A stretch of DNA of 64,000 nucleotides, from the NCBI GenBank assembly GCA_964648765.1, contig CAZYLF010000001.1:229797-293796 (forward strand), in the 5' to 3' direction. The notes below the pieces were generated by a model. That model was given only the letters and a program-made list of their open reading frames with translations. It was not told where the DNA came from and did not search any database. The translations under genes were made by a program, and so were the position numbers. Source of the DNA: an uncultured Candidatus Saccharibacteria bacterium. Lineage in GTDB: Bacteria; Patescibacteriota; Minisyncoccia; Phycocordibacterales; JACOZG01. This document shows positions 1 to 64,000 of this stretch, piece by piece (position 1 is the first letter of the stretch; each line of letters opens with the position of its first letter).

Positions 1-413
1 TACTACCCAACAAAACTTGTTATGAAAACATTGCGTTTACAATGGAGGCGGCTGGCCGGAGTGAAAATGAGATTCGTACTGACGTGCCTCACGTGCTTGA
101 GTTGGTGGGGCTTGGCGACAAGGCTTGGAATTTCCCTAGTGAATTGTCGGGGGGTGAGAAGCAACGTTTAGCTTTAGCCCGCTCGATTGTTAATCAGCCG
201 GATCTCTTAATTGCAGACGAACCCACTGGTAATCTCGATCCAGTCAATACTTTTGAGGTAATTCAGATTTTTAAAAAAATTAATGAGATTGGCACAACGA
301 TTATTTTAACTACTCATAATAAAAATGTGATTGATTCTTTGGGTAAGAGAGTACTGACTATGGAGAATGGCAAAGTGGTAAGAGATGACGCCAATGGGCG
401 TTATGTACTATAA
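1..413 (+). CDS. ftsE: Cell division ATP-binding protein FtsE (5'-truncated by window edge)
   Basis: The frame stays open to position 3. It carries the ABC signature LSGGEKQRLALAR, the Walker B motif LLIADEPTGNLD and an H-loop. An FtsX gene lies immediately downstream. Confidence 0.85.
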   Translation, partial: LPNKTCYENIAFTMEAAGRSENEIRTDVPHVLELVGLGDKAWNFPSELSGGEKQRLALARSIVNQPDLLIADEPTGNLDPVNTFEVIQIFKKINEIGTTIILTTHNKNVIDSLGKRVLTMENGKVVRDDANGRYVL

Positions 414-422
414 TTAGAACTT

Positions 423-1346
423 ATGTTTTTCACCAATATTAAAAGAGTTATAAAAGCTGGGTTAATAAATTTTTGGCGTAATGGCAGCGTGTCGCTTGCT
501 TCTGTTGTTGTGATCACCATCACTCTTTTTGTTATCGGTTCTATTTTGGCAAGTCGAGCTTTCCTTGTTTCATCTTTGGATGATTTAAAAAGTAAAGTTG
601 ATATCAGTGTTTCTTTCTTACCACAAGTGGAGGAGAGTGTGGTTGAACAGTTTAAACAAGAGATCAGTCTACTCCCTGAGGTTAAGGAAGTCACAATGAG
701 CACTCGTGAGGAGGAACTAACTGATTTTAAAGATCGGAATAAAGACAATGCCCTGATTTTGCAATCACTTGAGGAGGTGGGTAATCCTTTTGGTGCACGG
801 ATAAATATTGTGGCCAATGATCCATCTCAGTACGAAAGTATCGTCAAATTTCTCAATACTAAAGATGACAGTGCTTTAGCGGGAACAAATAAAAATTTAA
901 TTGATGATGTGAGTTTTAAAAAAGATAGCGCTGAAAAGTTGATCAAGATTATTAATATGAGCGAGCGGATGGGTTTGGCGGTCAGTTTGATTTTGGTATT
1001 TATGTCGGTGATCGTAACCTTTAATACAATTGCTTTGGCCATCTACGTTTCTCGTGAGGAAATTGGCGTGATGCGACTGGTGGGAGCAGATGATACTTAC
1101 ATTCGTGGCCCATTCGTGATTGAAGGAGCACTTTCGGGTTTAATTGGAGCCTTTTTAGCTCAGGGGATGCTGTATCCAGCCACACTTTGGGTGCGTAATG
1201 TGACGGCTGGTGTTTATGGAGGTTTAGATCTTTTGGCGTATTATCTGGTAAATTTTGTCCCACTATTTTTCACCTTACTTGTTATCGGAATATTTTTAGG
1301 CGTGGCGGCCAGTTTCTTGGCAGTAAGGCGCCACCTAAAGATATAA
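423..1346 (+). CDS. ftsX: Cell division permease FtsX
   Basis: 307 aa with one N-terminal TM segment, a periplasmic domain and three C-terminal TM helices typical of FtsX. It is adjacent to ftsE. Confidence 0.8.
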   Translation: MFFTNIKRVIKAGLINFWRNGSVSLASVVVITITLFVIGSILASRAFLVSSLDDLKSKVDISVSFLPQVEESVVEQFKQEISLLPEVKEVTMSTREEELTDFKDRNKDNALILQSLEEVGNPFGARINIVANDPSQYESIVKFLNTKDDSALAGTNKNLIDDVSFKKDSAEKLIKIINMSERMGLAVSLILVFMSVIVTFNTIALAIYVSREEIGVMRLVGADDTYIRGPFVIEGALSGLIGAFLAQGMLYPATLWVRNVTAGVYGGLDLLAYYLVNFVPLFFTLLVIGIFLGVAASFLAVRRHLKI

Positions 1347-1353
1347 AATTAAT

Positions 1354-2988
1354 ATGCCGGCACACAAATACATTTTCGTAATCGGGGGAGTGATGTCGGG
1401 GGTTGGTAAAGGAGTCAGCGCCTCGTCGATCGGGAAAATTTTAAAAGCTCGTGGTTTCAAGGTCAATCCCATGAAGATTGACCCTTATTTAAACGTTGAT
1501 GCCGGCACCATGAATCCGGTGGAACATGGCGAGGTCTTCGTGCTCGATTCTGGTCTTGAGTGCGATCAGGACATGGGGAATTATGAAAGGTTTTTAGACA
1601 TTTCCGTGCCGGCAGAGAATTATATGACGAGTGGAATGGTGTACAAACATGTGATTGATAAGGAGCGGGCGCTTGGTTACGGTGGCAAATGTGTGGATCC
1701 AATTCCTGCTTTGCCTGATGAAATTATGCGCCGTATCGCGCTATCAGTGAACAAAACTAAAACCGATATTTCAGTAATTGAAGTTGGTGGTACAGCGGGG
1801 GAATATCAAAATGCCATCTTTTTTGAATCTGCAAGAATTTTGAAATTACGTCACCCGGATGACGTAATTTTTGTACTCGTGAGTTATCTACCAGTGCCGA
1901 GTAAAATTGGTGAGATGAAGACTAAGCCGACACAATACGCCGTGCGCACATTAAACTCTTACGGCATCCACCCAGATATAATTATTGCTCGTAGCGATAG
2001 GCCGCTTGATAATAAACGCAAAGAGAAGTTAGCCTTCTCGAGTAACGTGCGGGTGGAGAGTATTATTTCGGCGCCGGATATTGATAGCATTTATGATATT
2101 CCAATAAATTTTGAGAAAGATGGTTTGAGCGACACGGTTTTAAAATTATTGAAGACTAAACCAAAAACCACTGATCTTAAAGATTGGCGGCGCGCTTCCG
2201 AGCGGATTAAGAATGCTACTGATGAGGTAAAGATTGGAATTGTGGGTAAATACTTTAAAACTGGTGACTTCATACTTTCGGATGTTTACATTTCTGTTAT
2301 TGAATCGCTCAAGCATGCCTCGGGTAAACTAAATAAAAAGCTAAAAATCACTTGGCTAGATGCTGGTGACTACGAAGTCGAAAATGTTGATCTGAATTAT
2401 CTGAAACAATATGACGGTATTTTGGTACCAGGCGGATTTGGTAATCGGGGAGTGGTGGGGATAAAGAAGGTGATCAAGTTTGCTAGAGAAAATAAGATTC
2501 CTTATTTTGGTCTTTGTTATGGTATGCAACTCGCAGTTGTGGAATTCGCCGAGAACGTGCTCGGGCTTAAAGGTGCGAACACTGTGGAGATTGATCCTAA
2601 AACTCCATATCCAATCATTGATGAAATGCTTGAGCAAAAAGAATTAATTAAAAATAAAAATTATGGTGGCACGATGCGCCTCGGCGCCTACCCATGTGTG
2701 CTTAAGCCAAAAACTTTAGCTTATAAAGCCTATCAAGCCGATAAAATTAGTGAACGCCACCGCCATCGTTATGAGGTGAATAATGCTTATATTGAACAAT
2801 TAGAAAGTGGTGGCCTAATTTTCTCTGGTACTTCACCAAATGGCAAATTGATGGAAATCGCCGAACTCCCCACCAGTGTCCACCCCTTTTTCCTCGGCGT
2901 GCAATTCCATCCCGAATTTAAATCTACCCTTTTAAACCCTCACCCACTTTTCCTCGCTTTTATTAAAGCCTCTTCAAATAAAAAATAA
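1354..2988 (+). CDS. pyrG: CTP synthase
   Basis: 544 aa. The N-terminus KYIFVIGGVMSGVGKG is the PyrG P-loop, and the C-terminal GATase domain has GLCYGMQ and HRHRYEVN. Confidence 0.95.
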   Translation: MPAHKYIFVIGGVMSGVGKGVSASSIGKILKARGFKVNPMKIDPYLNVDAGTMNPVEHGEVFVLDSGLECDQDMGNYERFLDISVPAENYMTSGMVYKHVIDKERALGYGGKCVDPIPALPDEIMRRIALSVNKTKTDISVIEVGGTAGEYQNAIFFESARILKLRHPDDVIFVLVSYLPVPSKIGEMKTKPTQYAVRTLNSYGIHPDIIIARSDRPLDNKRKEKLAFSSNVRVESIISAPDIDSIYDIPINFEKDGLSDTVLKLLKTKPKTTDLKDWRRASERIKNATDEVKIGIVGKYFKTGDFILSDVYISVIESLKHASGKLNKKLKITWLDAGDYEVENVDLNYLKQYDGILVPGGFGNRGVVGIKKVIKFARENKIPYFGLCYGMQLAVVEFAENVLGLKGANTVEIDPKTPYPIIDEMLEQKELIKNKNYGGTMRLGAYPCVLKPKTLAYKAYQADKISERHRHRYEVNNAYIEQLESGGLIFSGTSPNGKLMEIAELPTSVHPFFLGVQFHPEFKSTLLNPHPLFLAFIKASSNKK

Positions 2989-2989
2989 A

Positions 2990-3030
2990 AAGACCCCGCG
3001 AACAAAAGTTCGCGGGGTGTTAGTTTTTTG
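2990..3030. terminator. Bidirectional intrinsic terminator (10-bp GC stem CCCCGCGAAC/GTTCGCGGGG)
   Basis: A perfect hairpin at 2994-3017 is flanked by an A-run upstream and a T-run downstream. It sits between the convergent pyrG gene and the AAA-CYTH gene. Confidence 0.6.
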
Positions 3031-3036
3031 CTTTAA

Positions 3037-4179
3037 TCAATCGTACGGTAACGCTGTATTTTTTGGTGGTCCAAATCGAGAGAGCTGATAGTTTGAGTAT
3101 CTGTCGTCGCCGGTGACTTCCTTACCTATGTCTAACCAAGGAGGTAAAACAATTGGTGCAGAGATATCAGAAACTTCAGCTTCGAGCAAAATTAAACCAT
3201 CGAGTTCAGGGTCCTTACTTACAAAATGATCAAGTTCAAAACGTTGATCACCCAAAATAAAGCAAACTCGAATTTTGGCGATCGGTGAGCAGTCAGGATC
3301 TTTTCGATTTAAGTAATACTCATACTCATTGCGGCCGATTCGCCACTCCTCCTCATCGCGTATACCGAGTGACACTTTTCGCTTTATTGTGCGAAAATAT
3401 AATCCCACTCCTTTGTATGACCAAAGTCTCACTCGCTCTTCATCACCCTCATTACTTGGAAGAAGATAATGTTGCTTGATCTGAATAACTTCATAGTGAA
3501 CAGGAAAGTTATCAAAATCGGGCAGAGAATTTACTTTCCATTTTCGTTCTTTTTCAAGTGGTTTTGGGATTCCGATGATGTTGCAAACATGGTCAAGCGT
3601 TTTTTTGTACTTAAGCTCAAAATCATCTTCAGCTGGAATGATGACGTGATGTGGATGACCACACCAAGCATTTTGTACTTTGGCATCACGCTCACGAGCC
3701 AAACTCTCATTTTCAGTACGTGCCGGATTATTAGCTCGAGTATAGTGAGCCTCAGCACCACAAGCAGCACTGCGTAAGTGGAGTACGGCGTCATAACGAT
3801 TAATCAATTCTCCAACTTCAGTACCAAGCTCACGAGCAATGATCTGAAACTCATGCGGTTCCACATAAGCCAAACAATCAAGAGCCGCACGATCACAAAG
3901 GAGAATGCTTTGTTCACCATCTTTAACCATCTGCTCTAAACTGTGGAGCATAATATCTTCAAGATGAAGAATGGTGGCCAATACTGAATACTGAAAAAAA
4001 GTAATCTTTAACCCCTTCTCGCCAACATTTACTCCGTGGGTTAGCAGTAAAGTGGCCGTTTCCGGCACCAAAACCACACGCACTCCACGCTCACCCAAAA
4101 ACTGGATTAAACGAGTCATTATGGTAGTTTTGCCACCACCAGGGCCGCCAGTAAGCACAATTACTTTAGGTTTTATCAA
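3037..4179 (-). CDS. P-loop ATPase/kinase (AAA_28/NadR-like) fused to C-terminal CYTH (triphosphate tunnel metalloenzyme) domain
   Basis: The start is TTG with an AGGAGGTG RBS. The N-terminus has Walker A VLTGGPGGGKTT. The C-terminal half has EKERKWKV (the CYTH ExExK signature), a later LLEAEV acidic strand and other CYTH-like strands. Confidence 0.6.
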   Translation of the reverse strand: MIKPKVIVLTGGPGGGKTTIMTRLIQFLGERGVRVVLVPETATLLLTHGVNVGEKGLKITFFQYSVLATILHLEDIMLHSLEQMVKDGEQSILLCDRAALDCLAYVEPHEFQIIARELGTEVGELINRYDAVLHLRSAACGAEAHYTRANNPARTENESLARERDAKVQNAWCGHPHHVIIPAEDDFELKYKKTLDHVCNIIGIPKPLEKERKWKVNSLPDFDNFPVHYEVIQIKQHYLLPSNEGDEERVRLWSYKGVGLYFRTIKRKVSLGIRDEEEWRIGRNEYEYYLNRKDPDCSPIAKIRVCFILGDQRFELDHFVSKDPELDGLILLEAEVSDISAPIVLPPWLDIGKEVTGDDRYSNYQLSRFGPPKNTALPYD

Positions 4180-4264
4180 GGTCCACCTCCTATTTAAAGG
4201 CCAAATTTTGTTTCTTTCAAGAAACTCTAACTCGAATATAGTTTAAGGAAGCGCAATTTGCAAG

Positions 4265-4297
4265 CAATAAAAAATCGCGCTCGGGGTGAGCGCGATA
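4265..4297 (-). terminator. Intrinsic terminator downstream of NUDIX gene
   Basis: A 9-bp stem ATCGCGCTC/GAGCGCGAT is followed by a T-run on the minus strand. Confidence 0.5.
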
Positions 4298-4306
4298 ATA
4301 CAAGTG

Positions 4307-4891
4307 TTACATATTCATTAGCAATTTTACCCTTGGATCGTTGACGACACTAAAAAGTTTGATGTCCACTAGTACTCCAGGTGGTGGGTGATGCAGAAAG
4401 TGATCTGCCTTATCTAGTGGAATGCGGAGCACTTCAATATCCTCACCAGTTTCAAGTTTTGGCTCAATCACTTTAACCGCGTTGAGGCCCAAGTAAACCA
4501 CCATTTGGTCTTCAAGTAACCCAGCATTGAACGGTCCCTGAAAGAGTGGCCCTGGCATAATCGTGGCCGTGTAACCCGTTTCCTCAAGCAGTTCTCGCCC
4601 GGCAAGTTCCACCTCACTTTCCCCGGATTGATCCATTAGCCCGGCGCAAAGTTCTATAACCCAAGCCTGGGCGGGCACACGATAAGTTTTGGTGAGGATG
4701 ATCTCACGATCCGCGGTGACTGCGGCCACGGCGACGATTCTTCCGTGTGTTTTACGTTTAACGCATTCCCATAAACCTTTACCTCCGTCTCGTTTATTAA
4801 CAAAACGGCGGCTAACAACTGAAATGAATTTGCCACTGAAAACTGTTTCTTCCTCCGTGACGATAATCGTTGACTCTCTTTGCTCTGGCAC
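4307..4891 (-). CDS. NUDIX hydrolase
   Basis: A Nudix box GX5EX7RELLEETGY is present (GESEVELAGRELLEETGYTA). Confidence 0.8.
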   Translation of the reverse strand: MPEQRESTIIVTEEETVFSGKFISVVSRRFVNKRDGGKGLWECVKRKTHGRIVAVAAVTADREIILTKTYRVPAQAWVIELCAGLMDQSGESEVELAGRELLEETGYTATIMPGPLFQGPFNAGLLEDQMVVYLGLNAVKVIEPKLETGEDIEVLRIPLDKADHFLHHPPPGVLVDIKLFSVVNDPRVKLLMNM

Positions 4892-4968
4892 TTTTTGATC
4901 CTCCTTAAAAAATTATCTCCACAATGAACAACTTTTTGGAGTCTAGCCTAATAGTAAACGCCAGTCAA

Positions 4969-5640
4969 TTATTTAGCGTTATGGATTTCACCGTCAGCGA
5001 GAGTGATCACGCGGTCGGCGAGTTCGGCAAATTCTGGCTCGTGAGTTACCATCACAATTGTTTGGCCGGCTTTGTTTAATTCCACAAAAGCGTTGAGCAC
5101 CACTTTAGAAGTTTCGCTATCTAGGTTAGCCGTAGGCTCATCAGCAAAAATGATTTTAGGATCATGGCCAATCGCGCGAGCAATTGAAACGCGTTGTTGT
5201 TGACCGCCTGAGAGTTGACTGGGGAGGTTAATTAATTTATCACCCAGACCTACGCGTTCCATCGCCTTCTGGGCTTTGGCTGCGGCTTCGCTTTTTGTTA
5301 AGCCTTGCATTAAGAGAGGGATCATCACGTTCTCAAGCGCGGTGAGGGAGGGGATGAGGGCGTAATCTTGGAAAACGTAACCAAGATCCTCAAGGCGCAT
5401 TTGGGTGCGCTCGTTGCTCGATAAATTAGCAGTTTCAATTCCGTCTATCACAATTGACCCAGAGTTTGGTTGATCAAGTAGACCAAGCTGATAAAGTAAA
5501 GTGCTTTTACCAGACCCAGAGCGCCCGGTAACGGCCAAGAATTCTCCAGCTTTAACGTCTAGGCTCACACCTTTAAGCACCACGAGTTCGCTCGAGTCTC
5601 CGCTTTTAAATGATTTAAATAAATTTTTGACTTGGATCAT
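4969..5640 (-). CDS. ABC transporter ATP-binding protein (MacB/LolD-like)
   Basis: Walker A GRSGSGKST, signature LSGGQQQRVSIARA and Walker B IIFADEPT are all present. Confidence 0.9.
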   Translation of the reverse strand: MIQVKNLFKSFKSGDSSELVVLKGVSLDVKAGEFLAVTGRSGSGKSTLLYQLGLLDQPNSGSIVIDGIETANLSSNERTQMRLEDLGYVFQDYALIPSLTALENVMIPLLMQGLTKSEAAAKAQKAMERVGLGDKLINLPSQLSGGQQQRVSIARAIGHDPKIIFADEPTANLDSETSKVVLNAFVELNKAGQTIVMVTHEPEFAELADRVITLADGEIHNAK

Positions 5641-5644
5641 TTTT

Positions 5645-6913
5645 TTATCTGCCCAATATGGCGTCTAAAGTATTTTGCCTCACCACAATTTTAGCAGGGA
5701 TGTAACCGGCAATAACTGTGGCGATCATTAATAATGCAACCCTGATTGCGGTGCCAGCAGCCGTAACCACCAAGATTCCGTCGCTGAAAGGGAAGTTGAT
5801 AGGGTTAGCATCAAAGTATGGCTTAAGTAATCCAAAAATAATTATGAGTCCAAGTGCCGTACCAAGTACACCATAAAAGATTGCTTGAAGCATATAAGAA
5901 AATTCAATGGCGGTGGCGCTAATTCCAATACCTTTTAAGATTCCAATAAACTTTCGGCGGGTGATAGCGTTAACGAAGATGACAATAAAGATGGTGATGG
6001 AGGCCACCGCGAGACCGATGGAACCAATCACATTGCCGAGCAAGGCGAAAGTTAATTTAATATCGTTTAAGAACTTTGGTTCGGCGTCGTCCGCGGTTTG
6101 CACCTTGGCATAGGTGCCCACACCAGAACCTAAGAGTGAAGCTTTAACTTGGTCAGGAGTAAATCCCGGTTTGGCTTTAATGGCAATTTCATCAACGTTA
6201 AAATCTCCACGGCCAATAAGTTGGCGGAATTGGGTATCAACCATAAAGATGCGCTGATCCACTTCACCAACTTTACTTTTGAGTACACCTTTAATAGTAA
6301 CCTCGCGTTTAATATCGCCAATCGCCAGACGGACTTTGGTGCCGGCGCCCACATTCTCAAGTGTGCGATAACTTGGAGTATCAATAGGCGTGTACTTAAA
6401 TAGCAAATCAGCGCCGATCATAATTTGATCAAAATCAGTGCGAGTTAAATATTCACCCTCGATAATATAATCAGCAATACCGGTGACAGCATTTTCTTCT
6501 TCTGGATTTATCCCTGACACTAAACCACCAGCACTTTCGGTGATGTCGGTTTCTCGTAGCTTAGTTTTGTAATTGGCTTCAATTTTGCCGCCTTGGATGT
6601 AGCGACTAGTGAGTTTGTCTACACTTGGTAGGCTTTTGGCTAGATTGATAATGTCTTGGCTGTGCTCAACAAAAGTGCGTTGGCGAAGAGGGGAGATGAT
6701 GACGTCTGAAGTGTAGCGGCCCTTGTTTGCCTCTACCGAACCCTCAATTAAGCCCACTAAAATTCCGCTAATCACTACTAAGTTTAAAAAAGTGATGGTC
6801 ATCACGAAGATGATGAGCAGGGTTGTCCAGATGTTAGCGCGACGGATGTCGCGGAAGGCCAAAAATGTGCCCACTTTGAGCGAGGTGAGATAATTACTTG
6901 TTGACCTTTTCAT
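5645..6913 (-). CDS. ABC transporter permease, FtsX/MacB-like
   Basis: 422 aa with an N-terminal TM, a large periplasmic domain and a C-terminal three-helix FtsX-like domain. It shares an operon with the ATPase above. Confidence 0.8.
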   Translation of the reverse strand: MKRSTSNYLTSLKVGTFLAFRDIRRANIWTTLLIIFVMTITFLNLVVISGILVGLIEGSVEANKGRYTSDVIISPLRQRTFVEHSQDIINLAKSLPSVDKLTSRYIQGGKIEANYKTKLRETDITESAGGLVSGINPEEENAVTGIADYIIEGEYLTRTDFDQIMIGADLLFKYTPIDTPSYRTLENVGAGTKVRLAIGDIKREVTIKGVLKSKVGEVDQRIFMVDTQFRQLIGRGDFNVDEIAIKAKPGFTPDQVKASLLGSGVGTYAKVQTADDAEPKFLNDIKLTFALLGNVIGSIGLAVASITIFIVIFVNAITRRKFIGILKGIGISATAIEFSYMLQAIFYGVLGTALGLIIIFGLLKPYFDANPINFPFSDGILVVTAAGTAIRVALLMIATVIAGYIPAKIVVRQNTLDAILGR

Positions 6914-6935
6914 CCTAATAAACTATCATAGTTCA

Positions 6936-7172
6936 ATGAAAAACGTAACAATTTATAGCACACCTACTTGCCATTATTGCCACGCCGCCAAAGATTTTTT
7001 TAAGGAAAATAATATTACTTTCACAGATAAAGATGTGGTGGTGGATCGCGCTGCTGGTCAGGAGGCGATTAAAAAGTCAGGTCAGATGGGCGTGCCGGTG
7101 ATTGATGTGGATGGAGAAATTGTTATCGGCTTTGATGAAGAAAAGCTCCGAGAACTTTTGGGAGTGAAGTAG
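6936..7172 (+). CDS. Glutaredoxin-like protein (NrdH/Grx family)
   Basis: 78 aa with a CHYC active-site CxxC motif after a beta-strand (IYSTPTCHYCHAAK), indicating a thioredoxin fold. Confidence 0.75.
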   Translation: MKNVTIYSTPTCHYCHAAKDFFKENNITFTDKDVVVDRAAGQEAIKKSGQMGVPVIDVDGEIVIGFDEEKLRELLGVK

Positions 7173-7182
7173 ATTTTTAAAG

Positions 7183-7231
7183 CAAAAAAAGATCCCCGAC
7201 GGCGCGTACGCACCGTCGGGGATTCTCGTTT
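7183..7231. terminator. Bidirectional terminator, copy 1 of the palindromic repeat CCCCGACGG-N10-CCGTCGGGG
   Basis: A hairpin at 7194-7221 has an A-run upstream and a T-rich tract downstream. A near-identical sequence recurs at 8392-8421. Confidence 0.65.
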
Positions 7232-7235
7232 TGCA

Positions 7236-8297
7236 CTAATGGCCAAAAAATCCTCGGCCAAAAGTGTCAGGCATCATGAGGAGCTTAATCCTACGGGCGG
7301 TACAAAGATCAATTACTTTTTGATCATTTTTTGACCCGCTGGTGGTAAAAATCATTTCTACCCCGGCATCAATCAAATGTGCCACGGCATCATTAAATGG
7401 AAAGAATGAGTCGCTATACGCAACGGCACCTCTCATGTGGTGACCGGCGTCTTTTGCGATCATTACCGCAAGTTTAGCTGCCAGCTTCCTGCTTGTTTGC
7501 CCAGAGGCATTGGCGATGATCTGATCGTGCTTGGCAAGTGTGATGGTGTTACTTTTGCTGGTTGATCCAACGGCATAAGCCAGAAGGGCGTTTTTCATCA
7601 TATGTGGCTCAATCTTATCTACGCTGTGGTCAACGATTTCTGACATCATCCCTGGAATTGGGATAAAAGTAAAATTATCCTGCATCAATACTCCACCACG
7701 AACATGGCGAAGAAGACATTCTCGGTCTAAACTCTCCCGACTTAAATTCCGCAATGCTTCATTTTTGGCTAGTCTGGGACGTTTACCTGATTTGCTCTCA
7801 AGAATTTGTAGCACCTCGTCTCGGTCTTCAAAATCTGGAGCCACAACACATGAAAGCATTTTAGCTGCGCTCAAAGCCCTGGCCTCTTTTGGCGTGACTG
7901 TGAAGTTACAAATTACTCCACCACCAAAGATTGCTTCGCGGTCACCACTTAGCATGTGCCAGATTGCATCATACGCTTCGTGCGCTATGCCAGCTCCGCA
8001 CACAGTGCTATGCTTGGCACCTACGCAGATCAGTGGCATGGCATTGTAATTTGCATGCATCACAGCTCCAATTGTGGCGACGGTGCGTACCAGTGCATCA
8101 TGTTGGCATATGTCGTTGTACCCTAACGTCTCAAGACTGGGATGAAAAAGAAACTTACAAAACGAAAGTGGATCGTCATTTTCTCCTTCCGTTTCAAGAT
8201 GGAGAGTGGCCTGTTGTCGAGGGTTCTCACCGTATTTTAGTTTATGGGTTTTCCACCCCGGCTGAACCAACGTATGACCTTTTTCTTCATCTGCCAT
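7236..8297 (-). CDS. Stand-alone AICAR transformylase domain protein (PurH C-terminal domain homologue)
   Basis: The KYGENPRQ motif matches PurH LRYGENPHQ. The C-terminus SDSFFPFNDAV...GVEMIFTTSGSKNDQKVIDLC...RGFFGH matches the PurH C-terminus. No IMP cyclohydrolase (MGS) domain is present. GC content is visibly higher than in neighbouring genes. Confidence 0.7.
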   Translation of the reverse strand: MADEEKGHTLVQPGWKTHKLKYGENPRQQATLHLETEGENDDPLSFCKFLFHPSLETLGYNDICQHDALVRTVATIGAVMHANYNAMPLICVGAKHSTVCGAGIAHEAYDAIWHMLSGDREAIFGGGVICNFTVTPKEARALSAAKMLSCVVAPDFEDRDEVLQILESKSGKRPRLAKNEALRNLSRESLDRECLLRHVRGGVLMQDNFTFIPIPGMMSEIVDHSVDKIEPHMMKNALLAYAVGSTSKSNTITLAKHDQIIANASGQTSRKLAAKLAVMIAKDAGHHMRGAVAYSDSFFPFNDAVAHLIDAGVEMIFTTSGSKNDQKVIDLCTARRIKLLMMPDTFGRGFFGH

Positions 8298-8382
8298 CCT
8301 TATTACCTCCTCAAGAGTTAAAGACCGTATTAGGCATACAATGCCTATCTTCGCTCAGGCTAGCAAAAATCACAATTTTTTA

Positions 8383-8422
8383 CAAAAAAATCCCCCGACG
8401 GCGCGTACGCGCCGTCGGGGGA
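8383..8422 (-). terminator. Terminator, copy 2 of the palindromic repeat (perfect 13-bp stem CCCCCGACGGCGC/GCGCCGTCGGGGG)
   Basis: A perfect palindrome at 8392-8421 is followed by a T-run on the minus strand. It lies downstream of the 8436-8750 gene and upstream of the AICARFT gene. Confidence 0.55.
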
Positions 8423-8435
8423 TTGTGTCATCGGC

Positions 8436-8750
8436 CTAGTGGGCCGCAACTATCTGCTTTATGAGTTTGGAAAGTTGGTGGCAGATTTCATCTGTGGTTT
8501 CTTCGGGCATCGCTTTGAGCACCGGCTCAAGGGTTAGGCGGATACGGTGTATCAACCAGAGGGTTTCAGGATCGCCACCGCTTGTGCGATCCTCAAAGTG
8601 TTCTGGCATCTCAAAATACGAAGACAACATTCCCAGAAACAAGCATGCCTTTTTGATATTTGCTGGTAAGGCAAGCAGCTTCCTCATGTGCACATCATAC
8701 TCATCCAACGTCATACCACTTCGTTCTTCTGCCATTACAATTTCCCCCAA
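8436..8750 (-). CDS. Hypothetical protein
   Basis: A 104-aa ORF with a terminator immediately downstream. I recognise no motif. Confidence 0.4.
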   Translation of the reverse strand: MGEIVMAEERSGMTLDEYDVHMRKLLALPANIKKACLFLGMLSSYFEMPEHFEDRTSGGDPETLWLIHRIRLTLEPVLKAMPEETTDEICHQLSKLIKQIVAAH

Positions 8751-8821
8751 AATCGTTAATGTTCTATTGATGCGACGATCGCACCTTCTAAAAATAAAGC
8801 TTAGCCTTTATCTGGAGGAAG

Positions 8822-9181
8822 TCAAATTTTATGATCATTTACTTCTGGCCCGGCAAGTAAGTGAAGATGGAGGTGAGGCACACGCAAAAAATTCCCCGCG
8901 TTGAAGATCAGTTTAAAATCACTGATACTTTTTTCTATTGCGAGTTTGGCGGCGGTTAAGTTTAGCTTTCCAATTATCTCTGCATCCTCGTTGTTTGCCT
9001 CAGTGATAGAAACTATTAATTTTTTAGGAATGATTAACCAATGGGTAGAGGCAGCAGGGAACTTACTTTTAATTACGATCAAATCATTGTCTTCATAAAT
9101 AAATTCCGCCGGTTCCTCCTTATCAATAATTTTTTGGAATATCGTTTTCATAATTCTATTTAAAATCATGGCTATCGCCAC
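8822..9181 (-). CDS. HIT family (histidine triad) protein
   Basis: The histidine triad HLHLHLL lies near the C-terminus. Confidence 0.8.
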   Translation of the reverse strand: MAIAMILNRIMKTIFQKIIDKEEPAEFIYEDNDLIVIKSKFPAASTHWLIIPKKLIVSITEANNEDAEIIGKLNLTAAKLAIEKSISDFKLIFNAGNFLRVPHLHLHLLAGPEVNDHKI

Positions 9182-9791
9182 TTAACATTTTAATAAACTT
9201 TAAATTAAAGTTAGGTAAAATCCGCTGGCAAAAGTCTTGGGCAAAACTTGGGCCAATGCCGTCGTGCACACCGAAGGCGATTTGGGGTTTGAGTAAAATC
9301 GCGTAATCAATTGCCTGCGAGACCTTCATCCACGGTCCGGCCACGGGGAGAGCGAGTATCTCAACTTCACGATCGGGGTTGGTAAAAGCGTCGCCCGGGT
9401 ACCACAGTCTCCCGTCGATAAAGAATCCGATATTATCTGCCTGCGGCACCGATGAATGCATTTGAGCGTGCTTCTCGCCAATACCAACCACTCGGATTTC
9501 TCCTAGAGTAAAGTTCTGGTTGTGATCGATTTTCTCGTGAGCAATATTTTCTTTAGTTAAAAGCGCGCTCAGGGAATGATTGGTGTAAATTTTTACCTGG
9601 GGATTTTTAGTAAGTAAAATTTTAAGTGACTCAAGATGGTAGTGGTCTTGGTGCTCATGAGTAAATAAAATGTAATCCAAATTTTCAAGTTTGGAGTGAG
9701 CTTCCGCCGTATAAAACCCCGGGTCGGTGAGAATTCTCTTTCCTTTCGTTTCAATCAATAAACAGCAATGTCCAAATTTAGTAATTTTCAT
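9156..9791 (-). CDS. MBL-fold metallo-hydrolase
   Basis: The HEHQDH (HxHxDH) motif is present. The gene overlaps the downstream HIT gene by 26 nt, which suggests an operon. Confidence 0.8.
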   Translation of the reverse strand: MKITKFGHCCLLIETKGKRILTDPGFYTAEAHSKLENLDYILFTHEHQDHYHLESLKILLTKNPQVKIYTNHSLSALLTKENIAHEKIDHNQNFTLGEIRVVGIGEKHAQMHSSVPQADNIGFFIDGRLWYPGDAFTNPDREVEILALPVAGPWMKVSQAIDYAILLKPQIAFGVHDGIGPSFAQDFCQRILPNFNLKFIKMLSGDSHDFK

Positions 9792-9938
9792 GACCCTATT
9801 TTATCATATCTAAATTTTGAAGACTGAGCGTTGCCAAGTTACACAAAACATGATAGTCAGAAGATGGAAATAGACCAGTTGGTGTGCGCTGACTTGGTAA
9901 AATATTGATCATTGTTACTTAACCTAAGGAGTTTGATC

Positions 9939-10631
9939 ATGGCGAAAAAAGCCACAAAGGCTGCGAGAAAGACGTGTTCGGGTTTTAAGGCTGCGGATGT
10001 TAAGCGAACTTGCAAGCGTTTGAGCAGTCTTGGATTCTTCACGGTGGATAAGATTGAGGTCTATCAGGCGTTGGGCTCAGACCAATATCTTAAAGATACG
10101 GATATCTTACTTGGCCGTATGGCTGATTACTTGCTTCCGACAGATGGCTGGGACCTTAAAAGAATCATCTTGGCTGCGCCCAAAAGTAGTGATTTAGTGA
10201 AGCGAGCACAAAAAATGTTGACTAAGCTGGTCAGATCCGAACTGGAGAAGGACAAGAATCTCAGTGAACTCTACATTCTCCGCCAGAAGACAATCTCAGG
10301 TACAAAACTGGAGCAGGCTGTTGAAGAGAGAATTATTGCGATTTACCAGGAACAGATGGCGCGCATCAGGAGTGTTAAGGACGCCTTCTATTTTTGGTTT
10401 GGTCTGCGGGATGTGAACCCCCCAGCGGTTATCAAAACCGAGGCGGCGGAAACCTTTGTTCGCCAAATTCAGAAAGAGGTGGGAAGTGCTGACTTGGTTG
10501 AATGCTCCACTATGCTCAGTTGGGATCTCAGGATGATTGAGAAAGAGATACCGCCGAGTTGTGTGGCGGCACGGGCTACGGTGATTCGGCGTGTGGCTGA
10601 GCTCCTGCGTCCTTCAGAAAAAAAGAAGTAG
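9939..10631 (+). CDS. Hypothetical protein (basic N-terminus)
   Basis: An ATG at 9939 is preceded by AAGGAG at -8. The longer ORF listed in the track starts at TTG 9912. Confidence 0.5.
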   Translation: MAKKATKAARKTCSGFKAADVKRTCKRLSSLGFFTVDKIEVYQALGSDQYLKDTDILLGRMADYLLPTDGWDLKRIILAAPKSSDLVKRAQKMLTKLVRSELEKDKNLSELYILRQKTISGTKLEQAVEERIIAIYQEQMARIRSVKDAFYFWFGLRDVNPPAVIKTEAAETFVRQIQKEVGSADLVECSTMLSWDLRMIEKEIPPSCVAARATVIRRVAELLRPSEKKK

Positions 10632-10717
10632 TTTTGTTTTCAATATAATCGCCTCGAGGGTTTACTGTCGTAAGTTTACGGCGTCAAATCCCGGGGCGGT
10701 TTTTTATCTTGATATTA

Positions 10718-11092
10718 TTATTTAGTGCTTGCTGATTTTTTACTTACACGCTTTGGGGCTTTGGTTGTTGTAAGGTCAGCCTTAATGTTTTTCCAGTGGC
10801 GTTTGAGATCGCTAGCCAAAGACATTACCTCATTTGGGTCTAGAGATTTCAGCATTTTGTATTTGTTCATCACGGTATCAACAACGGCATAATAGCGATC
10901 CTCATTTACTTCCTTCAAATTCTCAAATTTCTCTAAAACTTCACCTTTAGCTTTAAGCATCCAACCCTTTATCACTTTACGATTTTTTGGCGCATCTTTG
11001 CTTCCGTAGAGAAAGTAGGCGGCGGCTAAAGTCACTAAAACTCCTGCGCCCACACCGGCAATTGTTGCATTATTGTTTGTTTCTTTCTTCAT
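10718..11092 (-). CDS. YtxH-like membrane-anchored protein
   Basis: An N-terminal TM helix with a glycine zipper is followed by a coiled-coil and a lysine-rich tail. Confidence 0.45.
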   Translation of the reverse strand: MKKETNNNATIAGVGAGVLVTLAAAYFLYGSKDAPKNRKVIKGWMLKAKGEVLEKFENLKEVNEDRYYAVVDTVMNKYKMLKSLDPNEVMSLASDLKRHWKNIKADLTTTKAPKRVSKKSASTK

Positions 11093-11336
11093 TTTTTATA
11101 TTTTTACGATTAAAAAATTTTTTAAAATTCATACCTTTTTCCTTTAACCATTTGTGAAATTTGCGAATGTCGTTAATTGCCTCTTCACCTTCTTGCCGAA
11201 TGCTGTGAGATAACATTACACCGTGACGTAAAATTCGAATTAGATAAATAAAAGCTATTACAACAACAACGGTGATTATTATCACCGCAATAGTTGATAC
11301 AAAAAAGAAAATATCAGATTTTAGTACTTCTGCCAT
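11070..11336 (-). CDS. Small membrane protein
   Basis: 88 aa with one hydrophobic helix and a basic tail. It overlaps the downstream gene by 23 nt. Confidence 0.4.
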   Translation of the reverse strand: MAEVLKSDIFFFVSTIAVIIITVVVVIAFIYLIRILRHGVMLSHSIRQEGEEAINDIRKFHKWLKEKGMNFKKFFNRKNIKNEERNKQ

Positions 11337-11441
11337 TAACCCACTCTAGCACACAATCTAAGTTGACGTGGGCGAAAAATTAAAGTACTTTCAATTGTAG
11401 TGTAGGTCTTCGAAAGACTTTTTTAACGAAAGGAGGTAATT

Positions 11442-12632
11442 ATGGGTTTTAAGTTCCGTTACCTTGATCCAGTGTATGCCGCGATTTTTAGTCGTCATGC
11501 AGTGCTTAGTGAACAAGAGACAAACACCCTTATTGATGAGTTCAAAAGAGCTAAATCCAAAACTAAAAAAGCAAAGTTAATGAATCTTTTAGTTTTGGGT
11601 CACCAGAGATTAGTCGCCTCCATTGCTTTGCGTTACTCGGGGCGCGGAGTCCCACCTGATGATCTTATTCAAGAGGGCAATTTTGGTTTGATGAGGGCAG
11701 TGGAAAAATTTAACTTCACAGAAGCAAAATTTTCTACTTATGCCAGTCTTTGGATTAGATCGAAGGTCCGTCGTGCTTTGATTAACCAAAACGGTAGCCC
11801 GTGTGGTGTGTCAGTTTACGGTTACTATAAATCACCCAGACCAATCCGTGGTGAGTTGTCAAATTGTAATCTTGTGCAAGATAAATCATCTGCTTTACCT
11901 GAAACAAACACTATCGCTCGTGAAGAGTTGGCAGAATGTACACTGAGGCTGAGTAATTTTTTGGGTCTTGTGGCGATAGTTCCGACTAAAGCCAAGTCAC
12001 TCAAGGCTTTCAGACTTTACTATGGGCTAGGGCAATTTAATCCTAGGGCGCATGAAGATGTTGGTAAGATCATGGGTGTAACTCGTCAGAGAGTAAGTCA
12101 GTGGAATGCTCGCACTTGGCACATGCTCACCGTGATGGGTAACACATACGATGATTTGAGTTTGAAGCGGGAGTTCAAAAAGTTTGAGGAGCTTCAAAGC
12201 CTTCTGGGGGAGTTTAAAAAACCAGGCTTGATCAAACCTAAAAAATTCTCTCGCGCTGAAAAGGCGGGAATTTTAAATCGCCTACTCACACTGAAATGGG
12301 GCAAGTCATCTCAGGGTGAGGTCTGGGTAATTGTGTGTGAAATCGCAGATGCATTTGGTGTTTTGCCCGAGGAAGTATATGGACCCGTGAAGGATACACA
12401 TAATCGATCTAAGTCCTGGGTAAGAAAAATCGCAATGTATCTAGTAAGACTTGACCTCGGTCTTACTTGTGAGCGAGTGGCACATTTACTCAGGCTCGGA
12501 AATCCTGGAAAAGTGTCGTCTGCTTTTAACCACTTAAAATCAGAAGTTGATTTTAAGCCTGATTTGGCAAAAAAGATCGAGGCAATCCGGCGAAAGTATC
12601 TGCCGTTGATTAAGAAAGGAGAAACAACCTAA
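11442..12632 (+). CDS. Sigma-70 family RNA polymerase sigma factor with C-terminal DnaA-domain-IV-like extension
   Basis: The RBS is AAGGAGG. Region 2 (DDLIQEGNFGLMRAVEKF...YASLWIRSKVRRAL) and region 4 (VGKIMGVTRQRVSQWNAR) are both recognisable. An extra ~150-aa tail contains KIAMYLVRLDLGLTCERVAHLL...KVSSAFNHLK, which resembles the DnaA C-terminal HTH. Confidence 0.75.
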   Translation: MGFKFRYLDPVYAAIFSRHAVLSEQETNTLIDEFKRAKSKTKKAKLMNLLVLGHQRLVASIALRYSGRGVPPDDLIQEGNFGLMRAVEKFNFTEAKFSTYASLWIRSKVRRALINQNGSPCGVSVYGYYKSPRPIRGELSNCNLVQDKSSALPETNTIAREELAECTLRLSNFLGLVAIVPTKAKSLKAFRLYYGLGQFNPRAHEDVGKIMGVTRQRVSQWNARTWHMLTVMGNTYDDLSLKREFKKFEELQSLLGEFKKPGLIKPKKFSRAEKAGILNRLLTLKWGKSSQGEVWVIVCEIADAFGVLPEEVYGPVKDTHNRSKSWVRKIAMYLVRLDLGLTCERVAHLLRLGNPGKVSSAFNHLKSEVDFKPDLAKKIEAIRRKYLPLIKKGETT

Positions 12633-12670
12633 ACCACCGACTTACTTGCGTAAGCCGGTGGTCTTTTTAT
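12632..12670 (+). terminator. Intrinsic terminator
   Basis: A 12-bp stem with one mismatch (CCACCGACTTAC/GTAAGCCGGTGG) is followed by TCTTTTT. Confidence 0.6.
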
Positions 12671-12683
12671 ATTTATTTAACTT

Positions 12684-13427
12684 TTACTTTCCGTCGTTTT
12701 TGAATCCAGCGTAAGCCTTCATGATTTCAAGTGGCACGGTGAAGACGATTGTGTTGGAAGCATCTGAAGAAATGTCATTGATGGATTGCAGTGTGCGCAA
12801 GTGGAGGGCTCCAGGCACAGCCGCAAGCATTTGGGCAGCCTCGGCCATATTTTTAGATGCTGCCAATTCTCCCTCAGAATTGATAATCACCGCGCGCTTC
12901 TCGCGTTCGGCCTCGGCTTGTTTGGCGATGGTGCGTTCCATATTTTCAGGTAAAGAAATATCTTTGAGTTCTACGTTGTTAACCTTTAAGCCCCAAGCTT
13001 CAGTCTCTTGGTCAACAATTTCTCTAATCCGATCGGCAATTTTGTCGCGACCAGCCAAAAGTTCATCGAGTGTAACTTCACCCACAATGTTTCGCATTGT
13101 GGTTTGGGCGTATTGCGAGATGGCATAATAAAAATTTTCAACTTCAATGATGGCCTTCTCCGCGGAAGCTACGCGATAATAAATTACGGCGTTCACGGTT
13201 ACAGAAACGTTATCACGCGTGATGGCGCGTTGGTCAGGCACGTCCACAGCCTTCACCCGCATGTCTACTTTGTGATAACTTTGGAAGACGGGAATTACTA
13301 AACGCCAACCAGGATTCATGATCCCGCTGTAGCGACCCATCGTAAACTTTACTCCGCGCTGATATTGATTAACTTGTCTTAAACTAATAAAAATTACAAA
13401 AACAATCGCGAAAATTAAATAAAACAT
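12684..13427 (-). CDS. SPFH/band-7 (stomatin/prohibitin-like) protein
   Basis: An N-terminal TM is followed by an SPFH core (YQRGVKFTMGRY...RDNVSVTVNAVIYYRV) and an EAE-rich coiled coil. Confidence 0.85.
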   Translation of the reverse strand: MFYLIFAIVFVIFISLRQVNQYQRGVKFTMGRYSGIMNPGWRLVIPVFQSYHKVDMRVKAVDVPDQRAITRDNVSVTVNAVIYYRVASAEKAIIEVENFYYAISQYAQTTMRNIVGEVTLDELLAGRDKIADRIREIVDQETEAWGLKVNNVELKDISLPENMERTIAKQAEAEREKRAVIINSEGELAASKNMAEAAQMLAAVPGALHLRTLQSINDISSDASNTIVFTVPLEIMKAYAGFKNDGK

Positions 13428-13462
13428 ATTCTGATATTAGCTTAAGTCGACGATATTTTCAA

Positions 13463-13494
13463 TAAAAAAAATGACCGAGCGCGCGGCTCGGTCG
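13463..13494 (-). terminator. Intrinsic terminator (module AAAAAAATGACCGAGC...GCTCGGTC), copy 1
   Basis: Stem GACCGAGC/GCTCGGTC with loop GCGCG is followed by a T-run on the minus strand. Confidence 0.6.
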
Positions 13495-13504
13495 GGGTGT
13501 TTTG

Positions 13505-13945
13505 CTAAATTAACTTACGCAACGCTTTTGTTGTTGATCTTACGGCTTTACGGAAACAGGGTTCACTGAAGCGGCACTGTGAGCAACCCGACACATCAGA
13601 AGCCTTTTTGTTTTTATATAGCCACGCACCAGGTGACCAGTGTCGATTTTCGTTGTAAACGAGTATCGGACCGCCCAGGATACTTACCGGGTACACATCC
13701 ACAATATTGTTGCTTTTGAGGAGCAGCCAAGAGTGATTGCAATTTGGGTAAAAGAAGCCATCTTTGACTTGGAGGTCAAACACTTTCCCCGTGGCCCTAG
13801 CCAAAATGTGACAAGACATGATTATCTTATTTCCGTTAGGATAATCTCCAAGTTCAAGATCGGGGAGTGCCTCAACCGCAGCGCGTATGCGTTTAAAAAT
13901 TTCAATATCAGCCTCCGGAATTCGTGACTGTATCCATGGTGTCAT
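13505..13945 (-). CDS. Hypothetical protein, small paralogous family (GGP[IP][LI][YV] motif) member 1
   Basis: The RBS is AGGAGGTG. The segment HSWLLLKSNNIVDVYPVSILGGPILV aligns with HTFLQLDNNLIVDITADQYGGPPIYV of the 14517-14876 gene. Confidence 0.5.
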   Translation of the reverse strand: MTPWIQSRIPEADIEIFKRIRAAVEALPDLELGDYPNGNKIIMSCHILARATGKVFDLQVKDGFFYPNCNHSWLLLKSNNIVDVYPVSILGGPILVYNENRHWSPGAWLYKNKKASDVSGCSQCRFSEPCFRKAVRSTTKALRKLI

Positions 13946-14007
13946 TCCACACCTCCTTTCTAAAATTTAAACTACTCCTTCTTAGAAAAATGTAAAGGAT
14001 TTAGTGA

Positions 14008-14040
14008 TAAAAAAATGACCGAGCTGCGCTAGCTCGGTCG
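14008..14040 (-). terminator. Intrinsic terminator, copy 2 of the TGACCGAGC module
   Basis: Stem GACCGAGCT/AGCTCGGTC is followed by a T-run. It shares the AAAAAAATGACCGAGC...GCTCGGTCG flanks with copy 1. Confidence 0.6.
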
Positions 14041-14194
14041 AGAGTTACTTCTTTTTCGGTTTTGGTTTAATTCTCCGTCTTATTGACCTGGTTTTTTTCT
14101 TGAGTGGTTTTCGTAAGCAGAGGGGATTATTTTCCTCATTCCATTTTCTCTGCCATATTTCCATGATCTGAGTTACTGTAAGCATCAGTGTCTC

Positions 14195-14461
14195 CTAAAA
14201 AATACCCTTTAATTTGTTATGGTGAAAGACTTGGCGTCCATCCCAAACCCCACAACCCACAGCCGCTGTCTCACAAAAACGATCTTCACCACTTGTGGGG
14301 TCTAGATGATATCCAGCATGCACCAAACCTCCTCGGCTTGGCTCGGCAACATACTGGCCAATAAATATCGGTCCACCGCATATGATACATTTTTCTCGCC
14401 GATACCAAGGAGTGGATTTACAGAGTTTTCGCGCCCGCCATTTTCTTACCCATTTAAACAT
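14195..14461 (-). CDS. Small Cys-rich hypothetical protein (possible zinc ribbon)
   Basis: The start is ATG 14461 with AGGAGG 8 nt upstream, not the longer 14593 start in the track. The protein reads MFKWVRKWRARK...CIICGGP...CETAAVGCG. Confidence 0.5.
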   Translation of the reverse strand: MFKWVRKWRARKLCKSTPWYRREKCIICGGPIFIGQYVAEPSRGGLVHAGYHLDPTSGEDRFCETAAVGCGVWDGRQVFHHNKLKGIF

Positions 14462-14472
14462 TACTATCCTCC

Positions 14473-14521
14473 TAAAAAGTGCCTCAACTTTTATCATATC
14501 CCACCCTTTATAATTTTCAAT
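14473..14521 (-). promoter_or_regulatory. Promoter/5'UTR module copy 1 (TTGAAA-N16-TATGAT then conserved leader and RBS)
   Basis: Read on the minus strand it gives TTGAAAATTATAAAGGGTGGGATATGATAAAAGTTGAGGCACTTTTTAGGAGG-ATG. An approximately 49-bp direct repeat recurs at 14895-14943. Confidence 0.5.
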
Positions 14522-14876
14522 ATTTTCGATAGGGCGGGGTGATTGGTCCAACGTAGATTGGAGGACCGCCATATTGGTCGGCCGTGATATCAACTATTAG
14601 ATTGTTATCAAGTTGCAAGAAGGTGTGCGACTCATCAGCGTATTTACCTTTGATTATTTCTCCTTTTTTGAATAGGTGTTTAAGATAAACCGAGGCTAAT
14701 CCGCAATTTAGATTTGGGAACATCTTTTGTGCTCTAGTGACAAACTCTCGCGGATTTTTCAGCCGGTTATAACTTTGGTATAAATCGATCAATAACTTGG
14801 TATCGAGCGCTCCATTCTCAAAATCCTGTCGAGTTTTCGTCGCAATCAATCTTACCTCATTTATTTGTTTGGACAT
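14517..14876 (-). CDS. Hypothetical protein, small paralogous family member 2
   Basis: An internal ATG at 14876 follows AAGGTGG. The longer ORF start at 14909 lies inside the repeated leader. It is a paralogue of the 13505-13945 gene. Confidence 0.5.
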   Translation of the reverse strand: MSKQINEVRLIATKTRQDFENGALDTKLLIDLYQSYNRLKNPREFVTRAQKMFPNLNCGLASVYLKHLFKKGEIIKGKYADESHTFLQLDNNLIVDITADQYGGPPIYVGPITPPYRKY

Positions 14877-14894
14877 ATACCACCTTACTTTCTG

Positions 14895-14943
14895 TAAAAA
14901 GTGCCTCAACTTTTATCGTATCTCACCCTTTATAATTTTCAAT
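14895..14943 (-). promoter_or_regulatory. Promoter/5'UTR module copy 2
   Basis: Read on the minus strand it gives TTGAAAATTATAAAGGGTGAGATACGATAAAAGTTGAGGCACTTTTTA. It differs from copy 1 at 3 positions. Confidence 0.5.
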
Positions 14944-14982
14944 GATTTAACGCGTCAAAGTTTCTTTTCAGCACTTTTTGAT

Positions 14983-15240
14983 TTAATTACCCCTCGCTAC
15001 GCTCAGAGTGACAATACAATTTTCCACTGCATCTTCTTTGGAGGGGAAGTACTCCTCAAAAGTCTCTGCCCTCCAGTGCCAAGATTTAGTTGTAGGACTA
15101 TACGTACTCCAACTTAGGCACTTTAGTTCTTGGTCGTAGGCATCACTGCCCAAGGGTTGGACTTTCTGAGACTTGCGCCAAAAATAGCCTGTTGTACTCA
15201 GCAAAATGATAACTAAAATTATCAAAATCTTATTTAGCAT
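14983..15240 (-). CDS. Small secreted/membrane-anchored hypothetical protein
   Basis: 85 aa with an N-terminal hydrophobic helix (ILIILVIILLSTTGYF). Confidence 0.4.
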   Translation of the reverse strand: MLNKILIILVIILLSTTGYFWRKSQKVQPLGSDAYDQELKCLSWSTYSPTTKSWHWRAETFEEYFPSKEDAVENCIVTLSVARGN

Positions 15241-15379
15241 GAAATGATATTACCACAGGAATGATCCGATAAAAATACTAGGGCTCTTGAGAGTAATCTG
15301 ATCCTAGTCCTATTACCCTGTTAGGTTTTTATGTGGTTTAACAAAAAAGTTACGTTTTGAATATATTAATTTAGTAGAA

Positions 15380-15736
15380 TCATTTACTGTATAACAGGTA
15401 TGCATGTTTTATAAGTATGTTGTTTATTTGAGCATTTTGTAGTTCCATACTTCCGTGTTCAATAGAGAAAGTACTTTTTATGTTTTTGATAAAGTCATCT
15501 TTGGAATCCAGTAAAACAATTCTGGATAGGTCTCTAAGTTCGTTAGGATTTAGATTTTTTCTGAAGACATTAGCTATCTGGGATAAATCTTCTTGTGTGT
15601 CCAAATTAGAACCACCGATCACAACATCCCACAATGCGTTATCATCTCTTTTAACAATAATAAAAGTAGAAATATCCTTAGTGTTTCTAATTTCACTTAA
15701 GGAAGAACTGAGTTTGTTGATTATTTCTTTTTCCAT
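15380..15736 (-). CDS. Hypothetical protein, downstream partner of HEPN-like gene
   Basis: A 118-aa ORF begins 5 nt after the HEPN-like gene ends. It carries no MNT GSxxRG motif. Confidence 0.45.
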   Translation of the reverse strand: MEKEIINKLSSSLSEIRNTKDISTFIIVKRDDNALWDVVIGGSNLDTQEDLSQIANVFRKNLNPNELRDLSRIVLLDSKDDFIKNIKSTFSIEHGSMELQNAQINNILIKHAYLLYSK

Positions 15737-15740
15737 TTAA

Positions 15741-16157
15741 TTATATTTCTTTCCACAAATACCTCGCTATCCGCTGAGCTGATTTGACCGCCCCACTGGC
15801 TTGGCTGAGCATCATTTTACCCTTAATCGGAGCGTAACGCATTTCAGGATTCCACTGCAACAATATACTCCAGTCAGCTAGATAAGTGCTTTTTATCTTA
15901 TTGCCAATATGCGGCGGAACTTGTTTTAAAAGTTCTTCAAGATTATGAGTCTTTATCCTGGCCACAGCGTTAAACTCTTCATTAGTGTGAGGAATGCCAG
16001 ACAGGCAAATATTTTTACAAATTATTGCCTTTAAAGCTATTTCAATTGCGTATCCGGAGATATACAAAGACCCCTCATACGATTTGTTCTTGAGTAGAAT
16101 TTTTGAGTCTTTGATGCGAGCCCTGGATATTTTATCTAACTCTTGAGTGGATATCAT
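15741..16157 (-). CDS. HEPN-like domain protein
   Basis: 138 aa, all alpha-helical. SYEGSLYISGYAIEIALKAIICK matches the HEPN helix-1/2 pattern, and ARIKTHNLEEL gives an R-x3-HN motif, which is imperfect against Rx4-6H. Confidence 0.45.
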   Translation of the reverse strand: MISTQELDKISRARIKDSKILLKNKSYEGSLYISGYAIEIALKAIICKNICLSGIPHTNEEFNAVARIKTHNLEELLKQVPPHIGNKIKSTYLADWSILLQWNPEMRYAPIKGKMMLSQASGAVKSAQRIARYLWKEI

Positions 16158-16177
16158 GGATTCATTAACTCTCTTGC

Positions 16178-16615
16178 TTAGCGAACCCGTCTTACTTGTA
16201 CAGTTTCGCTCATACCATCTACACTTAGCTCTGTACCATTAATACCGTCAATAACCGTCGCTTCTGGTCTATAGGCGTAATGGTAACTGTATTTGTATTC
16301 AGACTGTTCCCAGATGGTACCATTTTGAAATTCAAATTTTGCATCTTGAAAAAAACCTTTGAAATCAGAGACAATGGGGCCACTCTGAAGCTTGCTTACA
16401 CGGATTACTTCAATAGGTGGGCAACCACTAATCTGGACCTCCAATACCCATTTTCCCGCAGATTTATAAATGCGCACATATGGACGATATGCATATTTGT
16501 ACATGTATTTATAACGCCTTTGCTGCCACACCTGCCCATTGGTCAAATTAAAAACAGCCCCACCGTTAAAACCAGTGAATGCCCCAGAAATCTGACTATT
16601 AATTTCTTGGTCCAT
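16178..16615 (-). CDS. Hypothetical protein with two tandem ~60-aa repeats (F.F.NG.[VI]W.Q..YKY.Y.YAYRP)
   Basis: The internal duplication is visible directly in the translation. Confidence 0.5.
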   Translation of the reverse strand: MDQEINSQISGAFTGFNGGAVFNLTNGQVWQQRRYKYMYKYAYRPYVRIYKSAGKWVLEVQISGCPPIEVIRVSKLQSGPIVSDFKGFFQDAKFEFQNGTIWEQSEYKYSYHYAYRPEATVIDGINGTELSVDGMSETVQVRRVR

Positions 16616-16639
16616 TTTTATAGATTATATCAAAATATT

Positions 16640-16930
16640 AAGTAATAAATGGCCCGCACAAAGCAAGGATATCTTTGTAAAGTTTTTCGAGTGTGACATG
16701 GCTTAACTGCCGGCCAGGACTCTCCCGCGCCTCTTGTCTCGCCGCCGCTCGACTCGGGCTGGGCACCGCCTCGCGAATTTATTTGCTAATAAATTAACGC
16801 TCCGGCGTCCTCGTCCCTGGCGCGAGTGAAGCAGTTCACTCGCTGCCGGCAGTTATCCGCTACGCTCCTAACTGGGGCTCTTGTCTGACGTTAGAACCCT
16901 TTTACTACAAGGTGAGAGCGAGTTTTATTA
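16640..16930. ncRNA. GC-rich, ORF-free, highly structured region; candidate structured RNA of unknown class
   Basis: GC content is well above the ~40% background. A perfect 9-bp hairpin GCGAGTGAA/TTCACTCGC sits at 16821-16842. An AT hairpin AATTTATT/AATAAATT is also present. CTTAACTGCCGGCC (16698-16711) pairs with GCTGCCGGCAGTTA (16844-16857) over long range. No ORF of 60 aa or more is present. Confidence 0.4.
16703..16720. repeat. Direct repeat of the tRNA-Gln 3' end (CTGCCGGCCAGG-ACTC); candidate att site
   Basis: A 12-nt exact match plus ACTC to the plus-strand sequence 26113-26131 (CTGCCGGCCAGGGACTC), which forms the 3' acceptor/T-arm of tRNA-Gln. Confidence 0.45.
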
Positions 16931-16957
16931 TCGTTGCCCAGCATTTGCTATGCAGAG

Positions 16958-17476
16958 CTAAACACCTTTAACCCCACTCTGCTTTTCACTATTGTTCAAG
17001 GTGGCGTTTATTTTCTCCAAGAGTTCACTCGTATTGAAACGTCCGTGATTTTCCAATCTCAATAACGGCAACCCTGCATCTTTGAGCACTCGTTCAACTT
17101 CAACATCTCGGCCCTTGCGGTCCTGCCTCTCGTGCGTGCGGTCATCAAGTTCTATTGCGAGTTTCGGTGAGAGGTATGACTTATCGCACAAAACAAAATC
17201 CACTGATTTCTGGCTTATATGCCGAAAAGCTCCTCGCCAATTTTGCCCCACAACTTTATTGTCTACGATGGATGGAAGATGGACCTGTGGAAAGATGAGA
17301 TATTTTTCTCCCACTGCGACGACAAGAGCATCGTAGCACTCGTGTTCAGCACGAGACATAAAAAAGTTTTTCTGCTTGTATTTATATTTCCGTGGCTCAT
17401 CCACTTTGCCTCGTAAAATCTCTACGAGAACGCCGATGACCACAATGACTGCAACAATAATGAGTATCTTTATCAC
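16958..17476 (-). CDS. DUF2726-like (NERD/restriction-endonuclease-like fold) protein with N-terminal TM
   Basis: The segment FVLCDK...LAIELDDRTHERQDRKGRDVEVERVLKDAGLPLLR resembles the DUF2726 core. Confidence 0.55.
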   Translation of the reverse strand: MIKILIIVAVIVVIGVLVEILRGKVDEPRKYKYKQKNFFMSRAEHECYDALVVAVGEKYLIFPQVHLPSIVDNKVVGQNWRGAFRHISQKSVDFVLCDKSYLSPKLAIELDDRTHERQDRKGRDVEVERVLKDAGLPLLRLENHGRFNTSELLEKINATLNNSEKQSGVKGV

Positions 17477-17523
17477 AAAGACATTTTAACTTATTTTGAT
17501 GATTTACCCCACCCTCGCTCTCA

Positions 17524-18165
17524 CTATAAACTTTGGTATGCCTCTACTTGCTGGTTGTATTCGTATTGGACCATCTGATAATTGGTTCCCCATTTTTGTT
17601 TTGCTTTCGCCATAATATCTGGGTATTTTGTCTGTGCCATTATCCATTCATACGCTTCTACCTGTTGATTGTATTCATACTGGACCATTTGGTAGTTGTT
17701 GCCCCACTTCTGCTTTGCCTTAGCCATTATGTCGGGATACTTTGTTTGAGCCACTACCCAGTCGTATGCTTCAACCTGCTGGTCATACTCGTATTTAACC
17801 ATCTGATAGTTATCGCCCCATTTTGCCGAAGCATTTGATTTCAAAACCACAAGAACGCTGGCTCTGTCTGATTGTGTCGCTGGTGCTGGAGTTGGTGTGG
17901 GAGCTGGGGTCGTCGGCACTGTTGCAGGTTTGGGAGTTGTCTTTGGGGTTTGCTTAACTGGAGCAACTGCTTCTGTGGTTTTAACAGCTTCTGCCGTTTT
18001 TTGATTTTCTACTGGAGCTGGCGTTGTTGTTTCAGATGCCACTTGTGAACTGGTGCTATCGCCACCCAACGAACCAAGAAAGCCGAGGAAAATAATAATG
18101 GCGAGAGTAATGAACCACCATCGCTTGTAAAAAGGTTTCTTTGCTTTGTTGATTTGTGTGTCCAT
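17524..18165 (-). CDS. Membrane-anchored repeat protein (Pro/Thr-rich linker + 3 tandem 33-aa repeats AKAKQKWGxNYQMVQYEYNQQVEAYEWIMAQTKYPDIM)
   Basis: An N-terminal TM is followed by a PT-rich low-complexity linker and three near-identical repeats. Confidence 0.55.
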   Translation of the reverse strand: MDTQINKAKKPFYKRWWFITLAIIIFLGFLGSLGGDSTSSQVASETTTPAPVENQKTAEAVKTTEAVAPVKQTPKTTPKPATVPTTPAPTPTPAPATQSDRASVLVVLKSNASAKWGDNYQMVKYEYDQQVEAYDWVVAQTKYPDIMAKAKQKWGNNYQMVQYEYNQQVEAYEWIMAQTKYPDIMAKAKQKWGTNYQMVQYEYNQQVEAYQSL

Positions 18166-18189
18166 ATTTTTATAAAGTTATTTTAATAA

Positions 18190-19245
18190 TTATTGGCACT
18201 GCGGACTTTTAGTTCTTGATGGATACGCGGCTAAAAGAGCATCCAACGTGTCGTAGGATTTCAAATAGCTGGCACTCAAACTTTTCCATCCATCGCACGC
18301 TTCTGGGTAGTAGTATTTTGAGCTGTAATATGAGGACGTATAAAACTTTCCAGTTGATTGCGTAGTAGCTGGAGGGGCTGTCTGGGTGCTTGTGTTTGAG
18401 CTTGTCGTGTCTCCATTACAAGTAGTCGGGGACCAAAGACCCAACTGGGCTGTCTGTGCGGATTTTTGTGCCGTCTTAAACTCCGCTTGGTATTTGTAAG
18501 GAGTGTTGTAGGTGTACTCGTGAGCATACCCCTGCTCAATCATAGATTTGTTGTAGAAAAGCCCGTCATCCCGATAGACATAGGCAAGGAGGCGGTCATA
18601 CTTATCTCTCTCGCCTTGAGTTGGGTCTATTTCTATCCGCACCTTTTTTCCAGAGAGCAATTCTTTTCCTTTGTTTGATGCCTCTTTACCGAAACACTGA
18701 ACGGGCTTTCTTGGGTCCACTGTCTCTGGTGTATCCAATCCGATGAGGCGTAGCGTTTCCACTTTCCCATTCATACTGATTTTAATCGTGTCTCCGTCTA
18801 CAACTTCTGTAACAGAGTAGTAGGTATATTGAGACGAAGATGGCTGTGCGGTTGCAGGTTTGGTCGTAACTACTGGTGTCTCCGTCTTTGCTTGCGTTAC
18901 GGCAGGAGCTGGAGCATTAGGAGTTGTTGTAGCAGTATCTATTGGGTTTGGTGCAACATTATTTTGGCTCTGCGTCTGTGTTGAGATGACATTATCTGCC
19001 ACCTGCGTAGGCGTAGTGTTTCCAGAAATCAATAAAATGGCAGAGAAAAAAGTGATGAGACAGAGAGCTCCTGTCGCTGTGTATTTCCAGCTTTTCTTAT
19101 CTATGAGCTTGTAAGCAACGAACGCTCCTACTGCATACACTATCGTATTGGGTAAAGCGATGATTGCGATTATAAAAATGATGAGGGCGATACCCATCTG
19201 GTATCCAGTGGAGAGTGCTTTATATTTTGAGATTATATTTTTCAT
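18190..19245 (-). CDS. Membrane-anchored secreted thermonuclease (SNase/micrococcal nuclease family)
   Basis: The C-terminal domain LRLIGLDTPETVDP...CFGKEAS...GKKVRIEIDPTQGERDKYDRLLAYVY matches the SNase fold with catalytic D/E/R residues. A Thr-rich linker and TM helix precede it. The start is taken at the internal ATG 19245 before the TM helix. The ORF extends to 19395. Confidence 0.7.
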   Translation of the reverse strand: MKNIISKYKALSTGYQMGIALIIFIIAIIALPNTIVYAVGAFVAYKLIDKKSWKYTATGALCLITFFSAILLISGNTTPTQVADNVISTQTQSQNNVAPNPIDTATTTPNAPAPAVTQAKTETPVVTTKPATAQPSSSQYTYYSVTEVVDGDTIKISMNGKVETLRLIGLDTPETVDPRKPVQCFGKEASNKGKELLSGKKVRIEIDPTQGERDKYDRLLAYVYRDDGLFYNKSMIEQGYAHEYTYNTPYKYQAEFKTAQKSAQTAQLGLWSPTTCNGDTTSSNTSTQTAPPATTQSTGKFYTSSYYSSKYYYPEACDGWKSLSASYLKSYDTLDALLAAYPSRTKSPQCQ

Positions 19246-19525
19246 AGTAATAGTAATAAAAAATCGCCCTAATAGTTTGGGCAATTTGTTTTTTTCCAAC
19301 AAAAAGCCCATCACAAGGAAGGTCCTTTCGGATACCTCTGCACGAGTTTCCCCGTGCAACGACGTGAACGCCCTTATGATGGGTTCTCTGTTCACGTCGT
19401 TTTATGACCATATCTCAAGAAAATCTCTTGAGGGTTAGGTCCCACTGCATATTCAGTTGTGCCTACATTTAACCACACTTCTTATCAATTTCAAAGAAAA
19501 ATGATAGGATGCTGTTACTATTACT

Positions 19526-20260
19526 ATGACAATTACGATTGAAGAAAAGTTCATAAAGGATGCACGCTTGATATTGGACGAGCTCCAAGCGGAGCTTATA
19601 GCTTCCAAAGACGGCATCATACGTTACCTTTTTATAAAGGAAGACAAAGCACCCAACGAGCGAGAGCAGAGACGTATCATTCGTTGGCTTATAAACGCAG
19701 GGGCACTTCAATCTATTGGAGAAATACACGAAGACCTACCATCTATTTTTGTTACGCTTAATCCATTCGTTAAAACTGCTACTATCGGATTTCGGTTAGG
19801 TATAGATAAAACACTTTTTGCCGAGGTGAGAAAAATCTGCGAAAGTGATTTGAGTAAAAAATCAGCCAAAGAACTTTTGGACCAAGTAGAAACACTGGGC
19901 AGAGCGAAACGCCTTGAAACTCAAAAACTAACGGAGCCAGAGAAAGTCGTCATCAAACCATTTCTTGATGAACCAAGTAAGACAGTCATTCTTGCTGGAA
20001 AAAAATCTACAATCCCCGTTGGCAATCAGTGGGTTTTATGCAAAGAGCTTTTTAATAAACCAGCAAGCGATTGGGTGAAAGAAAATGATGTGGTCCACCT
20101 TTTTAACAAAGACGGCAAGCAGAGTTTCTACGATGCACAGCGTCTACTCAATGCTCGCATAGAAAAAGATTTGGGCATAAAGGATTTCATTGAATATGAG
20201 ACAGCTATGGCGAGGATAAACCCAAAAACGATTGAAAAACTGAACCATTCAGAAAAATAG
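19526..20260 (+). CDS. Hypothetical protein
   Basis: A 244-aa ORF. It is the first plus-strand gene of the element after a divergent intergenic region. Confidence 0.5.
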   Translation: MTITIEEKFIKDARLILDELQAELIASKDGIIRYLFIKEDKAPNEREQRRIIRWLINAGALQSIGEIHEDLPSIFVTLNPFVKTATIGFRLGIDKTLFAEVRKICESDLSKKSAKELLDQVETLGRAKRLETQKLTEPEKVVIKPFLDEPSKTVILAGKKSTIPVGNQWVLCKELFNKPASDWVKENDVVHLFNKDGKQSFYDAQRLLNARIEKDLGIKDFIEYETAMARINPKTIEKLNHSEK

Positions 20261-20309
20261 AGATTTCTGACTCACGAATGAGTCAAACGAACACAGGTAC
20301 GCTCAAGGC

Positions 20310-20663
20310 GTGCCTTTTTCGTTCCCAAAAATTGCACACATTATTAGCCAATATCCAATTACAATGACCAACAAAAAAACCAAAAGGTCATCAACAACCG
20401 ATGGACAAAAAGAAGCTCCGCCAAATGACCCCACGGCGGTGTTCACTACTTATGACCTCGGTGTATCCACCGCACTTTTGTGTGCGGATTTTGAGCTTGT
20501 CTCGGTAGACAAAGAGAACCCACGAAAAGCATTATTCATCTTCAAGAAAGCAGACGGCATTGAAGATGTTGCGAACCGATACTTTTCGGACAGGTTAGAA
20601 GTCAAAGCAAGGTCGTTCTTTGACCATCTCAAAGCTCTCAAGAATAAGCTTTATTCCGAGTAG
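20310..20663 (+). CDS. Hypothetical protein
   Basis: A GTG start at 20310. An alternative ATG lies at 20364. Confidence 0.4.
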   Translation: MPFSFPKIAHIISQYPITMTNKKTKRSSTTDGQKEAPPNDPTAVFTTYDLGVSTALLCADFELVSVDKENPRKALFIFKKADGIEDVANRYFSDRLEVKARSFFDHLKALKNKLYSE

Positions 20664-20665
20664 CT

Positions 20666-20851
20666 ATGCAGTTAGCGGATGAACATATCAAAGAGTTTCA
20701 GGTGCTCTACAAAAAGCACTACGGCGTTGAAATAAGCACTGCCGAAGCTCTGGAAAAAGGCATACGTCTCATCCGCTTGATGGAGATTGTTTTGAAGCAC
20801 GAAGCAAAGAAACAAGCGACACAGACGGTCCCAACTCCGATTACCAATTAA
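20666..20851 (+). CDS. Small hypothetical protein (61 aa, helical)
   Basis: The ORF is tightly packed between its neighbours. Confidence 0.35.
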   Translation: MQLADEHIKEFQVLYKKHYGVEISTAEALEKGIRLIRLMEIVLKHEAKKQATQTVPTPITN

Positions 20852-20861
20852 AAAAATAATT

Positions 20862-23051
20862 ATGAACCTATCAAACATTACAATCAAAGAATATCTTACC
20901 GAGAAAGGCATACCCTTTCGTGAGAGTGGCAAAGAGCTCATCGCCAAGTGCCTTTTCAATGATTGCGACAGAGACAGCAAAGGTGATGAAGCTCACCTTT
21001 ATTTCAGCACGGAAACAGGACAATATGATTGCAAAAAATGCGGCGAAAAAGGAAACCTGCTTACGCTCGCAAAACATCTTGGCGATACAGGACCGAAACC
21101 ACGCAAGGCAAATGCTTTCAATGCCGAGCTCGTAGAGAAATGTCATCTTGCACTGCCACCCCATATCAGAGAGTACCTGCACAAGCGTGGGCTTACGGAT
21201 GCCGTTATAGACGATTATAAGCTCGGTTACGGGCAGTTCTACCGCAAGCCGTGGATTACTATCCCTATCAAAGACATCTACGGCAACTATTCATTTTTCA
21301 AATTGAGACAGGACCCAGCGTTCGGCAACGACAAAATCACTTTCCCGAAAGGAGCGGAAGCCCAGCTTTATGATTGGGAAACTCTCGTAAAAAGTGATGT
21401 GAACAAGCCAATGATTATCAGTGAGGGTGAGATGGACCGATTGCTTCTCATTTCAAAAGGAGTGCCAGCGATAACCTCCACTCACGGAGCGATGACATTC
21501 AAAGATGAGTGGGTTGAAAAAGTCGGCAAAGACAGAAAAATCTACATCTGCTTTGATAACGACGACGCTGGCAAAAAAGGGTCCGAACGAGTAGCAAAGA
21601 TGGTGGAAAATGGTGGATGCGAGACACACATCATCACACTTCCCGAAGAAGTCGGAGAGCACGGAGACATCACAGATTATTTCGTGAAGCTCAATGGGTC
21701 CGTAGATGATTTGTTCAGCAAATACGCAAAGCCATACCCAGAAAAAATTGATACCACACAATTTTCTGCGATGAGTTCGGAGCAACTCTTGGACACCCTC
21801 GGACTTACCATCAAATACGATGCCGAAAATAAGCTGGCTACTTTCCTTTGCGAGCTGTCGGCTTATACAGAAAGCTCACAGTTTAATATCAGTTATAATG
21901 CACCATCTTCAACAGGTAAAAGCTATATACCGACAGAGATAGCTCGCCTATTCCCAGAGGATGACGTGATGGAGATTGCTTACTGCTCACCCACAGCTTT
22001 TTTCCACGATGTCGGGCAGTATGACAAGGAAAAGAACAGCTACTTGGTAGACCTCTCACACAAGATACTCATCTTCTTGGACCAACCGCACAACGAACTG
22101 CTTGCCCGATTGCGTCCACTCCTGTCGCACGACAAGAAAGAGATTGCTATCAAAATCACCGACAAGACCCAAAAGAATGGGACCAAAACAAAGAACATCC
22201 TTTTGCGTGGCTATCCATCCGTTATTTTCTGCACGGCTGGGCTCCGCATAGACGAGCAAGAAGCGACACGTTTTCTGCTTCTCTCTCCAGAGGTCAATCA
22301 AGACAAAATACAGCAAGGTATCAGTGCCACTATTCTCAAAGAAGCAGACACTGATAGTTTCAAAAGCTGGCTTGAAGAAAACCCAGACCGAGCATTACTC
22401 AAAGAGCGTATCCGTGCTATCAAACTGGAGAACGTTAAAGAGATAAACATCGCATCGCACGAAACTATCAAAGAGAGGTTTCTGAAAAATAACAAGACAC
22501 TCAAGCCACGCCACCAACGAGACATCAAACGTCTTTTGTCTCTCATCAAATCCTTTGCCATCCTCAATGTCTGGTGGCGAGAAAGAGATGGGTCCACGAT
22601 TACTGCGAATGAAGATGACATCAATGATGCTTTCAAGCTCTGGGACAAAATATCTGTGAGTCAGGAGTTGAACTTGCCCCCTTACATCTACAATCTCTAC
22701 AAAGAGGTCATATTGCCAGCGTGGGAGGCAAAAAACGACAGCAGGAGCGAGGCGTTTGAGGAACTCACAGGCAAGCTCGGGCTCTCACGCCAAGAGGTCC
22801 TCGGGAAGCATTTTGCGGTATACGGCAGGATGCTTGATAGCCATCAACTCCGTCAACAGATACTCCCTATGCTTGAAACAGCAGGGCTTATTGTGCAGGA
22901 ACAAGACCCGAGCGATAAACGCAAGATGATGATTTTCCCCTCTACCCTGTATCAACTTTCTGAACCAAAAGGAAATAGTGAGACGGACAGTGGGGTAAAA
23001 AACACCGAACAGAAAGACGATGAGATTATTAGCGATAACATAGATTTTTAA
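20862..23051 (+). CDS. DNA primase: zinc-binding domain + TOPRIM + C-terminal P-loop domain
   Basis: An N-terminal Cys cluster CLFNDC...CKKCGEKGN forms a primase-type zinc finger. TOPRIM motifs IISEGEMD and ICFDNDDAGKKG are present. Downstream lie a Walker-A-like APSSTGKS and a Walker-B-like ILIFLDQ. Confidence 0.7.
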   Translation: MNLSNITIKEYLTEKGIPFRESGKELIAKCLFNDCDRDSKGDEAHLYFSTETGQYDCKKCGEKGNLLTLAKHLGDTGPKPRKANAFNAELVEKCHLALPPHIREYLHKRGLTDAVIDDYKLGYGQFYRKPWITIPIKDIYGNYSFFKLRQDPAFGNDKITFPKGAEAQLYDWETLVKSDVNKPMIISEGEMDRLLLISKGVPAITSTHGAMTFKDEWVEKVGKDRKIYICFDNDDAGKKGSERVAKMVENGGCETHIITLPEEVGEHGDITDYFVKLNGSVDDLFSKYAKPYPEKIDTTQFSAMSSEQLLDTLGLTIKYDAENKLATFLCELSAYTESSQFNISYNAPSSTGKSYIPTEIARLFPEDDVMEIAYCSPTAFFHDVGQYDKEKNSYLVDLSHKILIFLDQPHNELLARLRPLLSHDKKEIAIKITDKTQKNGTKTKNILLRGYPSVIFCTAGLRIDEQEATRFLLLSPEVNQDKIQQGISATILKEADTDSFKSWLEENPDRALLKERIRAIKLENVKEINIASHETIKERFLKNNKTLKPRHQRDIKRLLSLIKSFAILNVWWRERDGSTITANEDDINDAFKLWDKISVSQELNLPPYIYNLYKEVILPAWEAKNDSRSEAFEELTGKLGLSRQEVLGKHFAVYGRMLDSHQLRQQILPMLETAGLIVQEQDPSDKRKMMIFPSTLYQLSEPKGNSETDSGVKNTEQKDDEIISDNIDF

Positions 23052-23055
23052 CACT

Positions 23056-23634
23056 ATGGAAGAAACATCACAAAAACAAATTGATGCCAACCGAGAGAAC
23101 GGCAAGAAAGGCGGAGTGAAGACCGACGAGGGCAAAGCTGTGAGCAAATATAACGCTATCAAACACGGTATTTTGAAAGAGGTCGTCTCTGATTACGAGC
23201 AGAGTTTCTACGAGGACATTATCGAACGTCTCAATGACCAATTCAGCCCCGTAGGAGTGCTTGAGAAGATGCTCGTGGACCGAGTGGGTGTGTATTACCT
23301 CAAGCTCTACCGAGTAGCAAAGGCAGAGAATGAGTATATGCAGTCGGTCCTCAATCCGAGAAAGGTTACAGTCAGAGACACCCTTGATATTGGGATGAAC
23401 TACACTGAAACCATAATAGAAAATGAGGGCTACATTCCAAAGGTCGGTTTGGGTCCAGTAGAAAAACTCTCCGACACTTATCTCCGCTACGAAATAGCGA
23501 TTGAGAACAGATTGTACAAAGCACTTCACGAACTCCAACGATTACAGTCAGCAAGAAATGGTGAAAAGGTCCCACCCCCATTAGCATTAGATATTGATGT
23601 GTCAGGAGAAAAGGAAAATGGGTTCGTTTCGTAA
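23056..23634 (+). CDS. Hypothetical protein
   Basis: A 192-aa ORF placed 4 nt after the primase stop. Confidence 0.45.
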   Translation: MEETSQKQIDANRENGKKGGVKTDEGKAVSKYNAIKHGILKEVVSDYEQSFYEDIIERLNDQFSPVGVLEKMLVDRVGVYYLKLYRVAKAENEYMQSVLNPRKVTVRDTLDIGMNYTETIIENEGYIPKVGLGPVEKLSDTYLRYEIAIENRLYKALHELQRLQSARNGEKVPPPLALDIDVSGEKENGFVS

Positions 23635-23773
23635 AAGTGAAAAACGCCATCCGTATTTGGTGTATTCACTCAAAAAGACGAAAAAAGCTCTCAACACAAA
23701 CGTAAAATGTCGGTTTTATTAGGGAAAATAGGGTAACAATCTCAAATGATTTCGGCAATTTATTTCCAAAACT

Positions 23774-24370
23774 ATGAGTAAAAGCGAAGCAGACAACGTG
23801 AAAAAAATCTCTACGGCTTTCCTAAAAAAGCACGGCTACTTCAAAGGGTGGAGGTCAGGTACGATTACTTGGACCAACAACGGCTTATGGGGTGAAAATA
23901 AAAGCAGTGTGGGGGTAGAGGTTTCTACATCAGATGGAGTGAGTCATCTCCGTATTACCTACACCCAGACAGACAGGGATACGGACGAAAAGAAAGAGTT
24001 TGATTACAAAGTACCACTCACCACTACCCCGTGCCGTTATGGAGGCGAGAGATACTGGTTTCTCTGTCCTCTGGTTAAAAATAATGTGCATTGTGGCAAA
24101 CGAGTAGGCACACTCTACAAAGACGGAGATTACTTTGGCTGTCGCCACTGCTATGACCTCGGCTATAGTTCTCAAAAAACCAATCACCGATACAAAATGC
24201 TACCCCTGTTCAACGTGTTCACGATTGAGAAGAAAATTGAGGAACTTCAAGGGCAGATAAAGCGTCCCCACTACGCTGGCAAGCCAACAAGAAAAGAAAG
24301 ACAGCTTGAAAAGCTATATGAACAGGTAAACACCAACTATGCTCAACTTTTACAAAAAAAATTGTTATAA
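23774..24370 (+). CDS. Hypothetical protein with Cys4 cluster (C..C...C..C)
   Basis: 198 aa. CPLVKNNVHCGKRVG...CRHC suggests a zinc ribbon. Confidence 0.45.
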   Translation: MSKSEADNVKKISTAFLKKHGYFKGWRSGTITWTNNGLWGENKSSVGVEVSTSDGVSHLRITYTQTDRDTDEKKEFDYKVPLTTTPCRYGGERYWFLCPLVKNNVHCGKRVGTLYKDGDYFGCRHCYDLGYSSQKTNHRYKMLPLFNVFTIEKKIEELQGQIKRPHYAGKPTRKERQLEKLYEQVNTNYAQLLQKKLL

Positions 24371-24519
24371 TGCTTATGTTGTCCCAGTTAGTAATTGTTT
24401 TGCCAGAGGTTTTTTATTGCAAAATGGAACCCGAGAGGGGCGTTCTGCCAACTATTTTGCAGTCCTCTGGATTACACTTATAGCTGGGACAACCAGAGCG
24501 TCCCTTTCGGGTTTTTAAT

Positions 24520-26172
24520 ATGAAAAAAGATAACGAAAAAATAAAATACTTTGTCTATGTGCGAAAATCTACCGAGGGCGTAGAGCGACAAGCACTCTCC
24601 ATTCCTGCACAGAAAGACCAGCTCGTAAAAGTGTTTGGACACTTGGATATTGAGTTCGTGGAAGACCGAGCAAGTGCTTTCAAGCCATTCAACCGCCCAG
24701 CTTTTGCAGATATGCTTGAGCGTATAAGAAAAGGAGAAAGGACTGGGCTTATTGCTTGGCATCCAGACCGCCTTTCACGAAATGAAAAAGACGCTGGCGA
24801 AATAACTTATATGATACGCACTGGCGTGATTGCAGAACTCAAGCTCGCTACCTACCAGTTTGAAAACACTCCCGAGGGTATTTGGATGCTCCAGATGGCA
24901 CTCTCTCAATCTCAATACGAAAGTGCAAAGAAAGGGCGAGACGTGAAGCGTGGGCTTGAACAGAGTGCAAAAATGGGCTTTTACCCTGCACCAGCACCTC
25001 TAGGTTACTTGGATGACAAATACAGCGAACGAGGTAAGAAAAAGAAATTGCCAGACCCAGACAGATTTGACCTTGTTCGTAAGATGTTTGATTTGATGCT
25101 CACTGGAGAACATACCCCACCTCAAATCAGAAGAATAGTGAACGAGGAGTGGGGGTTCAGAGGACCATACGGAAAAAAGATGAGTAACAGTGCCATCTAT
25201 AACCTTTTTACTCGCACATATTACTACGGCGAGTTTGAGTATCCTGTCGCAAGTGGAAAGTTTTACATTGGAAGTCATAAGCCGATGATTACCAGAGACG
25301 AGTACGAGAGGATACAGATATTGCTCGGTAGGAAAAATGCAACGAGATTGAAACAGCACGATATTATTTACCGAGGTCCAATGAGGTGTGGCGAATGTGG
25401 GGCGATGATTACTGCCGAAGAAAAGACAAAATATCAGAAGAACGGAAACACACATCACTACACCTACTACCACTGCACAAAGAGAAAGGACCCTAACTGT
25501 TCTCAAAAATCTATTGAGGAAAAGGAGCTTGAAAAACAAATTGCTAAAGAGCTTGGAAAGATAGAGATACCTGCGGACTTCAAAAACTGGGCTCTGGCAC
25601 GCTTGAAAACACAAAACTCACAAGAGGTTGATGACAGAGAAAAGATATATGGGTCCCAGAGGCGTGGATATGAGGCAGTAGTGCGAAAAATAGACAACCT
25701 CATTGATATGCGTGCAGACCAAGAAATAACCGAGGATGAGTTCAAACACAGAAAAGAAGTGTTGCTTGCAGAAAAATCCAAGTTCAAAGAGCTCCTCAAG
25801 GATACAGACACAAGAATTGATAAGTGGCTTGAGATAGCAGAGCGTGGCTTCAATTATTCAGAAAAAGCATCGGCTGTTTTTGCAGACATTGAAGACCCAA
25901 ACACTCTTGAAGCCAAGAAAGAGATATTTGCCACATTAGGTTCGGACCTCATCCTAAAAGACAGAATGTTGAGCTTTGAGTGGGATAAACTGCTATTTCC
26001 AATAAAAGAGATGGCAAAAGAGGTTCGTGGTATTCACGAAAGGTTAGAACCTCCGAAAAAGCCAATGACTACAAAGGAAATGGAAGAAATCTACTCACAA
26101 AATCCTAGATTGCTGCCGGCCAGGGACTCGAACCCCAATACCATCCTCCAGAGGGATGTGTCCTACCATTAG
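24520..26172 (+). CDS. Large serine recombinase (integrase)
   Basis: The N-terminal resolvase domain has a catalytic Ser in YVRKSTEG. A recombinase domain follows, then a zinc ribbon (CGECGAM...HHYTYYHCTKRKDPNC) and a coiled coil. The last ~20 codons are antisense to tRNA-Gln. Confidence 0.85.
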   Translation: MKKDNEKIKYFVYVRKSTEGVERQALSIPAQKDQLVKVFGHLDIEFVEDRASAFKPFNRPAFADMLERIRKGERTGLIAWHPDRLSRNEKDAGEITYMIRTGVIAELKLATYQFENTPEGIWMLQMALSQSQYESAKKGRDVKRGLEQSAKMGFYPAPAPLGYLDDKYSERGKKKKLPDPDRFDLVRKMFDLMLTGEHTPPQIRRIVNEEWGFRGPYGKKMSNSAIYNLFTRTYYYGEFEYPVASGKFYIGSHKPMITRDEYERIQILLGRKNATRLKQHDIIYRGPMRCGECGAMITAEEKTKYQKNGNTHHYTYYHCTKRKDPNCSQKSIEEKELEKQIAKELGKIEIPADFKNWALARLKTQNSQEVDDREKIYGSQRRGYEAVVRKIDNLIDMRADQEITEDEFKHRKEVLLAEKSKFKELLKDTDTRIDKWLEIAERGFNYSEKASAVFADIEDPNTLEAKKEIFATLGSDLILKDRMLSFEWDKLLFPIKEMAKEVRGIHERLEPPKKPMTTKEMEEIYSQNPRLLPARDSNPNTILQRDVSYH

Positions 26173-26183
26173 ACGAGCCGGCA
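26113..26183 (-). tRNA. tRNA-Gln (anticodon CUG)
   Basis: The minus-strand sequence TGCCGGC-TC-GTCT-AATGGTA-GGAC-A-CATCC-CTCTGGA-GGATG-GTAT-TGGGG-TTCGAGT-CCCTG-GCCGGCA-G folds as a cloverleaf. It has a U1-A72 pair, U8, GG in the D-loop, a TTCGAGT T-loop and a G73 discriminator. CCA is not encoded. Confidence 0.75.
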
Positions 26184-26244
26184 ATGATGTCCACAATCTA
26201 ACACAATATTGGTAGTTTATGAAGACGTAAAAGGGGTGGAGGGG

Positions 26245-26892
26245 CTAAGCTTTCTCTAACGTAAAGATATACACCAACGATCCAACTTCTTCTGAATCTC
26301 TAATTTTTAAACCTGCTTTAATGGCTAATTGGCTGAATTCTTCTTTTGAAAATTGTTCAGAGGTATATGTTTCGTCTTTCCCATTAATTACTACGCAGCT
26401 ATTTTGGGTGACCTCCTTTATTGGTAAACCGATTTGTTTATAAATCTCAAGTCTACTCTCGAGCGCTTTTTCAGAATAAACGCTCACAATAATTTTCCCA
26501 TCATCTTTTATAACCCTTTTCATTTCTTCCAGTGCTTTTTGTTTTCCATCAGCTAAATTCACCAAGGTCATTAATAAAAGTGAATAATCAAAAGTTTTTT
26601 CAGCAAACGGGAGATCCAGAGCGTTGGCAACCAAAAACTTGATGTCTGGATGGCCCTCGAGATTTTTCTTCGCGTCTTCAATTGCTTTCGGATCGTTATC
26701 GACTCCAGTAATATCTTGCGTGGTATCTAAAAGCGACACAATATTTCTTCCATCGCCACAACCAATGTCTAAAACTTTAGAGTTTGATTTAATATTCTTC
26801 CTTAAATATTCTTTTTCTTTTGTGAACAGATTCTCAAATTGTGGAGTTGGGGATTTTATTATCAGCTCCCAATAATCAATGTTGGCGCTCAT
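26245..26892 (-). CDS. Class I SAM-dependent methyltransferase
   Basis: Motif I is VLDIGCGDGRN. Confidence 0.8.
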   Translation of the reverse strand: MSANIDYWELIIKSPTPQFENLFTKEKEYLRKNIKSNSKVLDIGCGDGRNIVSLLDTTQDITGVDNDPKAIEDAKKNLEGHPDIKFLVANALDLPFAEKTFDYSLLLMTLVNLADGKQKALEEMKRVIKDDGKIIVSVYSEKALESRLEIYKQIGLPIKEVTQNSCVVINGKDETYTSEQFSKEEFSQLAIKAGLKIRDSEEVGSLVYIFTLEKA

Positions 26893-26987
26893 GCGGAAAA
26901 TCCTAACAGAAAAATCTTTTCGAGTGAAGTCGTTTGAAATAGCTAGGTGTGTTATATTCTATTCTAGTAAAAGGAAAATTAATTTAG

Positions 26988-27476
26988 ATGAAAACTAAAA
27001 TAATTATTTTAATAGTTCTCGCGATAGGTGTAATTTTATTATTTAAATTTCTCGATAAATCTGAAGAGGATTATAAAAATATTGAATACTTAATTGAAGG
27101 TGGAAATGCTCATTACTTTGGCTATGAATTAAAAACTGATTTAGACGCTGATGGTGATGAGGACGTTGTGTTTATCGTCACCCAAGAGCTTGGCGGCTCC
27201 GGAACATTCTTCTACGCTGTTGCTGCGCTTAAAACTGATCATGGATATGTTGGCTCGGATGGATATTTATTAGGAGACAGAATAGCTCCGCAGTCTACTG
27301 AAGTTAGCCCGAATCCCAGACACAAGAATGTGATTGTGGTAAATTACGCCGACCGCGCGGTAGGAGAGCCAATGACCACACCTCCCTCTGTTGGCAAGAG
27401 TGTTTACTTAAAGATCGACTCAGCAAGCATGCGCTGGGGAATCGTAGAGCCAAACTTTGAGGGTGAATCGCGCTAG
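26988..27476 (+). CDS. Hypothetical exported protein
   Basis: An N-terminal TM/signal-anchor helix is present. Confidence 0.45.
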   Translation: MKTKIIILIVLAIGVILLFKFLDKSEEDYKNIEYLIEGGNAHYFGYELKTDLDADGDEDVVFIVTQELGGSGTFFYAVAALKTDHGYVGSDGYLLGDRIAPQSTEVSPNPRHKNVIVVNYADRAVGEPMTTPPSVGKSVYLKIDSASMRWGIVEPNFEGESR

Positions 27477-27505
27477 CGTAAATTCTGTGCTAAACTACAG
27501 GTAAT

Positions 27506-28423
27506 ATGAAAAATTTAATTATTGTATTGATCGTGATCGTGCTAGTAGGGGTTGGGGCTTACTTTTTAACTCGCCCAGATGGTGAGCCAACACCCACACC
27601 AGATCCAGTAGGAACCATTCCTACACCATTACCAAATGGATCAACCACTCCTCCTGTGGGCACAACTCCAGTAGATGACACCAAAACAGTAATTGGTAAA
27701 TCCGTAGAAGGTCGCGATATTACAGCTTTCCATTTCGGTAAAGGCGCTGATGAACTTATCTTCGTGGGAGGCGTACACGGCGGTTACTCATGGAACACCG
27801 CGCTAGTGGCGTATGAGCTCATGGATTATCTTGGCTCCGCTTCATCCACAACTATTCCGAGTAATGTGAAGGTTACTGTTATCCCAGTTTTTAACCCGGA
27901 TGGTTTATATAAAGTAGTTGGTAAAGAAGGACGTTTTGCTGCAGCCGATGTGCCGACTGCGTCGGGTGCCACAGTGCCTGGGCGTTATAATGCTAATAAA
28001 GTGGACTTAAATCGTAACTTCGACTGCGATTGGGCCGCTACGAGCAAATGGCAAAACACTGATGTGAGCGGAGGCACTGCAGCCTTCTCTGAACCTGAAG
28101 CCCTCGCCTTTAAAAATTATATTGAAAGTAAAAATCCTAAAGCCGTGGTGGTGTGGTATAGCGCCGCCGGCGGAGTCTTCGCTTCAGAATGTCACAACGG
28201 CGTACTTGCCGAAACTCGCACTCTCACTACCGCTTATGCCAAAGCTTCTGGCTACAAACCTTATGAGACCTTCGACTTTTACGAGATCACTGGCGATATG
28301 GTTAATTGGCTTGCAGGTGAGAAGATCCCCGCCATCAGCGTACTTCTCACTGATCACAAAAATACGGAGTGGACTAAAAACAAAGCCGGTATCGACGCTT
28401 TACTTAAAAATTACGCTAAATAG
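27506..28423 (+). CDS. M14-like zinc carboxypeptidase/deacylase superfamily protein, copy 1
   Basis: A TM and Pro-rich linker precede FVGGVHGGYSWN, NPDG and VDLNRNFDCDW, which are M14-like substrate/zinc motifs. Confidence 0.55.
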   Translation: MKNLIIVLIVIVLVGVGAYFLTRPDGEPTPTPDPVGTIPTPLPNGSTTPPVGTTPVDDTKTVIGKSVEGRDITAFHFGKGADELIFVGGVHGGYSWNTALVAYELMDYLGSASSTTIPSNVKVTVIPVFNPDGLYKVVGKEGRFAAADVPTASGATVPGRYNANKVDLNRNFDCDWAATSKWQNTDVSGGTAAFSEPEALAFKNYIESKNPKAVVVWYSAAGGVFASECHNGVLAETRTLTTAYAKASGYKPYETFDFYEITGDMVNWLAGEKIPAISVLLTDHKNTEWTKNKAGIDALLKNYAK

Positions 28424-28431
28424 TTCTCGAG

Positions 28432-29325
28432 GTGAAGAAGTTTTTAATTCTCTTTTTAATCCTTGTAGCGCTCGGCTTGGGCGCTTACTTGGTGTTTAAA
28501 AAGGAACCACCAGCGCCAGTTCCGGCTCCTATCGTGGTCGTTCCGGAACCATCACCTAAACGCGTGGTGATCGGCAAATCAGTGGAGGGTCGCGAGATTG
28601 AGAGCTTTACTTATGGTACAAGTTTACCCGACCAATCGGCGGGTACGAAAAATCTTCTCTTTGTAGGTGGAGTGCATGGCGGTTATGAGTGGAACAGCGT
28701 GCTGCTAGCTTACGAATTCATGGATTATCTCAAAGCTAATCCTGCGGTGGTGCCGAGTAACGTAAGCGTCACAGTAATCCCTTCCCTTAATCCTGATGGC
28801 GTTTTTAAAGTTATAAAAAAAGAGGGGAGATTCGCGCTTGCCGATATCCCGGCTGATGCGGAGGAACCGCTGGGTAAAGGACGTTTCAACGCTCACGACG
28901 TGGATCTCAATCGCAACTTCGATTGTAAATGGCAACCAGAAGCTACTTGGAGACAGCAGAAGGTGAGTGCGGGCACGGCGGCATTTTCAGAACCTGAAGC
29001 CGCGGCCCTTCGCGATTATGTTCTCTCAAGCAAACCTTCGGCGGTAATCTTCTGGCACAGCCAAGCCAATGCCGTTTACGCTTCAGAGTGTGAAGCGGGG
29101 ATTCTCCCCGACACGCGCGAGATTATGAACGCATACTCGCAAGCTTCGGGTTATCCGCCGGTTGACTCTTTCACTGCCTATCCAGTTTCTGGTGATGCAG
29201 AAGGTTGGCTTGCCTCCATCGGCATTCCGGCTATCACGGTGGAACTTAAAACTCATGAGACCATCGAGTGGACCCAAAATCTCGCCGGCACCAAAGCGGT
29301 GATGGATTATTATAAAAATAATTAA
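28432..29325 (+). CDS. M14-like zinc carboxypeptidase/deacylase superfamily protein, copy 2 (tandem paralogue)
   Basis: It has the same architecture, with FVGGVHGGYEWN, NPDG and VDLNRNFDCKW. Confidence 0.55.
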   Translation: MKKFLILFLILVALGLGAYLVFKKEPPAPVPAPIVVVPEPSPKRVVIGKSVEGREIESFTYGTSLPDQSAGTKNLLFVGGVHGGYEWNSVLLAYEFMDYLKANPAVVPSNVSVTVIPSLNPDGVFKVIKKEGRFALADIPADAEEPLGKGRFNAHDVDLNRNFDCKWQPEATWRQQKVSAGTAAFSEPEAAALRDYVLSSKPSAVIFWHSQANAVYASECEAGILPDTREIMNAYSQASGYPPVDSFTAYPVSGDAEGWLASIGIPAITVELKTHETIEWTQNLAGTKAVMDYYKNN

Positions 29326-29327
29326 AC

Positions 29328-30077
29328 ATGCTAAATTTTAAACAAATTATTTTCGGGGCGATTGTCGGAATCTTTATTATTAATATCTCACCAGCTCGAG
29401 CCACGGTGGGTGGGCCGACGATTATAAGTGAGGTGAGGGCGAATGCGGCTGGAGAGGTAATTTATGTAGAGCAGAGCATGAGCGGTCGTGGCTGTCCGCC
29501 AATAATCTATTCTCTCAATACTGAAACGGGTGCGAAGAATGTGGTAGTCTCGTGTGATTTATCTGAGCAAAATTTGGATGGTTACACCGAACTTTTTTCT
29601 CAAACCTTAGCGCAATTCCCTGCTGTGCTTGAGTCTGTGGCCTTTGAGAGTATGGGTGTGGAGATGCGCGCGAAGGTAAACGTGGTGCAAGAAGTGGTAG
29701 AGGATTTAGAAAATAATATTTTCCCTCGCACGGACTACAGTGTAGATATTTTAAGAAATGGCGAAAAGTTGGGGACGCTAGAATATTCTGGTTGCCGGCC
29801 AGATCAGGCACATCAATTTAGTGTTTACTCATCAGTAAATCCGGAGAAGTTATTAATTAAATCCACGAGCATTGGTGACTGCTTTGAGGGAGGTTACCTT
29901 GTTGACCGTCTCCATCTTTTGGATGTGCCCACTTCTCCAAACGTGGTGGCAACTACCACGCAAACTGGTGGAGGTTTAGGAATCCCATCCTACGTTTACC
30001 AAATCATCATCGTGCTCATTCTCGGCATTCTCGCCTGGTTTGCATATGGGAAGAAGGGTGGAGAAGGTTCAAATTAA
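29328..30077 (+). CDS. Hypothetical exported protein with C-terminal TM anchor
   Basis: A signal peptide AxA and a C-terminal hydrophobic helix are present. Confidence 0.45.
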   Translation: MLNFKQIIFGAIVGIFIINISPARATVGGPTIISEVRANAAGEVIYVEQSMSGRGCPPIIYSLNTETGAKNVVVSCDLSEQNLDGYTELFSQTLAQFPAVLESVAFESMGVEMRAKVNVVQEVVEDLENNIFPRTDYSVDILRNGEKLGTLEYSGCRPDQAHQFSVYSSVNPEKLLIKSTSIGDCFEGGYLVDRLHLLDVPTSPNVVATTTQTGGGLGIPSYVYQIIIVLILGILAWFAYGKKGGEGSN

Positions 30078-30677
30078 ATGGATCTTAAACAGCAAACAAT
30101 AGAAACTTATAACAAAAGCGCCAAAGCTTTGGCAGATAAGTTTGATAGTTTGGGTGTTCGAGTTTCTGATATTGATGAGACTTTTAAATTGGTAGAGAAG
30201 GAGAATCCTGTGGTTTTAGAGATTGGTTGCGGCAATGGGCGGGATGCGCAGGAAATCTTGAAGCGGACGAACAATTATTTCGGTATTGATATCTCTACTG
30301 AGCTTATAAAATTAGCACAAGAAAAAAATCCTGAAGGCAGATTTAAAGTCGCGGATGTTGAATCATTCCAGTTTCCTGCTGGTGTCGATATTATCTTTGC
30401 TTTCGTTTCTTTGTTGCATGTTAATCGTGAGAGTTTAAAAGATATTATAGGGAAAATATTTAATGCTTTAAACCCGAAGGGTGTTGTAAGAATTTCTTTA
30501 AAGTATGGTGGGGGTTATCGTGAGGTGACTAAAGAAGATGAGTTTGGCGTTCGAACTTACTATTATTATTCCGATCAAGATATTAGAGAACTCTCGAAGG
30601 ATTTTGTAATCATAAAAAATGAGATCAGTAGTTTAAGAGACCAAGATTATCTTGAAGTTATTTTGAAAAAAGTATGA
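30078..30677 (+). CDS. Class I SAM-dependent methyltransferase
   Basis: Motif I is VLEIGCGNGRD. Confidence 0.75.
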   Translation: MDLKQQTIETYNKSAKALADKFDSLGVRVSDIDETFKLVEKENPVVLEIGCGNGRDAQEILKRTNNYFGIDISTELIKLAQEKNPEGRFKVADVESFQFPAGVDIIFAFVSLLHVNRESLKDIIGKIFNALNPKGVVRISLKYGGGYREVTKEDEFGVRTYYYYSDQDIRELSKDFVIIKNEISSLRDQDYLEVILKKV

Positions 30678-30741
30678 ACATGTTTAAGGCCGTGAAGGTT
30701 GGGTTGGTGATGAGTAAGTGATTTGCTATAGTGGGGGTAAT

Positions 30742-31539
30742 ATGAACAAGCAAATTTTAATTGTTTTAGCAATTATTGTGATCGGATTTGGGGTCTGGTT
30801 TGTGAGTGATAAAAAAGCGCCAGAAGTGGCCGAGGTGAAGAATGCCGACATGATGGATAATGGGAGTGAGGTAGCGATTGTTAAACAAGAGGTGGATTAT
30901 TTTACTGGTGCTAAAGGTTATTTTGTAAAGCCGGAGGTGGCCGGAGTTTACCCGGGCGTGGTGATGATCCACGAGAACAGGGGTTTGCGTCCGGAGATCC
31001 GCGATACGGCTGAGACGCTCGCACGCGAGGGTTATATGGTGCTGGCCGTGGACCTTTTGGGTGGCACAGCTGAAGATCAAACTGGCGCACGGGCTCTAAC
31101 GGCTAATTTTAAGCAAGATGTTGGTGTGGCCAATATGCAGGCCGCGGCTGATTATCTTAAAGAGCAAGGGGCTACCAAACTTGCCTCACTCGGCTGGTGT
31201 TTTGGTGGACGGCAATCGCTTGAACTTGCGATGTCGGGCGAGATGCTTGATGCCACGGTGGTTTATTATGGTGGGGGCATGGCCACCACCACGGCTCGTT
31301 TGGCACCGATCAAGTGGCCAGTGCTCGGCATCTTCGGTGATCAGGATCAGGCAATCCCACTTACTATGGTGGAGCAATTCCGCTCGTCGCTTAATACACT
31401 TGGCGTGCCTAATGAGATCCACATTTACCCTGGAGTCGGTCACGCCTTCGCAAATCCATCTGGCGCCAACTATGCTCCTGAAGCTACGATGGACGCTTGG
31501 AGTAAAACCCTCGCCTTTCTTGAAATAAATCTGAAATAG
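30742..31539 (+). CDS. Dienelactone hydrolase family protein
   Basis: The nucleophile elbow GWCFGG and the DLH-like layout (VMIHENRGL, GVGHAF) are present. The start is the internal ATG at 30742. Confidence 0.8.
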   Translation: MNKQILIVLAIIVIGFGVWFVSDKKAPEVAEVKNADMMDNGSEVAIVKQEVDYFTGAKGYFVKPEVAGVYPGVVMIHENRGLRPEIRDTAETLAREGYMVLAVDLLGGTAEDQTGARALTANFKQDVGVANMQAAADYLKEQGATKLASLGWCFGGRQSLELAMSGEMLDATVVYYGGGMATTTARLAPIKWPVLGIFGDQDQAIPLTMVEQFRSSLNTLGVPNEIHIYPGVGHAFANPSGANYAPEATMDAWSKTLAFLEINLK

Positions 31540-31567
31540 TAATAAACTATAGGCACAACTAAATAAG

Positions 31568-31666
31568 TAGTTATTAAGAGTGTGGCGAGAGAATTGGCTC
31601 GATGACCCACCAGCAACCCTTATCAATAAGAAGGTGCTCCCAACCCCGTAAGCGGGGGAAGATAAT
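31568..31666 (+). promoter_or_regulatory. SAM-I (S-box) riboswitch-like aptamer upstream of metK
   Basis: The sequence TTATTAAGAGTGTGGCGAGAGA...GGCTCGATGACCC...GCAACC...GGTGC...CCCCGTAAGCGGGGG...AGATAA matches the conserved SAM-I blocks UUAUCAAGAG, GGCCCGAUGA, GCAACC, GGUGC, a P4 hairpin and the 3' P1 strand. Confidence 0.5.
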
Positions 31667-31672
31667 TTTTTT

Positions 31673-31699
31673 CCTCTGCATCTCGGGCAGAGTTTTTTT
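31673..31699 (+). terminator. Intrinsic terminator (riboswitch expression platform)
   Basis: Stem CTCTGC/GCAGAG is followed by TTTTTTT, 21 nt before the metK ATG. Confidence 0.5.
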
Positions 31700-31720
31700 A
31701 TTATTAATTATAAAAATATT

Positions 31721-32656
31721 ATGCAAAAAACAGCTGAATTTGTGAGCCCAAGTCATCCAGACAAAAAATGTGATTTTATTGCCGACAGTATTTTAGATGC
31801 GTATCTTAAGGGTGATAAGGAGAGCAGAGTGGCCGTGGAGGTGATGGGCGGACATAAATTAATTTGTGTTAATGGCGAAGTGACGTCATTGGCGAAGCCA
31901 GATATTAAGTTATTGGTAAAACAAATTGTGGGTAGTGAGTACAAAGTAATCGTTAATCTTGTGACACAAAGCAGAGAAATTTCTCAAGGTGTGGACACTG
32001 GTGGGGCTGGTGATCAGGGGATAATGAAGGGCTTTGCAACTTCCGAGACGAAGACTTTAATGCCGAGAGAGTATGAACTTGCGCGCACGCTTTGCCAAAA
32101 AATTTATGAGGTTTACCCATTTGACGGAAAGACTCAAGTAACTTTGGAAGGTGAAAAAATTAAAACAGTGGTGGCGAGTTTTCAAAATAGTAAAAACAAA
32201 GACTTGTTGAATTTGGTGAAAAAAATAGTAAAAGCTGAAGAATATTTTATTAATCCCGCTGGCGAGTGGAAGCAAGGTGGCTTTGATGCTGATACGGGGT
32301 TATCGGGTAGAAAGTTGATCGTGGATAATTATGGTCCAGAGATTACGATTGGTGGTGGGTCATTCTCGGGTAAAGATTACACCAAAGTGGATCGGTCGGG
32401 AGCCTATATGGCCAGGCGCGTGGCGGTGGATTTGCTTAAAGCGCGTAAGGCCAAAAATGTTTATACCAAACTTGCTTATGCGATAGGCAAAAGTGAGCCG
32501 GTGATGGCGGTGGCACTTGTGGATGGCAAGGAAGAGATAATTACGGGTTACGATTTATCTCCACTTGGGATCCGTAAGGCATTAAAATTGGATAAGGTTA
32601 AATATACTAATACTTGTGTTTGGGGACATTTTGGCCGCAAATTCCCTTGGGATTAG
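31721..32656 (+). CDS. metK: S-adenosylmethionine synthetase (short form, 311 aa)
   Basis: SHPDKKCDFIADSILDAYL, GDQGIMKGFA and GGGSFSGKDYTKVDRSGAYMARRVA match MetK signatures. The protein is about 75 aa shorter than typical MetK. Confidence 0.8.
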   Translation: MQKTAEFVSPSHPDKKCDFIADSILDAYLKGDKESRVAVEVMGGHKLICVNGEVTSLAKPDIKLLVKQIVGSEYKVIVNLVTQSREISQGVDTGGAGDQGIMKGFATSETKTLMPREYELARTLCQKIYEVYPFDGKTQVTLEGEKIKTVVASFQNSKNKDLLNLVKKIVKAEEYFINPAGEWKQGGFDADTGLSGRKLIVDNYGPEITIGGGSFSGKDYTKVDRSGAYMARRVAVDLLKARKAKNVYTKLAYAIGKSEPVMAVALVDGKEEIITGYDLSPLGIRKALKLDKVKYTNTCVWGHFGRKFPWD

Positions 32657-32757
32657 TTCCGTTGATTTTTAGTATAAAAAAAGATGCCGTAACGTGACGA
32701 TCTTTAGGGGACAGCCCTAAGTAATCATCAAGCGCCACGGCATTTCTATATATTACC

Positions 32758-33111
32758 TCAACGCAGGCTACTGTCAAATAATTGGAGTTGACCCGGCACA
32801 TCTCGGATTCGGCGCCACTCATCCAGTTTTGACCAAAGTCCATCAAGATCTTGGATTAACAGTACTTCCTCCAGAAAATCAATTTTTTCCCCGCGCCAGC
32901 CGCAACCGTAGCAGAAAAAATCATAGAAGCAGGAACCGGGAGGGTAAAGTACTAATGATGCCGTCTTCTCACAATGTTTTACGCACAAACAGTAGAGTTT
33001 GCCATTACCTTGAACCCGGTACTTTATCCCAAGTTGACTCGCGATTTCTTCCCAAGCCAATTTGTTGGCTTCCCGAGAAACTGCTTCTCTTTTGTCGTAT
33101 TCTCTTGCCAC
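32758..33111 (-). CDS. Stand-alone CHC2-type (primase-like) zinc-finger protein
   Basis: CLCVKHCEKTASLVLYPPGSCFYDFFCYGCGWRGEKIDFL matches the pattern of the DnaG zinc-binding domain. Confidence 0.55.
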   Translation of the reverse strand: MAREYDKREAVSREANKLAWEEIASQLGIKYRVQGNGKLYCLCVKHCEKTASLVLYPPGSCFYDFFCYGCGWRGEKIDFLEEVLLIQDLDGLWSKLDEWRRIRDVPGQLQLFDSSLR

Positions 33112-33201
33112 TTTGCACCTCCCTTTCTGCTCTTCAGATTATCATCTAAAAAATTTAAAACAAGAATGGACTTTGGTTAAGATGAAAGGTATATTTTTAC
33201 C

Positions 33202-33630
33202 GTGCTTACTAAATACCTCTCGTTTTCATTTTTCAAACTCTACATTTTTTTGTTCTTTCTTGGCGCCCAATCGTTTTTAGTTTTTTGGATTGGGGTTACA
33301 CTTTTCCTCTTTCCACCTTTCGCGTTGTTTGGATTAATTATGTATTTGTTAATGTTTCTAATCCAAAAGGTTATCCAAACTCGAGCGGGAGAGATGATTC
33401 CAGAAAATATTCAAAAACCAAATACAGCACCAGACCCCTTTTTGCCAATTTTCTTCCTCATTATGATTATCTTCGTTGTGGCTTATATTTTGGTTGTTTA
33501 TTGGATGCAAAATTTAGTTATTGCACATTTTGGCGTGCCAGAAAAAATATTTTCTTACGTCTCCTCATCCCTCAACGCGATTTCCTTCATTCTTTCCTTC
33601 TACTTTTCGTTTGTAACTAAACGGAAATAG
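33202..33630 (+). CDS. Polytopic membrane protein, hypothetical
   Basis: Four hydrophobic helices. Confidence 0.45.
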   Translation: MLTKYLSFSFFKLYIFLFFLGAQSFLVFWIGVTLFLFPPFALFGLIMYLLMFLIQKVIQTRAGEMIPENIQKPNTAPDPFLPIFFLIMIIFVVAYILVVYWMQNLVIAHFGVPEKIFSYVSSSLNAISFILSFYFSFVTKRK

Positions 33631-33636
33631 TTTTCT

Positions 33637-34179
33637 ATGCAAAGGGAAATAAACGGAATTACATACACGCTGCGGAATAGTGGTCGGGGAAGGCGAGTGG
33701 TGATAAGCGTGAGGTCGGGTGGGGAGGTGGTGGTGAGTAAGTCACCGCGTGTGACGCTTGCCAGCGTGGAGCGCTTAATGAGAGAGCGATGGGCGTGGCT
33801 AACGGAGAAGGTGCGAGAGCAGAGGTTGAAGCCAGCTAAATTACTTGGGCATTATTCGGTGAAAGACTTTAAGGTAAATAAGGAGAAGGCGCGCGAGCTT
33901 ACGCTCGCGCGCCTGACCTACTTTAATCAATTTTACAATTTTAAATTTAATCGAGTTTTTATAAGGAATCAGAAGTCGAGGTGGGGGAGTTGTTCGAGTA
34001 GGAGGAATTTAAGCTTTAATTATAAAATCATTTTCCTCCCGCCACCGCTCGCGGATTATTTAATCGTCCACGAACTGTGCCACTTAGGGCAGATGAATCA
34101 CAGCCCCAATTTTTGGCATCTTGTCGCTCTCCAAATTCCGGATTATAAAAAGCTACGAAGAGAGTTAAAGTTGTATTAA
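33637..34179 (+). CDS. YgjP/DUF45 family metal-dependent hydrolase
   Basis: A HELCH zinc motif (VHELCHLGQMNHSPNFW) lies near the C-terminus. Confidence 0.7.
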   Translation: MQREINGITYTLRNSGRGRRVVISVRSGGEVVVSKSPRVTLASVERLMRERWAWLTEKVREQRLKPAKLLGHYSVKDFKVNKEKARELTLARLTYFNQFYNFKFNRVFIRNQKSRWGSCSSRRNLSFNYKIIFLPPPLADYLIVHELCHLGQMNHSPNFWHLVALQIPDYKKLRRELKLY

Positions 34180-35135
34180 CTATTCAATAAGAATTCTATA
34201 AACACAAAAACCATCCATAAGGAGACCAGGAGTTCCGCTTCACTCTTGGTAAGAGATCGGCCGGAGCGCATGAAGCGAAGGAGAAAGAAAGCGGAAATAA
34301 CCATCAAGAGGCCAGTGAAGTAGACAATGCGCTTGGGGAAGTCGAAGGGGTGAACGACCGAAATAATACCCACCACAAGTGTGGCGTCGGCAAGTACGGT
34401 GCCGAGGATGTCGCCGATGGCGAGAGAGTCGTCTCCTTTTTTAATAGATTTGAGAGAAAAAATTAATTCTGGCATTGTGGTGCCTAAGCCTACCACGAGC
34501 ATGCCGATCAAGATTGGACTCACGCCCCAAGCAAACGCGAGGGCTGAAGCAGAAGTGACGGTGAAGTGCGAGCCAACTAAAAGAATAACCATACTGCAGA
34601 GGAGAAGACCGAAATTTTTTAGTTTATGATTTTTAACTGGCGCTAATTCTTCTCCATTCCCGCCATTTTTAAACGCCATGTAATAAAATATTCCACCCAC
34701 CACCATGAGCGCGAGACCTTCAAGACGTGAGTAGTGACCGTCGAAGCCGAGGATGAGAGGAAAGATTAATATAAGCGGATAAGTGGCGTGATTTTTTATA
34801 ATCTTACTTTCCACCTTAATACTCCGGCGACTTAAATAAATTATTAAAGCGAAGACGAGTGTGAGATCGGCGATGTTGGAACCGAAGAGTACGCTCAAGC
34901 CGAATTCTGGCACACCGCGGAGAGCGGCTGTAACGGAGATGAAAGTTTCTGGCAAAATGGAAATGAGCGCCACCACCATAAATCCCACCACATAAGAGGA
35001 GAGTCGATAACTTTGAGCCAGTGCCGAAGCGTAGCGCGTGGCCAACGTGGCGCCTTTAATCAGTAAAAATATTGCCACAACGAAGATGAAAATTTGATTA
35101 ACCATACCCACAAATGTTAGCAAAACATAGATCAA
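34176..35135 (-). CDS. Ca2+/cation antiporter (CaCA family)
   Basis: Two alpha-repeats GSNIADL and GTTMPELIFS sit within about 10 TM helices. Confidence 0.8.
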   Translation of the reverse strand: MIYVLLTFVGMVNQIFIFVVAIFLLIKGATLATRYASALAQSYRLSSYVVGFMVVALISILPETFISVTAALRGVPEFGLSVLFGSNIADLTLVFALIIYLSRRSIKVESKIIKNHATYPLILIFPLILGFDGHYSRLEGLALMVVGGIFYYMAFKNGGNGEELAPVKNHKLKNFGLLLCSMVILLVGSHFTVTSASALAFAWGVSPILIGMLVVGLGTTMPELIFSLKSIKKGDDSLAIGDILGTVLADATLVVGIISVVHPFDFPKRIVYFTGLLMVISAFFLLRFMRSGRSLTKSEAELLVSLWMVFVFIEFLLNS

Positions 35136-35174
35136 ACTGCTACAATTTAGGCATTAGAAGTTTTTAAAAATAAT

Positions 35175-35588
35175 ATGCATAAAATAAATAAGTGGGTGGA
35201 GAATTTAGATAATCCAGACTTTGGTAAATTGGCAATTCGTGTCGCGCTCGGTGTGGTGTTTATTGTTGCTGGTTGGTTAAAGGTTAATAATCTCGAGATG
35301 GTTATTGGCGGTTTTGCCACTAGTGGTTTACCAGTGTGGACGGCCTACTTTGTATCTTATGCGGAATTAATTTGTGGAATCTTAATGATCCTCGGTCTTT
35401 GGGTGCGTCATGCAGGTATTGTGATCGCCGTCATTATGGCGGTGGCGATTTATAAAGCTCACTGGGCCAATGGTTTTGCTTTGGCAAATGGTGGTTATGA
35501 GTACACCTTAGTTTTACTCTTGGTTGCACTTGGAGTGGTAACTCTCGGCGCCGGCAAACACACCATTGCAAAATTGATGAAGAAGTAA
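35175..35588 (+). CDS. DoxX family membrane protein
   Basis: 137 aa with four TM helices in a DoxX-like arrangement. Confidence 0.65.
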   Translation: MHKINKWVENLDNPDFGKLAIRVALGVVFIVAGWLKVNNLEMVIGGFATSGLPVWTAYFVSYAELICGILMILGLWVRHAGIVIAVIMAVAIYKAHWANGFALANGGYEYTLVLLLVALGVVTLGAGKHTIAKLMKK

Positions 35589-35616
35589 GAAAAGAATTTA
35601 AAATTTAAACAAACAA

Positions 35617-35652
35617 AAAGCCCCGTACCACAGAAAGCACGGGGCTTTTTGC
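35617..35652. terminator. Bidirectional intrinsic terminator
   Basis: Stem AGCCCCGT/ACGGGGCT is followed by TTTTT. An A-run on the opposite side sits between the convergent genes. Confidence 0.65.
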
Positions 35653-35672
35653 AATACGGGGCGAGGGATTAA

Positions 35673-36176
35673 CTAACAAATCACTTCGTACTCTCGTCGG
35701 AAAAATTCAAAAAGTTCCCGAGTTGCATGTTGTGTGAGTTCAGGCAAAGGAGCCTCACTCTTAGGCGCACTTCGACCCCATGGCTTACCCGTGAGCATTA
35801 GCGACATCACTGGGATATTTAGTGGTCGAACATAATGCCAGCCATCTTGGTCGGTCATTTCGTACACCGTTTTTGCGGGTAACTCAATTCTTAAGGAAAC
35901 TGGCGGCGCTTTCTCTCCCGCGCTGACACCATATCCCATCTCATAGCTACCCTCTAATACACGCATGATTGAGGGCCAGGGGTGCGGATGGAAAAGAGCC
36001 TCTTCTCTATTGCACGGCAATATCCGATGGAGGTAGACGCGGTAATCTCCCCAGGGGCACCAGAGCCTTTCGACGACGGGTGGGTGATAATTCACCAACA
36101 CCCCATTCCACATTGATGGGATCCTCAACAGGTGGGGCAATTCATCCTGCTCTAATCTTTCAAGTACCTCGCGCAT
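35673..36176 (-). CDS. Hypothetical protein (possible cupin-like), GC-richer than neighbours
   Basis: A 167-aa ORF containing HPHPW and a His/Cys cluster. I cannot assign a family. Confidence 0.4.
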   Translation of the reverse strand: MREVLERLEQDELPHLLRIPSMWNGVLVNYHPPVVERLWCPWGDYRVYLHRILPCNREEALFHPHPWPSIMRVLEGSYEMGYGVSAGEKAPPVSLRIELPAKTVYEMTDQDGWHYVRPLNIPVMSLMLTGKPWGRSAPKSEAPLPELTQHATRELFEFFRREYEVIC

Positions 36177-36317
36177 TTGTTTTCCTTTCTGTTTGGGGAA
36201 CTAGATTAACTTCTACCTATTTACTACTATATTTATGTATTTTTTACAATACTCTAAATTATGGCTTTTGACATGAGAGTGTTGCGTAGGATAAGGTAAT
36301 AAAGTCTATTACATAAA

Positions 36318-36644
36318 ATGAAATCCCTTAAGTTCACCAACGATTTAGCTGAAAAAATTTTGGCGGGGGAGAAGGATTCAACCTGGCGGCTTTTTGATGA
36401 CAAAAATTTAACGGTTGGAGATGAATTAGCGCTTGTAAATCGCGACACCGGGCAAGAGTTTGCTAAGGCGACGATCATTTCAATTAAAGAAAAGAAGATG
36501 GGGGAGATTAAAGAATCAGATTTTTCCGGTCATGAGAAATATAAAAGTGAAGAAGAAATGTATCAATTTTACAAAAGTTATTACGGCGACAAAGTGACCC
36601 CCGAAAGTGTGGTGAAGATTGTTAGGTTTAAACTTAATAAATAA
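36318..36644 (+). CDS. ASCH domain protein
   Basis: It begins with K at positions 2-3 then S, then TWRLFDDK...GDELALV, which is the ASCH GxKxxExR-like beta-barrel start. Confidence 0.55.
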   Translation: MKSLKFTNDLAEKILAGEKDSTWRLFDDKNLTVGDELALVNRDTGQEFAKATIISIKEKKMGEIKESDFSGHEKYKSEEEMYQFYKSYYGDKVTPESVVKIVRFKLNK

Positions 36645-37110
36645 TAAAGTGACAGAAGTTACCCTTAAACCAGCCACAGAGAAAGATATTGACCTTTTTC
36701 TGGAGATAGAGAGAAGTGTTGATAATTCTAGAACTTTTTCGGCCACCACAACGAGAGAGGAGGCAGAGGAAGAATTCAAAGCAAATAAAATCTTTTTTAT
36801 TGAAAATAAGGGAGAAGTTGTCGGCCTCATTTCTTACGAACCTAAAAACCAAGACTTGGCATATTTAAGTGATTTTATTGTTTTGCCAAAACTGCAAGGA
36901 CGGGGGATTGGAAGAGAAGCGCTGAGACAAATACTTGATGAATTAAAATGGGCAAAAAGAATATATTTTGTGACTCATCCGGATAATGTTCGAGGTTTAG
37001 CTTTATACAAATCCTTCGGTTTTCAAGTTGAAGAACGAAAAGAAAATTATTTTGGTGATGGCGAACCCAGATTAGTGATGGCAAGAATTAATAGCCATGC
37101 TACAATTTAG
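36619..37110 (+). CDS. GNAT family N-acetyltransferase
   Basis: The acetyl-CoA binding motif is LQGRGIGREALRQIL. Confidence 0.75.
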   Translation: MLGLNLINNKVTEVTLKPATEKDIDLFLEIERSVDNSRTFSATTTREEAEEEFKANKIFFIENKGEVVGLISYEPKNQDLAYLSDFIVLPKLQGRGIGREALRQILDELKWAKRIYFVTHPDNVRGLALYKSFGFQVEERKENYFGDGEPRLVMARINSHATI

Positions 37111-37226
37111 GTAAATAAATTTATGGGAAAAGGAAATTTTAGAGAGAGAAAAGAAAAGAAGAAACCTAAGAAGGTTGTCGCGAAATAATTGCTAATCGCC
37201 CTTGACTTAGGTATCCTTTAATACCT

Positions 37227-38684
37227 ATGGCTAAAGGCGAGATCGTGGTTAGGTTCGAGGAAGTTTTCTTCGGCTATAAACATTCTAAACCCCTCTTGGA
37301 GGAGGTGAGCTTTTCTGTGCGCCGTGGCACCAAGTCGACCATTATGGGTCAAAATGGCGCTGGCAAAAGCACGATTTTTAGTTTGATTACTGGCGCTGCT
37401 AACCCCGCCGTTGGCGGGGCGAGGCCCGAGAGTGGGAGGGTGATTGTGGGCAATGACGTCTCAATTGCCATCTCGCGGCAGGTGATCCCGCGCGCCGATC
37501 TCGAGCTCTCGGTGCGAGAGTTCTTCCTCAAATGTTTTGCGCATAAAGTTTATGATATCGATCCGAAGATTGAAGAAGTTTTGGAGGTCGTCAATTTGCA
37601 CGCGCCGCTTGAGCGACTTATTAAAACTTTTTCTGGTGGTCAGCAGGCGCGTTTACTTTTAGCCTCCGCGCTTATCCAAGATCCTGACCTTCTCCTTCTC
37701 GACGAGCCCACAAATAATCTAGACAAAGCGGGGATTGAGCATCTCACTAAATTTTTGGTGGATTATAAAAAGACTTGTTTGGTGATCTCCCACGATGCCG
37801 ACTTCTTAAACGCCTTCACCGACGGTGTGCTTTATTTAGATATTTTTACGCGCAAAGTTGAGTCTTATGTGGGTAACTATTTTGATGTGGTGGAACAAAT
37901 TAAAATTAGGGTAGAGAAGGAGAATAGTAAAAACGCGCAATTGGCTAAAGAAATTCAGGCCAAAAAAGATAAGGCCAACTTTTTTGCTCACAAGGGTGGC
38001 AAAATGCGTTTGGTGGCTAAGCGCATGCGCGAAACAGCCGAGGAGCTCGAGGAGGAGAAGGTGGATATTAGGCGTGAAGATAAAACCATTCATACCTTCA
38101 CCATTCCTTTACAACCAGATCTTGTCGGTGAGATTTTAAAAATTCCGAAACATAACATTTCACTTAAACGTAATCGCCATTTACTTTTGGCCGGGCCAAA
38201 CGGCATCGGCAAAAGCACAATGCTTGAGGCGATTGTTAAAGGCTTGCCCGACCACAAAGGTGGGCGGGTGGCTGAGATTTCTCCCGGCGTGCGTGTGGGT
38301 TATTATCGCCAGGACTTCTCTAATTTAAATTTTGAAGACACGGTGCATAAAACTTTATTTTCGGCGATGGCGCGACCAGTGGAGGAGGAGATGCGTAAAG
38401 TGGCGGCCGGCTTTCTTATTACTTCAGAATTAATCCACGCCACGATCGGTAGCCTCTCGGAGGGGCAAAAGGGTTTGGTGGCCTTTGCCCGCCTCGTACT
38501 CGAGCGCCCAGGCTTACTTTTACTCGACGAGCCTACTAACCACATCAACTTTCGCCATTTGCCGATCATTGCTGAAGCGCTCAATAAATATGACGGCGCG
38601 ATGATCCTCGTCTCCCACGTCCCCGAATTCGTCTCCAAAATCCGCATCGACGAAATTTTAGATTTAGGAAAAGCTAAAAAATAA
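37227..38684 (+). CDS. ABC-F family ATPase (tandem ABC domains, no TMD)
   Basis: There are two Walker A motifs (GQNGAGKST, GPNGIGKST) and two signature motifs (FSGGQQARL, LSEGQKGLV), with a charged linker between the domains. Confidence 0.85.
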   Translation: MAKGEIVVRFEEVFFGYKHSKPLLEEVSFSVRRGTKSTIMGQNGAGKSTIFSLITGAANPAVGGARPESGRVIVGNDVSIAISRQVIPRADLELSVREFFLKCFAHKVYDIDPKIEEVLEVVNLHAPLERLIKTFSGGQQARLLLASALIQDPDLLLLDEPTNNLDKAGIEHLTKFLVDYKKTCLVISHDADFLNAFTDGVLYLDIFTRKVESYVGNYFDVVEQIKIRVEKENSKNAQLAKEIQAKKDKANFFAHKGGKMRLVAKRMRETAEELEEEKVDIRREDKTIHTFTIPLQPDLVGEILKIPKHNISLKRNRHLLLAGPNGIGKSTMLEAIVKGLPDHKGGRVAEISPGVRVGYYRQDFSNLNFEDTVHKTLFSAMARPVEEEMRKVAAGFLITSELIHATIGSLSEGQKGLVAFARLVLERPGLLLLDEPTNHINFRHLPIIAEALNKYDGAMILVSHVPEFVSKIRIDEILDLGKAKK

Positions 38685-38766
38685 TTTAGGTAAAAGGAAA
38701 TGGCGTATCCATAAGGATACGCCATGCCTAACTTTTTGTTGAGCGGTGTTAACTAACCGCTTAAGA

Positions 38767-39261
38767 TCAAGATTGACAATCGGCCGGATCATTTACAACT
38801 TTGTGGGCAGAGACCCATGTCTTCTCCTTTGTCGGACTGAGTTCCTCAATCACAATCTGATTACCTGGAGGTTTGGATTCGTCAAATCTTATTATCTTTG
38901 ACGGTCCGGAGATTGTGTAGATTCTAACCTCGTCTCCAACAGCCATGTGGTTGGCGGTATCATGATAAGCTCGATGTTCACCACTCTCCGTCTCCACAGT
39001 TATCGTCCCAAATTTGGGATTACTGCTGTCGATAATTTCCACAACCGTGGCGATCTCCCCACTGTACACCTTCTCAACCGGAAGACGATTTGTGCTGATG
39101 ATTAAATAAACTAGCAACGACAGCCCACAAAACACCAAAAAGCCTATAGCTGTATCGATCGGTGTAATTCCGCGTCTACGATTCAACATGTACCTATCCC
39201 TTGTTCTTGTGATAATCTGGCCAGCGGACACCCGCTGTAACCAGAGCAATTCACCATTCAT
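38767..39261 (-). CDS. Hypothetical membrane-anchored protein
   Basis: One TM helix. Confidence 0.4.
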   Translation of the reverse strand: MNGELLWLQRVSAGQIITRTRDRYMLNRRRGITPIDTAIGFLVFCGLSLLVYLIISTNRLPVEKVYSGEIATVVEIIDSSNPKFGTITVETESGEHRAYHDTANHMAVGDEVRIYTISGPSKIIRFDESKPPGNQIVIEELSPTKEKTWVSAHKVVNDPADCQS

Positions 39262-39265
39262 AGGC

Positions 39266-39592
39266 CTAATTGCCTTCTGTCACTGCCAACACAAAGGAAA
39301 CTTGGTCGACTAACGCCTTTTTCGATATGAACACTGGGGTGAATCCATGTTTGGGACTGCCGTCGTCGTTGTAGGAATTCTTTCCACGGCGCCTGCTTTC
39401 CCATCCGATATTCTCCCACTCGGCTTCCGACCCGACATCGCACAGATGAACTTCCCCCTCCACCATTTCTGGATGGGTCAGTTTGATCCCTAACTTACTC
39501 GCTATTGATCCGGTCATTTTTTCTATCTCCGCTTGCAAGGTCCAGAGGCTTGATGGAACCCCCATCAACGCCGTGTTTTCAACTTCCACCAT
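39266..39592 (-). CDS. Hypothetical protein
   Basis: A 108-aa ORF located 5 nt upstream of the previous gene. Confidence 0.35.
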   Translation of the reverse strand: MVEVENTALMGVPSSLWTLQAEIEKMTGSIASKLGIKLTHPEMVEGEVHLCDVGSEAEWENIGWESRRRGKNSYNDDGSPKHGFTPVFISKKALVDQVSFVLAVTEGN

Positions 39593-39671
39593 ACTAGCAT
39601 AAAAGATAGGTGTTTGTCAAGTCCAAAAAATCATTGTTTTTGGGCGTATTTTAGGGCATTATGAGAGACAT

Positions 39672-40646
39672 ATGGCATTCACTGACGAATTAACGATTCA
39701 TATTAAAGCCGGCAAGGGCGGCGACGGCGTGCTACGTTGGCTGCATGAAAAGGGTAAAGACCTAGCCGGACCGGCTGGCGGCAACGGTGGTCGCGGTGCT
39801 GATGTGTACGCACTTGCTCGCCGTGACACGCATCTTCTTGCGCGTTATAAAGCGGAGAAGGAATTCCGCGGACAAAACGGCGGCGACGGTGGGAGCAAAA
39901 GTAAACACGGGGCCAATGGTGACGACTACAATATTGAATTCCCTGTCGGTTCAATTATTACTAACTTGCGCACAGGTGAGAAAATTAATTTATTGAAGGA
40001 TGGCGAGCGCGTACTCTTGCTTAAAGGTGGTGACGGCGGACGGGGCAATGAATCTTACAAAAGTTCGGTGAATCGTTCACCTACAAAAACCACTAAAGGT
40101 AAAGTGGGTGAAGAGGCTGATTTTTATATTGAAGTAGAGTTGATCGCCGATATTGGCTTAATTGGTTTACCAAACGCCGGCAAAACTAGTTTGCTTAACG
40201 AGCTCACTCGGAGCCAAGGCAAAGTTGGCGCTTACCCCTTCACCACTCTTGAGCCCGCACTTGGCGACATGTACGGCTACATCATCGCCGACATCCCCGG
40301 GCTGATTGAAGGCGCGGCCGAAGGCAAAGGTTTGGGTCATAAATTCCTCCGTCATATTCGCCGGACTAAAGTTCTCGCGCATTTACTCTCGCTTGAGAAT
40401 GAAGATATCGTGGCCGCTTATAAGACTATCCGCGCCGAGCTTGAGCGTTACGATAAAACTTTAATGGATAAAAAGGAAATTATAATTCTCACCAAAACGG
40501 ATTTAATAGAAGATCCTAAAAAGCTAAAGAGCTTAATAACTAAAATAAAAAAACTAAATAAAGATATCCTCACCGTGACAGTGTATGATGATGCCAGTAT
40601 CAAAAATTTAACTGACGAGTTGATGAAAGAACTGAAGGATGAATAA
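39672..40646 (+). CDS. obg: GTPase Obg (short form lacking C-terminal extension)
   Basis: The Obg fold Gly-rich repeats are present (GGDGV, GGNGGRGADV, GGDGGSKSKHGANGDD). The GTPase motifs G1 GLPNAGKTS, G3 DIPGL and G4 TKTD are also present. Confidence 0.9.
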   Translation: MAFTDELTIHIKAGKGGDGVLRWLHEKGKDLAGPAGGNGGRGADVYALARRDTHLLARYKAEKEFRGQNGGDGGSKSKHGANGDDYNIEFPVGSIITNLRTGEKINLLKDGERVLLLKGGDGGRGNESYKSSVNRSPTKTTKGKVGEEADFYIEVELIADIGLIGLPNAGKTSLLNELTRSQGKVGAYPFTTLEPALGDMYGYIIADIPGLIEGAAEGKGLGHKFLRHIRRTKVLAHLLSLENEDIVAAYKTIRAELERYDKTLMDKKEIIILTKTDLIEDPKKLKSLITKIKKLNKDILTVTVYDDASIKNLTDELMKELKDE

Positions 40647-40686
40647 AAAAACAGCGCGTTCAATAAATCTTGAACGCGCTGTGACG

Positions 40687-41073
40687 TTAGTTGGCAGTAG
40701 ATAAAGGTTGGCAAGTGTAGATGAATTCTTGTTTTCCAACCCTATCGGTGTTGACCGGCGTCTGATAAACGACGATCATCTTGTTTACTTCCCGATACTC
40801 TGGATTGGCACATTTTACCATTTGATTCTCTTTGGATTTGTCGATCATTTCGACTTGCAGAAAAGTGGAATTACTGTCGTTGGTTACCTCTCTCACCACG
40901 CCGATCCCGTGCACTGTAGATTTGTCGTGGGACTGGAGTTTGATTTTATCGTACTCCGTTCCGTAAATAATACAAAAAATGAAAACAACCATAACCGCCA
41001 GAACAATGGAAATCCCTACCACATGTTCTCCTCTAACCTCAATACCGGCACGTCTCTTTTTTGGTCCCGACAT
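40687..41073 (-). CDS. Membrane-anchored hypothetical protein
   Basis: The start is the internal ATG 41073 before the TM helix. The longer ORF extends to 41238. Confidence 0.4.
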   Translation of the reverse strand: MSGPKKRRAGIEVRGEHVVGISIVLAVMVVFIFCIIYGTEYDKIKLQSHDKSTVHGIGVVREVTNDSNSTFLQVEMIDKSKENQMVKCANPEYREVNKMIVVYQTPVNTDRVGKQEFIYTCQPLSTAN

Positions 41074-41167
41074 CTTTACCTGCCTTTCTTTTTTTGACAA
41101 AATTAACTCTGTTGTTACCCTAACACATATTATTTTTTTTGCAATAAGCCTCAATTTGTGATATTGT

Positions 41168-41758
41168 TTGGCGATGCAAATTAGGTACGTAAATGGCTTT
41201 CTGATCAGGAATACCCTCGATGATGATTTTGGGATCATTCATGAACCAACCCAAGATATTAGTCATTTTGCTACTAAATTTTATATTCCTGAGGGCGAAG
41301 TTTGGATTGACCACTGTTTTAAAGATGAAGAAAAGTTTTTACTCGATTTAGAAAGTTATAAAGTTTCTGGCGAGCCAGCGCCCAATTACGTTATTAAATC
41401 AGAGATGATCGATGGATTAAATGTGAAGGATGTGGACGGCGCTCTGGTGAGGCAGTATCTTGATCCTGAATTTATTTTTGGTGGTCATGATTTGGTTTAC
41501 CCGAGCTATATTCCCGCGGGTGAAATTTGGTTGGATAATAAAATGGATCCGAGCGAGCGCGAATTTATTTTGCTTCATGAGCAGGTGGAGCGTGAGTTGA
41601 TGAGTAAAGGCAAGAGTTATGATGTGGCGCATGAGTTTGCCACCGTGAGCGACAAGGAGCTCCGCCGCGCGCGTGGCGTGGGATGTTACCCAGGAGACGC
41701 TAATTATCCGTGGCGCGATTTAAGTAATGAAGAAATAATTAAAAAATATTATGCCTGA
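41168..41758 (+). CDS. Hypothetical protein with internal duplication (YIPxGE[VI]W[IL]D...F[LI]L)
   Basis: Two homologous ~60-aa halves are visible in the translation. Confidence 0.45.
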   Translation: MAMQIRYVNGFLIRNTLDDDFGIIHEPTQDISHFATKFYIPEGEVWIDHCFKDEEKFLLDLESYKVSGEPAPNYVIKSEMIDGLNVKDVDGALVRQYLDPEFIFGGHDLVYPSYIPAGEIWLDNKMDPSEREFILLHEQVERELMSKGKSYDVAHEFATVSDKELRRARGVGCYPGDANYPWRDLSNEEIIKKYYA

Positions 41759-42254
41759 AAAGAGCGCCAACATTGCGGTTAAAAATTATTTTCAAACTGC
41801 TGGGCTGTGTGGACCGGCGTCGCTCAAAATTCTTTTTTCATACTTTGGCAAAGATTTTACTGAAGCCCAACTTGCTCAATTGGCCAGCGCCACGCAAGAG
41901 AGTGGTACAGAGCATGAAGGGATGATTAAGGCAGTTAAGGAGATTGGGGCTTACCCATTTGTAAAAGAAAACGGCACGATTGAAGAACTCGAGTATTTTA
42001 TTAAGGAGGAAAAGTTGCCCGTGATAATTGGTTGGTTTGATAAAGATGGCGATCACTATAGTGTGGTAGTAAACATTACTGACAAAAATATTATTATTGT
42101 GGACCCAGCCGTTAATGAGCCAGAGCGCTGGCTTGATCGTGAGACTTTTCCGCAGATTTGGTTTGATTTTGTGGGTAAAGACAATCGAACTGTCTCTTGG
42201 GGATGGTATTTGGTCGCAACGTTTGAGAAAAAAGAATTTAAGATTAAAAAATAA
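41751..42254 (+). CDS. Peptidase C39-like (papain-fold) domain protein
   Basis: QTAGLCGPASLKILFSY contains the Cys of a C39-like Q..CG motif. A downstream GDHYSVVV matches the catalytic His region. Confidence 0.5.
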   Translation: MPEKSANIAVKNYFQTAGLCGPASLKILFSYFGKDFTEAQLAQLASATQESGTEHEGMIKAVKEIGAYPFVKENGTIEELEYFIKEEKLPVIIGWFDKDGDHYSVVVNITDKNIIIVDPAVNEPERWLDRETFPQIWFDFVGKDNRTVSWGWYLVATFEKKEFKIKK

Positions 42255-42498
42255 AATTTTATTTTTTAATTTCATAAAACATAAAAAAATTTTTCGCTAG
42301 TAGACGGGCGTGAGTGATTAGTGCAAGCTTACTTAAATTATTAATCAGCCGGTGGGCTTGGTTGTTTATAAAATCAGTGGTGGCCGGTCAAAATTGAACA
42401 CTTTTACCCAAAACCCGCCAGATTGGCTGGTTTTGGGGCTGTGATATAATTCATCAAGTTAGGACCCTGGCAGTATTAACATTAATCAGTAATCTAAT

Positions 42499-43179
42499 AT
42501 GAAAAACAAAAGCAATTTAATTATTTTTATTATCATCATTATCCTCGCCATCTTACTTATTTGGCCAGCAATCAAGGGCCCAAGCGATGATGTGGTGACC
42601 GATAGTGAAGATGTAATGACCGAAGATTCAAGTGATGACGCAATTACAGAAGTGGACGATAAGGGCAGCGATGATGTAATGGTAGAGGTTAAAGATACTA
42701 CAACCTCAAGTGATGTAATGGTTAAGCCAATTACTACAACTCCAAATGGAGACGTAATGGTAAAGCTCACTCCGGTTACTCCAAGCAACTCCATGACCGT
42801 TAACGCTTACTTTACTGCCACGGTGGAAGGTGACACGAGCACTGATTGTTCAGTTGTTTATGCTACCCCCCGCACAATTGCTCGCACTCAAGCTCCTGCT
42901 CGCGCTGCTTTGATGGAACTTTTCAAAGGAGTAACTACCATGGAAGCTTCACAAGGTGTGTCAACAGCTATTGGTTCAGGAGTTAAAATTAATAGTTTGA
43001 TGATTAATAACGGTATTGCCAAGGTTGATTTAAGCAGCGAGCTTGAAGCCAATGTGGCCGGTTCATGCCGAGTTACCGCTATCCGCTCTCAGATTGAGAA
43101 GACTCTTTTGCAATTTCCTACCGTTACGGGCGTCTTAATTTCTGTAGATGGCAAAACCGCAGGGATTTTACAGCCGTAA
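42499..43179 (+). CDS. GerMN-like domain lipoprotein/exported protein
   Basis: A TM is followed by an acidic low-complexity region and a C-terminal ~130-aa domain ending VTGVLISVDGK, which is GerMN-like. Confidence 0.4.
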   Translation: MKNKSNLIIFIIIIILAILLIWPAIKGPSDDVVTDSEDVMTEDSSDDAITEVDDKGSDDVMVEVKDTTTSSDVMVKPITTTPNGDVMVKLTPVTPSNSMTVNAYFTATVEGDTSTDCSVVYATPRTIARTQAPARAALMELFKGVTTMEASQGVSTAIGSGVKINSLMINNGIAKVDLSSELEANVAGSCRVTAIRSQIEKTLLQFPTVTGVLISVDGKTAGILQP

Positions 43180-43227
43180 TTATTAAGAGTCTGTCCAGTC
43201 GGGCAGGGATTAATTAAAATAAATTAA

Positions 43228-44031
43228 ATGAGTGAACGAACAAAAAACTTTTTAGGTTGGGCAATTATCATCGCCGTGCTCGCCGTCGGCTTCTCTTCTG
43301 TTAGCTATGTACGATCGTTTGGCAAAACGATTCGCCCAGACTCTTTCCGTAGCTTTGCGGTAACAGGCGAGGGTAAAGCCGTTGGCATTCCGGATGTAGC
43401 AGAATTTAGCTTTACTGTGCTCACTGAGGGTGGCAAAGATATTGCTGCACTAAGGAAGACAAATGATGAAAAGTCTAATAAGGCAATTGAGTTCTTAAAA
43501 AAAGAGGGAGTAGAGAGTGCTGATATTAAAACAGCTAGTTATAATCTCTCACCTCGTTACCAAAATTCTACTTGTGGTTATTCAGCTGAAGCTGGAAGAC
43601 AAGTTTGCCCTCCACCAGAGATCGTTGGTTACTCAATCTCCAATACTGTAGAAGTAAAGATGAGAAAAGAGATGTTTAATAAAGTGGGCACTGTGCTCTC
43701 GGGCGTAGTTTCTGCCGGAGCCAATACCGTGTCACAACTTAGCTTCACCATGGATGATCCTACTGAGGTGGAGAACGAGGCTCGCGCTATGGCTATCACT
43801 AAAGCTGAGGCTAAGGCCAAAGCCATTGCTAAAGCCGGAGGTTTCTCAGTTGGCCGCTTGCTCGACATTAGCGAGGGAGGATTTACTCCTTACTATCGCG
43901 AGTCACTCTATGATCTAGATTCTAAAGTTATGAATATGGCCGGAGGAGTAGCCGCCAGCCCAGCCCCAACAATTGAACCCGGCTCCCGCGACGTGGTTGT
44001 AAGCGTTACTCTCCGCTACGAGATTGATTAA
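43228..44031 (+). CDS. SIMPL domain (DUF541/YggE-like) protein
   Basis: A TM anchor is followed by a SIMPL-like duplicated alpha/beta layout and an AEAKAKAIAKAGGFSVGRL motif. Confidence 0.6.
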   Translation: MSERTKNFLGWAIIIAVLAVGFSSVSYVRSFGKTIRPDSFRSFAVTGEGKAVGIPDVAEFSFTVLTEGGKDIAALRKTNDEKSNKAIEFLKKEGVESADIKTASYNLSPRYQNSTCGYSAEAGRQVCPPPEIVGYSISNTVEVKMRKEMFNKVGTVLSGVVSAGANTVSQLSFTMDDPTEVENEARAMAITKAEAKAKAIAKAGGFSVGRLLDISEGGFTPYYRESLYDLDSKVMNMAGGVAASPAPTIEPGSRDVVVSVTLRYEID

Positions 44032-44032
44032 A

Positions 44033-44485
44033 TTAAACTAAGAGTTTTTCAGCAATAGACTTAACCATCATACCGTCAGCCTTACCCTTTAAGTCTTTCA
44101 TTAAAGCCGACATCAGCTTGCCTGAGTCGGCTTTTGTGGTGACACCAAGCTCTGCCATTTTGGCTTTCACCGCTTTCTCCACATCTGCCTCGCTCATCAT
44201 TGTTGGCAAATAAACTTCCACAAATTTAAGCTCGGCTTCTTCCACTTCCACAAGGTCGGTGCGGCCAGCTTCGCGGAATTGAGCAATAGAGTCTTTACGT
44301 TGTTTGGCACTGCGCTGAATGACTGCCATTGTGTCTTCGTCGCTCAACCAGTCGGTGGGCATTTTGCCTTTGGATACTAATTCATTGGTGAAGGCGGTTA
44401 CCAATCCGCGCACCACGCCCAACTTGACGCTATTTTTCTCCATCATTGCTTGTTTAATTTCCCCTTTGATTTGTTCGTGTAGCAT
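44033..44485 (-). CDS. GatB/YqeY domain protein
   Basis: The YqeY N-terminal pattern is present (MLHEQIKGEIKQAMMEK...VRGLVTAFTNE). The start is ATG 44485, which has a TTATAAT box about 11 nt upstream. Confidence 0.75.
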   Translation of the reverse strand: MLHEQIKGEIKQAMMEKNSVKLGVVRGLVTAFTNELVSKGKMPTDWLSDEDTMAVIQRSAKQRKDSIAQFREAGRTDLVEVEEAELKFVEVYLPTMMSEADVEKAVKAKMAELGVTTKADSGKLMSALMKDLKGKADGMMVKSIAEKLLV

Positions 44486-44509
44486 AGTGCGAAGATTATA
44501 ACAAAAAAA

Positions 44510-44529
44510 CACCCCAGGCAAAAGGGGTG
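44510..44529 (-). terminator. Hairpin CACCCC-N8-GGGGTG followed by T-run on minus strand
   Basis: It lies between the small ORF 44555-44752 and yqeY. Confidence 0.45.
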
Positions 44530-44554
44530 CTGAACGAGCGGTTCCTCCTGTGCT

Positions 44555-44752
44555 TTAAGGTTTTGGAGCGTCAATTGCCCTTGTTAGTTTCTCCACAAAG
44601 ACTCGGGGATTAACTCTGCCACTGGCGAGTTCTGAGGACTCCAACATCGCCATCATTATTTCTGGAGATAAAATCAAAACCTTTCCACCAAAAAGGGCAG
44701 ATGTGTCGCAGATAACAAGTGGTTCTTGTTTCTGATCATTTCCGTTAACCAT
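44555..44752 (-). CDS. Small hypothetical ORF (65 aa)
   Basis: The only support is a downstream hairpin with a T-run. Confidence 0.25.
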   Translation of the reverse strand: MVNGNDQKQEPLVICDTSALFGGKVLILSPEIMMAMLESSELASGRVNPRVFVEKLTRAIDAPKP

Positions 44753-44851
44753 TAAAGTTTCCTTAAAAAAGAACCAAGGTTTGATAACTAACCAAAAGCT
44801 ACCACAGCAAACTCTTATCAGTCAACCTTAATTACGGGCTATAATAATGAT

Positions 44852-47791
44852 GTGAGCAAAGGTAAATTCAATCAACTTTTTAAACAGCTTAATCCAGCGC
44901 AGGCGCAAGCGGTGGAGGCGATTGATGGTCCCGTGATGGTGATCGCGGGCCCCGGCACGGGTAAAACCCAGATTCTTACTCTGCGGATCGCCAACATTTT
45001 ACTTAAAACCGACACGCCGCCAGACGCTGTGCTCGCGCTTACCTTTACACGCTCGGGTGTGCACTCAATGCGAAAGCGTTTGGTGGAGATTATTGGCTCG
45101 GCTGGTTACCGCGTAGCCATTCACACCTTCCATGGTTTTTGTAATAACATCATCCGTGATTACGCTGAAGAATTCCCACGCATTATTGGTTCGGCCCAAG
45201 CTACGATTATTGATCAAGTAAAAATCTTACGCGAGATTATTCACCCCGCCAAGGGCGGGGTTGATACTCTAAAGCTCAATGTGCTCAAACCTTACGGCAA
45301 TCCGTATTATCACCTCGTCTCAATTTTGGGCGAGATTGAGAGATTTAAACGCGAGAACGTTTCGCCGGCTGATTTACTTCGACTTCTGAAAGCCAACGAG
45401 AAGCATTTTAAGGAGAACACCCCCGATCTTTATTATGAGAAAGGCGCTCGGGCTGGCCAGATGCGCGGTAAGTATCGGGCGATGGTCAAGAGTTTGGCTA
45501 AGAATCTTGAGCTTTACCAAGTTTATAAAAAGTATGAGGAAGCGCTCCGCGATCGTAAACTCTACGACTTCGGCGACATGGTGATGGAAGTGTTGCGTGA
45601 ACTTCGCGAGAATAAAGATTTATTGTTGACGCTGCAAGAAGAATATCAATATCTCTTGGCAGATGAACATCAAGATGCCAACCAAGCGCAGAATGAATTA
45701 TTGAAATTATTGGCTTCATATTACGACGAGCCGAACCTTTTTATTGTAGGTGATGACAAGCAAGCTATTTTCCAATTCCAAGGCGCGTCGCTTGATAACT
45801 TTAATTATTTTAAAAAGTTATTTCCAACTGCTAAATTAATTGTGCTTACGGACAATTACCGTTCGACCCAAACAATCCTTGATGCCGCTCACAGCTTAAT
45901 TCAGGCCGACAGCGCGCTTTCAGCTGAAACGCGCGGCATACTTTTGGCAAAAAATAAAATAAAAGGCGAGATTAAGAAAGCTAAATTATTAGCTTTCAGT
46001 ACTCTGGAGCAGGAGGTTAATTATTTAATTGGTGAGGCAAGAGAAAGGTTAAAAAACGATCAAGAATCGGTGGCGATTATTTATCGTGATAATGCCGACG
46101 CGCGGCCGCTGGTGGCGGCCCTTGAACGCGCCGGGTTAGCTTTTACGCTGTATGCCGAAGAAAGTTTATTTGCCGATCGAGATATTGCTAAATTACTGAC
46201 TTTGCTCCGCGCGGTGAGCGACTTCGGCGACGAAACATATTTGGCGGCCAGTCTTCAGCTCGATTTTATTGGCTTACCGCTCAATATTATCTATGAACTT
46301 TTCCATCGGGCTAAAGAGGATAAGAAAAAGTTATTTCAAGTGATTGCGGAAAGTGAGGAGAAGAAAGTAAAAAAGTTTTACGATAATTACAGCGCCTGGC
46401 ATAAATTGGCGCAGAATGCCACGCTGATCAATTTTTTCGAAACGATAATTAAAGAGTCGGGCTTTGTGGACGATTTATTAAAAAAGCCTGAAGTGGCTGA
46501 TAAATTAAATAAGTTGCGCGGGCTGTTTGACTTGGTGAAAAATTTATCCGAGAAGCATCACGAGGCGCGGTTGGGTGAATTGGTAGAATATCTTGATCTG
46601 GCGATCGCGCATAATCTAAAAATTGGTGAAGCCTCACCGCTCTCGGGTGGTGGCGTGCAACTTCTAACGGCGCATAAATCTAAAGGTTTGGAGTTTGATC
46701 ACGTTTATATTATTAATTCGCGCGATGGCCATTGGGGGAACAGGCGCAAACGCTCGTTCTCAATTCCGCTGCGCGGGTTAGCTACTGTTGTTTCAGGCGA
46801 TGACAATGCCGACGAGAGGCGACTGTTTTATGTGGCGCTCACACGGGCTAAAAAGTCGGTGACGATTACTTATCCGGTCACTGGTGAAGCGGGGCAAAAT
46901 TATCTGCAAACGCAGTTTGTGGAGGAGATGAATAAAGAATTAATTGAAGTGGTGACACCGGAAGAAATAAAAAAAGAACCGGAATTTCTTACTCCGCGAC
47001 GTTACACGGGGCCGAAGTTTAGTGATAAGGAATATTTGAAGGATTTATTTTTAACTCAAGGTTTGTCGGTGACGGCACTTAACAACTACTTAGATTGCCC
47101 GTGGAAGTACTTCTTCCAAAATATGCTCAGGATGCCAGCGGCGAAAACGCGTTACTTAATTTATGGTACAGCCGTGCACGCTGGGCTTGCGACCTTCTTC
47201 GATAATTATAAAAATACGGAAAAGTTAGATAAAAAATTGCTTTTAAAAACTTTTGAAACTTCACTTGAATCTGAACCACTTTCACCAGGCGACTTTAAAA
47301 TTTTAAAAGAGAAGGGCGAGAAGTCTTTGGCTGGTTACTTTAAGCTATATCAGAAAGCTTGGCCCGTGCCGCTTTATAACGAATTCCAAGTGAAGGGGAT
47401 TAAGCTCACGCCGGAGATAAAGCTGAAAGGCGTGATTGATAAAATTGAACCGGGGTTAGATGACACCGTGCATGTGGTGGATTATAAAACTGGTAAGCCA
47501 AAGCCTCGAAGTGATAAAAATTATTTTCGGCAATTAGTTTTCTATAAAATTCTGCTGGAGAGATTCTCGGATAAATTTAAAGTAAATTCTGGCACGTTAG
47601 ATTATATTGAACCGAATGACCGAGGGATTTATAAAAAAGAAGAATTTGAATTAAAGACTGAAGATGCGGAAAAAGTGGTTGAACAAATTAAAAGTGTGGC
47701 CGAAGAAATCCTTACTCTCAAATTCTGGCGCACCCGCTGCGGCAAACCCGATTGCGAATTTTGCCGTCTCCGTAACGCGATGAAGGATTAG
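44852..47791 (+). CDS. UvrD/PcrA-type helicase fused to C-terminal PD-(D/E)xK (RecB/Cas4-like, Cys-cluster) nuclease domain
   Basis: The start is GTG, 6 nt after a TATAAT box. The helicase motifs are I AGPGTGKT, II LLADEHQD and VI VALTRAK. The C-terminus has YLDCPWKY...VDYKTGKP...CGKPDCEFC, which is typical of AddA/AddB-type nuclease domains with an iron-sulfur cluster. Confidence 0.85.
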   Translation: MSKGKFNQLFKQLNPAQAQAVEAIDGPVMVIAGPGTGKTQILTLRIANILLKTDTPPDAVLALTFTRSGVHSMRKRLVEIIGSAGYRVAIHTFHGFCNNIIRDYAEEFPRIIGSAQATIIDQVKILREIIHPAKGGVDTLKLNVLKPYGNPYYHLVSILGEIERFKRENVSPADLLRLLKANEKHFKENTPDLYYEKGARAGQMRGKYRAMVKSLAKNLELYQVYKKYEEALRDRKLYDFGDMVMEVLRELRENKDLLLTLQEEYQYLLADEHQDANQAQNELLKLLASYYDEPNLFIVGDDKQAIFQFQGASLDNFNYFKKLFPTAKLIVLTDNYRSTQTILDAAHSLIQADSALSAETRGILLAKNKIKGEIKKAKLLAFSTLEQEVNYLIGEARERLKNDQESVAIIYRDNADARPLVAALERAGLAFTLYAEESLFADRDIAKLLTLLRAVSDFGDETYLAASLQLDFIGLPLNIIYELFHRAKEDKKKLFQVIAESEEKKVKKFYDNYSAWHKLAQNATLINFFETIIKESGFVDDLLKKPEVADKLNKLRGLFDLVKNLSEKHHEARLGELVEYLDLAIAHNLKIGEASPLSGGGVQLLTAHKSKGLEFDHVYIINSRDGHWGNRRKRSFSIPLRGLATVVSGDDNADERRLFYVALTRAKKSVTITYPVTGEAGQNYLQTQFVEEMNKELIEVVTPEEIKKEPEFLTPRRYTGPKFSDKEYLKDLFLTQGLSVTALNNYLDCPWKYFFQNMLRMPAAKTRYLIYGTAVHAGLATFFDNYKNTEKLDKKLLLKTFETSLESEPLSPGDFKILKEKGEKSLAGYFKLYQKAWPVPLYNEFQVKGIKLTPEIKLKGVIDKIEPGLDDTVHVVDYKTGKPKPRSDKNYFRQLVFYKILLERFSDKFKVNSGTLDYIEPNDRGIYKKEEFELKTEDAEKVVEQIKSVAEEILTLKFWRTRCGKPDCEFCRLRNAMKD

Positions 47792-47792
47792 T

Positions 47793-48965
47793 TTACTTAG
47801 TATCTTTTAATCTCAAACTTTGGGTGAGGCCGAGAGCAACGATGATGGATAGGGCTACGAAGATAAAACGGTAGGGGAAGAAGATGAGGAAAATGGAGGC
47901 CAGCAGTGGGGCAATGGAGTGGGCAAGTGGCGCCATCAAACGCGAAGTTGAGAGCACGTCGAGATCGTTGCCATCGATTTTTTTAAATAAATAAGTCTCC
48001 TTCATAATCTCCACTGTGGCTGCTCCCACACGAGTGAGGAAGAGGATCAGCGCCCACACGACTACAATTTTTCCGGTAAAAAAAGCCACAGGCAAAGTGG
48101 CGAGTGCCATAATGGCGAGACCTGCTGTAAGCAACTCCTTTTCCCCCAGCCACTTATCTGCAATAAGCCCAAGCGGATAATCAAAGATTACAAAGGGGAT
48201 CAACATGATAGTTAAGATTTGCCCGATTGTGCCCCAATCAAAACCAAGATAAGTGTTGAGATAAAATGGTGCGTAAATCACCATTATTGAGTAAAAAAAG
48301 TTAAGTAAAAATTCAATAACTAAAATTCTTCTTAAGTTTATTTTGATACTCGTTCGCTCTCCACCAAAAATTTTTGTAAAAGTTTTAAGACTGAAGGGGT
48401 GTTGACCGTGCGTACTTACGCGCGGTGAGTGTGTTTGATAATAAATGGCGATCGCAAGTACTGGCAAGAGAGCAAGTGAGGAGGCGAGATAAACATTTTG
48501 ATAATTATTATTACCAACCAAAATTCCAGCCAAAAGCGGTGAGGCAAGCCACGCGGTGTTTACACAAGTCCAGTAAAGTCCCCGAATGCCACCAGTTTTA
48601 GAGTTTGAAGATGTTTGCTCGAGTAAGAGATCAAGGGTGAGACTCATCAAAATATTGCCGACAAAATAAACACTAAAAGCGCCCACAATAATAATTAAAT
48701 TTTTTGTGTGGCCAAAGGTAGCGAGCGTCACGAGTGAGGCGAGGCTAATTGTGCCTGCGTACAAAATAAATCTGGCCGGTCGGAAGCTCCTAATGAGCGG
48801 CGAGATAAAAAGTATGCCGAGTACGGCAAAAATTGAAGCAACGGTAAAGATTAAACCAACCCTTTTTTCGCCCACTGTGAGGGCTAAAAATGATGAGTTC
48901 ACATAGGCCGGCAAGGCGGCCGTGAGCGCAAGCCAAAAACCAGCTACATAAATTAACCAACGCAT
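47793..48965 (-). CDS. MFS transporter
   Basis: Twelve predicted TM helices in an MFS arrangement. Confidence 0.75.
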   Translation of the reverse strand: MRWLIYVAGFWLALTAALPAYVNSSFLALTVGEKRVGLIFTVASIFAVLGILFISPLIRSFRPARFILYAGTISLASLVTLATFGHTKNLIIIVGAFSVYFVGNILMSLTLDLLLEQTSSNSKTGGIRGLYWTCVNTAWLASPLLAGILVGNNNYQNVYLASSLALLPVLAIAIYYQTHSPRVSTHGQHPFSLKTFTKIFGGERTSIKINLRRILVIEFLLNFFYSIMVIYAPFYLNTYLGFDWGTIGQILTIMLIPFVIFDYPLGLIADKWLGEKELLTAGLAIMALATLPVAFFTGKIVVVWALILFLTRVGAATVEIMKETYLFKKIDGNDLDVLSTSRLMAPLAHSIAPLLASIFLIFFPYRFIFVALSIIVALGLTQSLRLKDTK

Positions 48966-48981
48966 TATTTTATTATAACCT

Positions 48982-50712
48982 CTAAACTTCGATCAAAACA
49001 GGTAAAACGATTGGTCGGTTGTTAGTCTTTTGGTAGAGATAGCGTCCAATATCTTCTCGTACCACGTTTTTAACATAGTCAAAGTTGATTGGATGCATTT
49101 TGGCTGTAGTTTCTTCAATCTTCTTTTTGGCTAAGATTCGCACTTGTCTTAAGAGGTCTTGAGATTCTTTAAGATAAATAAATCCTCGAGAAATAATGTC
49201 TGGTGACTTCACGATCTTACCCGTCTTAATGTCGATCAAAGCAATGATTACGAACATCCCTTCTTGGGCAAGCATCACGCGATCTTTAATCACCACATCC
49301 TTCACATTATTTTTACCCATACCGTCTACCATAATGAGGTTTGAGGAAACCTTTTCTTTAAGCATGTGGATTTTCTCACCGCCATCGGTGATGTCAATCA
49401 CTGAGCCGTTGTCGGGCACTACAATATGATTCGCAGGCATGCCAAGTTCCAGAGCCAATTCTTCATGCAGGCGGAGTTTGTGATGTGAGCCGTGGTTAGG
49501 GATAAAGAATTTAGGTTTAACCTTTTTATGTAACCATTCAATTTCTCCGCGATTGCCGTGACCGGAGGAGTGGATATAAACTTCTGAAGTTCGGTAGCTC
49601 ACAATCTTCGCACCTTGTCGGGCAATATTATCTTTTAGTTTTTGTACGGTGATTTCGTTGCCAGGGATAATAGATGAAGAAAGGAGTACGGTGTCACCTT
49701 TTTTAAATCGTAAGAATTTATGAGTCTTATTCGACATTCTCATTAGTGCGGCAAATTCTTCACCTTGAGCGCCAGTGGCAAGCACCACAATTTTATCTTC
49801 TGGATAATTTCCGATTTCTTGAGTTGGGATTATCACGCCCTTACCCACAGTAAGTAAGCCAGCTTGTGTGGCCACTTCCACGTTAGTTTTCATGCTTCTG
49901 CCTTCAATTACCAATTTACGTCCGTAGCGTTCCACGGCGCCAATGATCTTGATCATACGCTCAAGCTGTGAGGCGAAGGTGCCGATAATTAATCGTCCTT
50001 TAATATTTTTAATTATCTCTTCAAGATTTCTGTTAGTTTCGCCTTCTGGTACGGAGAAGCCTGGATTCTCAATGTTGGTTGAGTCCGCCATTAAAAGCAG
50101 AACCTTCATCTCAGAAAAGATTTTGTAAGTATTTTCTTCAGCCTCGGTGGGTACGCCGTCTACTTTATCAAGATCGAGTTTAAAGTCGCTTGGATTAACA
50201 ATCGCGCCATAAGGAGTATCTATAACTACACCCATGGAGTCGGGGATAGTGTGAGTAACACCGAAAAAGCTAATTGGAATTTGCCCAGCTTTAATTTTAG
50301 TATCCTTTTCTACTTCAATAATATTGAGTGGTGGCAAGTGAGGGAATTCGGCCATGCGCTTCTTCACAAAGAGCGCGGTTAAATTACGAGTATAAAGTGG
50401 GGGATTTCCGATCCGATTCATTACATAAGGAATACCGCCAGTGTGGTCTAAGTGGCCGTGAGTAATAATCACCGCACGCACGCGCGACTTATTCTCCTCC
50501 AAGTAAGTGGTGTCGGGGATGAGGTAATCCACGCCAGGCATGTCGCTGGTAGGGAAGGCGAGACCAATATCAATCACCACAATATCTTCGCCGATTTCCA
50601 CAGCGGTCATATTTTTGCCAATTTCTTCCACACCTCCAAGCGGAATAATTCGGATATTACCTGCTTCTAATTTCGGCACTTTCTTTATTGGTTTTCGGTT
50701 ATCTTGAAACAT
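48982..50712 (-). CDS. rnj: Ribonuclease J (beta-CASP MBL-fold RNase)
   Basis: The HGHLDHTGG motif, a beta-CASP domain and a C-terminal domain are present. The 576-aa length fits RNase J. Confidence 0.9.
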   Translation of the reverse strand: MFQDNRKPIKKVPKLEAGNIRIIPLGGVEEIGKNMTAVEIGEDIVVIDIGLAFPTSDMPGVDYLIPDTTYLEENKSRVRAVIITHGHLDHTGGIPYVMNRIGNPPLYTRNLTALFVKKRMAEFPHLPPLNIIEVEKDTKIKAGQIPISFFGVTHTIPDSMGVVIDTPYGAIVNPSDFKLDLDKVDGVPTEAEENTYKIFSEMKVLLLMADSTNIENPGFSVPEGETNRNLEEIIKNIKGRLIIGTFASQLERMIKIIGAVERYGRKLVIEGRSMKTNVEVATQAGLLTVGKGVIIPTQEIGNYPEDKIVVLATGAQGEEFAALMRMSNKTHKFLRFKKGDTVLLSSSIIPGNEITVQKLKDNIARQGAKIVSYRTSEVYIHSSGHGNRGEIEWLHKKVKPKFFIPNHGSHHKLRLHEELALELGMPANHIVVPDNGSVIDITDGGEKIHMLKEKVSSNLIMVDGMGKNNVKDVVIKDRVMLAQEGMFVIIALIDIKTGKIVKSPDIISRGFIYLKESQDLLRQVRILAKKKIEETTAKMHPINFDYVKNVVREDIGRYLYQKTNNRPIVLPVLIEV

Positions 50713-50737
50713 ATTTATTATTTATTAATTTTATTGA

Positions 50738-52471
50738 TTATTTTTTTGTGAAAAACCCCCAAACTTTTTCTGTTGTGATGTACCATTCATTAATGTTGGT
50801 AAAGCGTTCTGCTGCTAAATTAATTGGTGGTAAATCCTTATTTTTAATTTTGTCTGGTGCTAAATACATAAAGTATGGTTGATAGAGGAAGATGGCTGGA
50901 GTTTCTTTTATTATTTCTTCAGAAATCTCGGCTGACTTGGCTCGTCTGGCACTTGAGTCAGATAGCTTTCGGAGTTCTTCTAACTTTTTATCAACTGTGA
51001 GGTTGGTGTAAAGCGCGATGTTTGAGCCTGGGTCGAGACGTTGTGATGAATGCCAAAATGAGTAGGGGTCGGTATTGCGACCCAACACTTCACCAAAAAA
51101 TAAAGCTTCATATTGACGAGGACGAATTACGTTTTGGTTTAAGTCAGCAATTTCAAAAACTTTAAGTTCCACTTTAGCGCCAATTTCCCCCCAAGTTTTT
51201 TTGAGATTTTCTGCGACTTGCTTTAATTCTGGCACGTCGGATGTGGCCAAACTAAAACTCAAACTAGTGACTTCTTTAGCTTTGTTCGTTTTCTCCATTA
51301 CGCCAGTTTCTGCATTTGGCTTCCAGCCCGCATCGGTTAAAATTTCAATCGGTTTGCCAATTTTCGTGCTACTGGCATTTAGTTCAACACTTTCTGTACT
51401 GTTTTGTGGTGGATCAAAAATTAATAGTGGATCATACACAGCTTGGCCGTAACCTGCTAAAGTACTTTCGATAATTTGTTCACGATTTACCGCCGCATTT
51501 AAGGCGCGTCTTACTTCAGCGTTTGCAAAAAGTGGAGCATGATTTTGGTTAAAAAAGACAGCAAACATTCTTGGTAGTGGTACAGTAAGAATTTTAGCTC
51601 CATCGTCTTCTAACTTTTTGGCCAGGGTCGGTGAGAGACCGCTCACGTTCTCAACCTCGCCACTTTGATACGCTGTGAGCAGTTCAAGTTCATTTGGGTA
51701 AAATTTAACTCGGATGTTACTAATTTTGGCAGCCCCGAGAGTAAAGTTTTCAAACGGTTCTAATTCATAATATTCTGGCAAAGTTGAGGCTCCGCGACGG
51801 AACCTAATGTCGGTAACGAGGTAAGGTCCAGAACCAACTGCTTCAATATTTAGATCGCTGAAGGGGAAGGCCTCTGGTTCAATTTGCTCCCATAAATGTT
51901 TTGGCAAAATTCCGAGCGTGAGATTTTCTAAAAAGGCGTGATAAGGTTGCTTTAAAGTGAATGAGATTTTTCTATCACTTAACTTTTCAACTTTTACGCT
52001 TTCCCAAGTGGACCAACGAGGACTTTTCACCGTTGGATTTTGGATTCGGTTGATTGTAAAGATTACATCATCAGCAGTAATTGACTTTTTGTCGTGAAAG
52101 CGCAAATCATCTTTTAAAGTAATTGTGTAGGTGAGTCCGTCTGGGGAAACTTCGTAACCTTGGGCAAGATCGGGGACTAATTCGCCTTTGGCATTGAGTC
52201 GCATTAAGCCGGAGTATATGAGCATGCTCAGATCACGGTCCACATCAGACACAGCCAACACTGGGTTCACAAATCTTGGTGAACCAATTATCCCTTCCAC
52301 AAAACTTCCACCACGAGTTGGTACGCGATTTAAATAACTACCGTTTAAAATAAGTAGGAGGGCAATTACACTTCCAATTAAAATAATTACTCCCGCCACC
52401 ACTAAATACCATTGCTTGCGAGGCATAGTTTTAATAGCTAAATCAATTTCGGCTTGAGAGGGCCGTTTCAT
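50738..52471 (-). CDS. ABC transporter substrate-binding protein, family 5 (peptide/nickel, OppA-like), membrane-anchored
   Basis: An N-terminal TM anchor is followed by a ~540-aa SBP_bac_5-like layout. Confidence 0.8.
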   Translation of the reverse strand: MKRPSQAEIDLAIKTMPRKQWYLVVAGVIILIGSVIALLLILNGSYLNRVPTRGGSFVEGIIGSPRFVNPVLAVSDVDRDLSMLIYSGLMRLNAKGELVPDLAQGYEVSPDGLTYTITLKDDLRFHDKKSITADDVIFTINRIQNPTVKSPRWSTWESVKVEKLSDRKISFTLKQPYHAFLENLTLGILPKHLWEQIEPEAFPFSDLNIEAVGSGPYLVTDIRFRRGASTLPEYYELEPFENFTLGAAKISNIRVKFYPNELELLTAYQSGEVENVSGLSPTLAKKLEDDGAKILTVPLPRMFAVFFNQNHAPLFANAEVRRALNAAVNREQIIESTLAGYGQAVYDPLLIFDPPQNSTESVELNASSTKIGKPIEILTDAGWKPNAETGVMEKTNKAKEVTSLSFSLATSDVPELKQVAENLKKTWGEIGAKVELKVFEIADLNQNVIRPRQYEALFFGEVLGRNTDPYSFWHSSQRLDPGSNIALYTNLTVDKKLEELRKLSDSSARRAKSAEISEEIIKETPAIFLYQPYFMYLAPDKIKNKDLPPINLAAERFTNINEWYITTEKVWGFFTKK

Positions 52472-52482
52472 TAAATATAAAT

Positions 52483-52728
52483 TTAGAGAAACAAAGCGAT
52501 AATTGCGGACACGATGAAAAGAATTGCAACAATAATTGTGGCAATAAAGATGGTTCGTTCGATTCCGCGCTTGGTGTGGGCAAAGCTTGCGCTCGCACCA
52601 CCGAAGGCACTGCCGAGACTTGCTTCATTTTGCTGAATGAGCACTAGGGCAATGAGGACTACGGACAAACCTACTTGTATCCAAGGTAAAATACTCGCTA
52701 GCATTTCCATTAACGTACACTCTACCAA
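52483..52728 (-). CDS. secG: Preprotein translocase subunit SecG
   Basis: Two TM helices and a Gly-rich loop (LGSAFGGASASFAH) are present. The true start is probably ATG 52710 or 52704. Confidence 0.7.
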   Translation of the reverse strand: MVECTLMEMLASILPWIQVGLSVVLIALVLIQQNEASLGSAFGGASASFAHTKRGIERTIFIATIIVAILFIVSAIIALFL

Positions 52729-52810
52729 AAGTCAAAACGGAATGCAAACTGCATATTTATCCCCCGTTTTTTGTATTTATGTTGGTGTTTATTTGTTATA
52801 ATTTGTCATC

Positions 52811-55800
52811 ATGCCTAAATATAGTCTCGGCGCGAAGTTAATTCTGGTTGGAATATTTTTTTACTCAGCCTACGCCGGGAGTACGATTTACGAGGCTTAT
52901 CTCAACAGCGACTTTTTAGGAAATCTTAAATTAACCGCGCAAACTTACACTCCGCCACCTTCTACACTTAATGCTGTGGCTGACACACAGGTCCGTCAGG
53001 GGGTAAGCACAAACAGTAATGCTAACCTTGAGTACGCAATCTCTAATGACTCAAGTGCCGGCAATCGTCAGACGTATTTAAAATTTGATCTCTCAAATAT
53101 TTCTGGAACAATTTCTTCAGCGAAGTTGAAGGTTTATGTAATTAATACTGACGCCAAACCTATCACAGTCTCTTCTGTTGCAAACGACGCTTGGCAAGAA
53201 TCAACAATGGTTTGGAATACTAAGCCGGCACCAGTTACCTCGCTGGGGACATTAGATGTCTCTACTATTAATTCATATTCCACTGAATTTGATGTTACTA
53301 ACTTTGTTAAGTCTGCAGAAAATTTAAGTGATAAACTAGTTTCCTTTTCTCTTTCATATCCAACTGCCGACAATACAGCCAAGCCGTTTGTGGCGATTAA
53401 CCCAAAAGAAAAAGGTAACGGAGCTCAATTAATAATCACCTACAACTCTGTAACCACCACAACCCCACCACCGACTGCACCGGTCACTCAATCCACTCAA
53501 ACGACACAAACAACTCAGACAACCCAAAATCAAACCGGAGTCGGCGCTTTGGCTGCGGCCGCCCCAGAAACTTACAATCTCACGTTCTCAAATATTTTTG
53601 GCGGATCAGCAGATGATCAAACTCGCGATGTGGCATATGACAGCGCAGGAAATATTTACGCCGTTGGCGGCTCAACAGCCCCAGGGTTTGTGGCAACCGG
53701 AAGTGTTTTTGATACGTCACACAACGGCAACATGGACGCATTTTTGGTTAAACTAAATTCTAGTGGACAAGTACTCTGGTCAACGTTTATTGGCGGGCCA
53801 AATTATGACCGAGCTTATGCGGTGGAAGTAGATTCGGCTGGCAATGTGTTTGTGGCAGGAAGATCTGGCGCCGGTTTCCCAACTACTTTCGGTCCAGGCT
53901 TTCTAAATCAAAATATTAATGGCCCTGGCTATGATGCCAATCCTTACGGTCATCAAAATGCTTTTCTAGCTAAGTTTGATAGCTCCGGCCAGCGTCTCTG
54001 GGCTCGCTACAATCAAAAGACTGGGAACGAGGTTGGATTGTTTCGTGATATTGCCCTTGATTCAAATGGGAATATTTATGGTGTGACTACTGGTTATGGT
54101 TTATTTAAATTTAAAGCAGATGGTACAAACGATTGGGACTTACCATTAAAGGGAAATGGCTCTATTAATATGAATGTCCCTTCTGTTCGGGTTGATGGAC
54201 AAAATAACATTTACGTTTCTGGAGGAACAAACTCAACAAGCGGGTTAACGGTTGGTGGTTATCAATCAACTAATGGGGGAGGTTCAGCAGATATTTATTT
54301 GGCCAAAGTAAATTCAAATGGCAGTGTTGTTTGGGGTACATATGTGGGTGGTACCGGCGAGGAATTTGGCGAGACGCACAACTTGGCAGTCGACCCACAG
54401 AGAAATATTTACTTAGCTTACTCCACTAGGTCAAACGATCTTATCCCGGCCAGCGCCACATTGGATGCCACAAGTTACGATGTTAATTTTGGTGGTGGGG
54501 CAGATGGTTTTATTGCAAAGATCGATACTAATGGAAATTTGAAAGGTGCAACTTATCTCGGTGGTAGCGACGTGGAAGAATTTCAAGGTGTAGATACAGA
54601 TTCGGCTGGCAATGTTTACGTTTCGGGGAAGTCTAAGTCTAATCTTTCTTTAAATAATCCTTTATTCCCCGCCAAACCTTCATCTGTAGGTAATGAAGAT
54701 ATTATTTTTGCCAAGTTTAGTAGTGATCTTGGGAGTTTAGTTTTTGGAACGTATTTTGGGGGTAGTACTAGTGAGAGTGGTCGCTCGCTCGATGTGCATA
54801 CCTCTGGCGCAGTGGCGGTTGGTGGCCAGAACTCTGCTTCCGGTAACAGTGGTGTAGTTTTAGGATATGTGCAAGGTTCAGCTCCAACTGGTGATCAAAC
54901 TCCACCAACACTCTCCAACCTTTTACCTTCTGGCACAATTGCGGCCTTACCTTTACCTATTCTGTCAGTAACGACTAACGAGGCTGCAACTTGTCGTTGG
55001 AGCACCACTGCCAATGCCAGTTTCAGTAATATGAATGCCATGACAGCGCTTGGCAATGTGCACACCTCACTTGGACTCTCAGGTTTACTTGCTGGTAGTT
55101 CTTACAACCGTTATGTTCGTTGCCAAGACACTTCTGCTAATCAGAACATGAGTGCCGAGTCGACGATTACTTTTACGATTTCTATTACTGTCGGTGGTAG
55201 TCTCCCGCAATGTGTTGCCGCCGCTAACCACGATTTGCCAGCCACCGGTACTTCAATTGGTTCTGGTTTGCCCTCGAATTTCGAGGGCAGCGGAGTGGAG
55301 TGGCATTCAGTTAGAAATAGCTTCTTTCTTGTTCATGATGGAGGCACGCTCTTTGAGCGAAGGGCAGACGGAACGGCGGTGGCCCAATGGAGTATTGGTG
55401 GAGATCTAGAGGGCGTGACGGTTGCCGACCCAAATAGTAATTTTATTTATGTGGGAGTTGAGGACCCAGACAGTATTAGAGAAATTAATTTAATAAATGG
55501 GCAAGTCACGCGTACCTTCGACCTTACGCCTTGGATGACTGGTGCCGCTAACTCCGGACTGGAGGCGATCACTTTTGCCCCGATTGCTGGTCACCCTGAA
55601 GGCGGAATCTTTTATGCTGGTCTGCAAGCCGATGGTGATATTTACGCCTTTAGCTTGCCGATTAAATCCAGTGCCACCTCTGTCACGGTTACATCACTAA
55701 ATGATCCACTAAATCCAACTAACTATTATAAAATTACTGGCAATAGCACAAACACAGATATTGCCGGCATGGATTATGATTCATCGATAGATGTGCTCTA

Positions 55801-58800
55801 TGTTTTGTATGATTCTAATAATTTACTTCAAGCATTAAATACTAAACGTGCCGCAGTCTCTGGCGCTACCTATGGCAGTGTTATTGAGTTCTGGGACTGG
55901 AATACTACAGATGATAGAGAAGGTATAGATATACATAACTGTCAGCTTTATGTCACCACTGATCACGCGGGAGCACCAAAAGGAGACTTTTTGTATTTCC
56001 CATTTGCGGGTTGTATTGCTTCTTGCAGCGCTCCAGCGGGGGATACCACCGACCCCACAACTCCTGGCACACCTACAGCTACAGTAGTTTCAAGTTCACA
56101 AATTAATTTATCTTGGGGAGCTTCAACCGACGCTGTGGGAGTAACAGGTTACAGAATTTATTTAAACGGCACAGCTAACCCTGCCAATTTACTAACTACT
56201 GTCACAGGCCTTTCATATTCACACACTGGTCTTGCCGCCAGCACTGTACACACCTATCGCGTCACCGCCATCGACGCCGCCGGCAATGAGTCCGCCTTTG
56301 CCGGCCCCGTGAGCGCCACGACACAAGCGCCACCAACAAACGTGTCTTGCCCGCAAGGCTCGCTAGCTAGTCGTTGTTCTGGTGTGGCACCACTCGGAGT
56401 ATTCTTTGATGCCACCAATCTAACTTTTAATGGCGTTGCTAGACCATTCCATGATCTTGAGTACGAGTGGAACTTTGGTGACCTAGCTTCTGGTAACTGG
56501 AGCACGAACGGTAAAAGTAAAAATATTGCTTATGGTGCGGTAGCCGCCCACGTATTTGAAAGTGTAGGCACTTTTAATGTAAATCTTAAAGTTAGAAATG
56601 GAACTAGTATTTTGCATGACCAAAATTACCCAATTTCTGTCGGTTCATTTTTGGCCCTGCCAAGCGCCCAGACAATGTGTTTGTCTAACTCCGGCATCGA
56701 CACAAGTTGCGCGCCAAGTGCTATAGCGGAAAATAATTTCGACGAGGCGTTCGACTGGCTATTCCAGAGTGACGGCCCCAGACGAGTTTTGGTAAAAGAG
56801 GGTGAGACATTTAGCAATCTAGTTCCACGGGCGGGGAGTACACAAATATCAGATAGAACTGGCCCATTTATTTTAGGCACCTATGGAAGTGGAGCCAAAC
56901 CCGTTGTGAACATGTTGCATAATAGCTGGTTACAACTCTCTAACACCACCAAAGACGTGGTATTCGATAATATTGAATTTAAGGGTAAATATAACATGAC
57001 GAGCGCCCCGGCAACTTTTACTGGTGATAATCGTCTTAGTACTGATGGCGAACACGTACTGTTTCAGGGACTAAAGGTGAGCGGTATGAATTATGGTATC
57101 TCTTGGGGTGGTAAAAATGTATTTATCCATGACAGTGTTGTAGAACTCCAGCACGACTACAACGTCTTTGGTTCTGGCGATAACTTCTCTGCTCAAGGTC
57201 TCCGTTTGGGTAGCGTGGCCAATGAAAGTAACATGAGGAATACAAGCGCAAGAAAAGCTGTTTACTCCCATAATATATTTAAACCAACGATACACTATGT
57301 AAGATTCGAGACCAATTTCAGACTCCATGGATCTGATCAACCAGGAAAGAATACTAGATATGTGATAATTTCTGATAATGAATTTACCCGTAATCCTGGC
57401 ATAGGCAATGTTGGTGGTGGACCAAACGTGGGGCCTGGTAATGGTTCCAATCCAGACGGGAGTATACCAAGAGAGGTTGTGGACGATGTAATTGTGGAGA
57501 GGAATATGATGCGGATAACCACGTCTGAGGGCACCATGAACGCAATGGATGTTTGCACCATGAATAACCTGACTATCCGTAATAACATTTTTTCTGGACC
57601 TCATAATGGAGGAGTTGGACTGTGTAGTTCAACGTACCCGGGTTGGGATAGGGGGGCAACTCGAGTTGATGTGTACAACAACACAATGTCGGCTTCAGGT
57701 GACCCAAGATTTATTGCAGTTGGTAATTTTGGGACGGGTCCGACAACGTGGAATATCCGAAACAACATTGCCAATATTCCAAGCGCCACACAGGTTTCTA
57801 TTAATTCTCGGAGAATGGCCGTGGACAACATTAACGAATCCAATAACATTTGGTTTAAGGCTGGCCAGTATCTTGCTGAAATCCCAGTGGACAACATTCC
57901 TACGCCAGTGACTTATTCATGGAGTAAGGTGGCAGGGTCTGGGACAGTGCAGTTTTCGAGTTCCAATATTGTAAATCCTTCCGTCACCATTAGCACACCG
58001 GGCCAGTACTTACTTAGATTAACCTCCACAGATGGTTCTCGGACTGCTTCAGACGATGTATTTATTGATTATTTGAGTGCCGCTAATCCGACTACTAAGT
58101 TCAATATCGGCGCGCCAATTTCTGTGTCAGTTCCAACTGCTACAGTCTATTCGTCGGCTTCTGCAAGTAGTGCACTTGGCACACAGAATAACGGCGCTCC
58201 GGGTTTAGTTATTAGCGGTCCGGTTACTAACGCTTCAGGAACTTGGTGGGAAGTAGACTTTAACAATGGTGTGGATGGTTGGGTGGATGGGGCGGTGATT
58301 AAAATGAGGAAGTCACACATTGTTAATCCCTCGAACGCTGATCCACTGCTCGATATTACACGGCAAGGTGATATTAGCACTCAAACCGGGCAAATTTCTT
58401 TAGACCCGACGGTTGTTGAGAGATTTTCTTTAACTACTTGGAAATCTTGTGCCGTTGGCCATGCATGTAAAGGTCAGAATAGTTTTAATTCGGATCCAAA
58501 CATAGACCCAACTAATTTTAGTTTAACTTCCTCCAGTGTGGCAGCAATTAACACTGGTACATCTATGCCAGTCTGGAAGGATTTTGCTAGCAATGTTCGT
58601 CCGTTCAGCAATACAAATTACGACATTGGTGCGTATGAATCTGGCTCAACGGTTTCTCCAACTACTTACACTATCAATGCCACAGCTGGATCAAATGGTT
58701 TCATTTCTCCGTCAGGTTCAGTAAGTGTTAATTCTGGCGCTTCGCAAACTTTTATTTTTACCCCATTAAATTCAAGTTTCCAGGTTGCCACTGTCACAGT

Positions 58801-61800
58801 TAATGGTTCACTCGTTCCTAATCCAGGGGCTAGTTACACTTTTAATAATGTCACAAGTAACGGCCAAACAATAAATGTCACTTTTGCTCCTGTTTCAGTG
58901 GTTGATCTGTTGCCCCCAGTAGTTTCATTAACTAACCCATCTGCCGGTGCGATAGTTGAGGGCGTGGTTAATCTTAGTGCCGATGCCACGGATGATGTGG
59001 GGGTGCTCGATGTCCAGTTTAGGGTTGATGGAGTTAATTTAGGTAATCCGGTGATCGGCATCAATCCTTATATTAAAAGTTGGGATACAACCGCTCTGGC
59101 AAATAATTCCCAGCACATCATCACTGCTGTGGCACGTGACGCTTCTGGCAAAAGCACTACATCATTACCAATTACGGTAACAGTAAATAGAGCTCCACCG
59201 GTTGTGATTAGCGCCATGACCGCTACCACCTTTATTCCACCAACCCCAGCAATGTTGGCGGTGACGGCCGCTGATGTTACTGGCCCTGTAACTTGCCGAT
59301 TCAGTAATGTGGCCAATACCTCATTCGCCCAAATGCCAATTGGTAACACTCTTACCGCAAACGGTATCACTCATTCTTATAATTTTGGCACTTCACTCGC
59401 TGCCGGTAACTACATATATTATGTACGTTGCCAAGACTCGGCCGTTCCGCCAAACGCTAATACCCAAGATCTCACAATTAGCTTTACCGTCGGCACAACT
59501 CAAACCAACGACACCGCTGCACCATCTGTCCCACAAAATTTATCTGCCACAGCAATCTCCAGTTCACAAATTACTTTAAATTGGACTGCTTCCACTGATA
59601 ACACCGCCGTAACAGGCTACCGCATCTTCCGGGGGACTGATCTCATTAACCCAGTTGCTACTTCCACTGGCACTGGTGTTACTTTTACTGATTCAGGTTT
59701 ACAAGCGAGCACTCAGTACATCTACCGCATTGCCGCTATTGATGCTGCTAATAATCAATCAACACTCTCGGCTCAAGCGAGCGCCACAACGCAGGCACCG
59801 CCAGCAGGTGGAACAACATATTCCCTAAGTTTGATTAGTGATGATTCTGGTAGTATCACGCCAAACCCACCTCAGTCAGAATATACTCCTGGTGCAGTTG
59901 TTACTCTCACAGCTACTCCAGCGTTTGGTTATCAGTTTACTGGTTGGACTGGAGCACTCACGGGGACGACCAATCCAGCGACGCTTACTATGGATGCTAA
60001 TAAGACCGTAACTGCAAGTTTTGTGTTGGTTGGAAATGGAAACTATCAGATTGGTGATCGGATAAAGGTTGTGGACGGACCAACAGTAATTTTTGATGTT
60101 ATTTCATCAGCATCTAACAGTCAGGGTAGTCAGTATACTAGTTCGCCTGGGACAATCATTGGTGGCCCAGCAACAGCTGCAAACGGGTCAGTGTTTTGGC
60201 AAACTGATTTTGATATCAACCCCGATGGTTGGGTAGATCAATCGGATACCATTTTGTCGCCACAAAGTAACGACGCCCTTGCGCCTTATGTGGAAGTGCG
60301 GAGATTTACTCCCGAGGATGTTAGTGGAACAATTACCTTTACTGCTGACGTGCTTGACCCAGTCCTTTCCAACGAGACAACATCCGGCATAGCTGGTGTC
60401 CGCTTTATTGTTGACGGTCAGATGATTGGTGCAGAAGATACTTTTGCTCCTTATCAGATAAGCTGGAATTCTCGATCTCTCTCTAACGGTTATCACGTGG
60501 TAACGGCGATCAGTCGTGACAATGCCAGAAACACTCGGCGCGCTCCACCCACGGTTATTCATATTGTTAACCCGACCACTCCTAAAGAAATTTATTATAT
60601 TTCTAATACTGGCAGTGACACCAATGACGGTCTGCATCCAACGCAAGTGGGTCCGGGTCAGGGTCCTTGGCAAACAATCGCTAAGGTTCAAACAAATATG
60701 GGTAATCCTGGCACCAAATTTTTATTCAAACGAGGTGGAGTTTATCCTGTTACAGCTATGGTCTCTAACGACCCTGGCTTAATCAGAATTACTCATGTTC
60801 GAGACTTGAGTTTTAGTAGTTATTACAATAGTGATGGCAGTGACGATCCTTCTCTACCACGGCCGGTGATTAAGGGTGACGGCACCAAACATATTTTTGG
60901 TTATTATTATGGGGGTGTTGGTGTTAATGGGCGAAGGACACAAAATGATCTTAATTATTTGATTGAAAATCTTCGTCTCGAGAATCCAATTGGTAATAAT
61001 AGTGGTGGTGGAATGAGGCTAAATAATGATCCATTTGTTCTTGGAACCCTTACTATGCGAAATCTGGAGATAGTTGGTGGCAATGTTGCTATGGTAGTTA
61101 CTGGCACCCAGCGATACATTTTAGAAAATAGTATTATTCATGATACCTGGTCCGGCCCATTTGCTGGTGGTGCCGGTGACAGTATTATCCGGAATAATAA
61201 ATTTTACGCTTGCGGTTTAGAACCGACAGCTACACAGGGTTCTGGGTTACATCAACATTGTATTTACGCTACCGCTAATCCGGAATCATTTAACTTGCTG
61301 ATTGAAAACAATAGTTTTGAAAGTAGCCCCCTTAGCCCGGGAGTGATTGTTGTTTCTCGAGTCAAAGAAGGTAATTATATCCGCAATAATCATATTTATT
61401 CTAGTTTTGCGTCTGATTATGGGATCGGTATCGCTCCTGGGGGTACATCTGGTTCCGAAGTTAATATTCAGCATTTTCGCGATATTGAGATTTCAGGCAA
61501 TTTTGTGACCGGTAACGGTGATGCTATTAGTCTCGGTGGTGTTAGTGATGTCAGAGTTTTTAATAATATACTTAATGATCAGCAGAACAGGTTATCCTTT
61601 AGTTTGGATTTTGCAAACACCATTAATAAATATGTTCGTTTCTTTAACAACACTATTTATAATTTCGGTGGAGATAACTCTGGTGCACCAATTATCCGTG
61701 TTGATGGTAGCGTGAGTACTGCTGGTGAGCGACGGAGCACCTATGTGCAGGTGGTCAATAACGTCATCTTTGCTAACCGGCCGAAAATATTCCATTATAA

Positions 61801-64000
61801 AGCAAGTACCCCAGCAATCGATCCAACGGTTACAATTAAGAACAATTTATACCGCTTACCCAACACTGGCTCAAATATCAAACCATTTATAATTGATCCA
61901 AATTCTCCACCAGTTAATACTCCAGTTGGGAGCTATACTTTGTCGGAATTCCAAACTCAATTCGGTCAAGATTTAGCCAGTAGCTATGGTGATCCACTTT
62001 TTGTTAATTCTAGTTTGCCACTTGGTTCTGATGATTTGATCGGTACGACAGATGACGGCTTGATTATTTCTACAGCTCAAAGTCCAGCAATAAATCAAGG
62101 TGTTTCATTCTCCGGTGTTGAATTATTTAATCGAGACATATTGGATACAATTAGACCACAGGGTGCCGCTTACGATCTAGGAGCTTATGAATTTACTGGC
62201 TCTACTCCTAATCCAAGCACCTTTACCATCTCCATCACTAAACAAGGTACCGGTACTGGCACAGTAGCCGGCGGTGGAATAAATTGTGGCAACACCTGCT
62301 CAGCAACTTTAAATTCTGGGGCGAGTGTCGATCTTTTGGCTACACCTACACTTGGCCATACCTTTGCCGGCTGGAGCGGAGCAGTAACAGGTACGACCAA
62401 TCCAATCACGGTCACGATGAACGGTAACAAAGATGTTACAGCTACCTTTAATCTCACAACTCAAGATCCAGCGCCAACTGTTACTAATGCTACTTCCCCA
62501 TCATTTACTTTACCCGCTCAAGCGGTTTTGAATGTCACAACAAGCGAGAATGCTAATTGCAAATGGTCAGCTAACCAAACTGCCACTTACGCACAGATGA
62601 CCGATTTCCTTACCACTGGAAATATTTCCCACGCGCATTCACTGGGCGTTTTGGCTGGTTCTGTTTCTCCTGGTACCCCTTATACTTACTACGCACTCTG
62701 CCAAGATGGAACTGGTAATATTAGTACCCCAACCACCGCAATAACTTTTAATGTTATTTCTGCCACAGTTCAGACCAATCAACCCCCAACCGTCAATGCA
62801 GGATCAGATAATTCCATTACTCTTCCTACTAACTCTTATAGTTTAAATGCCACAGTTAGCGATGATGGATTACCTGCTTCGCCTGGCCTTGTCACAACTA
62901 GTTGGAGTCGAGTAAGCGGACCCACCAATGTCACGTTTGCTAATGCGGGCGCGGTGGATACAACCGTGAGTGGCTTAACTAATACTACGGCACCGTATGT
63001 ACTTCGATTATCGGCTGATGATGATGGCGCTGGACCCAACGCGGCGGTAATTGACGATATACAGATTACTGTCAATCCAGCTGTTGTGGTAGACAACACC
63101 CCACCTACAATTCTTAGCTCCTCACCAAGTGGCACACTTGCGGTGGGCACTACTCAAGTAACGATGCAAGTAGTAACGGATGAGAACGCCACTTGTAAAT
63201 GGGGCACTGCTTCAAACACCTATACTGGATTGCCAAACACATTCACCACCACCGGCACCACCAATCATTCACAAACCTTATCTGGTCTCATTCCAAACAG
63301 TTACACCAGGTACGTGCGTTGCCGCGACCTTTCTGCCAACTTAAACTTCAACACTACTGACACTGTAATCACCTTCACCATCCCAAATAATCCAGATACC
63401 ACTGATCCATCAGTGCCGGTAAATGTGCAAGCATCGGCTAATTCTTCTACTCAAATTAATGTGACTTGGGATGCTTCCACCGACGTGTCGCCAGCCGGGC
63501 AAGCAAGTTCTGGTGTGGCGGGTTATCGCGTGTACCGTTTACCAGACACCACTAACCCAGTTGGTTCACCTACCACTAATTCATTCTCCCACACCGGTTT
63601 AAGTCCTAACACTTCCCATCAATATCGCGTCTCAGCAATTGATAATGCGGGTAATGTTTCTAATCTTTCAATCGCGTCTGCTTCAGTAACTACACCAAAT
63701 CTCCCAGATACTGCAGCACCAAATATTACCAACACCACTCAAGCCACCTTCCCGGCGCCTACAACACAGGTGGCAGTGAGCGTGACCACCAACGAGCCTG
63801 CCACTTGTCGCATTGGCACAAGTGATGTTGCCTTCGGTTCATTACCAGCAAATTCTATGACGGCTGGAGCGGTCTCCAATAATTTTTACCCCCACCAATC
63901 AGCATTAATTTCTGGTCTAACACCAAACACGAATCATACACGTTATATTCGTTGCCAGGATTCTGTTCTTAACACTAATCAAGCAGGTGTCCGTGTAGAC
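52811..64000 (+). CDS. Giant extracellular multidomain protein (3'-truncated by window edge; >3700 aa)
   Basis: The frame is open from ATG 52811 to the window end; I checked codon continuity at several points. The domain content is:
- a signal peptide;
- an N-terminal beta-sandwich (TYLKFDLS...VWNTKP);
- SBBP-type beta-propeller repeats (D.AGN.Y..G);
- several FN3 domains;
- a PKD domain;
- a right-handed beta-helix region;
- Big-like domains;
- at least five Cys-bracketed repeats ending YVRCQD.
A TGTTATAAT box lies 9 nt before the ATG. Confidence 0.75.
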   Translation, partial: MPKYSLGAKLILVGIFFYSAYAGSTIYEAYLNSDFLGNLKLTAQTYTPPPSTLNAVADTQVRQGVSTNSNANLEYAISNDSSAGNRQTYLKFDLSNISGTISSAKLKVYVINTDAKPITVSSVANDAWQESTMVWNTKPAPVTSLGTLDVSTINSYSTEFDVTNFVKSAENLSDKLVSFSLSYPTADNTAKPFVAINPKEKGNGAQLIITYNSVTTTTPPPTAPVTQSTQTTQTTQTTQNQTGVGALAAAAPETYNLTFSNIFGGSADDQTRDVAYDSAGNIYAVGGSTAPGFVATGSVFDTSHNGNMDAFLVKLNSSGQVLWSTFIGGPNYDRAYAVEVDSAGNVFVAGRSGAGFPTTFGPGFLNQNINGPGYDANPYGHQNAFLAKFDSSGQRLWARYNQKTGNEVGLFRDIALDSNGNIYGVTTGYGLFKFKADGTNDWDLPLKGNGSINMNVPSVRVDGQNNIYVSGGTNSTSGLTVGGYQSTNGGGSADIYLAKVNSNGSVVWGTYVGGTGEEFGETHNLAVDPQRNIYLAYSTRSNDLIPASATLDATSYDVNFGGGADGFIAKIDTNGNLKGATYLGGSDVEEFQGVDTDSAGNVYVSGKSKSNLSLNNPLFPAKPSSVGNEDIIFAKFSSDLGSLVFGTYFGGSTSESGRSLDVHTSGAVAVGGQNSASGNSGVVLGYVQGSAPTGDQTPPTLSNLLPSGTIAALPLPILSVTTNEAATCRWSTTANASFSNMNAMTALGNVHTSLGLSGLLAGSSYNRYVRCQDTSANQNMSAESTITFTISITVGGSLPQCVAAANHDLPATGTSIGSGLPSNFEGSGVEWHSVRNSFFLVHDGGTLFERRADGTAVAQWSIGGDLEGVTVADPNSNFIYVGVEDPDSIREINLINGQVTRTFDLTPWMTGAANSGLEAITFAPIAGHPEGGIFYAGLQADGDIYAFSLPIKSSATSVTVTSLNDPLNPTNYYKITGNSTNTDIAGMDYDSSIDVLYVLYDSNNLLQALNTKRAAVSGATYGSVIEFWDWNTTDDREGIDIHNCQLYVTTDHAGAPKGDFLYFPFAGCIASCSAPAGDTTDPTTPGTPTATVVSSSQINLSWGASTDAVGVTGYRIYLNGTANPANLLTTVTGLSYSHTGLAASTVHTYRVTAIDAAGNESAFAGPVSATTQAPPTNVSCPQGSLASRCSGVAPLGVFFDATNLTFNGVARPFHDLEYEWNFGDLASGNWSTNGKSKNIAYGAVAAHVFESVGTFNVNLKVRNGTSILHDQNYPISVGSFLALPSAQTMCLSNSGIDTSCAPSAIAENNFDEAFDWLFQSDGPRRVLVKEGETFSNLVPRAGSTQISDRTGPFILGTYGSGAKPVVNMLHNSWLQLSNTTKDVVFDNIEFKGKYNMTSAPATFTGDNRLSTDGEHVLFQGLKVSGMNYGISWGGKNVFIHDSVVELQHDYNVFGSGDNFSAQGLRLGSVANESNMRNTSARKAVYSHNIFKPTIHYVRFETNFRLHGSDQPGKNTRYVIISDNEFTRNPGIGNVGGGPNVGPGNGSNPDGSIPREVVDDVIVERNMMRITTSEGTMNAMDVCTMNNLTIRNNIFSGPHNGGVGLCSSTYPGWDRGATRVDVYNNTMSASGDPRFIAVGNFGTGPTTWNIRNNIANIPSATQVSINSRRMAVDNINESNNIWFKAGQYLAEIPVDNIPTPVTYSWSKVAGSGTVQFSSSNIVNPSVTISTPGQYLLRLTSTDGSRTASDDVFIDYLSAANPTTKFNIGAPISVSVPTATVYSSASASSALGTQNNGAPGLVISGPVTNASGTWWEVDFNNGVDGWVDGAVIKMRKSHIVNPSNADPLLDITRQGDISTQTGQISLDPTVVERFSLTTWKSCAVGHACKGQNSFNSDPNIDPTNFSLTSSSVAAINTGTSMPVWKDFASNVRPFSNTNYDIGAYESGSTVSPTTYTINATAGSNGFISPSGSVSVNSGASQTFIFTPLNSSFQVATVTVNGSLVPNPGASYTFNNVTSNGQTINVTFAPVSVVDLLPPVVSLTNPSAGAIVEGVVNLSADATDDVGVLDVQFRVDGVNLGNPVIGINPYIKSWDTTALANNSQHIITAVARDASGKSTTSLPITVTVNRAPPVVISAMTATTFIPPTPAMLAVTAADVTGPVTCRFSNVANTSFAQMPIGNTLTANGITHSYNFGTSLAAGNYIYYVRCQDSAVPPNANTQDLTISFTVGTTQTNDTAAPSVPQNLSATAISSSQITLNWTASTDNTAVTGYRIFRGTDLINPVATSTGTGVTFTDSGLQASTQYIYRIAAIDAANNQSTLSAQASATTQAPPAGGTTYSLSLISDDSGSITPNPPQSEYTPGAVVTLTATPAFGYQFTGWTGALTGTTNPATLTMDANKTVTASFVLVGNGNYQIGDRIKVVDGPTVIFDVISSASNSQGSQYTSSPGTIIGGPATAANGSVFWQTDFDINPDGWVDQSDTILSPQSNDALAPYVEVRRFTPEDVSGTITFTADVLDPVLSNETTSGIAGVRFIVDGQMIGAEDTFAPYQISWNSRSLSNGYHVVTAISRDNARNTRRAPPTVIHIVNPTTPKEIYYISNTGSDTNDGLHPTQVGPGQGPWQTIAKVQTNMGNPGTKFLFKRGGVYPVTAMVSNDPGLIRITHVRDLSFSSYYNSDGSDDPSLPRPVIKGDGTKHIFGYYYGGVGVNGRRTQNDLNYLIENLRLENPIGNNSGGGMRLNNDPFVLGTLTMRNLEIVGGNVAMVVTGTQRYILENSIIHDTWSGPFAGGAGDSIIRNNKFYACGLEPTATQGSGLHQHCIYATANPESFNLLIENNSFESSPLSPGVIVVSRVKEGNYIRNNHIYSSFASDYGIGIAPGGTSGSEVNIQHFRDIEISGNFVTGNGDAISLGGVSDVRVFNNILNDQQNRLSFSLDFANTINKYVRFFNNTIYNFGGDNSGAPIIRVDGSVSTAGERRSTYVQVVNNVIFANRPKIFHYKASTPAIDPTVTIKNNLYRLPNTGSNIKPFIIDPNSPPVNTPVGSYTLSEFQTQFGQDLASSYGDPLFVNSSLPLGSDDLIGTTDDGLIISTAQSPAINQGVSFSGVELFNRDILDTIRPQGAAYDLGAYEFTGSTPNPSTFTISITKQGTGTGTVAGGGINCGNTCSATLNSGASVDLLATPTLGHTFAGWSGAVTGTTNPITVTMNGNKDVTATFNLTTQDPAPTVTNATSPSFTLPAQAVLNVTTSENANCKWSANQTATYAQMTDFLTTGNISHAHSLGVLAGSVSPGTPYTYYALCQDGTGNISTPTTAITFNVISATVQTNQPPTVNAGSDNSITLPTNSYSLNATVSDDGLPASPGLVTTSWSRVSGPTNVTFANAGAVDTTVSGLTNTTAPYVLRLSADDDGAGPNAAVIDDIQITVNPAVVVDNTPPTILSSSPSGTLAVGTTQVTMQVVTDENATCKWGTASNTYTGLPNTFTTTGTTNHSQTLSGLIPNSYTRYVRCRDLSANLNFNTTDTVITFTIPNNPDTTDPSVPVNVQASANSSTQINVTWDASTDVSPAGQASSGVAGYRVYRLPDTTNPVGSPTTNSFSHTGLSPNTSHQYRVSAIDNAGNVSNLSIASASVTTPNLPDTAAPNITNTTQATFPAPTTQVAVSVTTNEPATCRIGTSDVAFGSLPANSMTAGAVSNNFYPHQSALISGLTPNTNHTRYIRCQDSVLNTNQAGVRVD

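Follow-up and report, generated by a model that had tools for sequence, protein, structure and literature searches.

Two small genes, whose products are distantly homologous and share a predicted Cys-His-Asp core, are each bracketed by two copies of a regulatory element in a 64-kb stretch of DNA (the window, which represents one genome). In one case, a YunG-like gene is enclosed exactly by the two copies of a 54-nt promoter-like module with its leader, forming a unit of 422 bp; in the other, a gene for a 146-aa protein is enclosed exactly by the two copies of a ~32-nt terminator, forming a unit of 544 bp. We put it at roughly an even chance that this bracketing arose by insertion or local copying of single genes, with duplication of the neighbour's regulatory junction. 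The initial annotation had described an array of small genes built from reused promoter and terminator modules, and this reuse was borne out by the promoter-like and terminator repeat pairs; the observation itself is a modest curiosity and not a toxin/immunity array.

Layout of the small-gene run and its repeated modules

The run of small genes is flanked by a Band_7 gene on one side and a pair of HEPN genes on the other, and it reads on the minus strand as an 85-aa membrane ORF, module A, the YunG-like gene (119 aa), module B, a Cys-rich 88-aa gene, a 46-aa ORF, terminator T1, the 146-aa gene, terminator T2 and the promoter of the Band_7 gene. The 85-aa ORF (14983..15240, minus strand) has a hydrophobic N-terminus, predicted to be a membrane anchor, and its stop codon is followed by 35 nt of DNA without a terminator before module A begins. 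The 88-aa gene (14195..14461, minus strand) encodes a Cys/His-rich protein with the pattern CxxC…H…H…C…C and has an AGGAGG 6 nt upstream of its ATG. The adjacent 46-aa ORF (14045..14185, minus strand), whose product has a very basic C-terminus, carries its own AGGAG ribosome-binding site and is probably co-transcribed with the 88-aa gene. A protein homologue search with the 88-aa protein returned no sequence besides itself, and tblastn against phage records gave only matches at E≥0.02, to mycobacteriophage hypothetical proteins; the earlier description of a Cys-rich mini-protein unrelated to the other two thus holds, and the protein is an orphan. The locus is 100% identical in independent Logan assemblies, comprising two contigs that derive from at least four sequencing runs, and is therefore not an assembly artefact; every contig that encodes these exact proteins has the same sequence as the window.

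The promoter-like modules were recovered by repeat search as a 54-nt direct repeat (14473-14526 and 14895-14948) whose copies are 93% identical and lie 422 nt apart, with edges that are sharp at both ends in pairwise alignment. Within the repeat, a 48-nt core, TTGAAAATTATAAAGGGTG[A/G]GATA[C/T]GATAAAAGTTGAGGCACTTTTTA, has 2 matches in the 64-kb window compared with 0 in 100 shuffles, so that the duplicated promoter/5'UTR module is real; its near-identity was correctly noted at the outset, while the count of 3 differences in 49 positions was not, the copies of the core differing at 2. Read on the minus strand, both modules have the form TTGAAA-N16-TA(C/T)GAT. Module A (14895..14948, minus strand), placed upstream of the YunG-like gene, comprises a −35 hexamer TTGAAA (14942-14937), a 16-nt spacer, a −10 hexamer TACGAT (14920-14915) and the leader AAAAGTTGAGGCACTTTTTA. 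Module B (14473..14526, minus strand), placed upstream of the Cys-rich gene, comprises a −35 hexamer TTGAAA (14520-14515), a −10 hexamer TATGAT (14498-14493) and the same leader as module A, and the last three codons and stop of the YunG-like gene (the TGA within TTGAAA) lie inside it. A Shine-Dalgarno sequence and a start codon follow directly downstream of each module (AAGGTGG…ATG at 14876 and AGGAGG…ATG at 14461).

Because module B is in frame with the 88-aa ORF, gene callers extend its product to 125 aa. We rejected the module as coding sequence, given the strong AGGAGG-N6-ATG at 14461 and the position of module A in non-coding DNA; module B is open in the 88-aa frame, and both of the differences in module A break that frame (TGG to TGA, ATG to ACG). 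The region contains no overall excess of promoter-like hexamer pairs (21 found, 19.3 expected), and the promoter call was therefore made on position and near-consensus sequence and not on statistics; by these features the modules are putative promoters. Folding of the leader gave no significant z-score (+0.48 and −0.51) and an Rfam search of positions 13000-17500 gave no match at E≤1, for which reason a DNA-level promoter role would fit better than an RNA element. The same two results led us to discard an RNA element in the leader or the locus as a candidate, and the literature on LOOT RNA offered nothing usable.

Searches of the window placed both modules only at this locus in the 64 kb, and exact-match searches of public sequences returned no true copy elsewhere. 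A leader 23-mer had 0 exact matches in GTDB representative genomes, a leader 21-mer had 0 in JGI metagenomes, and a 24-mer from the 5' half of the module had 0 in IMG/VR. The six IMG/VR matches of a leader 19-mer all fall in one phage terminator with unrelated flanks and were therefore counted as chance, and the single JGI match of the 5'-half 24-mer is probably chance as well, since its flanks are again unrelated and it falls inside a 66-aa ORF, on a marine contig that is AT-rich.

The claim of a terminator module shared by two sites was likewise confirmed. Both strong intrinsic terminators share CGACCGAGC…GCTCGGTCATTTTTTT, with GCTCGGTCATTTTTTT as a common exact 16-mer, and the pattern GACCGAGC-loop-GCTCGGTC has 2 matches in the window (13473-13493 and 14017-14039) compared with 0 in shuffles. 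T1 (14009..14040, minus strand) has the form CGACCGAGCT-AGCGC-AGCTCGGTC with a T7 run and closes the unit of the 88-aa and 46-aa genes; its look-alike T2 (13465..13494, minus strand) has the form CGACCGAGC-CGCGC-GCTCGGTC with a T8 run and is directly followed by the promoter-like TTGAAA-N17-TAATAT of the Band_7 gene. The folding energies of the two terminators are −15.1 and −16.4 kcal/mol (z about −5), and each hairpin precedes a U run. Elsewhere in the window, purH is likewise bracketed by a pair of near-identical terminator hairpins (7185-7221 and 8384-8420).

An element integrated at tRNA-Gln has as its putative left junction a repeat of the tRNA 3' end, CTGCCGGCCAGG(-)ACTC (16707..16722, plus strand), and as its putative right end the tRNA-Gln gene itself (26112-26183), adjoined or overlapped by a large serine recombinase gene (24520-26172) some 10 kb from the locus. 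This tRNA repeat probably delimits the element, and the small-gene locus is found ~1.5 kb further left, beyond the apparent att boundary. Across 18 GTDB loci and 8 other contigs that we compared for synteny, no neighbour recurs and none of the loci is syntenic with the window. Since neither family has conserved synteny and the apparent end of an integrated element is 1.5 kb away, it is plausible that the small-gene run consists of accessory genes of a Patescibacteria (CPR) chromosome, and to this extent the proposal of an accessory locus stands. As far as the searches reached, the modules occur only here, and the proteins have no conserved housekeeping orthologues in syntenic positions. With regard to a viral origin, neither the two protein families nor the primase encoded nearby have relatives in IMG/VR. 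Genes for a Toprim primase, a DUF2726 protein and HEPN proteins lie in the vicinity, and a gene 2 kb away encodes a member of the sigma-70 family that carries an additional helix-turn-helix domain of the DnaA-C-like type.

Two distantly homologous protein families

The YunG-like gene (14517..14876, minus strand) encodes a 119-aa protein in which Cys58, His84, Asp96 and a GGP motif are invariant, as they are among the at least 178 homologues found. In an alignment of 30 sequences, the window protein included, the invariant positions are C58, G59, H84, D96, I97, T98, D100, Q101, G103, G104 and P105, and the protein carries the YunG core NCG…H[TS]F…D[IV]T.DQ.GGP over ~115 aa. Its own match to the YunG model PF24585 (20.1 bits, E 7.4e-4) falls under the 27-bit gathering score; however, the model is matched at E≤0.01 by 18 of the 30 aligned homologues (best E 6.8e-8), and several cluster representatives among the homologues carry a precomputed PF24585 assignment. 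Because close homologues match the model though the protein itself is sub-threshold, it is by transitivity, on sequence grounds, a divergent member of the YunG family. This family is widespread, with ~50% identity to members in Patescibacteria, DPANN-type archaea and others, and no published function for YunG was found in the literature. The 146-aa gene (13505..13945, minus strand) encodes a protein with a near-invariant SCH (45-46), an invariant HSW (71-73) and Asp83, and a GGP motif. Its family comprises at least 848 cluster representatives at E≤1e-3 (clusters at 50% identity), has been found so far almost only in Patescibacteria, and matched no Pfam model in a Pfam search.

The initial annotation had presented these two proteins as paralogues in a small, fast-evolving family. 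They are indeed related: profile-profile alignment of the two families with hhalign (probability 67.8%, E 4.9e-5) pairs C45 with C58, H71 with H84, D83 with D96 and GGP with GGP, each protein is the second-best match of the other when all ORFs of the window are ranked by HMM, and BLASTP reports 39% identity over 31 residues (E 3e-4) in the motif from which the kinship was originally proposed. Over 63 aligned columns, however, their identity is only ~22%, and each is far closer to its orthologues in other phyla, even archaea (44-61% identity), than to the other. By sequence, the two are thus distant homologues and not recent, local paralogues, and profile searches return two large families in place of the small one first suggested.

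AlphaFold models of the two proteins (pLDDT 95.5 and 88.9) have a common core, with the Cys at the N-terminus of a helix, the His on the second strand of the following hairpin, the Asp on the next strand and a GGP turn. In the 119-aa model, these elements are helix 58-69 (beginning with C58), strand 82-88 (with H84) and strand 93-96 (with D96); in the 146-aa model, they are helix 45-55 (beginning with C45), strand 69-75 (with H71) and strand 81-83 (with D83). As predicted, both proteins therefore have a papain/NlpC-P60/transglutaminase-like layout, and the pattern 'C..[AL]…H[ST][WF]…D' presumably echoes the transglutaminase-core motif, a resemblance that we treat as a lead. The top Foldseek matches for both models are NlpC/P60 peptidases, at weak scores (best E 0.2-0.7, TM 0.3-0.37), and neither Foldseek nor PDB profile searches matched the proteins significantly, by structure or by sequence, to any solved papain-like, NlpC-P60 or transglutaminase-core member. 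A PDB profile match to the MutL C-terminal domain (E 0.0038) was judged spurious, as it covers non-core columns. The proteins have no signal peptides and no hydrophobic N-termini and are probably cytoplasmic; the lack of a signal peptide makes a cell-wall substrate unlikely. From the models we infer that both may be small hydrolases or transferases that depend on a thiol and have their substrate inside the cell. An unnamed family is in this way linked to the uncharacterised YunG family, under the shared hypothesis of a Cys-His-Asp thiol enzyme.

Origin of the bracketing and alternative explanations

If the bracketed genes were gained singly, the incoming gene would have been inserted or copied in such a way that the recipient's regulatory junction was duplicated, an event whose mechanism, direction and recency we infer from the single genome at hand. 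One candidate route would be Campbell-type recombination of a small circle bearing the gene and a copy of the module, and another would be template switching at a hairpin. By either route, neither the incoming gene nor the resident downstream gene would be left without a promoter, and a terminator would remain for both the upstream and the incoming unit; recombination between the repeats could cleanly delete either gene, leaving one intact module. The sharp repeat edges, the end of the YunG-like ORF within module B and parallels in two metagenome-assembled genomes (MAGs) argue for such an insertion. In Saccharibacteria MAG L019, a gene of the 146-aa family is bracketed by a 33-nt direct repeat composed of the stop codon of the upstream gene, its terminator and a TTGACA, and the family ORF ends in the second copy; in MAG L004, a gene of the same family shares a ~50-nt promoter-like module with a gene 1.85 kb upstream. 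Within the window, the look-alike terminators around purH offer a further parallel. Loci with such repeats make up 4 of the ~19 loci of the 146-aa family, which is not clearly above background repeat density. Against an insertion, direct repeats of 30-54 nt far exceed classical target-site duplications, and no recombinase was found tied to these repeats. Moreover, because the housekeeping gene purH is also bracketed by look-alike terminators, general local copying or gene conversion of regulatory hairpins is possible, and the bracketing pattern may reflect this process and not gene insertion.

Patescibacteria have tiny genomes and few recognisable mobile elements, and their acquisition of accessory genes is poorly understood. 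That duplication of a neighbour's regulatory junction, be it a promoter and its leader or a terminator with or without the −35, is a general 'scarless' route of single-gene gain and loss in this group is a speculative idea to which we give a low probability. An incoming gene would bring or create a 30-55-nt direct repeat, both genes would be correctly expressed, and the repeat would permit later precise deletion, with the YunG-like and 146-aa genes representing single-gene cassettes. The two bracketed genes described here, the orthologue in L019, the module sharing in L004 and the density of local intergenic repeat pairs, which is roughly threefold higher in Patescibacteria loci (17 in 320 kb) than in E. 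coli K-12 (3 in 150 kb), are consistent with it. If true, it would be a simple, recombinase-free means of plugging in genes while neighbouring expression is undisturbed, and the footprint left in the sequence would lend itself to systematic searches; if neither this idea nor that of a Cys-His-Asp thiol enzyme holds, the locus would consist of ordinary small hypothetical genes and one recent local duplication.

Two other explanations concern the repeats themselves. The promoter module and the terminator hairpin could belong to genome-wide, self-spreading repeat families of the MITE/REP type, with the genes between them as bystanders, as the second terminator pair around purH and the frequency of local intergenic repeat pairs in Patescibacteria might suggest, but this is improbable, given that the 64 kb contain just two copies of each repeat type, always as neighbours 0.4-1.2 kb apart, that the modules have no terminal inverted repeats or surrounding target-site duplications, and that no true copy turned up when GTDB genomes, JGI metagenomes and IMG/VR were scanned for exact matches. 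It is also unlikely that the near-identity of the modules is kept by a common operator, AAAAGT-N6-ACTTTT, over the predicted start site, through which the YunG-like gene and the Cys-rich operon would come under the joint control of one repressor or of a dedicated sigma factor, with identity maintained by selection, gene conversion or both. The module does contain this 6+6 inverted repeat just past the −10 hexamer, the pattern occurs three times in the window at ≤1 mismatch (0.59 expected) with the two modules as both perfect copies, and the sigma-70 family protein with the extra helix-turn-helix is encoded close by. Selection on an operator would nevertheless conserve ~18 nt and not 47/49 including the spacer, and the sharp module edges resemble a copy event; in addition, no regulator was linked to the module, no other operator copy lies in the 64 kb beyond the two modules, and shared regulation leaves the terminator pair unexplained.

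Two further explanations concern the genes as cassettes. The initial annotation had suggested hypervariable toxin/immunity or effector cassettes around a fast-evolving paralogous family. Small genes with their own expression signals, an orphan Cys-rich protein and the proximity of HEPN and DUF2726 genes and of an integrated element would agree with this. The reading is now largely refuted and appears very unlikely: conservation across phyla is good for both family proteins (the 44-61% identity given above), the 146-, 119-, 88- and 46-aa products have no toxin, immunity or defence matches in PADLOC, Pfam, NCBIfam or PHROG, the two families never occur together within 8 kb in 22 other loci and have no recurring partner gene, the proteins have no secretion signals, and no strain variation is observable among the contigs that carry these exact proteins. 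An integron-like cassette array, with the repeats as attC-type sites, would account for short repeats between single genes and for terminator repeats that are hairpins, but is extremely improbable. The neighbouring genes that were scanned include no tyrosine (IntI-type) recombinase and only the distant large serine recombinase, the GTTGAGG of the module fails the GTTRRRY core with a G where Y is required, the module is promoter-like whereas integron cassettes are promoterless, and the hairpins have perfect GC stems and T runs like ordinary intrinsic terminators.

Comparison with known systems

Similarly to integron gene cassettes, the locus consists of single-gene units split by short repeats, some of them hairpin-forming; it differs in having no IntI, no attC core and units that are not promoterless. 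The 'morons' of prophages, known from the lambdoid-phage literature, are autonomous promoter-gene-terminator units inserted between phage genes. The locus resembles them in its small genes of unrelated function, with a sigma-70-type promoter-like site and a factor-independent terminator, near mobile-element genes. A promoter-like module and T1 are both present on the unit of the 88-aa and 46-aa genes, while the 146-aa gene has T2 and no clear promoter, and the YunG-like gene, downstream of module A, lacks a terminator. Unlike morons, the locus lies outside the apparent att boundary, and no phage structural genes or IMG/VR relatives were found; to our knowledge, morons have not been described as bracketed by duplicates of a neighbour's regulatory DNA.

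At the protein level, the 119-aa protein is of the same length class as YunG (PF24585) and Phage_YunG-like (PF24591) proteins and has the same motifs (NCG…HTF…DITADQYGGP), whereas the 146-aa protein matches neither model. Although both window proteins are much smaller than NlpC/P60-type enzymes such as E. coli MepS/Spr, possess an N-terminal helical bundle and have no signal peptide, they share with NlpC/P60 and transglutaminase-core enzymes the order and predicted setting of the Cys, His and Asp residues, with the Cys at the N-terminus of a helix.

Duplicated regulatory DNA around two small genes

A repeat search recovered a 54-nt direct repeat at 14473-14526 (module B) and 14895-14948 (module A), the copies being 93% identical and 422 nt apart. 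In pairwise alignment of the two modules, identity begins at ATTGAAAAT and stops at CACTTTTTA, with unrelated flanks on both sides. The 48-nt core of the module occurs twice in the window and in none of 100 shuffles, and each half of the module is found within the 64 kb at these two sites only. The reused promoter/5'UTR module described in the initial annotation is thus borne out, although its count of three mismatches in 49 positions is corrected to two in the 48-nt core. On the coding (minus) strand both copies read TTGAAA-N16-TA(C/T)GAT, and a Shine-Dalgarno sequence and ATG follow within 18-25 nt of each. Hexamer pairs of promoter type are no commoner in the region than expected (21 found, 19.3 expected), so the promoter function that we infer for the modules is drawn purely from their position and sequence. 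Identification of the module as an RNA element was not supported. The 88-aa ORF of a Cys-rich gene (14195-14461, minus strand) has an open reading frame that continues through module B, and gene callers consequently give a 125-aa product for it; both core differences in module A break this frame (TGG to TGA and ATG to ACG).

Similarly, the shared terminator module reported initially was recovered in two intrinsic terminators, T1 (14009-14040) and T2 (13465-13494), whose hairpins both carry GACCGAGC…GCTCGGTC plus a T run and have fold energies of -16.4 and -15.1 kcal/mol (z about -5). The gene for a YunG-like 119-aa protein (14517-14876, minus strand) sits exactly between modules A and B, with its last three codons and stop (the TGA in TTGAAA) belonging to module B, and a gene for a 146-aa protein (13505-13945, minus strand) sits exactly between T1 and T2. 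Each of these Cys-His-Asp genes is therefore bracketed by a regulatory direct repeat. Loss of the 422-bp unit that holds the YunG-like gene would leave one promoter ahead of the Cys-rich operon, and loss of the 544-bp unit that holds the 146-aa gene would leave one terminator ahead of the Band_7 promoter.

Origin of the repeats and parallels in other genomes

The simplest account of such sharp-edged, near-identical repeats is that a gene was inserted or locally copied and the recipient's regulatory junction duplicated, so that newcomer and resident would both keep working signals. We infer an insertion event in which either gene may be the newcomer; the candidate mechanisms are Campbell-type recombination, by a small circle with the gene and a module copy on it, and, equally, template switching at the terminator hairpin. 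A shared operator could explain part of the pattern, as the predicted start site coincides with an AAAAGT-N6-ACTTTT inverted repeat whose only perfect copies in the window are the two modules; this could account for some of the module's conservation, but leaves unexplained both the match at 47 of 49 positions, spacer included, and the terminator pair. Dispersal of a MITE- or REP-like element fits poorly with repeats that each have only two copies within 64 kb, always adjacent, and no module copy was found in the public collections searched. An integron is excluded, since no IntI-type recombinase was found among the neighbouring genes scanned, the module has no attC core and it is promoter-like.

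A footprint of this kind recurs independently at two loci in other genomes and at a second site in the window. At L019, a locus in a Saccharibacteria MAG (CAYIFM010000008.1), an orthologue of the 146-aa gene lies between copies of a 33-nt repeat (3570-3602 and 4066-4098; 88% identical, 496 nt apart) that is made up of the stop codon and terminator hairpin of the upstream gene and a TTGACA; as with the YunG-like ORF and module B, the end of the family ORF falls within the second repeat copy. A second shared 5' leader was seen in L019 at 4383 and 6828. At L004, the 146-aa-gene orthologue and a gene 1.85 kb upstream have a promoter-like module in common, about 50 nt long. Within the window, a second look-alike intrinsic terminator pair (7185-7221 and 8384-8420; 37 nt, 89% identical) encloses a purH-like gene (7236-8297), so terminator reuse is not restricted to the accessory locus.

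Closely spaced near-identical promoter- or terminator-like modules stand before or behind different genes at a set of Patescibacteria loci that includes L004 (L004 at 1349-1440 and 3200-3290, L012 at 8040 and 9595, L013 at 4862 and 7846, L014 at 822-940 and 1608-1730, and L027 at 9698 and 11254). Exact direct repeats (16 nt or longer, 100-3000 nt between copies, neither copy in a long ORF) were counted crudely: 320 kb of Patescibacteria loci had 17 pairs, and 150 kb of E. coli K-12 had three, including a tRNA duplication. Given a small sample with Patescibacteria loci picked around one gene family, this shows only that other loci have the phenomenon too. To a specialist, it would be mildly surprising that genes are bracketed in this way and that a second CPR genome has the arrangement as well, and the finding as yet opens no long-standing question.

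Genomic setting of the locus

The locus is not an artefact of one assembly, as positions 8395-23945 of the window are 100% identical to two contigs from Logan metagenome assemblies (at least four sequencing runs), where the exact proteins of the locus are also present; no strain variation was found at the locus among the Logan contigs compared, all being identical over this interval. Homologues of the locus proteins bear the names Woesebacteria, Pacebacteria, Parcubacteria and Saccharibacteria, among others. The window has a G+C content of about 43% and carries a SAM riboswitch, one LOOT RNA and a single tRNA gene, for tRNA-Gln; we take it to be part of a Patescibacteria (CPR) chromosome.

That tRNA-Gln (26112-26183, minus strand) has a large serine recombinase of 550 aa (24520-26172) running into its 3' end, and its 3'-terminal CTGCCGGCCAGG(G)ACTC (12+4 nt) is repeated at 16707-16722. 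The repeat lies in a 342-nt intergenic spacer (16616-16957) together with a second CTGCCGGCAG; this spacer has 50% G+C, compared with 31-43% in neighbouring spacers, and no Rfam match at E<=1. Between the tRNA-end repeat and the tRNA are genes for a Toprim primase (20862-23051), a DUF5659 protein, an SNase nuclease (18190-19395), a DUF2726 protein (16958-17476) and a 213-aa membrane protein (17524-18165) whose N-terminus matches phage superinfection-exclusion families and whose gene contains three 114-nt tandem coding repeats of 75-79% identity (17536-17824). The interval 16707-26183 is probably an integrated element, about 9.4 kb long, at whose divergent junction the LOOT RNA (RF03000, 72 bits; 19319-19441, minus strand) is found, with an overlap into the 5' end of the listed SNase ORF. 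The repeat-bracketed locus is just beyond this putative element, with a 145-aa repeat protein, a HEPN gene and its 118-aa partner in between, and given this position it may plausibly be an older islet that shares the tRNA hotspot.

Other features of the surroundings include the HEPN-domain gene itself (138 aa, PF05168 at 2e-7, weak AbiV and PDC-M28A matches), followed after 4 nt by the 118-aa gene (low G+C of 0.31, faint MComp1 match); the two, which together occupy 15380-16157 on the minus strand, are possibly a defence or toxin-antitoxin-like pair. Also next to the locus, 11442-12632 (plus strand) encodes a sigma-70 family protein with regions 2 and 4 and a C-terminal extension weakly like the DnaA domain IV helix-turn-helix (PF08299, E 0.0088), an unusual fusion. 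Two very long plus-strand ORFs with internally repeated domains, at 52.7-57.07 kb (4,269 nt; absent from the ORF listing) and 57.9-64.0 kb (more than 6,099 nt, continuing past the window's edge), probably encode giant surface proteins.

Two distantly related Cys-His-Asp families

The 119-aa protein has 178 homologues at 44-58% identity. It scores 20.1 bits against Pfam YunG, under the 27-bit threshold, and 18 of 30 aligned homologues match PF24585; the family alignment shows no variation at Cys58, His84, Asp96 or a DQxGGP motif. Its closest homologues on long contigs stand in archaeal contexts, beside MCM, eRF1, PCNA, GINS and eIF genes, and further ones occur in Patescibacteria and even Bradyrhizobium. 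The archaeal contexts of the closest long-contig homologues, at L003 and L010/L011 (53-56% identity to the bacterial protein), are of DPANN type, which suggests inter-domain transfer of this small gene. The 146-aa protein had only 11 relatives by word-indexed search, and exhaustive HMM search recovered 848 cluster representatives at E<=1e-3 (361 at E<=1e-10), with no family member matching any Pfam family. Alignment of 73 members shows His71-Ser-Trp and Asp83 without variation, and Ser44-Cys45-His46 and a Gly-Pro with hardly any.

The two proteins had been proposed as paralogues, and their relatedness stands: BLASTP aligns them at 39% identity over 31 residues (E 3e-4), and each family's HMM finds the other protein as its second-best match among all window ORFs, with no third member. 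A shallow profile comparison was weak (probability 7.9%); hhalign with a deeper alignment gave a probability of 67.8% and E 4.9e-5 over 63 columns, pairing Cys with Cys, His with His, Asp with Asp and GGP with GGP. They are, however, distant homologues in one superfamily rather than recent local paralogues, and linking a large Pfam-less family to YunG is useful.

The 88-aa Cys/His-rich product has no homologue that we found, tblastn returning insignificant phage matches only, and the 46-aa ORF behind it (14045-14185, minus strand) is served by a separate ribosome-binding site and encodes a poly-basic tail. None of the 146-, 119-, 88- and 46-aa products matched PADLOC or NCBIfam, and their sole PHROG match was a weak one of the 88-aa product to phrog_1581 (E 0.0032, function unknown). 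Both family proteins lack a hydrophobic N-terminus, neither family has IMG/VR relatives, and at 22 other loci with one family the other was never within 8 kb, nor was there a recurrent neighbour gene family or synteny with the window. The proposed toxin/immunity, effector and fast-evolving character of the genes is therefore unsupported. The initial observation is confirmed and its interpretation upheld in part. The array is a small accessory stretch in which duplicated regulatory DNA flanks each of two conserved uncharacterised genes, and not a toxin/immunity or paralogue-diversification locus.

Both gene products are predicted to be Cys-His-Asp enzymes. Their AlphaFold models are confident (pLDDT 95.5 for the 119-aa and 88.9 for the 146-aa protein) and have a common modelled core, in which the Cys starts a helix, the His lies on the second strand of the next hairpin and the Asp on the following strand, a layout that we tentatively class as papain/transglutaminase-like. 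Foldseek searches of PDB and BFVD gave nothing significant for either model, and the top matches of both, below significance, were NlpC/P60 peptidases such as MepS/Spr.

Follow-up and report, generated by a model that had tools for sequence, protein, structure and literature searches.

The window analysed here, a 64-kb stretch (64,000 nt) of a contig from an uncultured Candidatus Saccharibacteria bacterium, carries an intact tRNA-Gln(CUG) gene next to a block of ten open reading frames and a LOOT RNA (Table 1); the ARAGORN call for the tRNA, given as tRNA-Gln(ctg), covers 26112-26183 on the minus strand. The genes of the block form a leftward arm and a rightward module. The strand switch between them, put at 19.4 kb in a first-pass annotation of this DNA, was found at 19.2-19.5 kb and holds the LOOT RNA, and the interior gene calls of that annotation (DUF2726, SNase, Toprim with Walker-A, DUF5659 and a membrane protein with three internal repeats) agreed with the Pfam searches and the translations.

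Table 1. Features at the tRNA-Gln locus (positions are those of the window; LSR, large serine recombinase).
Feature	Coordinates	Strand	Basis
Small tRNA-3´-end duplication unit, outside the LSR element	16707..16864		Absent from L005/L006; similar units elsewhere
CTCCTAA, 7 nt, uncertain assignment	16865..16871		6/7 common with the L005 flank
attL: core CTG 16872-16874, then P´ half-site, then displaced native LSR C-terminal codons	16872..16961	+	Translation, L088 DNA
DUF2726 protein	16958..17476	-	Pfam PF10881, E=2e-29
213-aa protein: N-terminal transmembrane segment, Pro/Thr-rich linker, three internal repeats	17524..18165	-	Translation
SNase, membrane-anchored staphylococcal-type nuclease, 335 aa	18190..19197	-	Pfam SNase, E=6e-25
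LOOT RNA (RF03000)	19319..19441	-	Rfam, 72 bits vs gathering 46.4, full length 1-121
244-aa protein, first gene of the rightward module	19526..20260	+	ORF
DUF5659 protein (99 aa by gene callers), then 61-aa ORF	20310..20851	+	Pfam PF18903
729-aa Zn-finger and Toprim (DnaG-type) primase protein with C-terminal Walker-A region	20862..23051	+	Pfam Toprim_2, E=8e-11
192-aa protein of the core module	23056..23634	+	ORF; ORFs of 165-192 aa in the corresponding place in relatives
198-aa Cys-rich protein directly upstream of the LSR	23774..24370	+	ORF
LSR ORF as integrated, 550 aa	24520..26172	+	Pfam PF00239, PF07508, PF13408
attR: P arm, core and B´ arm	26088..26137		L005/L006 homology end at 26115; measured offsets
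tRNA-Gln(CUG), intact, host attachment target	26113..26183	-	ARAGORN; Rfam RF00005, 50.4 bits

In the leftward arm, the SNase start is the one given by gene callers (the mechanical ORF extends to 19395). The protein further matches NCBIfam NucI-like and, in PADLOC, the candidate single family PDLC01096 SNc+LTD (E=2e-52). The DUF2726 protein and the 213-aa repeat protein gave no match in PADLOC, while the latter showed weak PHROG matches to superinfection-exclusion families, over its N-terminus only. In relatives the corresponding arm carries genes for a ResIII helicase and an N6_N4 methyltransferase, and one relative has a reverse transcriptase there as well. This cargo arm is variable and defence-like, and a role in defence is plausible.

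The rightward module opens with a 244-aa protein that had no family match, followed by the DUF5659 gene and the 61-aa ORF, a pair that precedes the primase gene in an order kept in L005, L090, L093, L094 and L096. The 729-aa protein, which also matches phrog_239 primase/helicase (PHROGs) and the TIGR01391 dnaG domain and whose translation contains the Walker-A motif APSSTGKS, is probably a replication protein. For the 198-aa Cys-rich protein no family match was obtained in Pfam, PADLOC, PHROGs or NCBIfam; a 202-aa ORF lies at the equivalent position in L090, L091, L094 and L096, the likeness being one of position and size only, and we infer that the 198-aa protein is a candidate accessory or directionality factor. 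Between the divergent genes at the strand switch, the LOOT RNA lies upstream of the SNase gene, ~120 nt from its start. LOOT-like RNAs were present in the window element, in its copy L005 and in 20 further loci with recombinase homologues, with 19 of 23 matches on the strand opposite the recombinase gene (10-kb upstream flank). LOOT, an orphan RNA, is a recurrent feature of the element family, in which it may have a role.

The 550-aa ORF adjoining the tRNA had been called an LSR, and all three LSR domains were found in it by Pfam search and with the family profile: a resolvase domain (PF00239, residues 11-153, E=7e-20) and, C-terminal to this catalytic domain, Recombinase (PF07508) and Zn_ribbon_recom (PF13408). 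In the family alignment R15, K16 and S17 hardly vary, and no variation occurs at D83, R84 or R87. The family profile aligns with the C-terminal domain of A118 integrase (4KIS/6DNW, residues 225-447) and also matches the TP901-1 catalytic domain, the protein matches phrog_95 integrase (PHROGs), and more than 2700 homologues were found. The overlap of the ORF with the tRNA described in the first-pass annotation is real, but it is not confined to the 3´ half, as it takes in 60 nt, most of the tRNA. LSR residues 1-532 (up to 26115) are element-encoded and the final 18 are tRNA-antisense codons. As integrated, the LSR is without its native tail, which may impair it.

The ends of the element were located by comparison with relatives. 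Two JGI metagenomes (L005/L006) contain a copy with 95% nucleotide identity and with both flanks different; its homology to the window spans exactly 16865-26115, and 16707-16864 is missing there. At a further locus, L088, the recombinase is 76% identical to the window LSR and its gene is unsplit, and the DNA of that gene, ...AATCCACGCTTG-CTG-GGTCTCTTAAACGAAGTTAGAACC, equals window 26101-26115 joined to 16872-16898. The unsplit gene together with the L005/L006 limits therefore places the true attL at 16872-16874, with only CTG common with attR. At the level of sequence comparison, these relatives establish the boundaries of the element as 16872-26115.

To the right of the attL core, the P´ half-site reaches ~16898 and has GAACC at offset 22. 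The last 29 codons of the recombinase are displaced to this end, where they read LGLLSDVRTLLLQGESEFYYRCPAFAMQS up to a stop codon; the translation of 16872-16958 shows 68% identity over 25 residues (E=3e-11) to the C-terminus of P0012, an unsplit homologue. The frame of this tail is still open in translation. In the 16 tail codons past the half-site, the window and L088 differ by 6 synonymous and 6 nonsynonymous changes (hand count), and the tail therefore is or was translated. At attR, the P arm (approximately 26088-26112) consists of the recombinase 3´ codons ...SQNPRL, the core CTG lies at 26113-26115 and the tRNA supplies the B´ arm, where the offset of GAACC from the core is 17. The B´ half-site is thus the T-arm and acceptor 3´ strand of tRNA-Gln.

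The CTCCTAA just left of the attL core is missing from the unsplit attP of L088 and is probably host-side (B arm), in which case its 6/7 match to the L005 flank could be explained by a target preference of the B arm. Alternatively, the attP of the window lineage might have had a 7-nt insertion, with crossover at CT 16865-16866, but such a site would break the 5-nt offset described below and frameshift the LSR tail.

We conclude that 16872-26115 (~9.24 kb) is very probably an integrated mobile element with its own attP inside the LSR reading frame, inserted at the tRNA-Gln 3´ end and made up of the LSR, a primase-type replication module, the LOOT RNA and the variable cargo arm. The first-pass annotation had likewise proposed a mobile element with an LSR at the 3´ end of tRNA-Gln and with its right end at the tRNA, which is borne out by the L005/L006 homology stopping at 26115; its size of ~9.5 kb was too large, given the true attL core.

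That annotation had taken a 12-nt exact repeat of the tRNA 3´ end, together with an adjacent ACTC, as attL in the classic duplicated-tRNA-end geometry. The repeat is present. The 12-mer CTGCCGGCCAGG corresponds to the 3´-terminal 12 nt of the tRNA, which comprise 4 nt of T-stem, the acceptor 3´ strand and the discriminator. The whole 64 kb contain two exact copies and no more, 16707-16718 and 26113-26124, both in the same orientation, and ACTC matches beside both copies past a 1-nt gap. It exceeds chance, as two matches were seen in 0 of 100 shuffles, and since four other homologous loci also have tRNA-3´-end-anchored repeats, several kb ahead of the recombinase gene, the window repeat is not a chance match. 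A single element spanning 16719-26112, with the two 12-mers as attL and attR cores, would account for an exact repeat anchored on the discriminator base, and for the anchored 12-21-nt repeats that L016, L034, L063 and L067 carry 8-10 kb ahead of the recombinase gene. Such an element is nonetheless highly improbable. L005/L006 carry the element without the 12-mer and the adjoining DNA; the P´-type GAACC and the native LSR tail both follow 16872 and neither follows the 12-mer; the canonical attL lies inside the repeat by ~176-178 nt in L016 and L034 and by ~4 kb in L063; and serine recombinases are known to require a core of only 2 bp. Similar repeat units also occur at tRNAs without any LSR element, and between a recombinase and its tRNA. 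The first-pass annotation had itself said that copies of the block lacking the repeat as a junction would tell against its geometry, and this was borne out in part by L005/L006; together with the L088 junction at CTG, these copies indicate that the 12-nt repeat is not attL and that the recombinase does not work by the classic geometry.

The left 12-mer belongs instead to other DNA. It lies 147 nt outside the L005-shared block and 153 nt outside the attL core, and forms, with its ACTC, the first repeat (R1) of a unit in which it is followed by a GC-rich segment of 125 nt (M, 16719-16843) and then by a further copy, of 8 nt (R2, CTGCCGGC, 16844-16851); no Rfam family matched within 16707-16864. 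The 12-mer with 16719-16871 is a small tRNA-3´-end duplication unit, older than or independent of the LSR element. As the repeat lies in this other unit, 153 nt beyond the left element end, 16719-26112 is accreted foreign DNA in two separate units, the LSR element and the small duplication unit.

These features suggest how the element may integrate. In the circular form, attP would lie inside the last ~40 codons of the LSR gene, with a P arm encoding ...YSQNPRL, the core CTG (Leu) and a P´ arm encoding GLLSDVRT..., a site that we reconstructed as 26088-26115 joined to 16875-16900. The predicted attB occupies the 3´ extremity of tRNA-Gln, in which the B´ arm would be the acceptor 3´ strand and T-arm and the core, CAG, would comprise the last two acceptor-stem bases (C71-A72) and the discriminator G73; the zinc-ribbon domain of the LSR probably reads the T-arm GAACC. 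The LSR would recombine attP with attB by a 2-bp staggered crossover, with the dinucleotide within CTG, which would leave the tRNA intact and alter only its 3´ trailer. With attP inside the reading frame, integration would split off the native 29-codon tail and move it to the far left end of the element, and the integrated gene would end instead in 18 residues from the tRNA antisense strand. The GAACC-type motif is 5 nt farther from the core in the element half-site (22) than in the tRNA T-arm (17), and the same +5 offset between P´ and B´ was seen in 9 of 9 other loci measured (10/10 with the window; the window and eight others were scored by script, and L016, missed by the script, was read by hand). 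A 5-bp offset between attB and attP motifs is typical of serine integrase sites. The two placements of attL predict different empty sites, ...GCTACGCTCCTAA-CTG-CCGGCCAGGG with the CTG core and ...GACATGGCTTAA joined directly to CTGCCGGCCAGGGACTCG with the 12-mer.

Among 80 homologous loci from GTDB genomes, 68 of which had enough room to judge, 52 show the 3´ end of the recombinase gene meeting a tRNA gene encoded on the other strand; these tRNAs are of the types Gln, Asn, His, Lys, Trp, Ser, Asp, Ile, Ala and Glu. Many of the homologous proteins end in DSN[QP]D..LQR..SYH, the antisense of a T-arm. Displaced native tails were located 5-11 kb upstream in at least 10 further loci, each with a core of 4-10 nt that matches the tRNA terminus of the same locus. 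Judged from these loci, the LSR family is linked to tRNA genes family-wide, and the element is one of a large and seemingly undescribed group of tRNA-targeting serine-recombinase elements of tiny-genome, Patescibacteria-type bacteria. The right flank of L005 has no recognisable tRNA, and its insertion site is a pseudo-site or else lies within a tandem array.

The element may still be mobile. Two metagenome scans and one viral scan yielded no empty site or circular junction, and the Logan contig L001 runs unbroken through the left junction, with no empty-site variant visible in that sample. Along with the exchange of the LSR tail upon integration, these observations would fit a fixed, decaying and immobile remnant, its LSR crippled by tail loss and the block now chromosomal DNA. 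We consider this quite unlikely, as all ten ORFs and the frame of the displaced tail are intact, other samples contain the 95%-identical copy at a different locus, and most family members are in exactly the same split state, which marks the split as the normal integrated form rather than decay.

A prophage was rejected, as no capsid, portal, terminase or tail matches were found among the 10 proteins (PHROGs). A phage satellite or defective prophage with helper-dependent transfer, rather than a plasmid-like integrative element, would agree with the small size, the primase/helicase-type replication protein with its PHROG matches and an architecture like that of the PICI-like tycheposons (bioRxiv 10.1101/2020.12.28.424599). 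Yet PHROGs gave no packaging matches either, and the viral contig collection only one match, at 36% identity, making this reading unlikely. The tycheposons of Prochlorococcus, compared in architecture with the text of that paper only, likewise combine a site-specific integrase, a primase/helicase module and variable cargo at tRNA genes. They undergo tandem accretion, leaving partial tRNAs, and 27 of 937 have a large serine recombinase (bioRxiv 10.1101/2020.12.28.424599). They differ from the window element in their cyanobacterial hosts and mostly tyrosine recombinases with partial-tRNA direct repeats, and no LOOT RNA is reported for them.

The LSR is the same three-domain enzyme as the serine integrases of integrative elements and temperate phages (A118/LI Int, TP901-1, phiC31, Bxb1, CcrB and XisF), and its system shares with theirs short att sites with a minimal common core and a half-site motif shifted 5 bp between attB and attP, a displacement that structural work on A118 integrase has reportedly described. 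Unlike for those enzymes, the target is a tRNA gene 3´ terminus, with the T-arm as outer attB motif, and attP lies inside the recombinase ORF. In SSV1-type (type I) archaeal tyrosine integrases, attP lies in the int gene and integration at a tRNA gene splits it; the window resembles these in having the recombinase gene partitioned, with the 3´ portion carried to the opposite end of the integrated element. It differs in that the enzyme is a serine recombinase in bacteria, and only ~29 C-terminal codons are displaced, leaving the catalytic and DNA-binding domains whole. In a large survey of LSR att sites, the term 'tRNA' is absent from the main text (PMC10083194). At its distal end the composite 16707-26124 has a displaced fragment from the 3´ part of the tRNA, as do Islander-type islands, in which tyrosine integrases act and the fragment marks the island end; in the window there is no tyrosine integrase (no Phage_integrase match among the element proteins in Pfam or PHROGs) and the fragment is outside the recombinase element. 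A classical tRNA island was rejected, the recombinase being serine-type and the tRNA-segment repeat, 147/153 nt outside, not being the distal boundary. The core common to attL and attR is only 3 nt in the window, compared with 4-10 nt in relatives.

ARAGORN detected only one tRNA in the window, a minus-strand tRNA-Gln(ctg) at 26112-26183, which Rfam placed at 26113-26183 (50 bits). The 550-aa ORF at 24520-26172 (+), with Resolvase, Recombinase and Zn_ribbon_recom domains, extends 60 nt into this tRNA on the opposite strand and ends in ...LLPARDSNPNTILQRDVSYH, residues read from the antisense of the tRNA. The 12-mer that makes up the tRNA 3´ end, CTGCCGGCCAGG, terminating exactly at the discriminator base, is present in exactly two copies in the window (16707-16718 and 26113-26124), with two matches seen in 0 of 100 shuffles. 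The overlap of tRNA-Gln by a large serine recombinase and the exact upstream copy of the tRNA 3´ end, both reported in the first-pass annotation, were thus borne out, and its interior gene calls (DUF2726, SNase, Toprim/Walker-A and repeat membrane protein) were correct. The 550-aa protein was not on record in an exact look-up, since gene calling breaks off where contigs end within the tRNA; 3´ ends of recombinase genes in the tRNA-targeting family will be mis-called. A phmmer search of PDB sequences with the recombinase gave nothing, and a match was obtained with the recombinase family profile only.

The extent of the mobile DNA was revealed by a second copy of the element. Logan contigs identical to the window were retrieved through the Toprim protein. 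The closest recombinase homologue, P0001 (98% identical), pointed to two JGI contigs, L005 and L006; in both, the element recurs (95% nucleotide identity) between genes unlike those flanking it in the window, and no tRNA is present. BLAST homology between the window and L005 spans exactly 16865-26115 (junctions in the table). The mobile block therefore does not include 16707-16864 or the upstream 12-mer, at odds with the proposal that the 12-nt repeats mark the element ends. A mobile element at the tRNA-Gln 3´ end, of a known general kind, stands, but its boundary needed correction. Island-finders relying on tRNA-fragment repeats would set the wrong boundary, as happened here.

Features of the window element and of related loci (window positions unless a locus is named)
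Feature	Position	Strand	Remark
Left junction, window			...CCGCTACG / CTCCTAACTGGGG
Left junction, L005			...TTAAAAAT / CTCCTAGCTGGGG
Right junction, window			...CCTAGATTGCTG / CCGGCC (tRNA)
Right junction, L005			...CCTAGATTGCTG / ACTGTC
DUF2726	16958-17476
Membrane protein with three repeats	17524-18165
SNase	18190-19197
DUF5659			core module
Toprim protein, 729 aa, with Walker-A motif			core module
LOOT RNA, RF03000	19319-19441	-	Rfam; divergent intergenic region, ~120 nt upstream of the SNase gene
LOOT RNA in relatives	L005 4802-4924; L024 2601-2714; L026 6908-7022		Rfam
Arms of relatives	L090 1-3290; L094 1-5783; L096 1-3411; L097 2-3043; L091 5019-6513
Duplication units	window 16707-16871; L016 305-487; L034 1300-1478
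Duplication units, no adjacent recombinase	L024 past tRNA-Val (14939); L041 past tRNA-Lys (12906)
Duplication units between recombinase and tRNA	L024 tRNA-Arg (8057); L026 tRNA-Asn (11663)

More than 2700 recombinase homologues were found, many with a C-terminus of the form ...NPxLL[RPG]D.DSN[QP]D..LQR..SYH, which is T-arm-to-D-loop antisense, and a second class ending in ...NPxLL-x-x-[LV]-[DN]-[DE]-V-R-T.... In L088, which encodes a second-class protein (P0012, 76% identical), the DNA is uninterrupted and reads ...AATCCACGCTTG CTG GGTCTCTTAAACGAAGTTAGAACC.... The right end of the window element (26101-26115) reads AATCCTAGATTG CTG and the left end, from 16872, reads CTG GGGCTCTTGTCTGACGTTAGAACC; translation of 16872-16958 yields LGLLSDVRTLLLQGESEFYYRCPAFAMQS followed by a stop, with 68% identity to the P0012 C-terminus (E=3e-11). 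As the two ends match the unsplit L088 gene, the recombinase gene would be whole in the circular form, with the attachment site within its last ~40 codons, and integration would leave the codons of its tail stranded at the other end of the element. Across the 16 codons past the first nine of the tail, a hand count put the synonymous differences between the window and L088 at 6 and the nonsynonymous ones likewise at 6, which suggests that the displaced tail is, or recently was, translated. The canonical core CTG lies at 16872-16874 and 26113-26115 and in the tRNA corresponds to CAG, the last two acceptor-stem bases (C71-A72) and discriminator G73, such that integration would spare the tRNA, altering just its trailer. 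An attP within an ORF is an unusual design; among other recombinases, a gene split on integration is not known outside the SSV-type tyrosine integrases.

The arrangement of motifs around the core is that of a serine-integrase site. In the window, the GAACC on the tRNA side, in the T-arm, has an offset of 17 from the core, against 22 for the GAACC on the element side. An identical +5 shift was found in 9 of 9 other loci with pairable attL and attR, eight of them scored by script; the ninth, L016, was overlooked by the script and was read by hand (GCACC, 22 versus 17). Structural work on the A118 integrase reportedly established a zinc-ribbon-domain motif 5 bp further out in attP than in attB as the signature of such sites. 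No GAACC-type motif is present in the sequence following the 12-mer at 16707. The right flank of L005 was read as a putative pseudo-attB, since GAAC there sits at an attB-type offset. The T-arm as apparent outer attB motif bears on site choice by serine integrases.

For the left boundary, two readings of CTCCTAA (16865-16871) were weighed. Six of its seven nucleotides are common to the L005 flank, and it is missing from the unsplit L088 attP. We favour the view that CTCCTAA is host-side sequence probably chosen by the recombinase, reflecting a B-arm preference. Alternatively, crossover could occur at CT 16865-16866, but the motif offset would then be 12 nt, a value seen in no relative, and the recombinase tail would be frameshifted. 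Given the two readings, the left boundary is stated as 16865-16874, most likely at 16872. With crossover at the CTG core, the empty host site would read CCGCTACGCTCCTAA-CTG-CCGGCCAGGGACTCGAACC and the circular-form attP AATCCTAGATTG-CTG-GGGCTCTTGTCTGACGTTAGAACC; a site centred on the 12-mer would instead predict the junction GGCTTAA-CTGCCGGCCAGGGACTCG or a circle containing 16719-16871. A single degenerate pattern spanning the window and L005 sites gave 0 matches to an empty site in the metagenome scan, and the circular attP junction gave 0 matches in metagenome contigs and 0 in viral contigs, where the recombinase protein had one distant match only. No close relative of the host genome was found in the scanned collections, and the left ends of the close relatives L090, L091, L094 and L096 are beyond the contigs or unrecognisable within them.

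Targeting of tRNA genes extends to the wider family. A scan of one genome per species (GTDB) identified 80 loci with recombinase homologues, mostly in Patescibacteria metagenome-assembled genomes. An opposite-strand tRNA is located at the recombinase 3´ end in 52 of the 80 loci, of which only 68 have enough sequence past the gene to judge, the other 12 contigs ending within 80 nt. The tRNAs targeted include Gln, Asn, His, Lys, Trp, Ser, Asp, Ile, Ala and Glu. For at least 10 loci, we detected displaced native tails 5-11 kb upstream with 4-10 nt cores that match the terminus of their own tRNA. Tandem native tails upstream of one recombinase element in L009 (about 496 and 1086, including a different subtype, DAFRT...) and L023 (about 3013, 4744 and 5355) indicate repeated integrations at one tRNA. 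The short-read Logan contigs L001-L004, from the same organism as the window, end in the tRNA body (26147-26171), from both sides; together with the 12 of 80 contig ends, these breaks show that the family is systematically fragmented at attR in metagenome assemblies. The Logan breaks (26147, 26171) were rejected as evidence of an empty site, both being inside the tRNA body, and fit another tRNA-Gln in the community rather than a junction. The P0039 tail MMRTPFSRHFR, considered as a junction resembling segment M (16719-16843), was ruled out by the L087 DNA. We also noted some homologues with an unsplit native tail inside long chromosomal contigs (L043, L032, L064, L076 and L073), including non-Patescibacteria such as Abditibacterium; thus, not every member of the wider family is split by integration.

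According to a 2020 survey, tRNA genes were not known as targets of serine integrases, and the 14 of 297 cases that it counted were said to need proof (PMC7192596); the main text of a large survey of LSR att sites does not use the term 'tRNA' (PMC10083194). No later description of tRNA-targeting serine integrases was found in the literature searched, and searches combining serine recombinase and Patescibacteria returned nothing relevant. The window element belongs to an apparently undescribed clade of serine recombinases that as a whole targets tRNA genes, spanning at least 10 tRNA species. This clade is a main class of integrative element among Patescibacteria-type bacteria, about whose mobile DNA little is known, and is a source of numerous natural integrases whose targets are highly conserved, with att sites legible straight from genomes. 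The architecture of the window element, as well as tandem accretion and leftover partial tRNAs, is shared with tycheposons.

Repeats of the tRNA 3´ end were also observed upstream of the recombinase in L016 (13 nt), L034 (14 nt), L063 (21 nt) and L067 (12 nt), and L016 and L034 are laid out like the window, with the repeat followed by ~165-180 nt and then a canonical attL. Small units, 60-180 nt long, are found immediately 3´ of a tRNA gene, each closing with a T-loop-to-discriminator self-copy of 12-25 nt. In L024, L041 and L026, 60-155 nt separate the tRNA from the copy of its own segment (14-25 nt), and the pair of units in L024 are mutually homologous, with conserved ends. That such units occur without or apart from a recombinase element argues that window 16707-16871 is a separate small tRNA-end duplication unit. 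The units may be either remnants of older islands with a T-loop crossover or miniature tRNA-targeting elements. They had no family match in Rfam, a search of 16500-17000 for known RNA gave noise only (E>0.3), and nhmmer with M found no relatives among 86 loci. The window unit folds with z=-3.1 on the tRNA strand. M was rejected as a piece of a larger conserved RNA or element end, its similarity to the L016 unit being just ~55 nt, as was a tRNA-like cloverleaf formed by M, the 12-mer and the 8-nt copy R2 (16844-16851); an acceptor-like helix closes the window fold, via the palindromic acceptor sequence, and is impossible in L016. The L005 left flank (2274-2362) starts with TGGCTCCGGGG, resembling a tRNA 3´ end (compare tRNA-Asn of L045 and L051), followed by ACTCTCGCCCG, similar to the beginning of M. 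The L005 copy may also adjoin a duplication unit, though its right end has no detectable tRNA.

By position, order and annotation in the relatives, the element has a conserved core of DUF5659, a ~60-aa ORF, the Toprim/Walker-A protein, a 165-192-aa ORF, a 198-202-aa ORF and the recombinase, and a variable leftward arm, occupied in the window by the SNase, repeat protein and DUF2726 genes. Among the close relatives (L090, L091, L094, L096 and L097, recombinase 75-80% identical), the arms of L090, L094, L096 and L097 encode a ResIII helicase, an N6_N4 methyltransferase and an HTH protein, which we read as restriction-modification-like; L094 additionally carries a 756-aa reverse transcriptase. 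IS1595 and a tRNA-Gly are present in the arms of L091 and L093. The window SNase matched the PADLOC candidate PDLC01096 (E=2e-52), and no virion genes were found among the element proteins. Because of the core module, the variable arm, the PADLOC match and the lack of virion genes, we read the window element as a putative plasmid-like integrative element with a defence-type cargo slot, which across the family houses nuclease, restriction-modification-like and reverse-transcriptase genes. The primase protein would replicate the excised element.

The window element also contains a LOOT RNA. A covariance model built from the four copies of the window, L005, L024 and L026 gave 23 matches, one each in the window and L005 and 21 in 20 further loci with recombinase homologues. 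For 19 of the 23, the match was opposite the recombinase strand and within its 10-kb upstream flank, most being 1.7-5 kb away. The matches point to LOOT as a recurrent internal part of this recombinase/primase element family, sited in the intergenic region between the divergent genes, giving an orphan motif a concrete genetic context. It is conceivable, though we consider it improbable, that the selected, native C-terminus of the recombinase exists only while the element is circular and gives way to a truncated or tRNA-derived one once the element is integrated, that the state of the tail is a built-in switch of recombination direction or expression, and that LOOT is the family's dedicated regulatory or replication RNA.

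Outside the element, a HEPN-domain protein (15741-16157, minus strand) followed by a 118-aa ORF lies to the left (region 15380-16157) and may form a toxin-antitoxin-like pair. A SAM riboswitch (RF00162, 31568-31668, plus strand, 59.8 bits) was detected directly upstream of the S-adenosylmethionine synthetase gene (31721-32656), an ordinary arrangement.

Follow-up and report, generated by a model that had tools for sequence, protein, structure and literature searches.

The GC-rich region at 16700-16860 of the window (by which we mean the whole stretch of 64,000 nucleotides of Candidatus Saccharibacteria DNA analysed here) contains one copy of a family of modules of ~135-170 nt, which are widespread behind tRNA genes in CPR bacteria and apparently undescribed: the family was not found in Rfam 15, and a literature search returned no description of such an element. 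The family is large, occupies a constant position relative to tRNA genes and the T-loop, and has a conserved secondary structure and multiple, polymorphic copies. The explanation that we consider probable, if by no means certain, is that of a small non-autonomous mobile module located behind a tRNA gene and probably acting as RNA, next to which, in the window, an island encoding a serine recombinase would have been inserted at a later stage.

The composition of the region is exceptional, with 61-63% GC in 16700-16860 (0.61 in 16700-16899 and 0.63 in 16715-16849, against ~0.36-0.47 around and a background of ~40%), and no ORF of at least 50 aa is found between 16646 and 16957, in agreement with an earlier note that had described this segment as GC-rich and free of ORFs. 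The structural elements pointed out there are present as well, namely a 9-bp hairpin (hp2; GCGAGTGAA-GCAG-TTCACTCGC, 16822-16843), an AT hairpin (hp1; AATTTATT-TGCT-AATAAATT, 16776-16795) and a long-range pairing of TAACTGCCGGC (16704-16714) with GCCGGCAGTTA (16846-16856), which is prolonged by CCAGGAC/GTCCCTGG inward of the 9-bp hairpin. A 157-nt segment folds with -74.2 kcal/mol on the minus strand (z = -4.8 vs shuffles) and with -66.2 kcal/mol on the plus strand (z = -3.6), and none of 200 shuffles folded as well. The motif CTGCCGGC indeed occurs three times and its middle copy is palindromic; its positions are 16707, 16843 and 26113 (and, owing to the palindrome, also 16845 on the minus strand), which corrects the previous coordinates by 2-3 nt, and the repeat common with tRNA-Gln is longer than had been claimed. 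It comprises CTGCCGGCCAGG(G)ACTC, at 16707-16722 and 26113-26129, and corresponds to the 3' end of tRNA-Gln back to the T-loop. The resemblance of the minus strand to the 3' end of tRNA-Gln, also noticed before, is real and is the key clue to the nature of the region. The 8-mer CTGCCGGC has five matches where 1.3 are expected and one of 100 shuffles reaches five, so that the count taken alone is weak evidence of anything beyond chance. Its three copies represent the flanking duplicate of the module (16707), the left junction of the island (16843) and tRNA-Gln (26113).

The covariance model of the module family, R1, matches the window copy in full at 16715..16849 on the minus strand (122.1 bits, E = 7e-27, model positions 1-135), which is the sense strand of the tRNA and would be that of the candidate RNA; no second copy was detected in the window by this model. 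All parts of the module are assigned to the minus strand. The flanking duplicate DR1 (16707..16722), a copy of the 3' portion of tRNA-Gln from G57 in the T-loop to the discriminator, agrees with 26113-26129 at 16 of 17 positions, one C being missing, and constitutes the 3' strand of the closing helix of the module. Helix P3 with hairpin A (16724..16764), which exposes a conserved apical GAGCGGCGGCGAG on the minus strand, corresponds to helices 5-7 of the family structure, where 82-95% of the cells are paired, with many double changes, and where G-U is found 36 times at base pair 121-161. Helix P4 with hp1 (16765..16807; conserved flanks CCTCGCG and AACGCTCCGGCG on the plus strand) corresponds to helix 4, with 95% of the cells paired and double changes in 8 of 11 pairs; hp1 exhibits 85 distinct sequences among 99 copies. 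In the segment at 16809..16822 (plus strand TCCTCGTCCCTGGC), the T-loop and the 3' segment of the T-stem of the tRNA are repeated in inverted orientation; this segment supplies closing helix P2 with its 5' strand and was linked by a repeat search to 26119-26136; in other copies, it follows the T-loop/T-stem sequence of the neighbouring tRNA. Hairpin hp2 (16822..16843; 78 distinct sequences, 34 with loop GCAG), equivalent to helices 1-2, combines a variable stem with a loop, AAGCAGTT, conserved across the family. The tRNA-Gln(CTG) gene itself, which would originally have owned the module, is intact (26112..26183, minus strand; identified by ARAGORN and by the Rfam tRNA model with 50.4 bits), which speaks against the suggestion of a disrupted tRNA-like target: the module bears a second copy of the 3' part of this gene.

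BLAST and nhmmer searches of the intergenic region against recombinase loci identified homologues in L009 and, with 76% identity across 88 nt, in L059; the hairpins of both differ in sequence and the pairing is kept. A degenerate pattern derived from the shared core (23 fixed positions and one two-fold (W) position) is present at no fewer than 120 metagenome loci, nearly all of them with the same architecture, and the covariance model revealed 125 copies in 100 metagenome loci. The CPR-rich groundwater of the Hainich wells contributed many hits. Exact-protein matches of two neighbouring genes led to identical contigs from one study, which are of no use for the analysis of covariation. In 86 of 122 copies a tRNA gene, belonging to one of 19 isotypes, is found 19-110 nt away, and wherever a tRNA is visible, the copy follows its 3' end closely and is oriented like the tRNA; the other copies either lie at the ends of contigs or are parted from the tRNA by inserted DNA, as in the window. 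Read along the plus strand, the module starts with DR1, the reverse complement of the last 18-19 nt of the tRNA, followed by hairpin A with the loop TCGCCGYCGCTC, GGCMSCS-CCTCGCG, hp1, AWCGCTSCGGYS-TTCGAAYCCC (the copy of the T-loop and T-stem of the local tRNA) and hp2 with the loop AAGCAGTT; in many cases a hairpin and a segment resembling an acceptor come next, and the entire tRNA gene, reverse-complemented, closes the series. In 42 of 48 non-redundant copies, 18-19 nt separate the inner end of the duplicate from the 3' end of the tRNA, which corresponds to T-loop positions 55/56 or 56/57. The perfect duplicate has a median length of 19 nt, and a few duplicates run at least 10 nt into the trailer.

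For the structural analysis, 91 non-redundant copies were aligned in the orientation of the tRNA strand, and the consensus calculated by RNAalifold, to which we added helix P3, comprises seven helices. The three hairpins covary strongly: standard pairs are found in 88.9% of the cells, where shuffles reach 67.6% and slid controls 31-41%; 723 cells are changed on both sides (219 in shuffles, 125-205 in slid controls); and the covariation score is 0.542, as opposed to 0.175 and 0.05-0.13, respectively. Double changes are observed in 27 of 37 pairs, and none of 500 shuffles reached the observed values, i.e. the covariation exceeds that of the controls as expected of structured non-coding RNAs in general. 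The invariant nucleotides are concentrated in the junctions and in the purine-rich internal loops, including tandem G.A pairs. On the tRNA strand, there are 144 G-U pairs vs 80 A-C pairs and 108 G.A vs 28 C.U pairs, and in the window copy the minus strand folds better than the plus strand by 8 kcal/mol; the strand asymmetry comes in part from one subfamily. This asymmetry moderately supports a structure read as RNA in the direction of the tRNA (the minus strand of the window), and it is on the same strand that the structure would be expressed and work as RNA. Terminator-like hairpins found between the tRNA and the module in some copies count against this reading, and similar covariation could also arise from hairpins of single-stranded DNA. 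A scan for promoters and terminators identified no promoter-like site near the window copy.

Several loci indicate that the module moves or is copied. L197 has one copy next to tRNA-Gly and another, 1.7 kb away, next to tRNA-Pro; across 100 nt of core the two are 100% identical, an identity that ends exactly at the T-loop half-sites, beyond which hp2, the inverted copy and the duplicate are unrelated between the two copies, each matching its own tRNA. The same picture was obtained for L106 and L184. The cores of L112 and L159 are identical, with five compensatory differences in hp2. Tandem copies are present at some tRNAs (L106, L124, L151 and L087), up to 4 copies per tRNA cluster were counted (L160 and L124), and in the syntenic loci L117, L161 and L160, the module is present at some and absent from others of the tRNA-Cys and tRNA-Leu(taa) genes. 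The L161 module is intact, and two base pairs distinguish its duplicate from the acceptor of the present tRNA; this divergence suggests long persistence, which would also fit a function for the host.

The recombinase island, which is separate in identity from the module, extends over ~9.3 kb (~16851 to 26112) and encodes a DUF2726 protein, a repeat protein, an SNase-domain protein, a DUF5659 protein, a Toprim primase and a large serine recombinase (24520..26172, plus strand; 550 aa, Pfam domains Resolvase, Recombinase and Zn_ribbon_recom), which overlaps, through its final ~20 codons, the oppositely oriented tRNA-Gln. Recombinases related to it with 54-80% identity are found in ~20 CPR genomes, where they end in the same way on tRNA-Gln or tRNA-Asn and share the DUF5659-primase module. 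At the far ends of these related islands there is a conserved arm, GCTGCGGGCAnTGGAC-GAnGTTAGAACC, which in L024 directly follows the recombinase gene in a form resembling an attP without interruption. In the window, the arm begins at GCTGCCGGCAG (16841-16851), and this left, attR-like junction of the island (16841..16851) shares GCTGCCGGC with the tRNA end at 26111-26120; the left arm proper (16851..16915, plus strand) includes a conserved motif, GACGTTAGAACCCTTTTACTACAAGG, at 16887-16912, for which BLAST gives 85-92% identity to L008 and L009, adjoining sequence that resembles a tRNA end. The island end in L008 is devoid of the module. The order of module, island arm and, further on, tRNA recurs in L009, L059, L091, L173 and L175. 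More than 80 copies of the module beside tRNAs have no recombinase within +/-5 kb, and the predominance of such solitary copies led us to reject the module as a part of the island. Conservation confined to genomes with the element, which the earlier note had named as a refuting outcome, is the opposite of what was observed, since most conserved copies are in places that lack an island of this kind. Since the junction of the island is at the extreme 3' end of the tRNA and that of the module in the T-loop, the recombinase is unlikely to be the mobilizer of the module.

On the tRNA strand, the module consists of hp2, the inverted copy of the T-loop/T-stem, a core of ~100 nt and the direct duplicate of the last 18-19 nt, the core being a junction with two covarying arms (P4/hp1 and P3/hairpin A) and G.A-rich internal loops. 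Pairing of the inverted copy with the direct one places the core in the loop of an extended helix similar to the T-stem/acceptor, and this closing helix would provide the RNA with an end resembling a tRNA minihelix. We propose that the module enters tRNA genes at T-loop position 55/56-56/57, that it is transcribed with the tRNA or after it, and that selection may maintain the folded RNA with its minihelix-like end because it serves either propagation or stability, mobilization presumably depending on an enzyme acting in trans; spread of the family as a non-autonomous mobile element is what we infer from the copies described above. The window would then record a history in three steps. The tRNA-Gln gene would have gained a module, a gain that appears to be old, as DR1 has lost one C; the 9.3-kb island would have integrated at the 3' end of the tRNA, directly adjoining hp2, between the tRNA and the module; and the tRNA and the module would thereby have been parted and the third CTGCCGGC would have arisen. 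A history in which a palindromic frame came first and the core later is not supported, since no empty frames (T-arm-like perfect palindromes without the core) were found in 2.1 Mb. No simple insertion model accounts for an inverted copy that matches each local tRNA. One may speculate about target-primed copying with template switching (snap-back) at a nick in the T-loop, which would yield a direct copy, an inverted copy and a variable outer junction.

Further observations count against this interpretation: ~1 Mb of CPR genome loci contained only three copies, all at the far ends of recombinase islands, and the 5 kb around the modules show no recurrent transposase, integrase or reverse transcriptase; the search for recurrent enzymes yielded only spurious ORFs running through the module, and syntenic housekeeping genes. 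The missing mobility gene is also among the points in favour of a host function, i.e. of a non-selfish non-coding RNA gene attached to tRNAs, which would give rise by tRNA read-through to a minihelix-ended RNA with a role in tRNA processing, stability or sensing, and whose copies would stem from duplication or gene conversion. Strong conservation of the structure and of the junction nucleotides, the fixed orientation behind tRNAs and the state of L161, where the duplicate is old and diverged and the module intact, are all in keeping with such a gene. We nevertheless regard it as unlikely, since only some tRNAs carry the module, and different ones in related genomes, many of the sampled CPR loci have none, identical cores are found beside different tRNAs, tandem copies exist, and the duplicate, which resembles a target-site duplication, sometimes reaches into the trailer. 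Slightly less credible still is that the structure acts as DNA, in the form of folded single-stranded signals of recombination or transposition comparable to attC sites or to the ends of IS200/IS605, recognized by a putative recombinase that would cut the palindromic T-loop TTCGAA. A recently copied unit bounded exactly by the T-loop half-sites, a fixed position of the junction, long perfect palindromes formed with the tRNA end in some copies, and stems that conserve structure and not sequence would be accounted for in this way; however, the G-U and tandem G.A pairs favour one strand, the conserved internal loops are purine-rich, as is typical of protein-binding RNA, no gene of the HUH, tyrosine or Cas1 type recurs nearby, and there are no empty palindromic sites.

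The earlier note had considered the region either an unrecognized structured RNA or an att site of a serine integrase with inverted repeats. Of the latter idea, the right edge stands: only 16841-16851 is a boundary site common to both edges of the element, and the position of the region at the far end of the island, the GCTGCCGGC shared with the tRNA end and the location of all three copies from genome loci at island ends speak in its favour. That the entire GC-rich region represents attP/attR arms is very improbable, and for the core (16723-16842), a separate module found at more than 100 tRNA loci with no recombinase close by and not tied to a recombinase element, it is already contradicted by the solitary copies directly beside tRNAs without recombinase or island, by the island end of L008 without the module, and by the conserved arm belonging to the island itself, which lies rightward of 16851; att sites of serine recombinases span ~40-50 bp, less than a covarying structure of 135 nt. 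A known RNA in decayed or unusual form (tmRNA, RNase P RNA, SRP RNA, 6S RNA or a tRNA pseudogene bearing an insertion), which might be suspected from the acceptor- and T-stem-like ends identical to tRNA-Gln, is effectively refuted and has hardly any probability left: ARAGORN predicts neither tRNA nor tmRNA in the region, nothing relevant was detected in Rfam at E <= 10, and the module exists in multiple copies per genome beside 19 tRNA isotypes. The Rfam search, which the note had recommended, assigned no family at gathering thresholds; on both strands, at E <= 10, the best match was MEG3_2 with 18 bits vs a threshold of 60, i.e. a chance similarity, none of the Rfam 15 families, including RNase P, SRP, 6S, riboswitches, ribozymes and the Weinberg-2017 motifs, fits the region, and a scan of the whole window gave only LOOT, SAM and tRNA, all elsewhere. 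The unrecognized structured RNA gains support both from the empty search result and from the compensatory variation in the three hairpins.

Among the more specific candidates that were rejected, a tRNA or tRNA pseudogene is not compatible with 16700-16860, which has only acceptor/T-stem 3' sequence (the only tRNA called is that at 26112-26183), and tmRNA lacks an ARAGORN call as well as an Rfam match at E <= 10. A giant tRNA-like gene with the acceptor stem TGCCGGC/GCCGGCA was discarded because GCCGGC is palindromic, the right-hand copy is the island junction and many copies lack this outer helix. BLAST against a phage collection gave no match, and scans of IMG/VR with patterns of the core and of the island-arm motif returned chance matches only. 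A protein with an HTH domain, without a match to any nuclease domain, is encoded in 8 of the module loci.

Comparison with known systems shows that the module fails one defining feature each of MITEs, remnants of tRNA-targeting elements, attC sites and tRNA-derived SINEs. Like bacterial MITEs, it is short, non-coding and multicopy, possesses stable hairpins, a flanking direct duplication and inverted terminal segments, and has no enzyme gene of its own; its copies are dispersed and some are nearly identical (125 model matches, and the identical cores of L197), and the duplication resembles that of a target site, with the inner end fixed (42/48) and the outer one sometimes in the trailer. In contrast to MITEs, the duplicate has a length of 18-19 nt or more and is anchored at one end in the T-loop of the tRNA, the inverted segments copy the target tRNA and are not element-specific TIRs, the target is a single position of tRNA genes, the hairpins covary like those of a functional RNA, and there is neither a known parent IS nor a transposase family recurring nearby. 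Integrative elements that target tRNA genes and their non-autonomous derivatives (genomic islands with T-loop crossover, CIME-type tandem accretion) also carry a 3' duplicate starting in the T-loop, leave the tRNA intact and form tandem arrays at one tRNA, to which the tandem of island and module at tRNA-Gln in the window can be compared. The module differs from them by its size of 135-200 nt, by the absence of an integrase, by a duplicate that can reach the trailer, and by the presence of the same core at 19 isotypes, next to a repeat that agrees in every case with the local tRNA; the latter is not explained by an identity segment of an att site carried by the element.

Small size, RNA-like shape and a tRNA-like end are also typical of retro-elements such as the tRNA-derived SINEs of eukaryotes and the Mauriceville retroplasmid, which share with the module a flanking duplication variable in length with one end fixed, as in target-primed reverse transcription; spread of the module would similarly require an enzyme in trans. 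However, the module is bacterial and lacks an A-tail, an internal promoter and a linked reverse transcriptase. The fixed inner and variable outer junction, the tRNA-like end and the strand asymmetry are indirect indications that it may be a SINE-like retroelement with an RNA intermediate. Integron attC sites resemble it in the conservation of structure over sequence, in an imperfect palindrome that can fold in single-stranded form and in similar size, but the module has neither the R/L core sites (there are no GTTRRRY-type ends in the consensus) nor an integron integrase, recurrent nearby or otherwise, nor a cassette array, and it is composed of three hairpins and a closing helix of tRNA sequence. 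In tmRNA and in YrlA, an acceptor/T-stem-like helix closes a larger structured RNA, as in the module, which nonetheless matches no tmRNA or Yrl model, has no tag ORF and no Rsr/Ro gene, and copies its helix from the neighbouring tRNA of any isotype.

The module is new as a small non-autonomous structured element, the kind itself being already known. It is possible, even if we would sooner doubt it, that it represents a new class of mobile elements, a SINE-like cassette of ~100 nt of structured RNA homing into the universally conserved T-loop (TTCGAA) of tRNA genes. Homing would in that case be templated by RNA or mediated by hairpins, with an unknown enzyme acting in trans, and each insertion would copy the 3' portion of the target once directly and once in inverted form, so that the tRNA would stay intact and the element would gain a tRNA-minihelix end. 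CPR bacteria would then harbour a prokaryotic, tRNA-targeted, SINE-like parasite. That the chemistry of insertion is categorically new is likewise a tentative suggestion; to our knowledge, the coupling of T-loop positions 55-57 with direct and inverted copies of the target is not explained by textbook mechanisms of insertion, and it could reveal new recombination or retro-insertion chemistry. CPR/Patescibacteria have tiny genomes that are thought to be poor in repeats and in known non-coding RNAs, and a covarying structure of 135 nt missing from Rfam is a concrete new family of RNAs or mobile elements to characterize. For annotation, the modules mark old 3' ends of tRNAs and make it possible to tell their repeats from the true att sites of islands, which prevents mis-called island boundaries in CPR genomes. 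Covariance model R1 can be used directly to annotate further copies.

The tRNA-flanking module is present in only three copies (in the window and in comparison loci L009 and L059) across CPR genome loci that total 1.02 Mb and hold ~70 tRNAs. Each of the three lies where a serine-recombinase island has its far end, and none was found in these loci beside an island-free tRNA. L059 also carries an additional fragment of tRNA-Gln (26-47, CTAGATTCACGGCTTCAAAGGC), corresponding to the anticodon-arm region, which lies ~30 nt outside the module's duplicate and 16 kb from the intact tRNA-Gln.

The recombinase gene is itself interlocked with the tRNA. Its ORF runs antisense to the tRNA and terminates ~60 nt inside the tRNA gene (window 26112-26172), and this overlap is kept in ~20 CPR genomes, with either tRNA-Gln or tRNA-Asn (loci L005-L025). 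In L024, however, the ORF continues into a tRNA-like island arm, of the conserved kind that other islands carry at their far ends, and not into the tRNA gene. Therefore, the coding sequence for the C-terminus of the recombinase seems to span the attachment site, and excision would alter this end of the protein.

Within the module, the hairpin hp2 evolves much faster than the core. In L197 (reverse strand) two copies, at 405-545 and 2096-2240 with 1.7 kb between them, adjoin tRNA-Gly(tcc) and tRNA-Pro(tgg); the two share a 100-nt core with 100% identity, while hp2 and the tRNA-derived repeats are wholly unlike each other. Likewise, L112 and L159 exhibit five compensatory differences in 22 nt of hp2, next to ~105 identical nucleotides. 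Such fast change hints that hp2 is hypervariable or, alternatively, that the core has been replaced repeatedly. A different GC-rich module is located in L022 (305-495), between the duplicate of the tRNA-Gln 3' end (CTGCGGGACTTGG) and the arm of a recombinase island. It occupies the same position as the modules described by R1, the covariance model of the family, and carries its own inverted copy (CCAAGTCCC); R1 gives no match to it, and it may belong to another, similar family.

Among the protein genes of the window, two neighbours on the minus strand at 15380-16157, just outside the module, code for a 138-aa protein with a HEPN domain and for one of 118 aa, an arrangement like that of a toxin-antitoxin or defence pair; the gene call for the HEPN protein is absent in Logan contig L002 and present in L003. 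Inside the island, the gene at 17524-18165 encodes a 213-aa protein without a Pfam match, which contains three 114-nt (38-aa) tandem repeats (17536-17824, minus strand) of 75-79% identity. A full-length LOOT RNA (Rfam RF03000, 72 bits), also in the island (19319-19441, minus strand), is immediately upstream of an SNase-domain gene and overlaps its long ORF call (18190-19395). Since the Logan gene call starts this protein later (335 aa), LOOT looks like a 5' leader of the gene. A SAM-I riboswitch (RF00162, 59.8 bits) at 31568-31668 on the plus strand bears no relation to the module.
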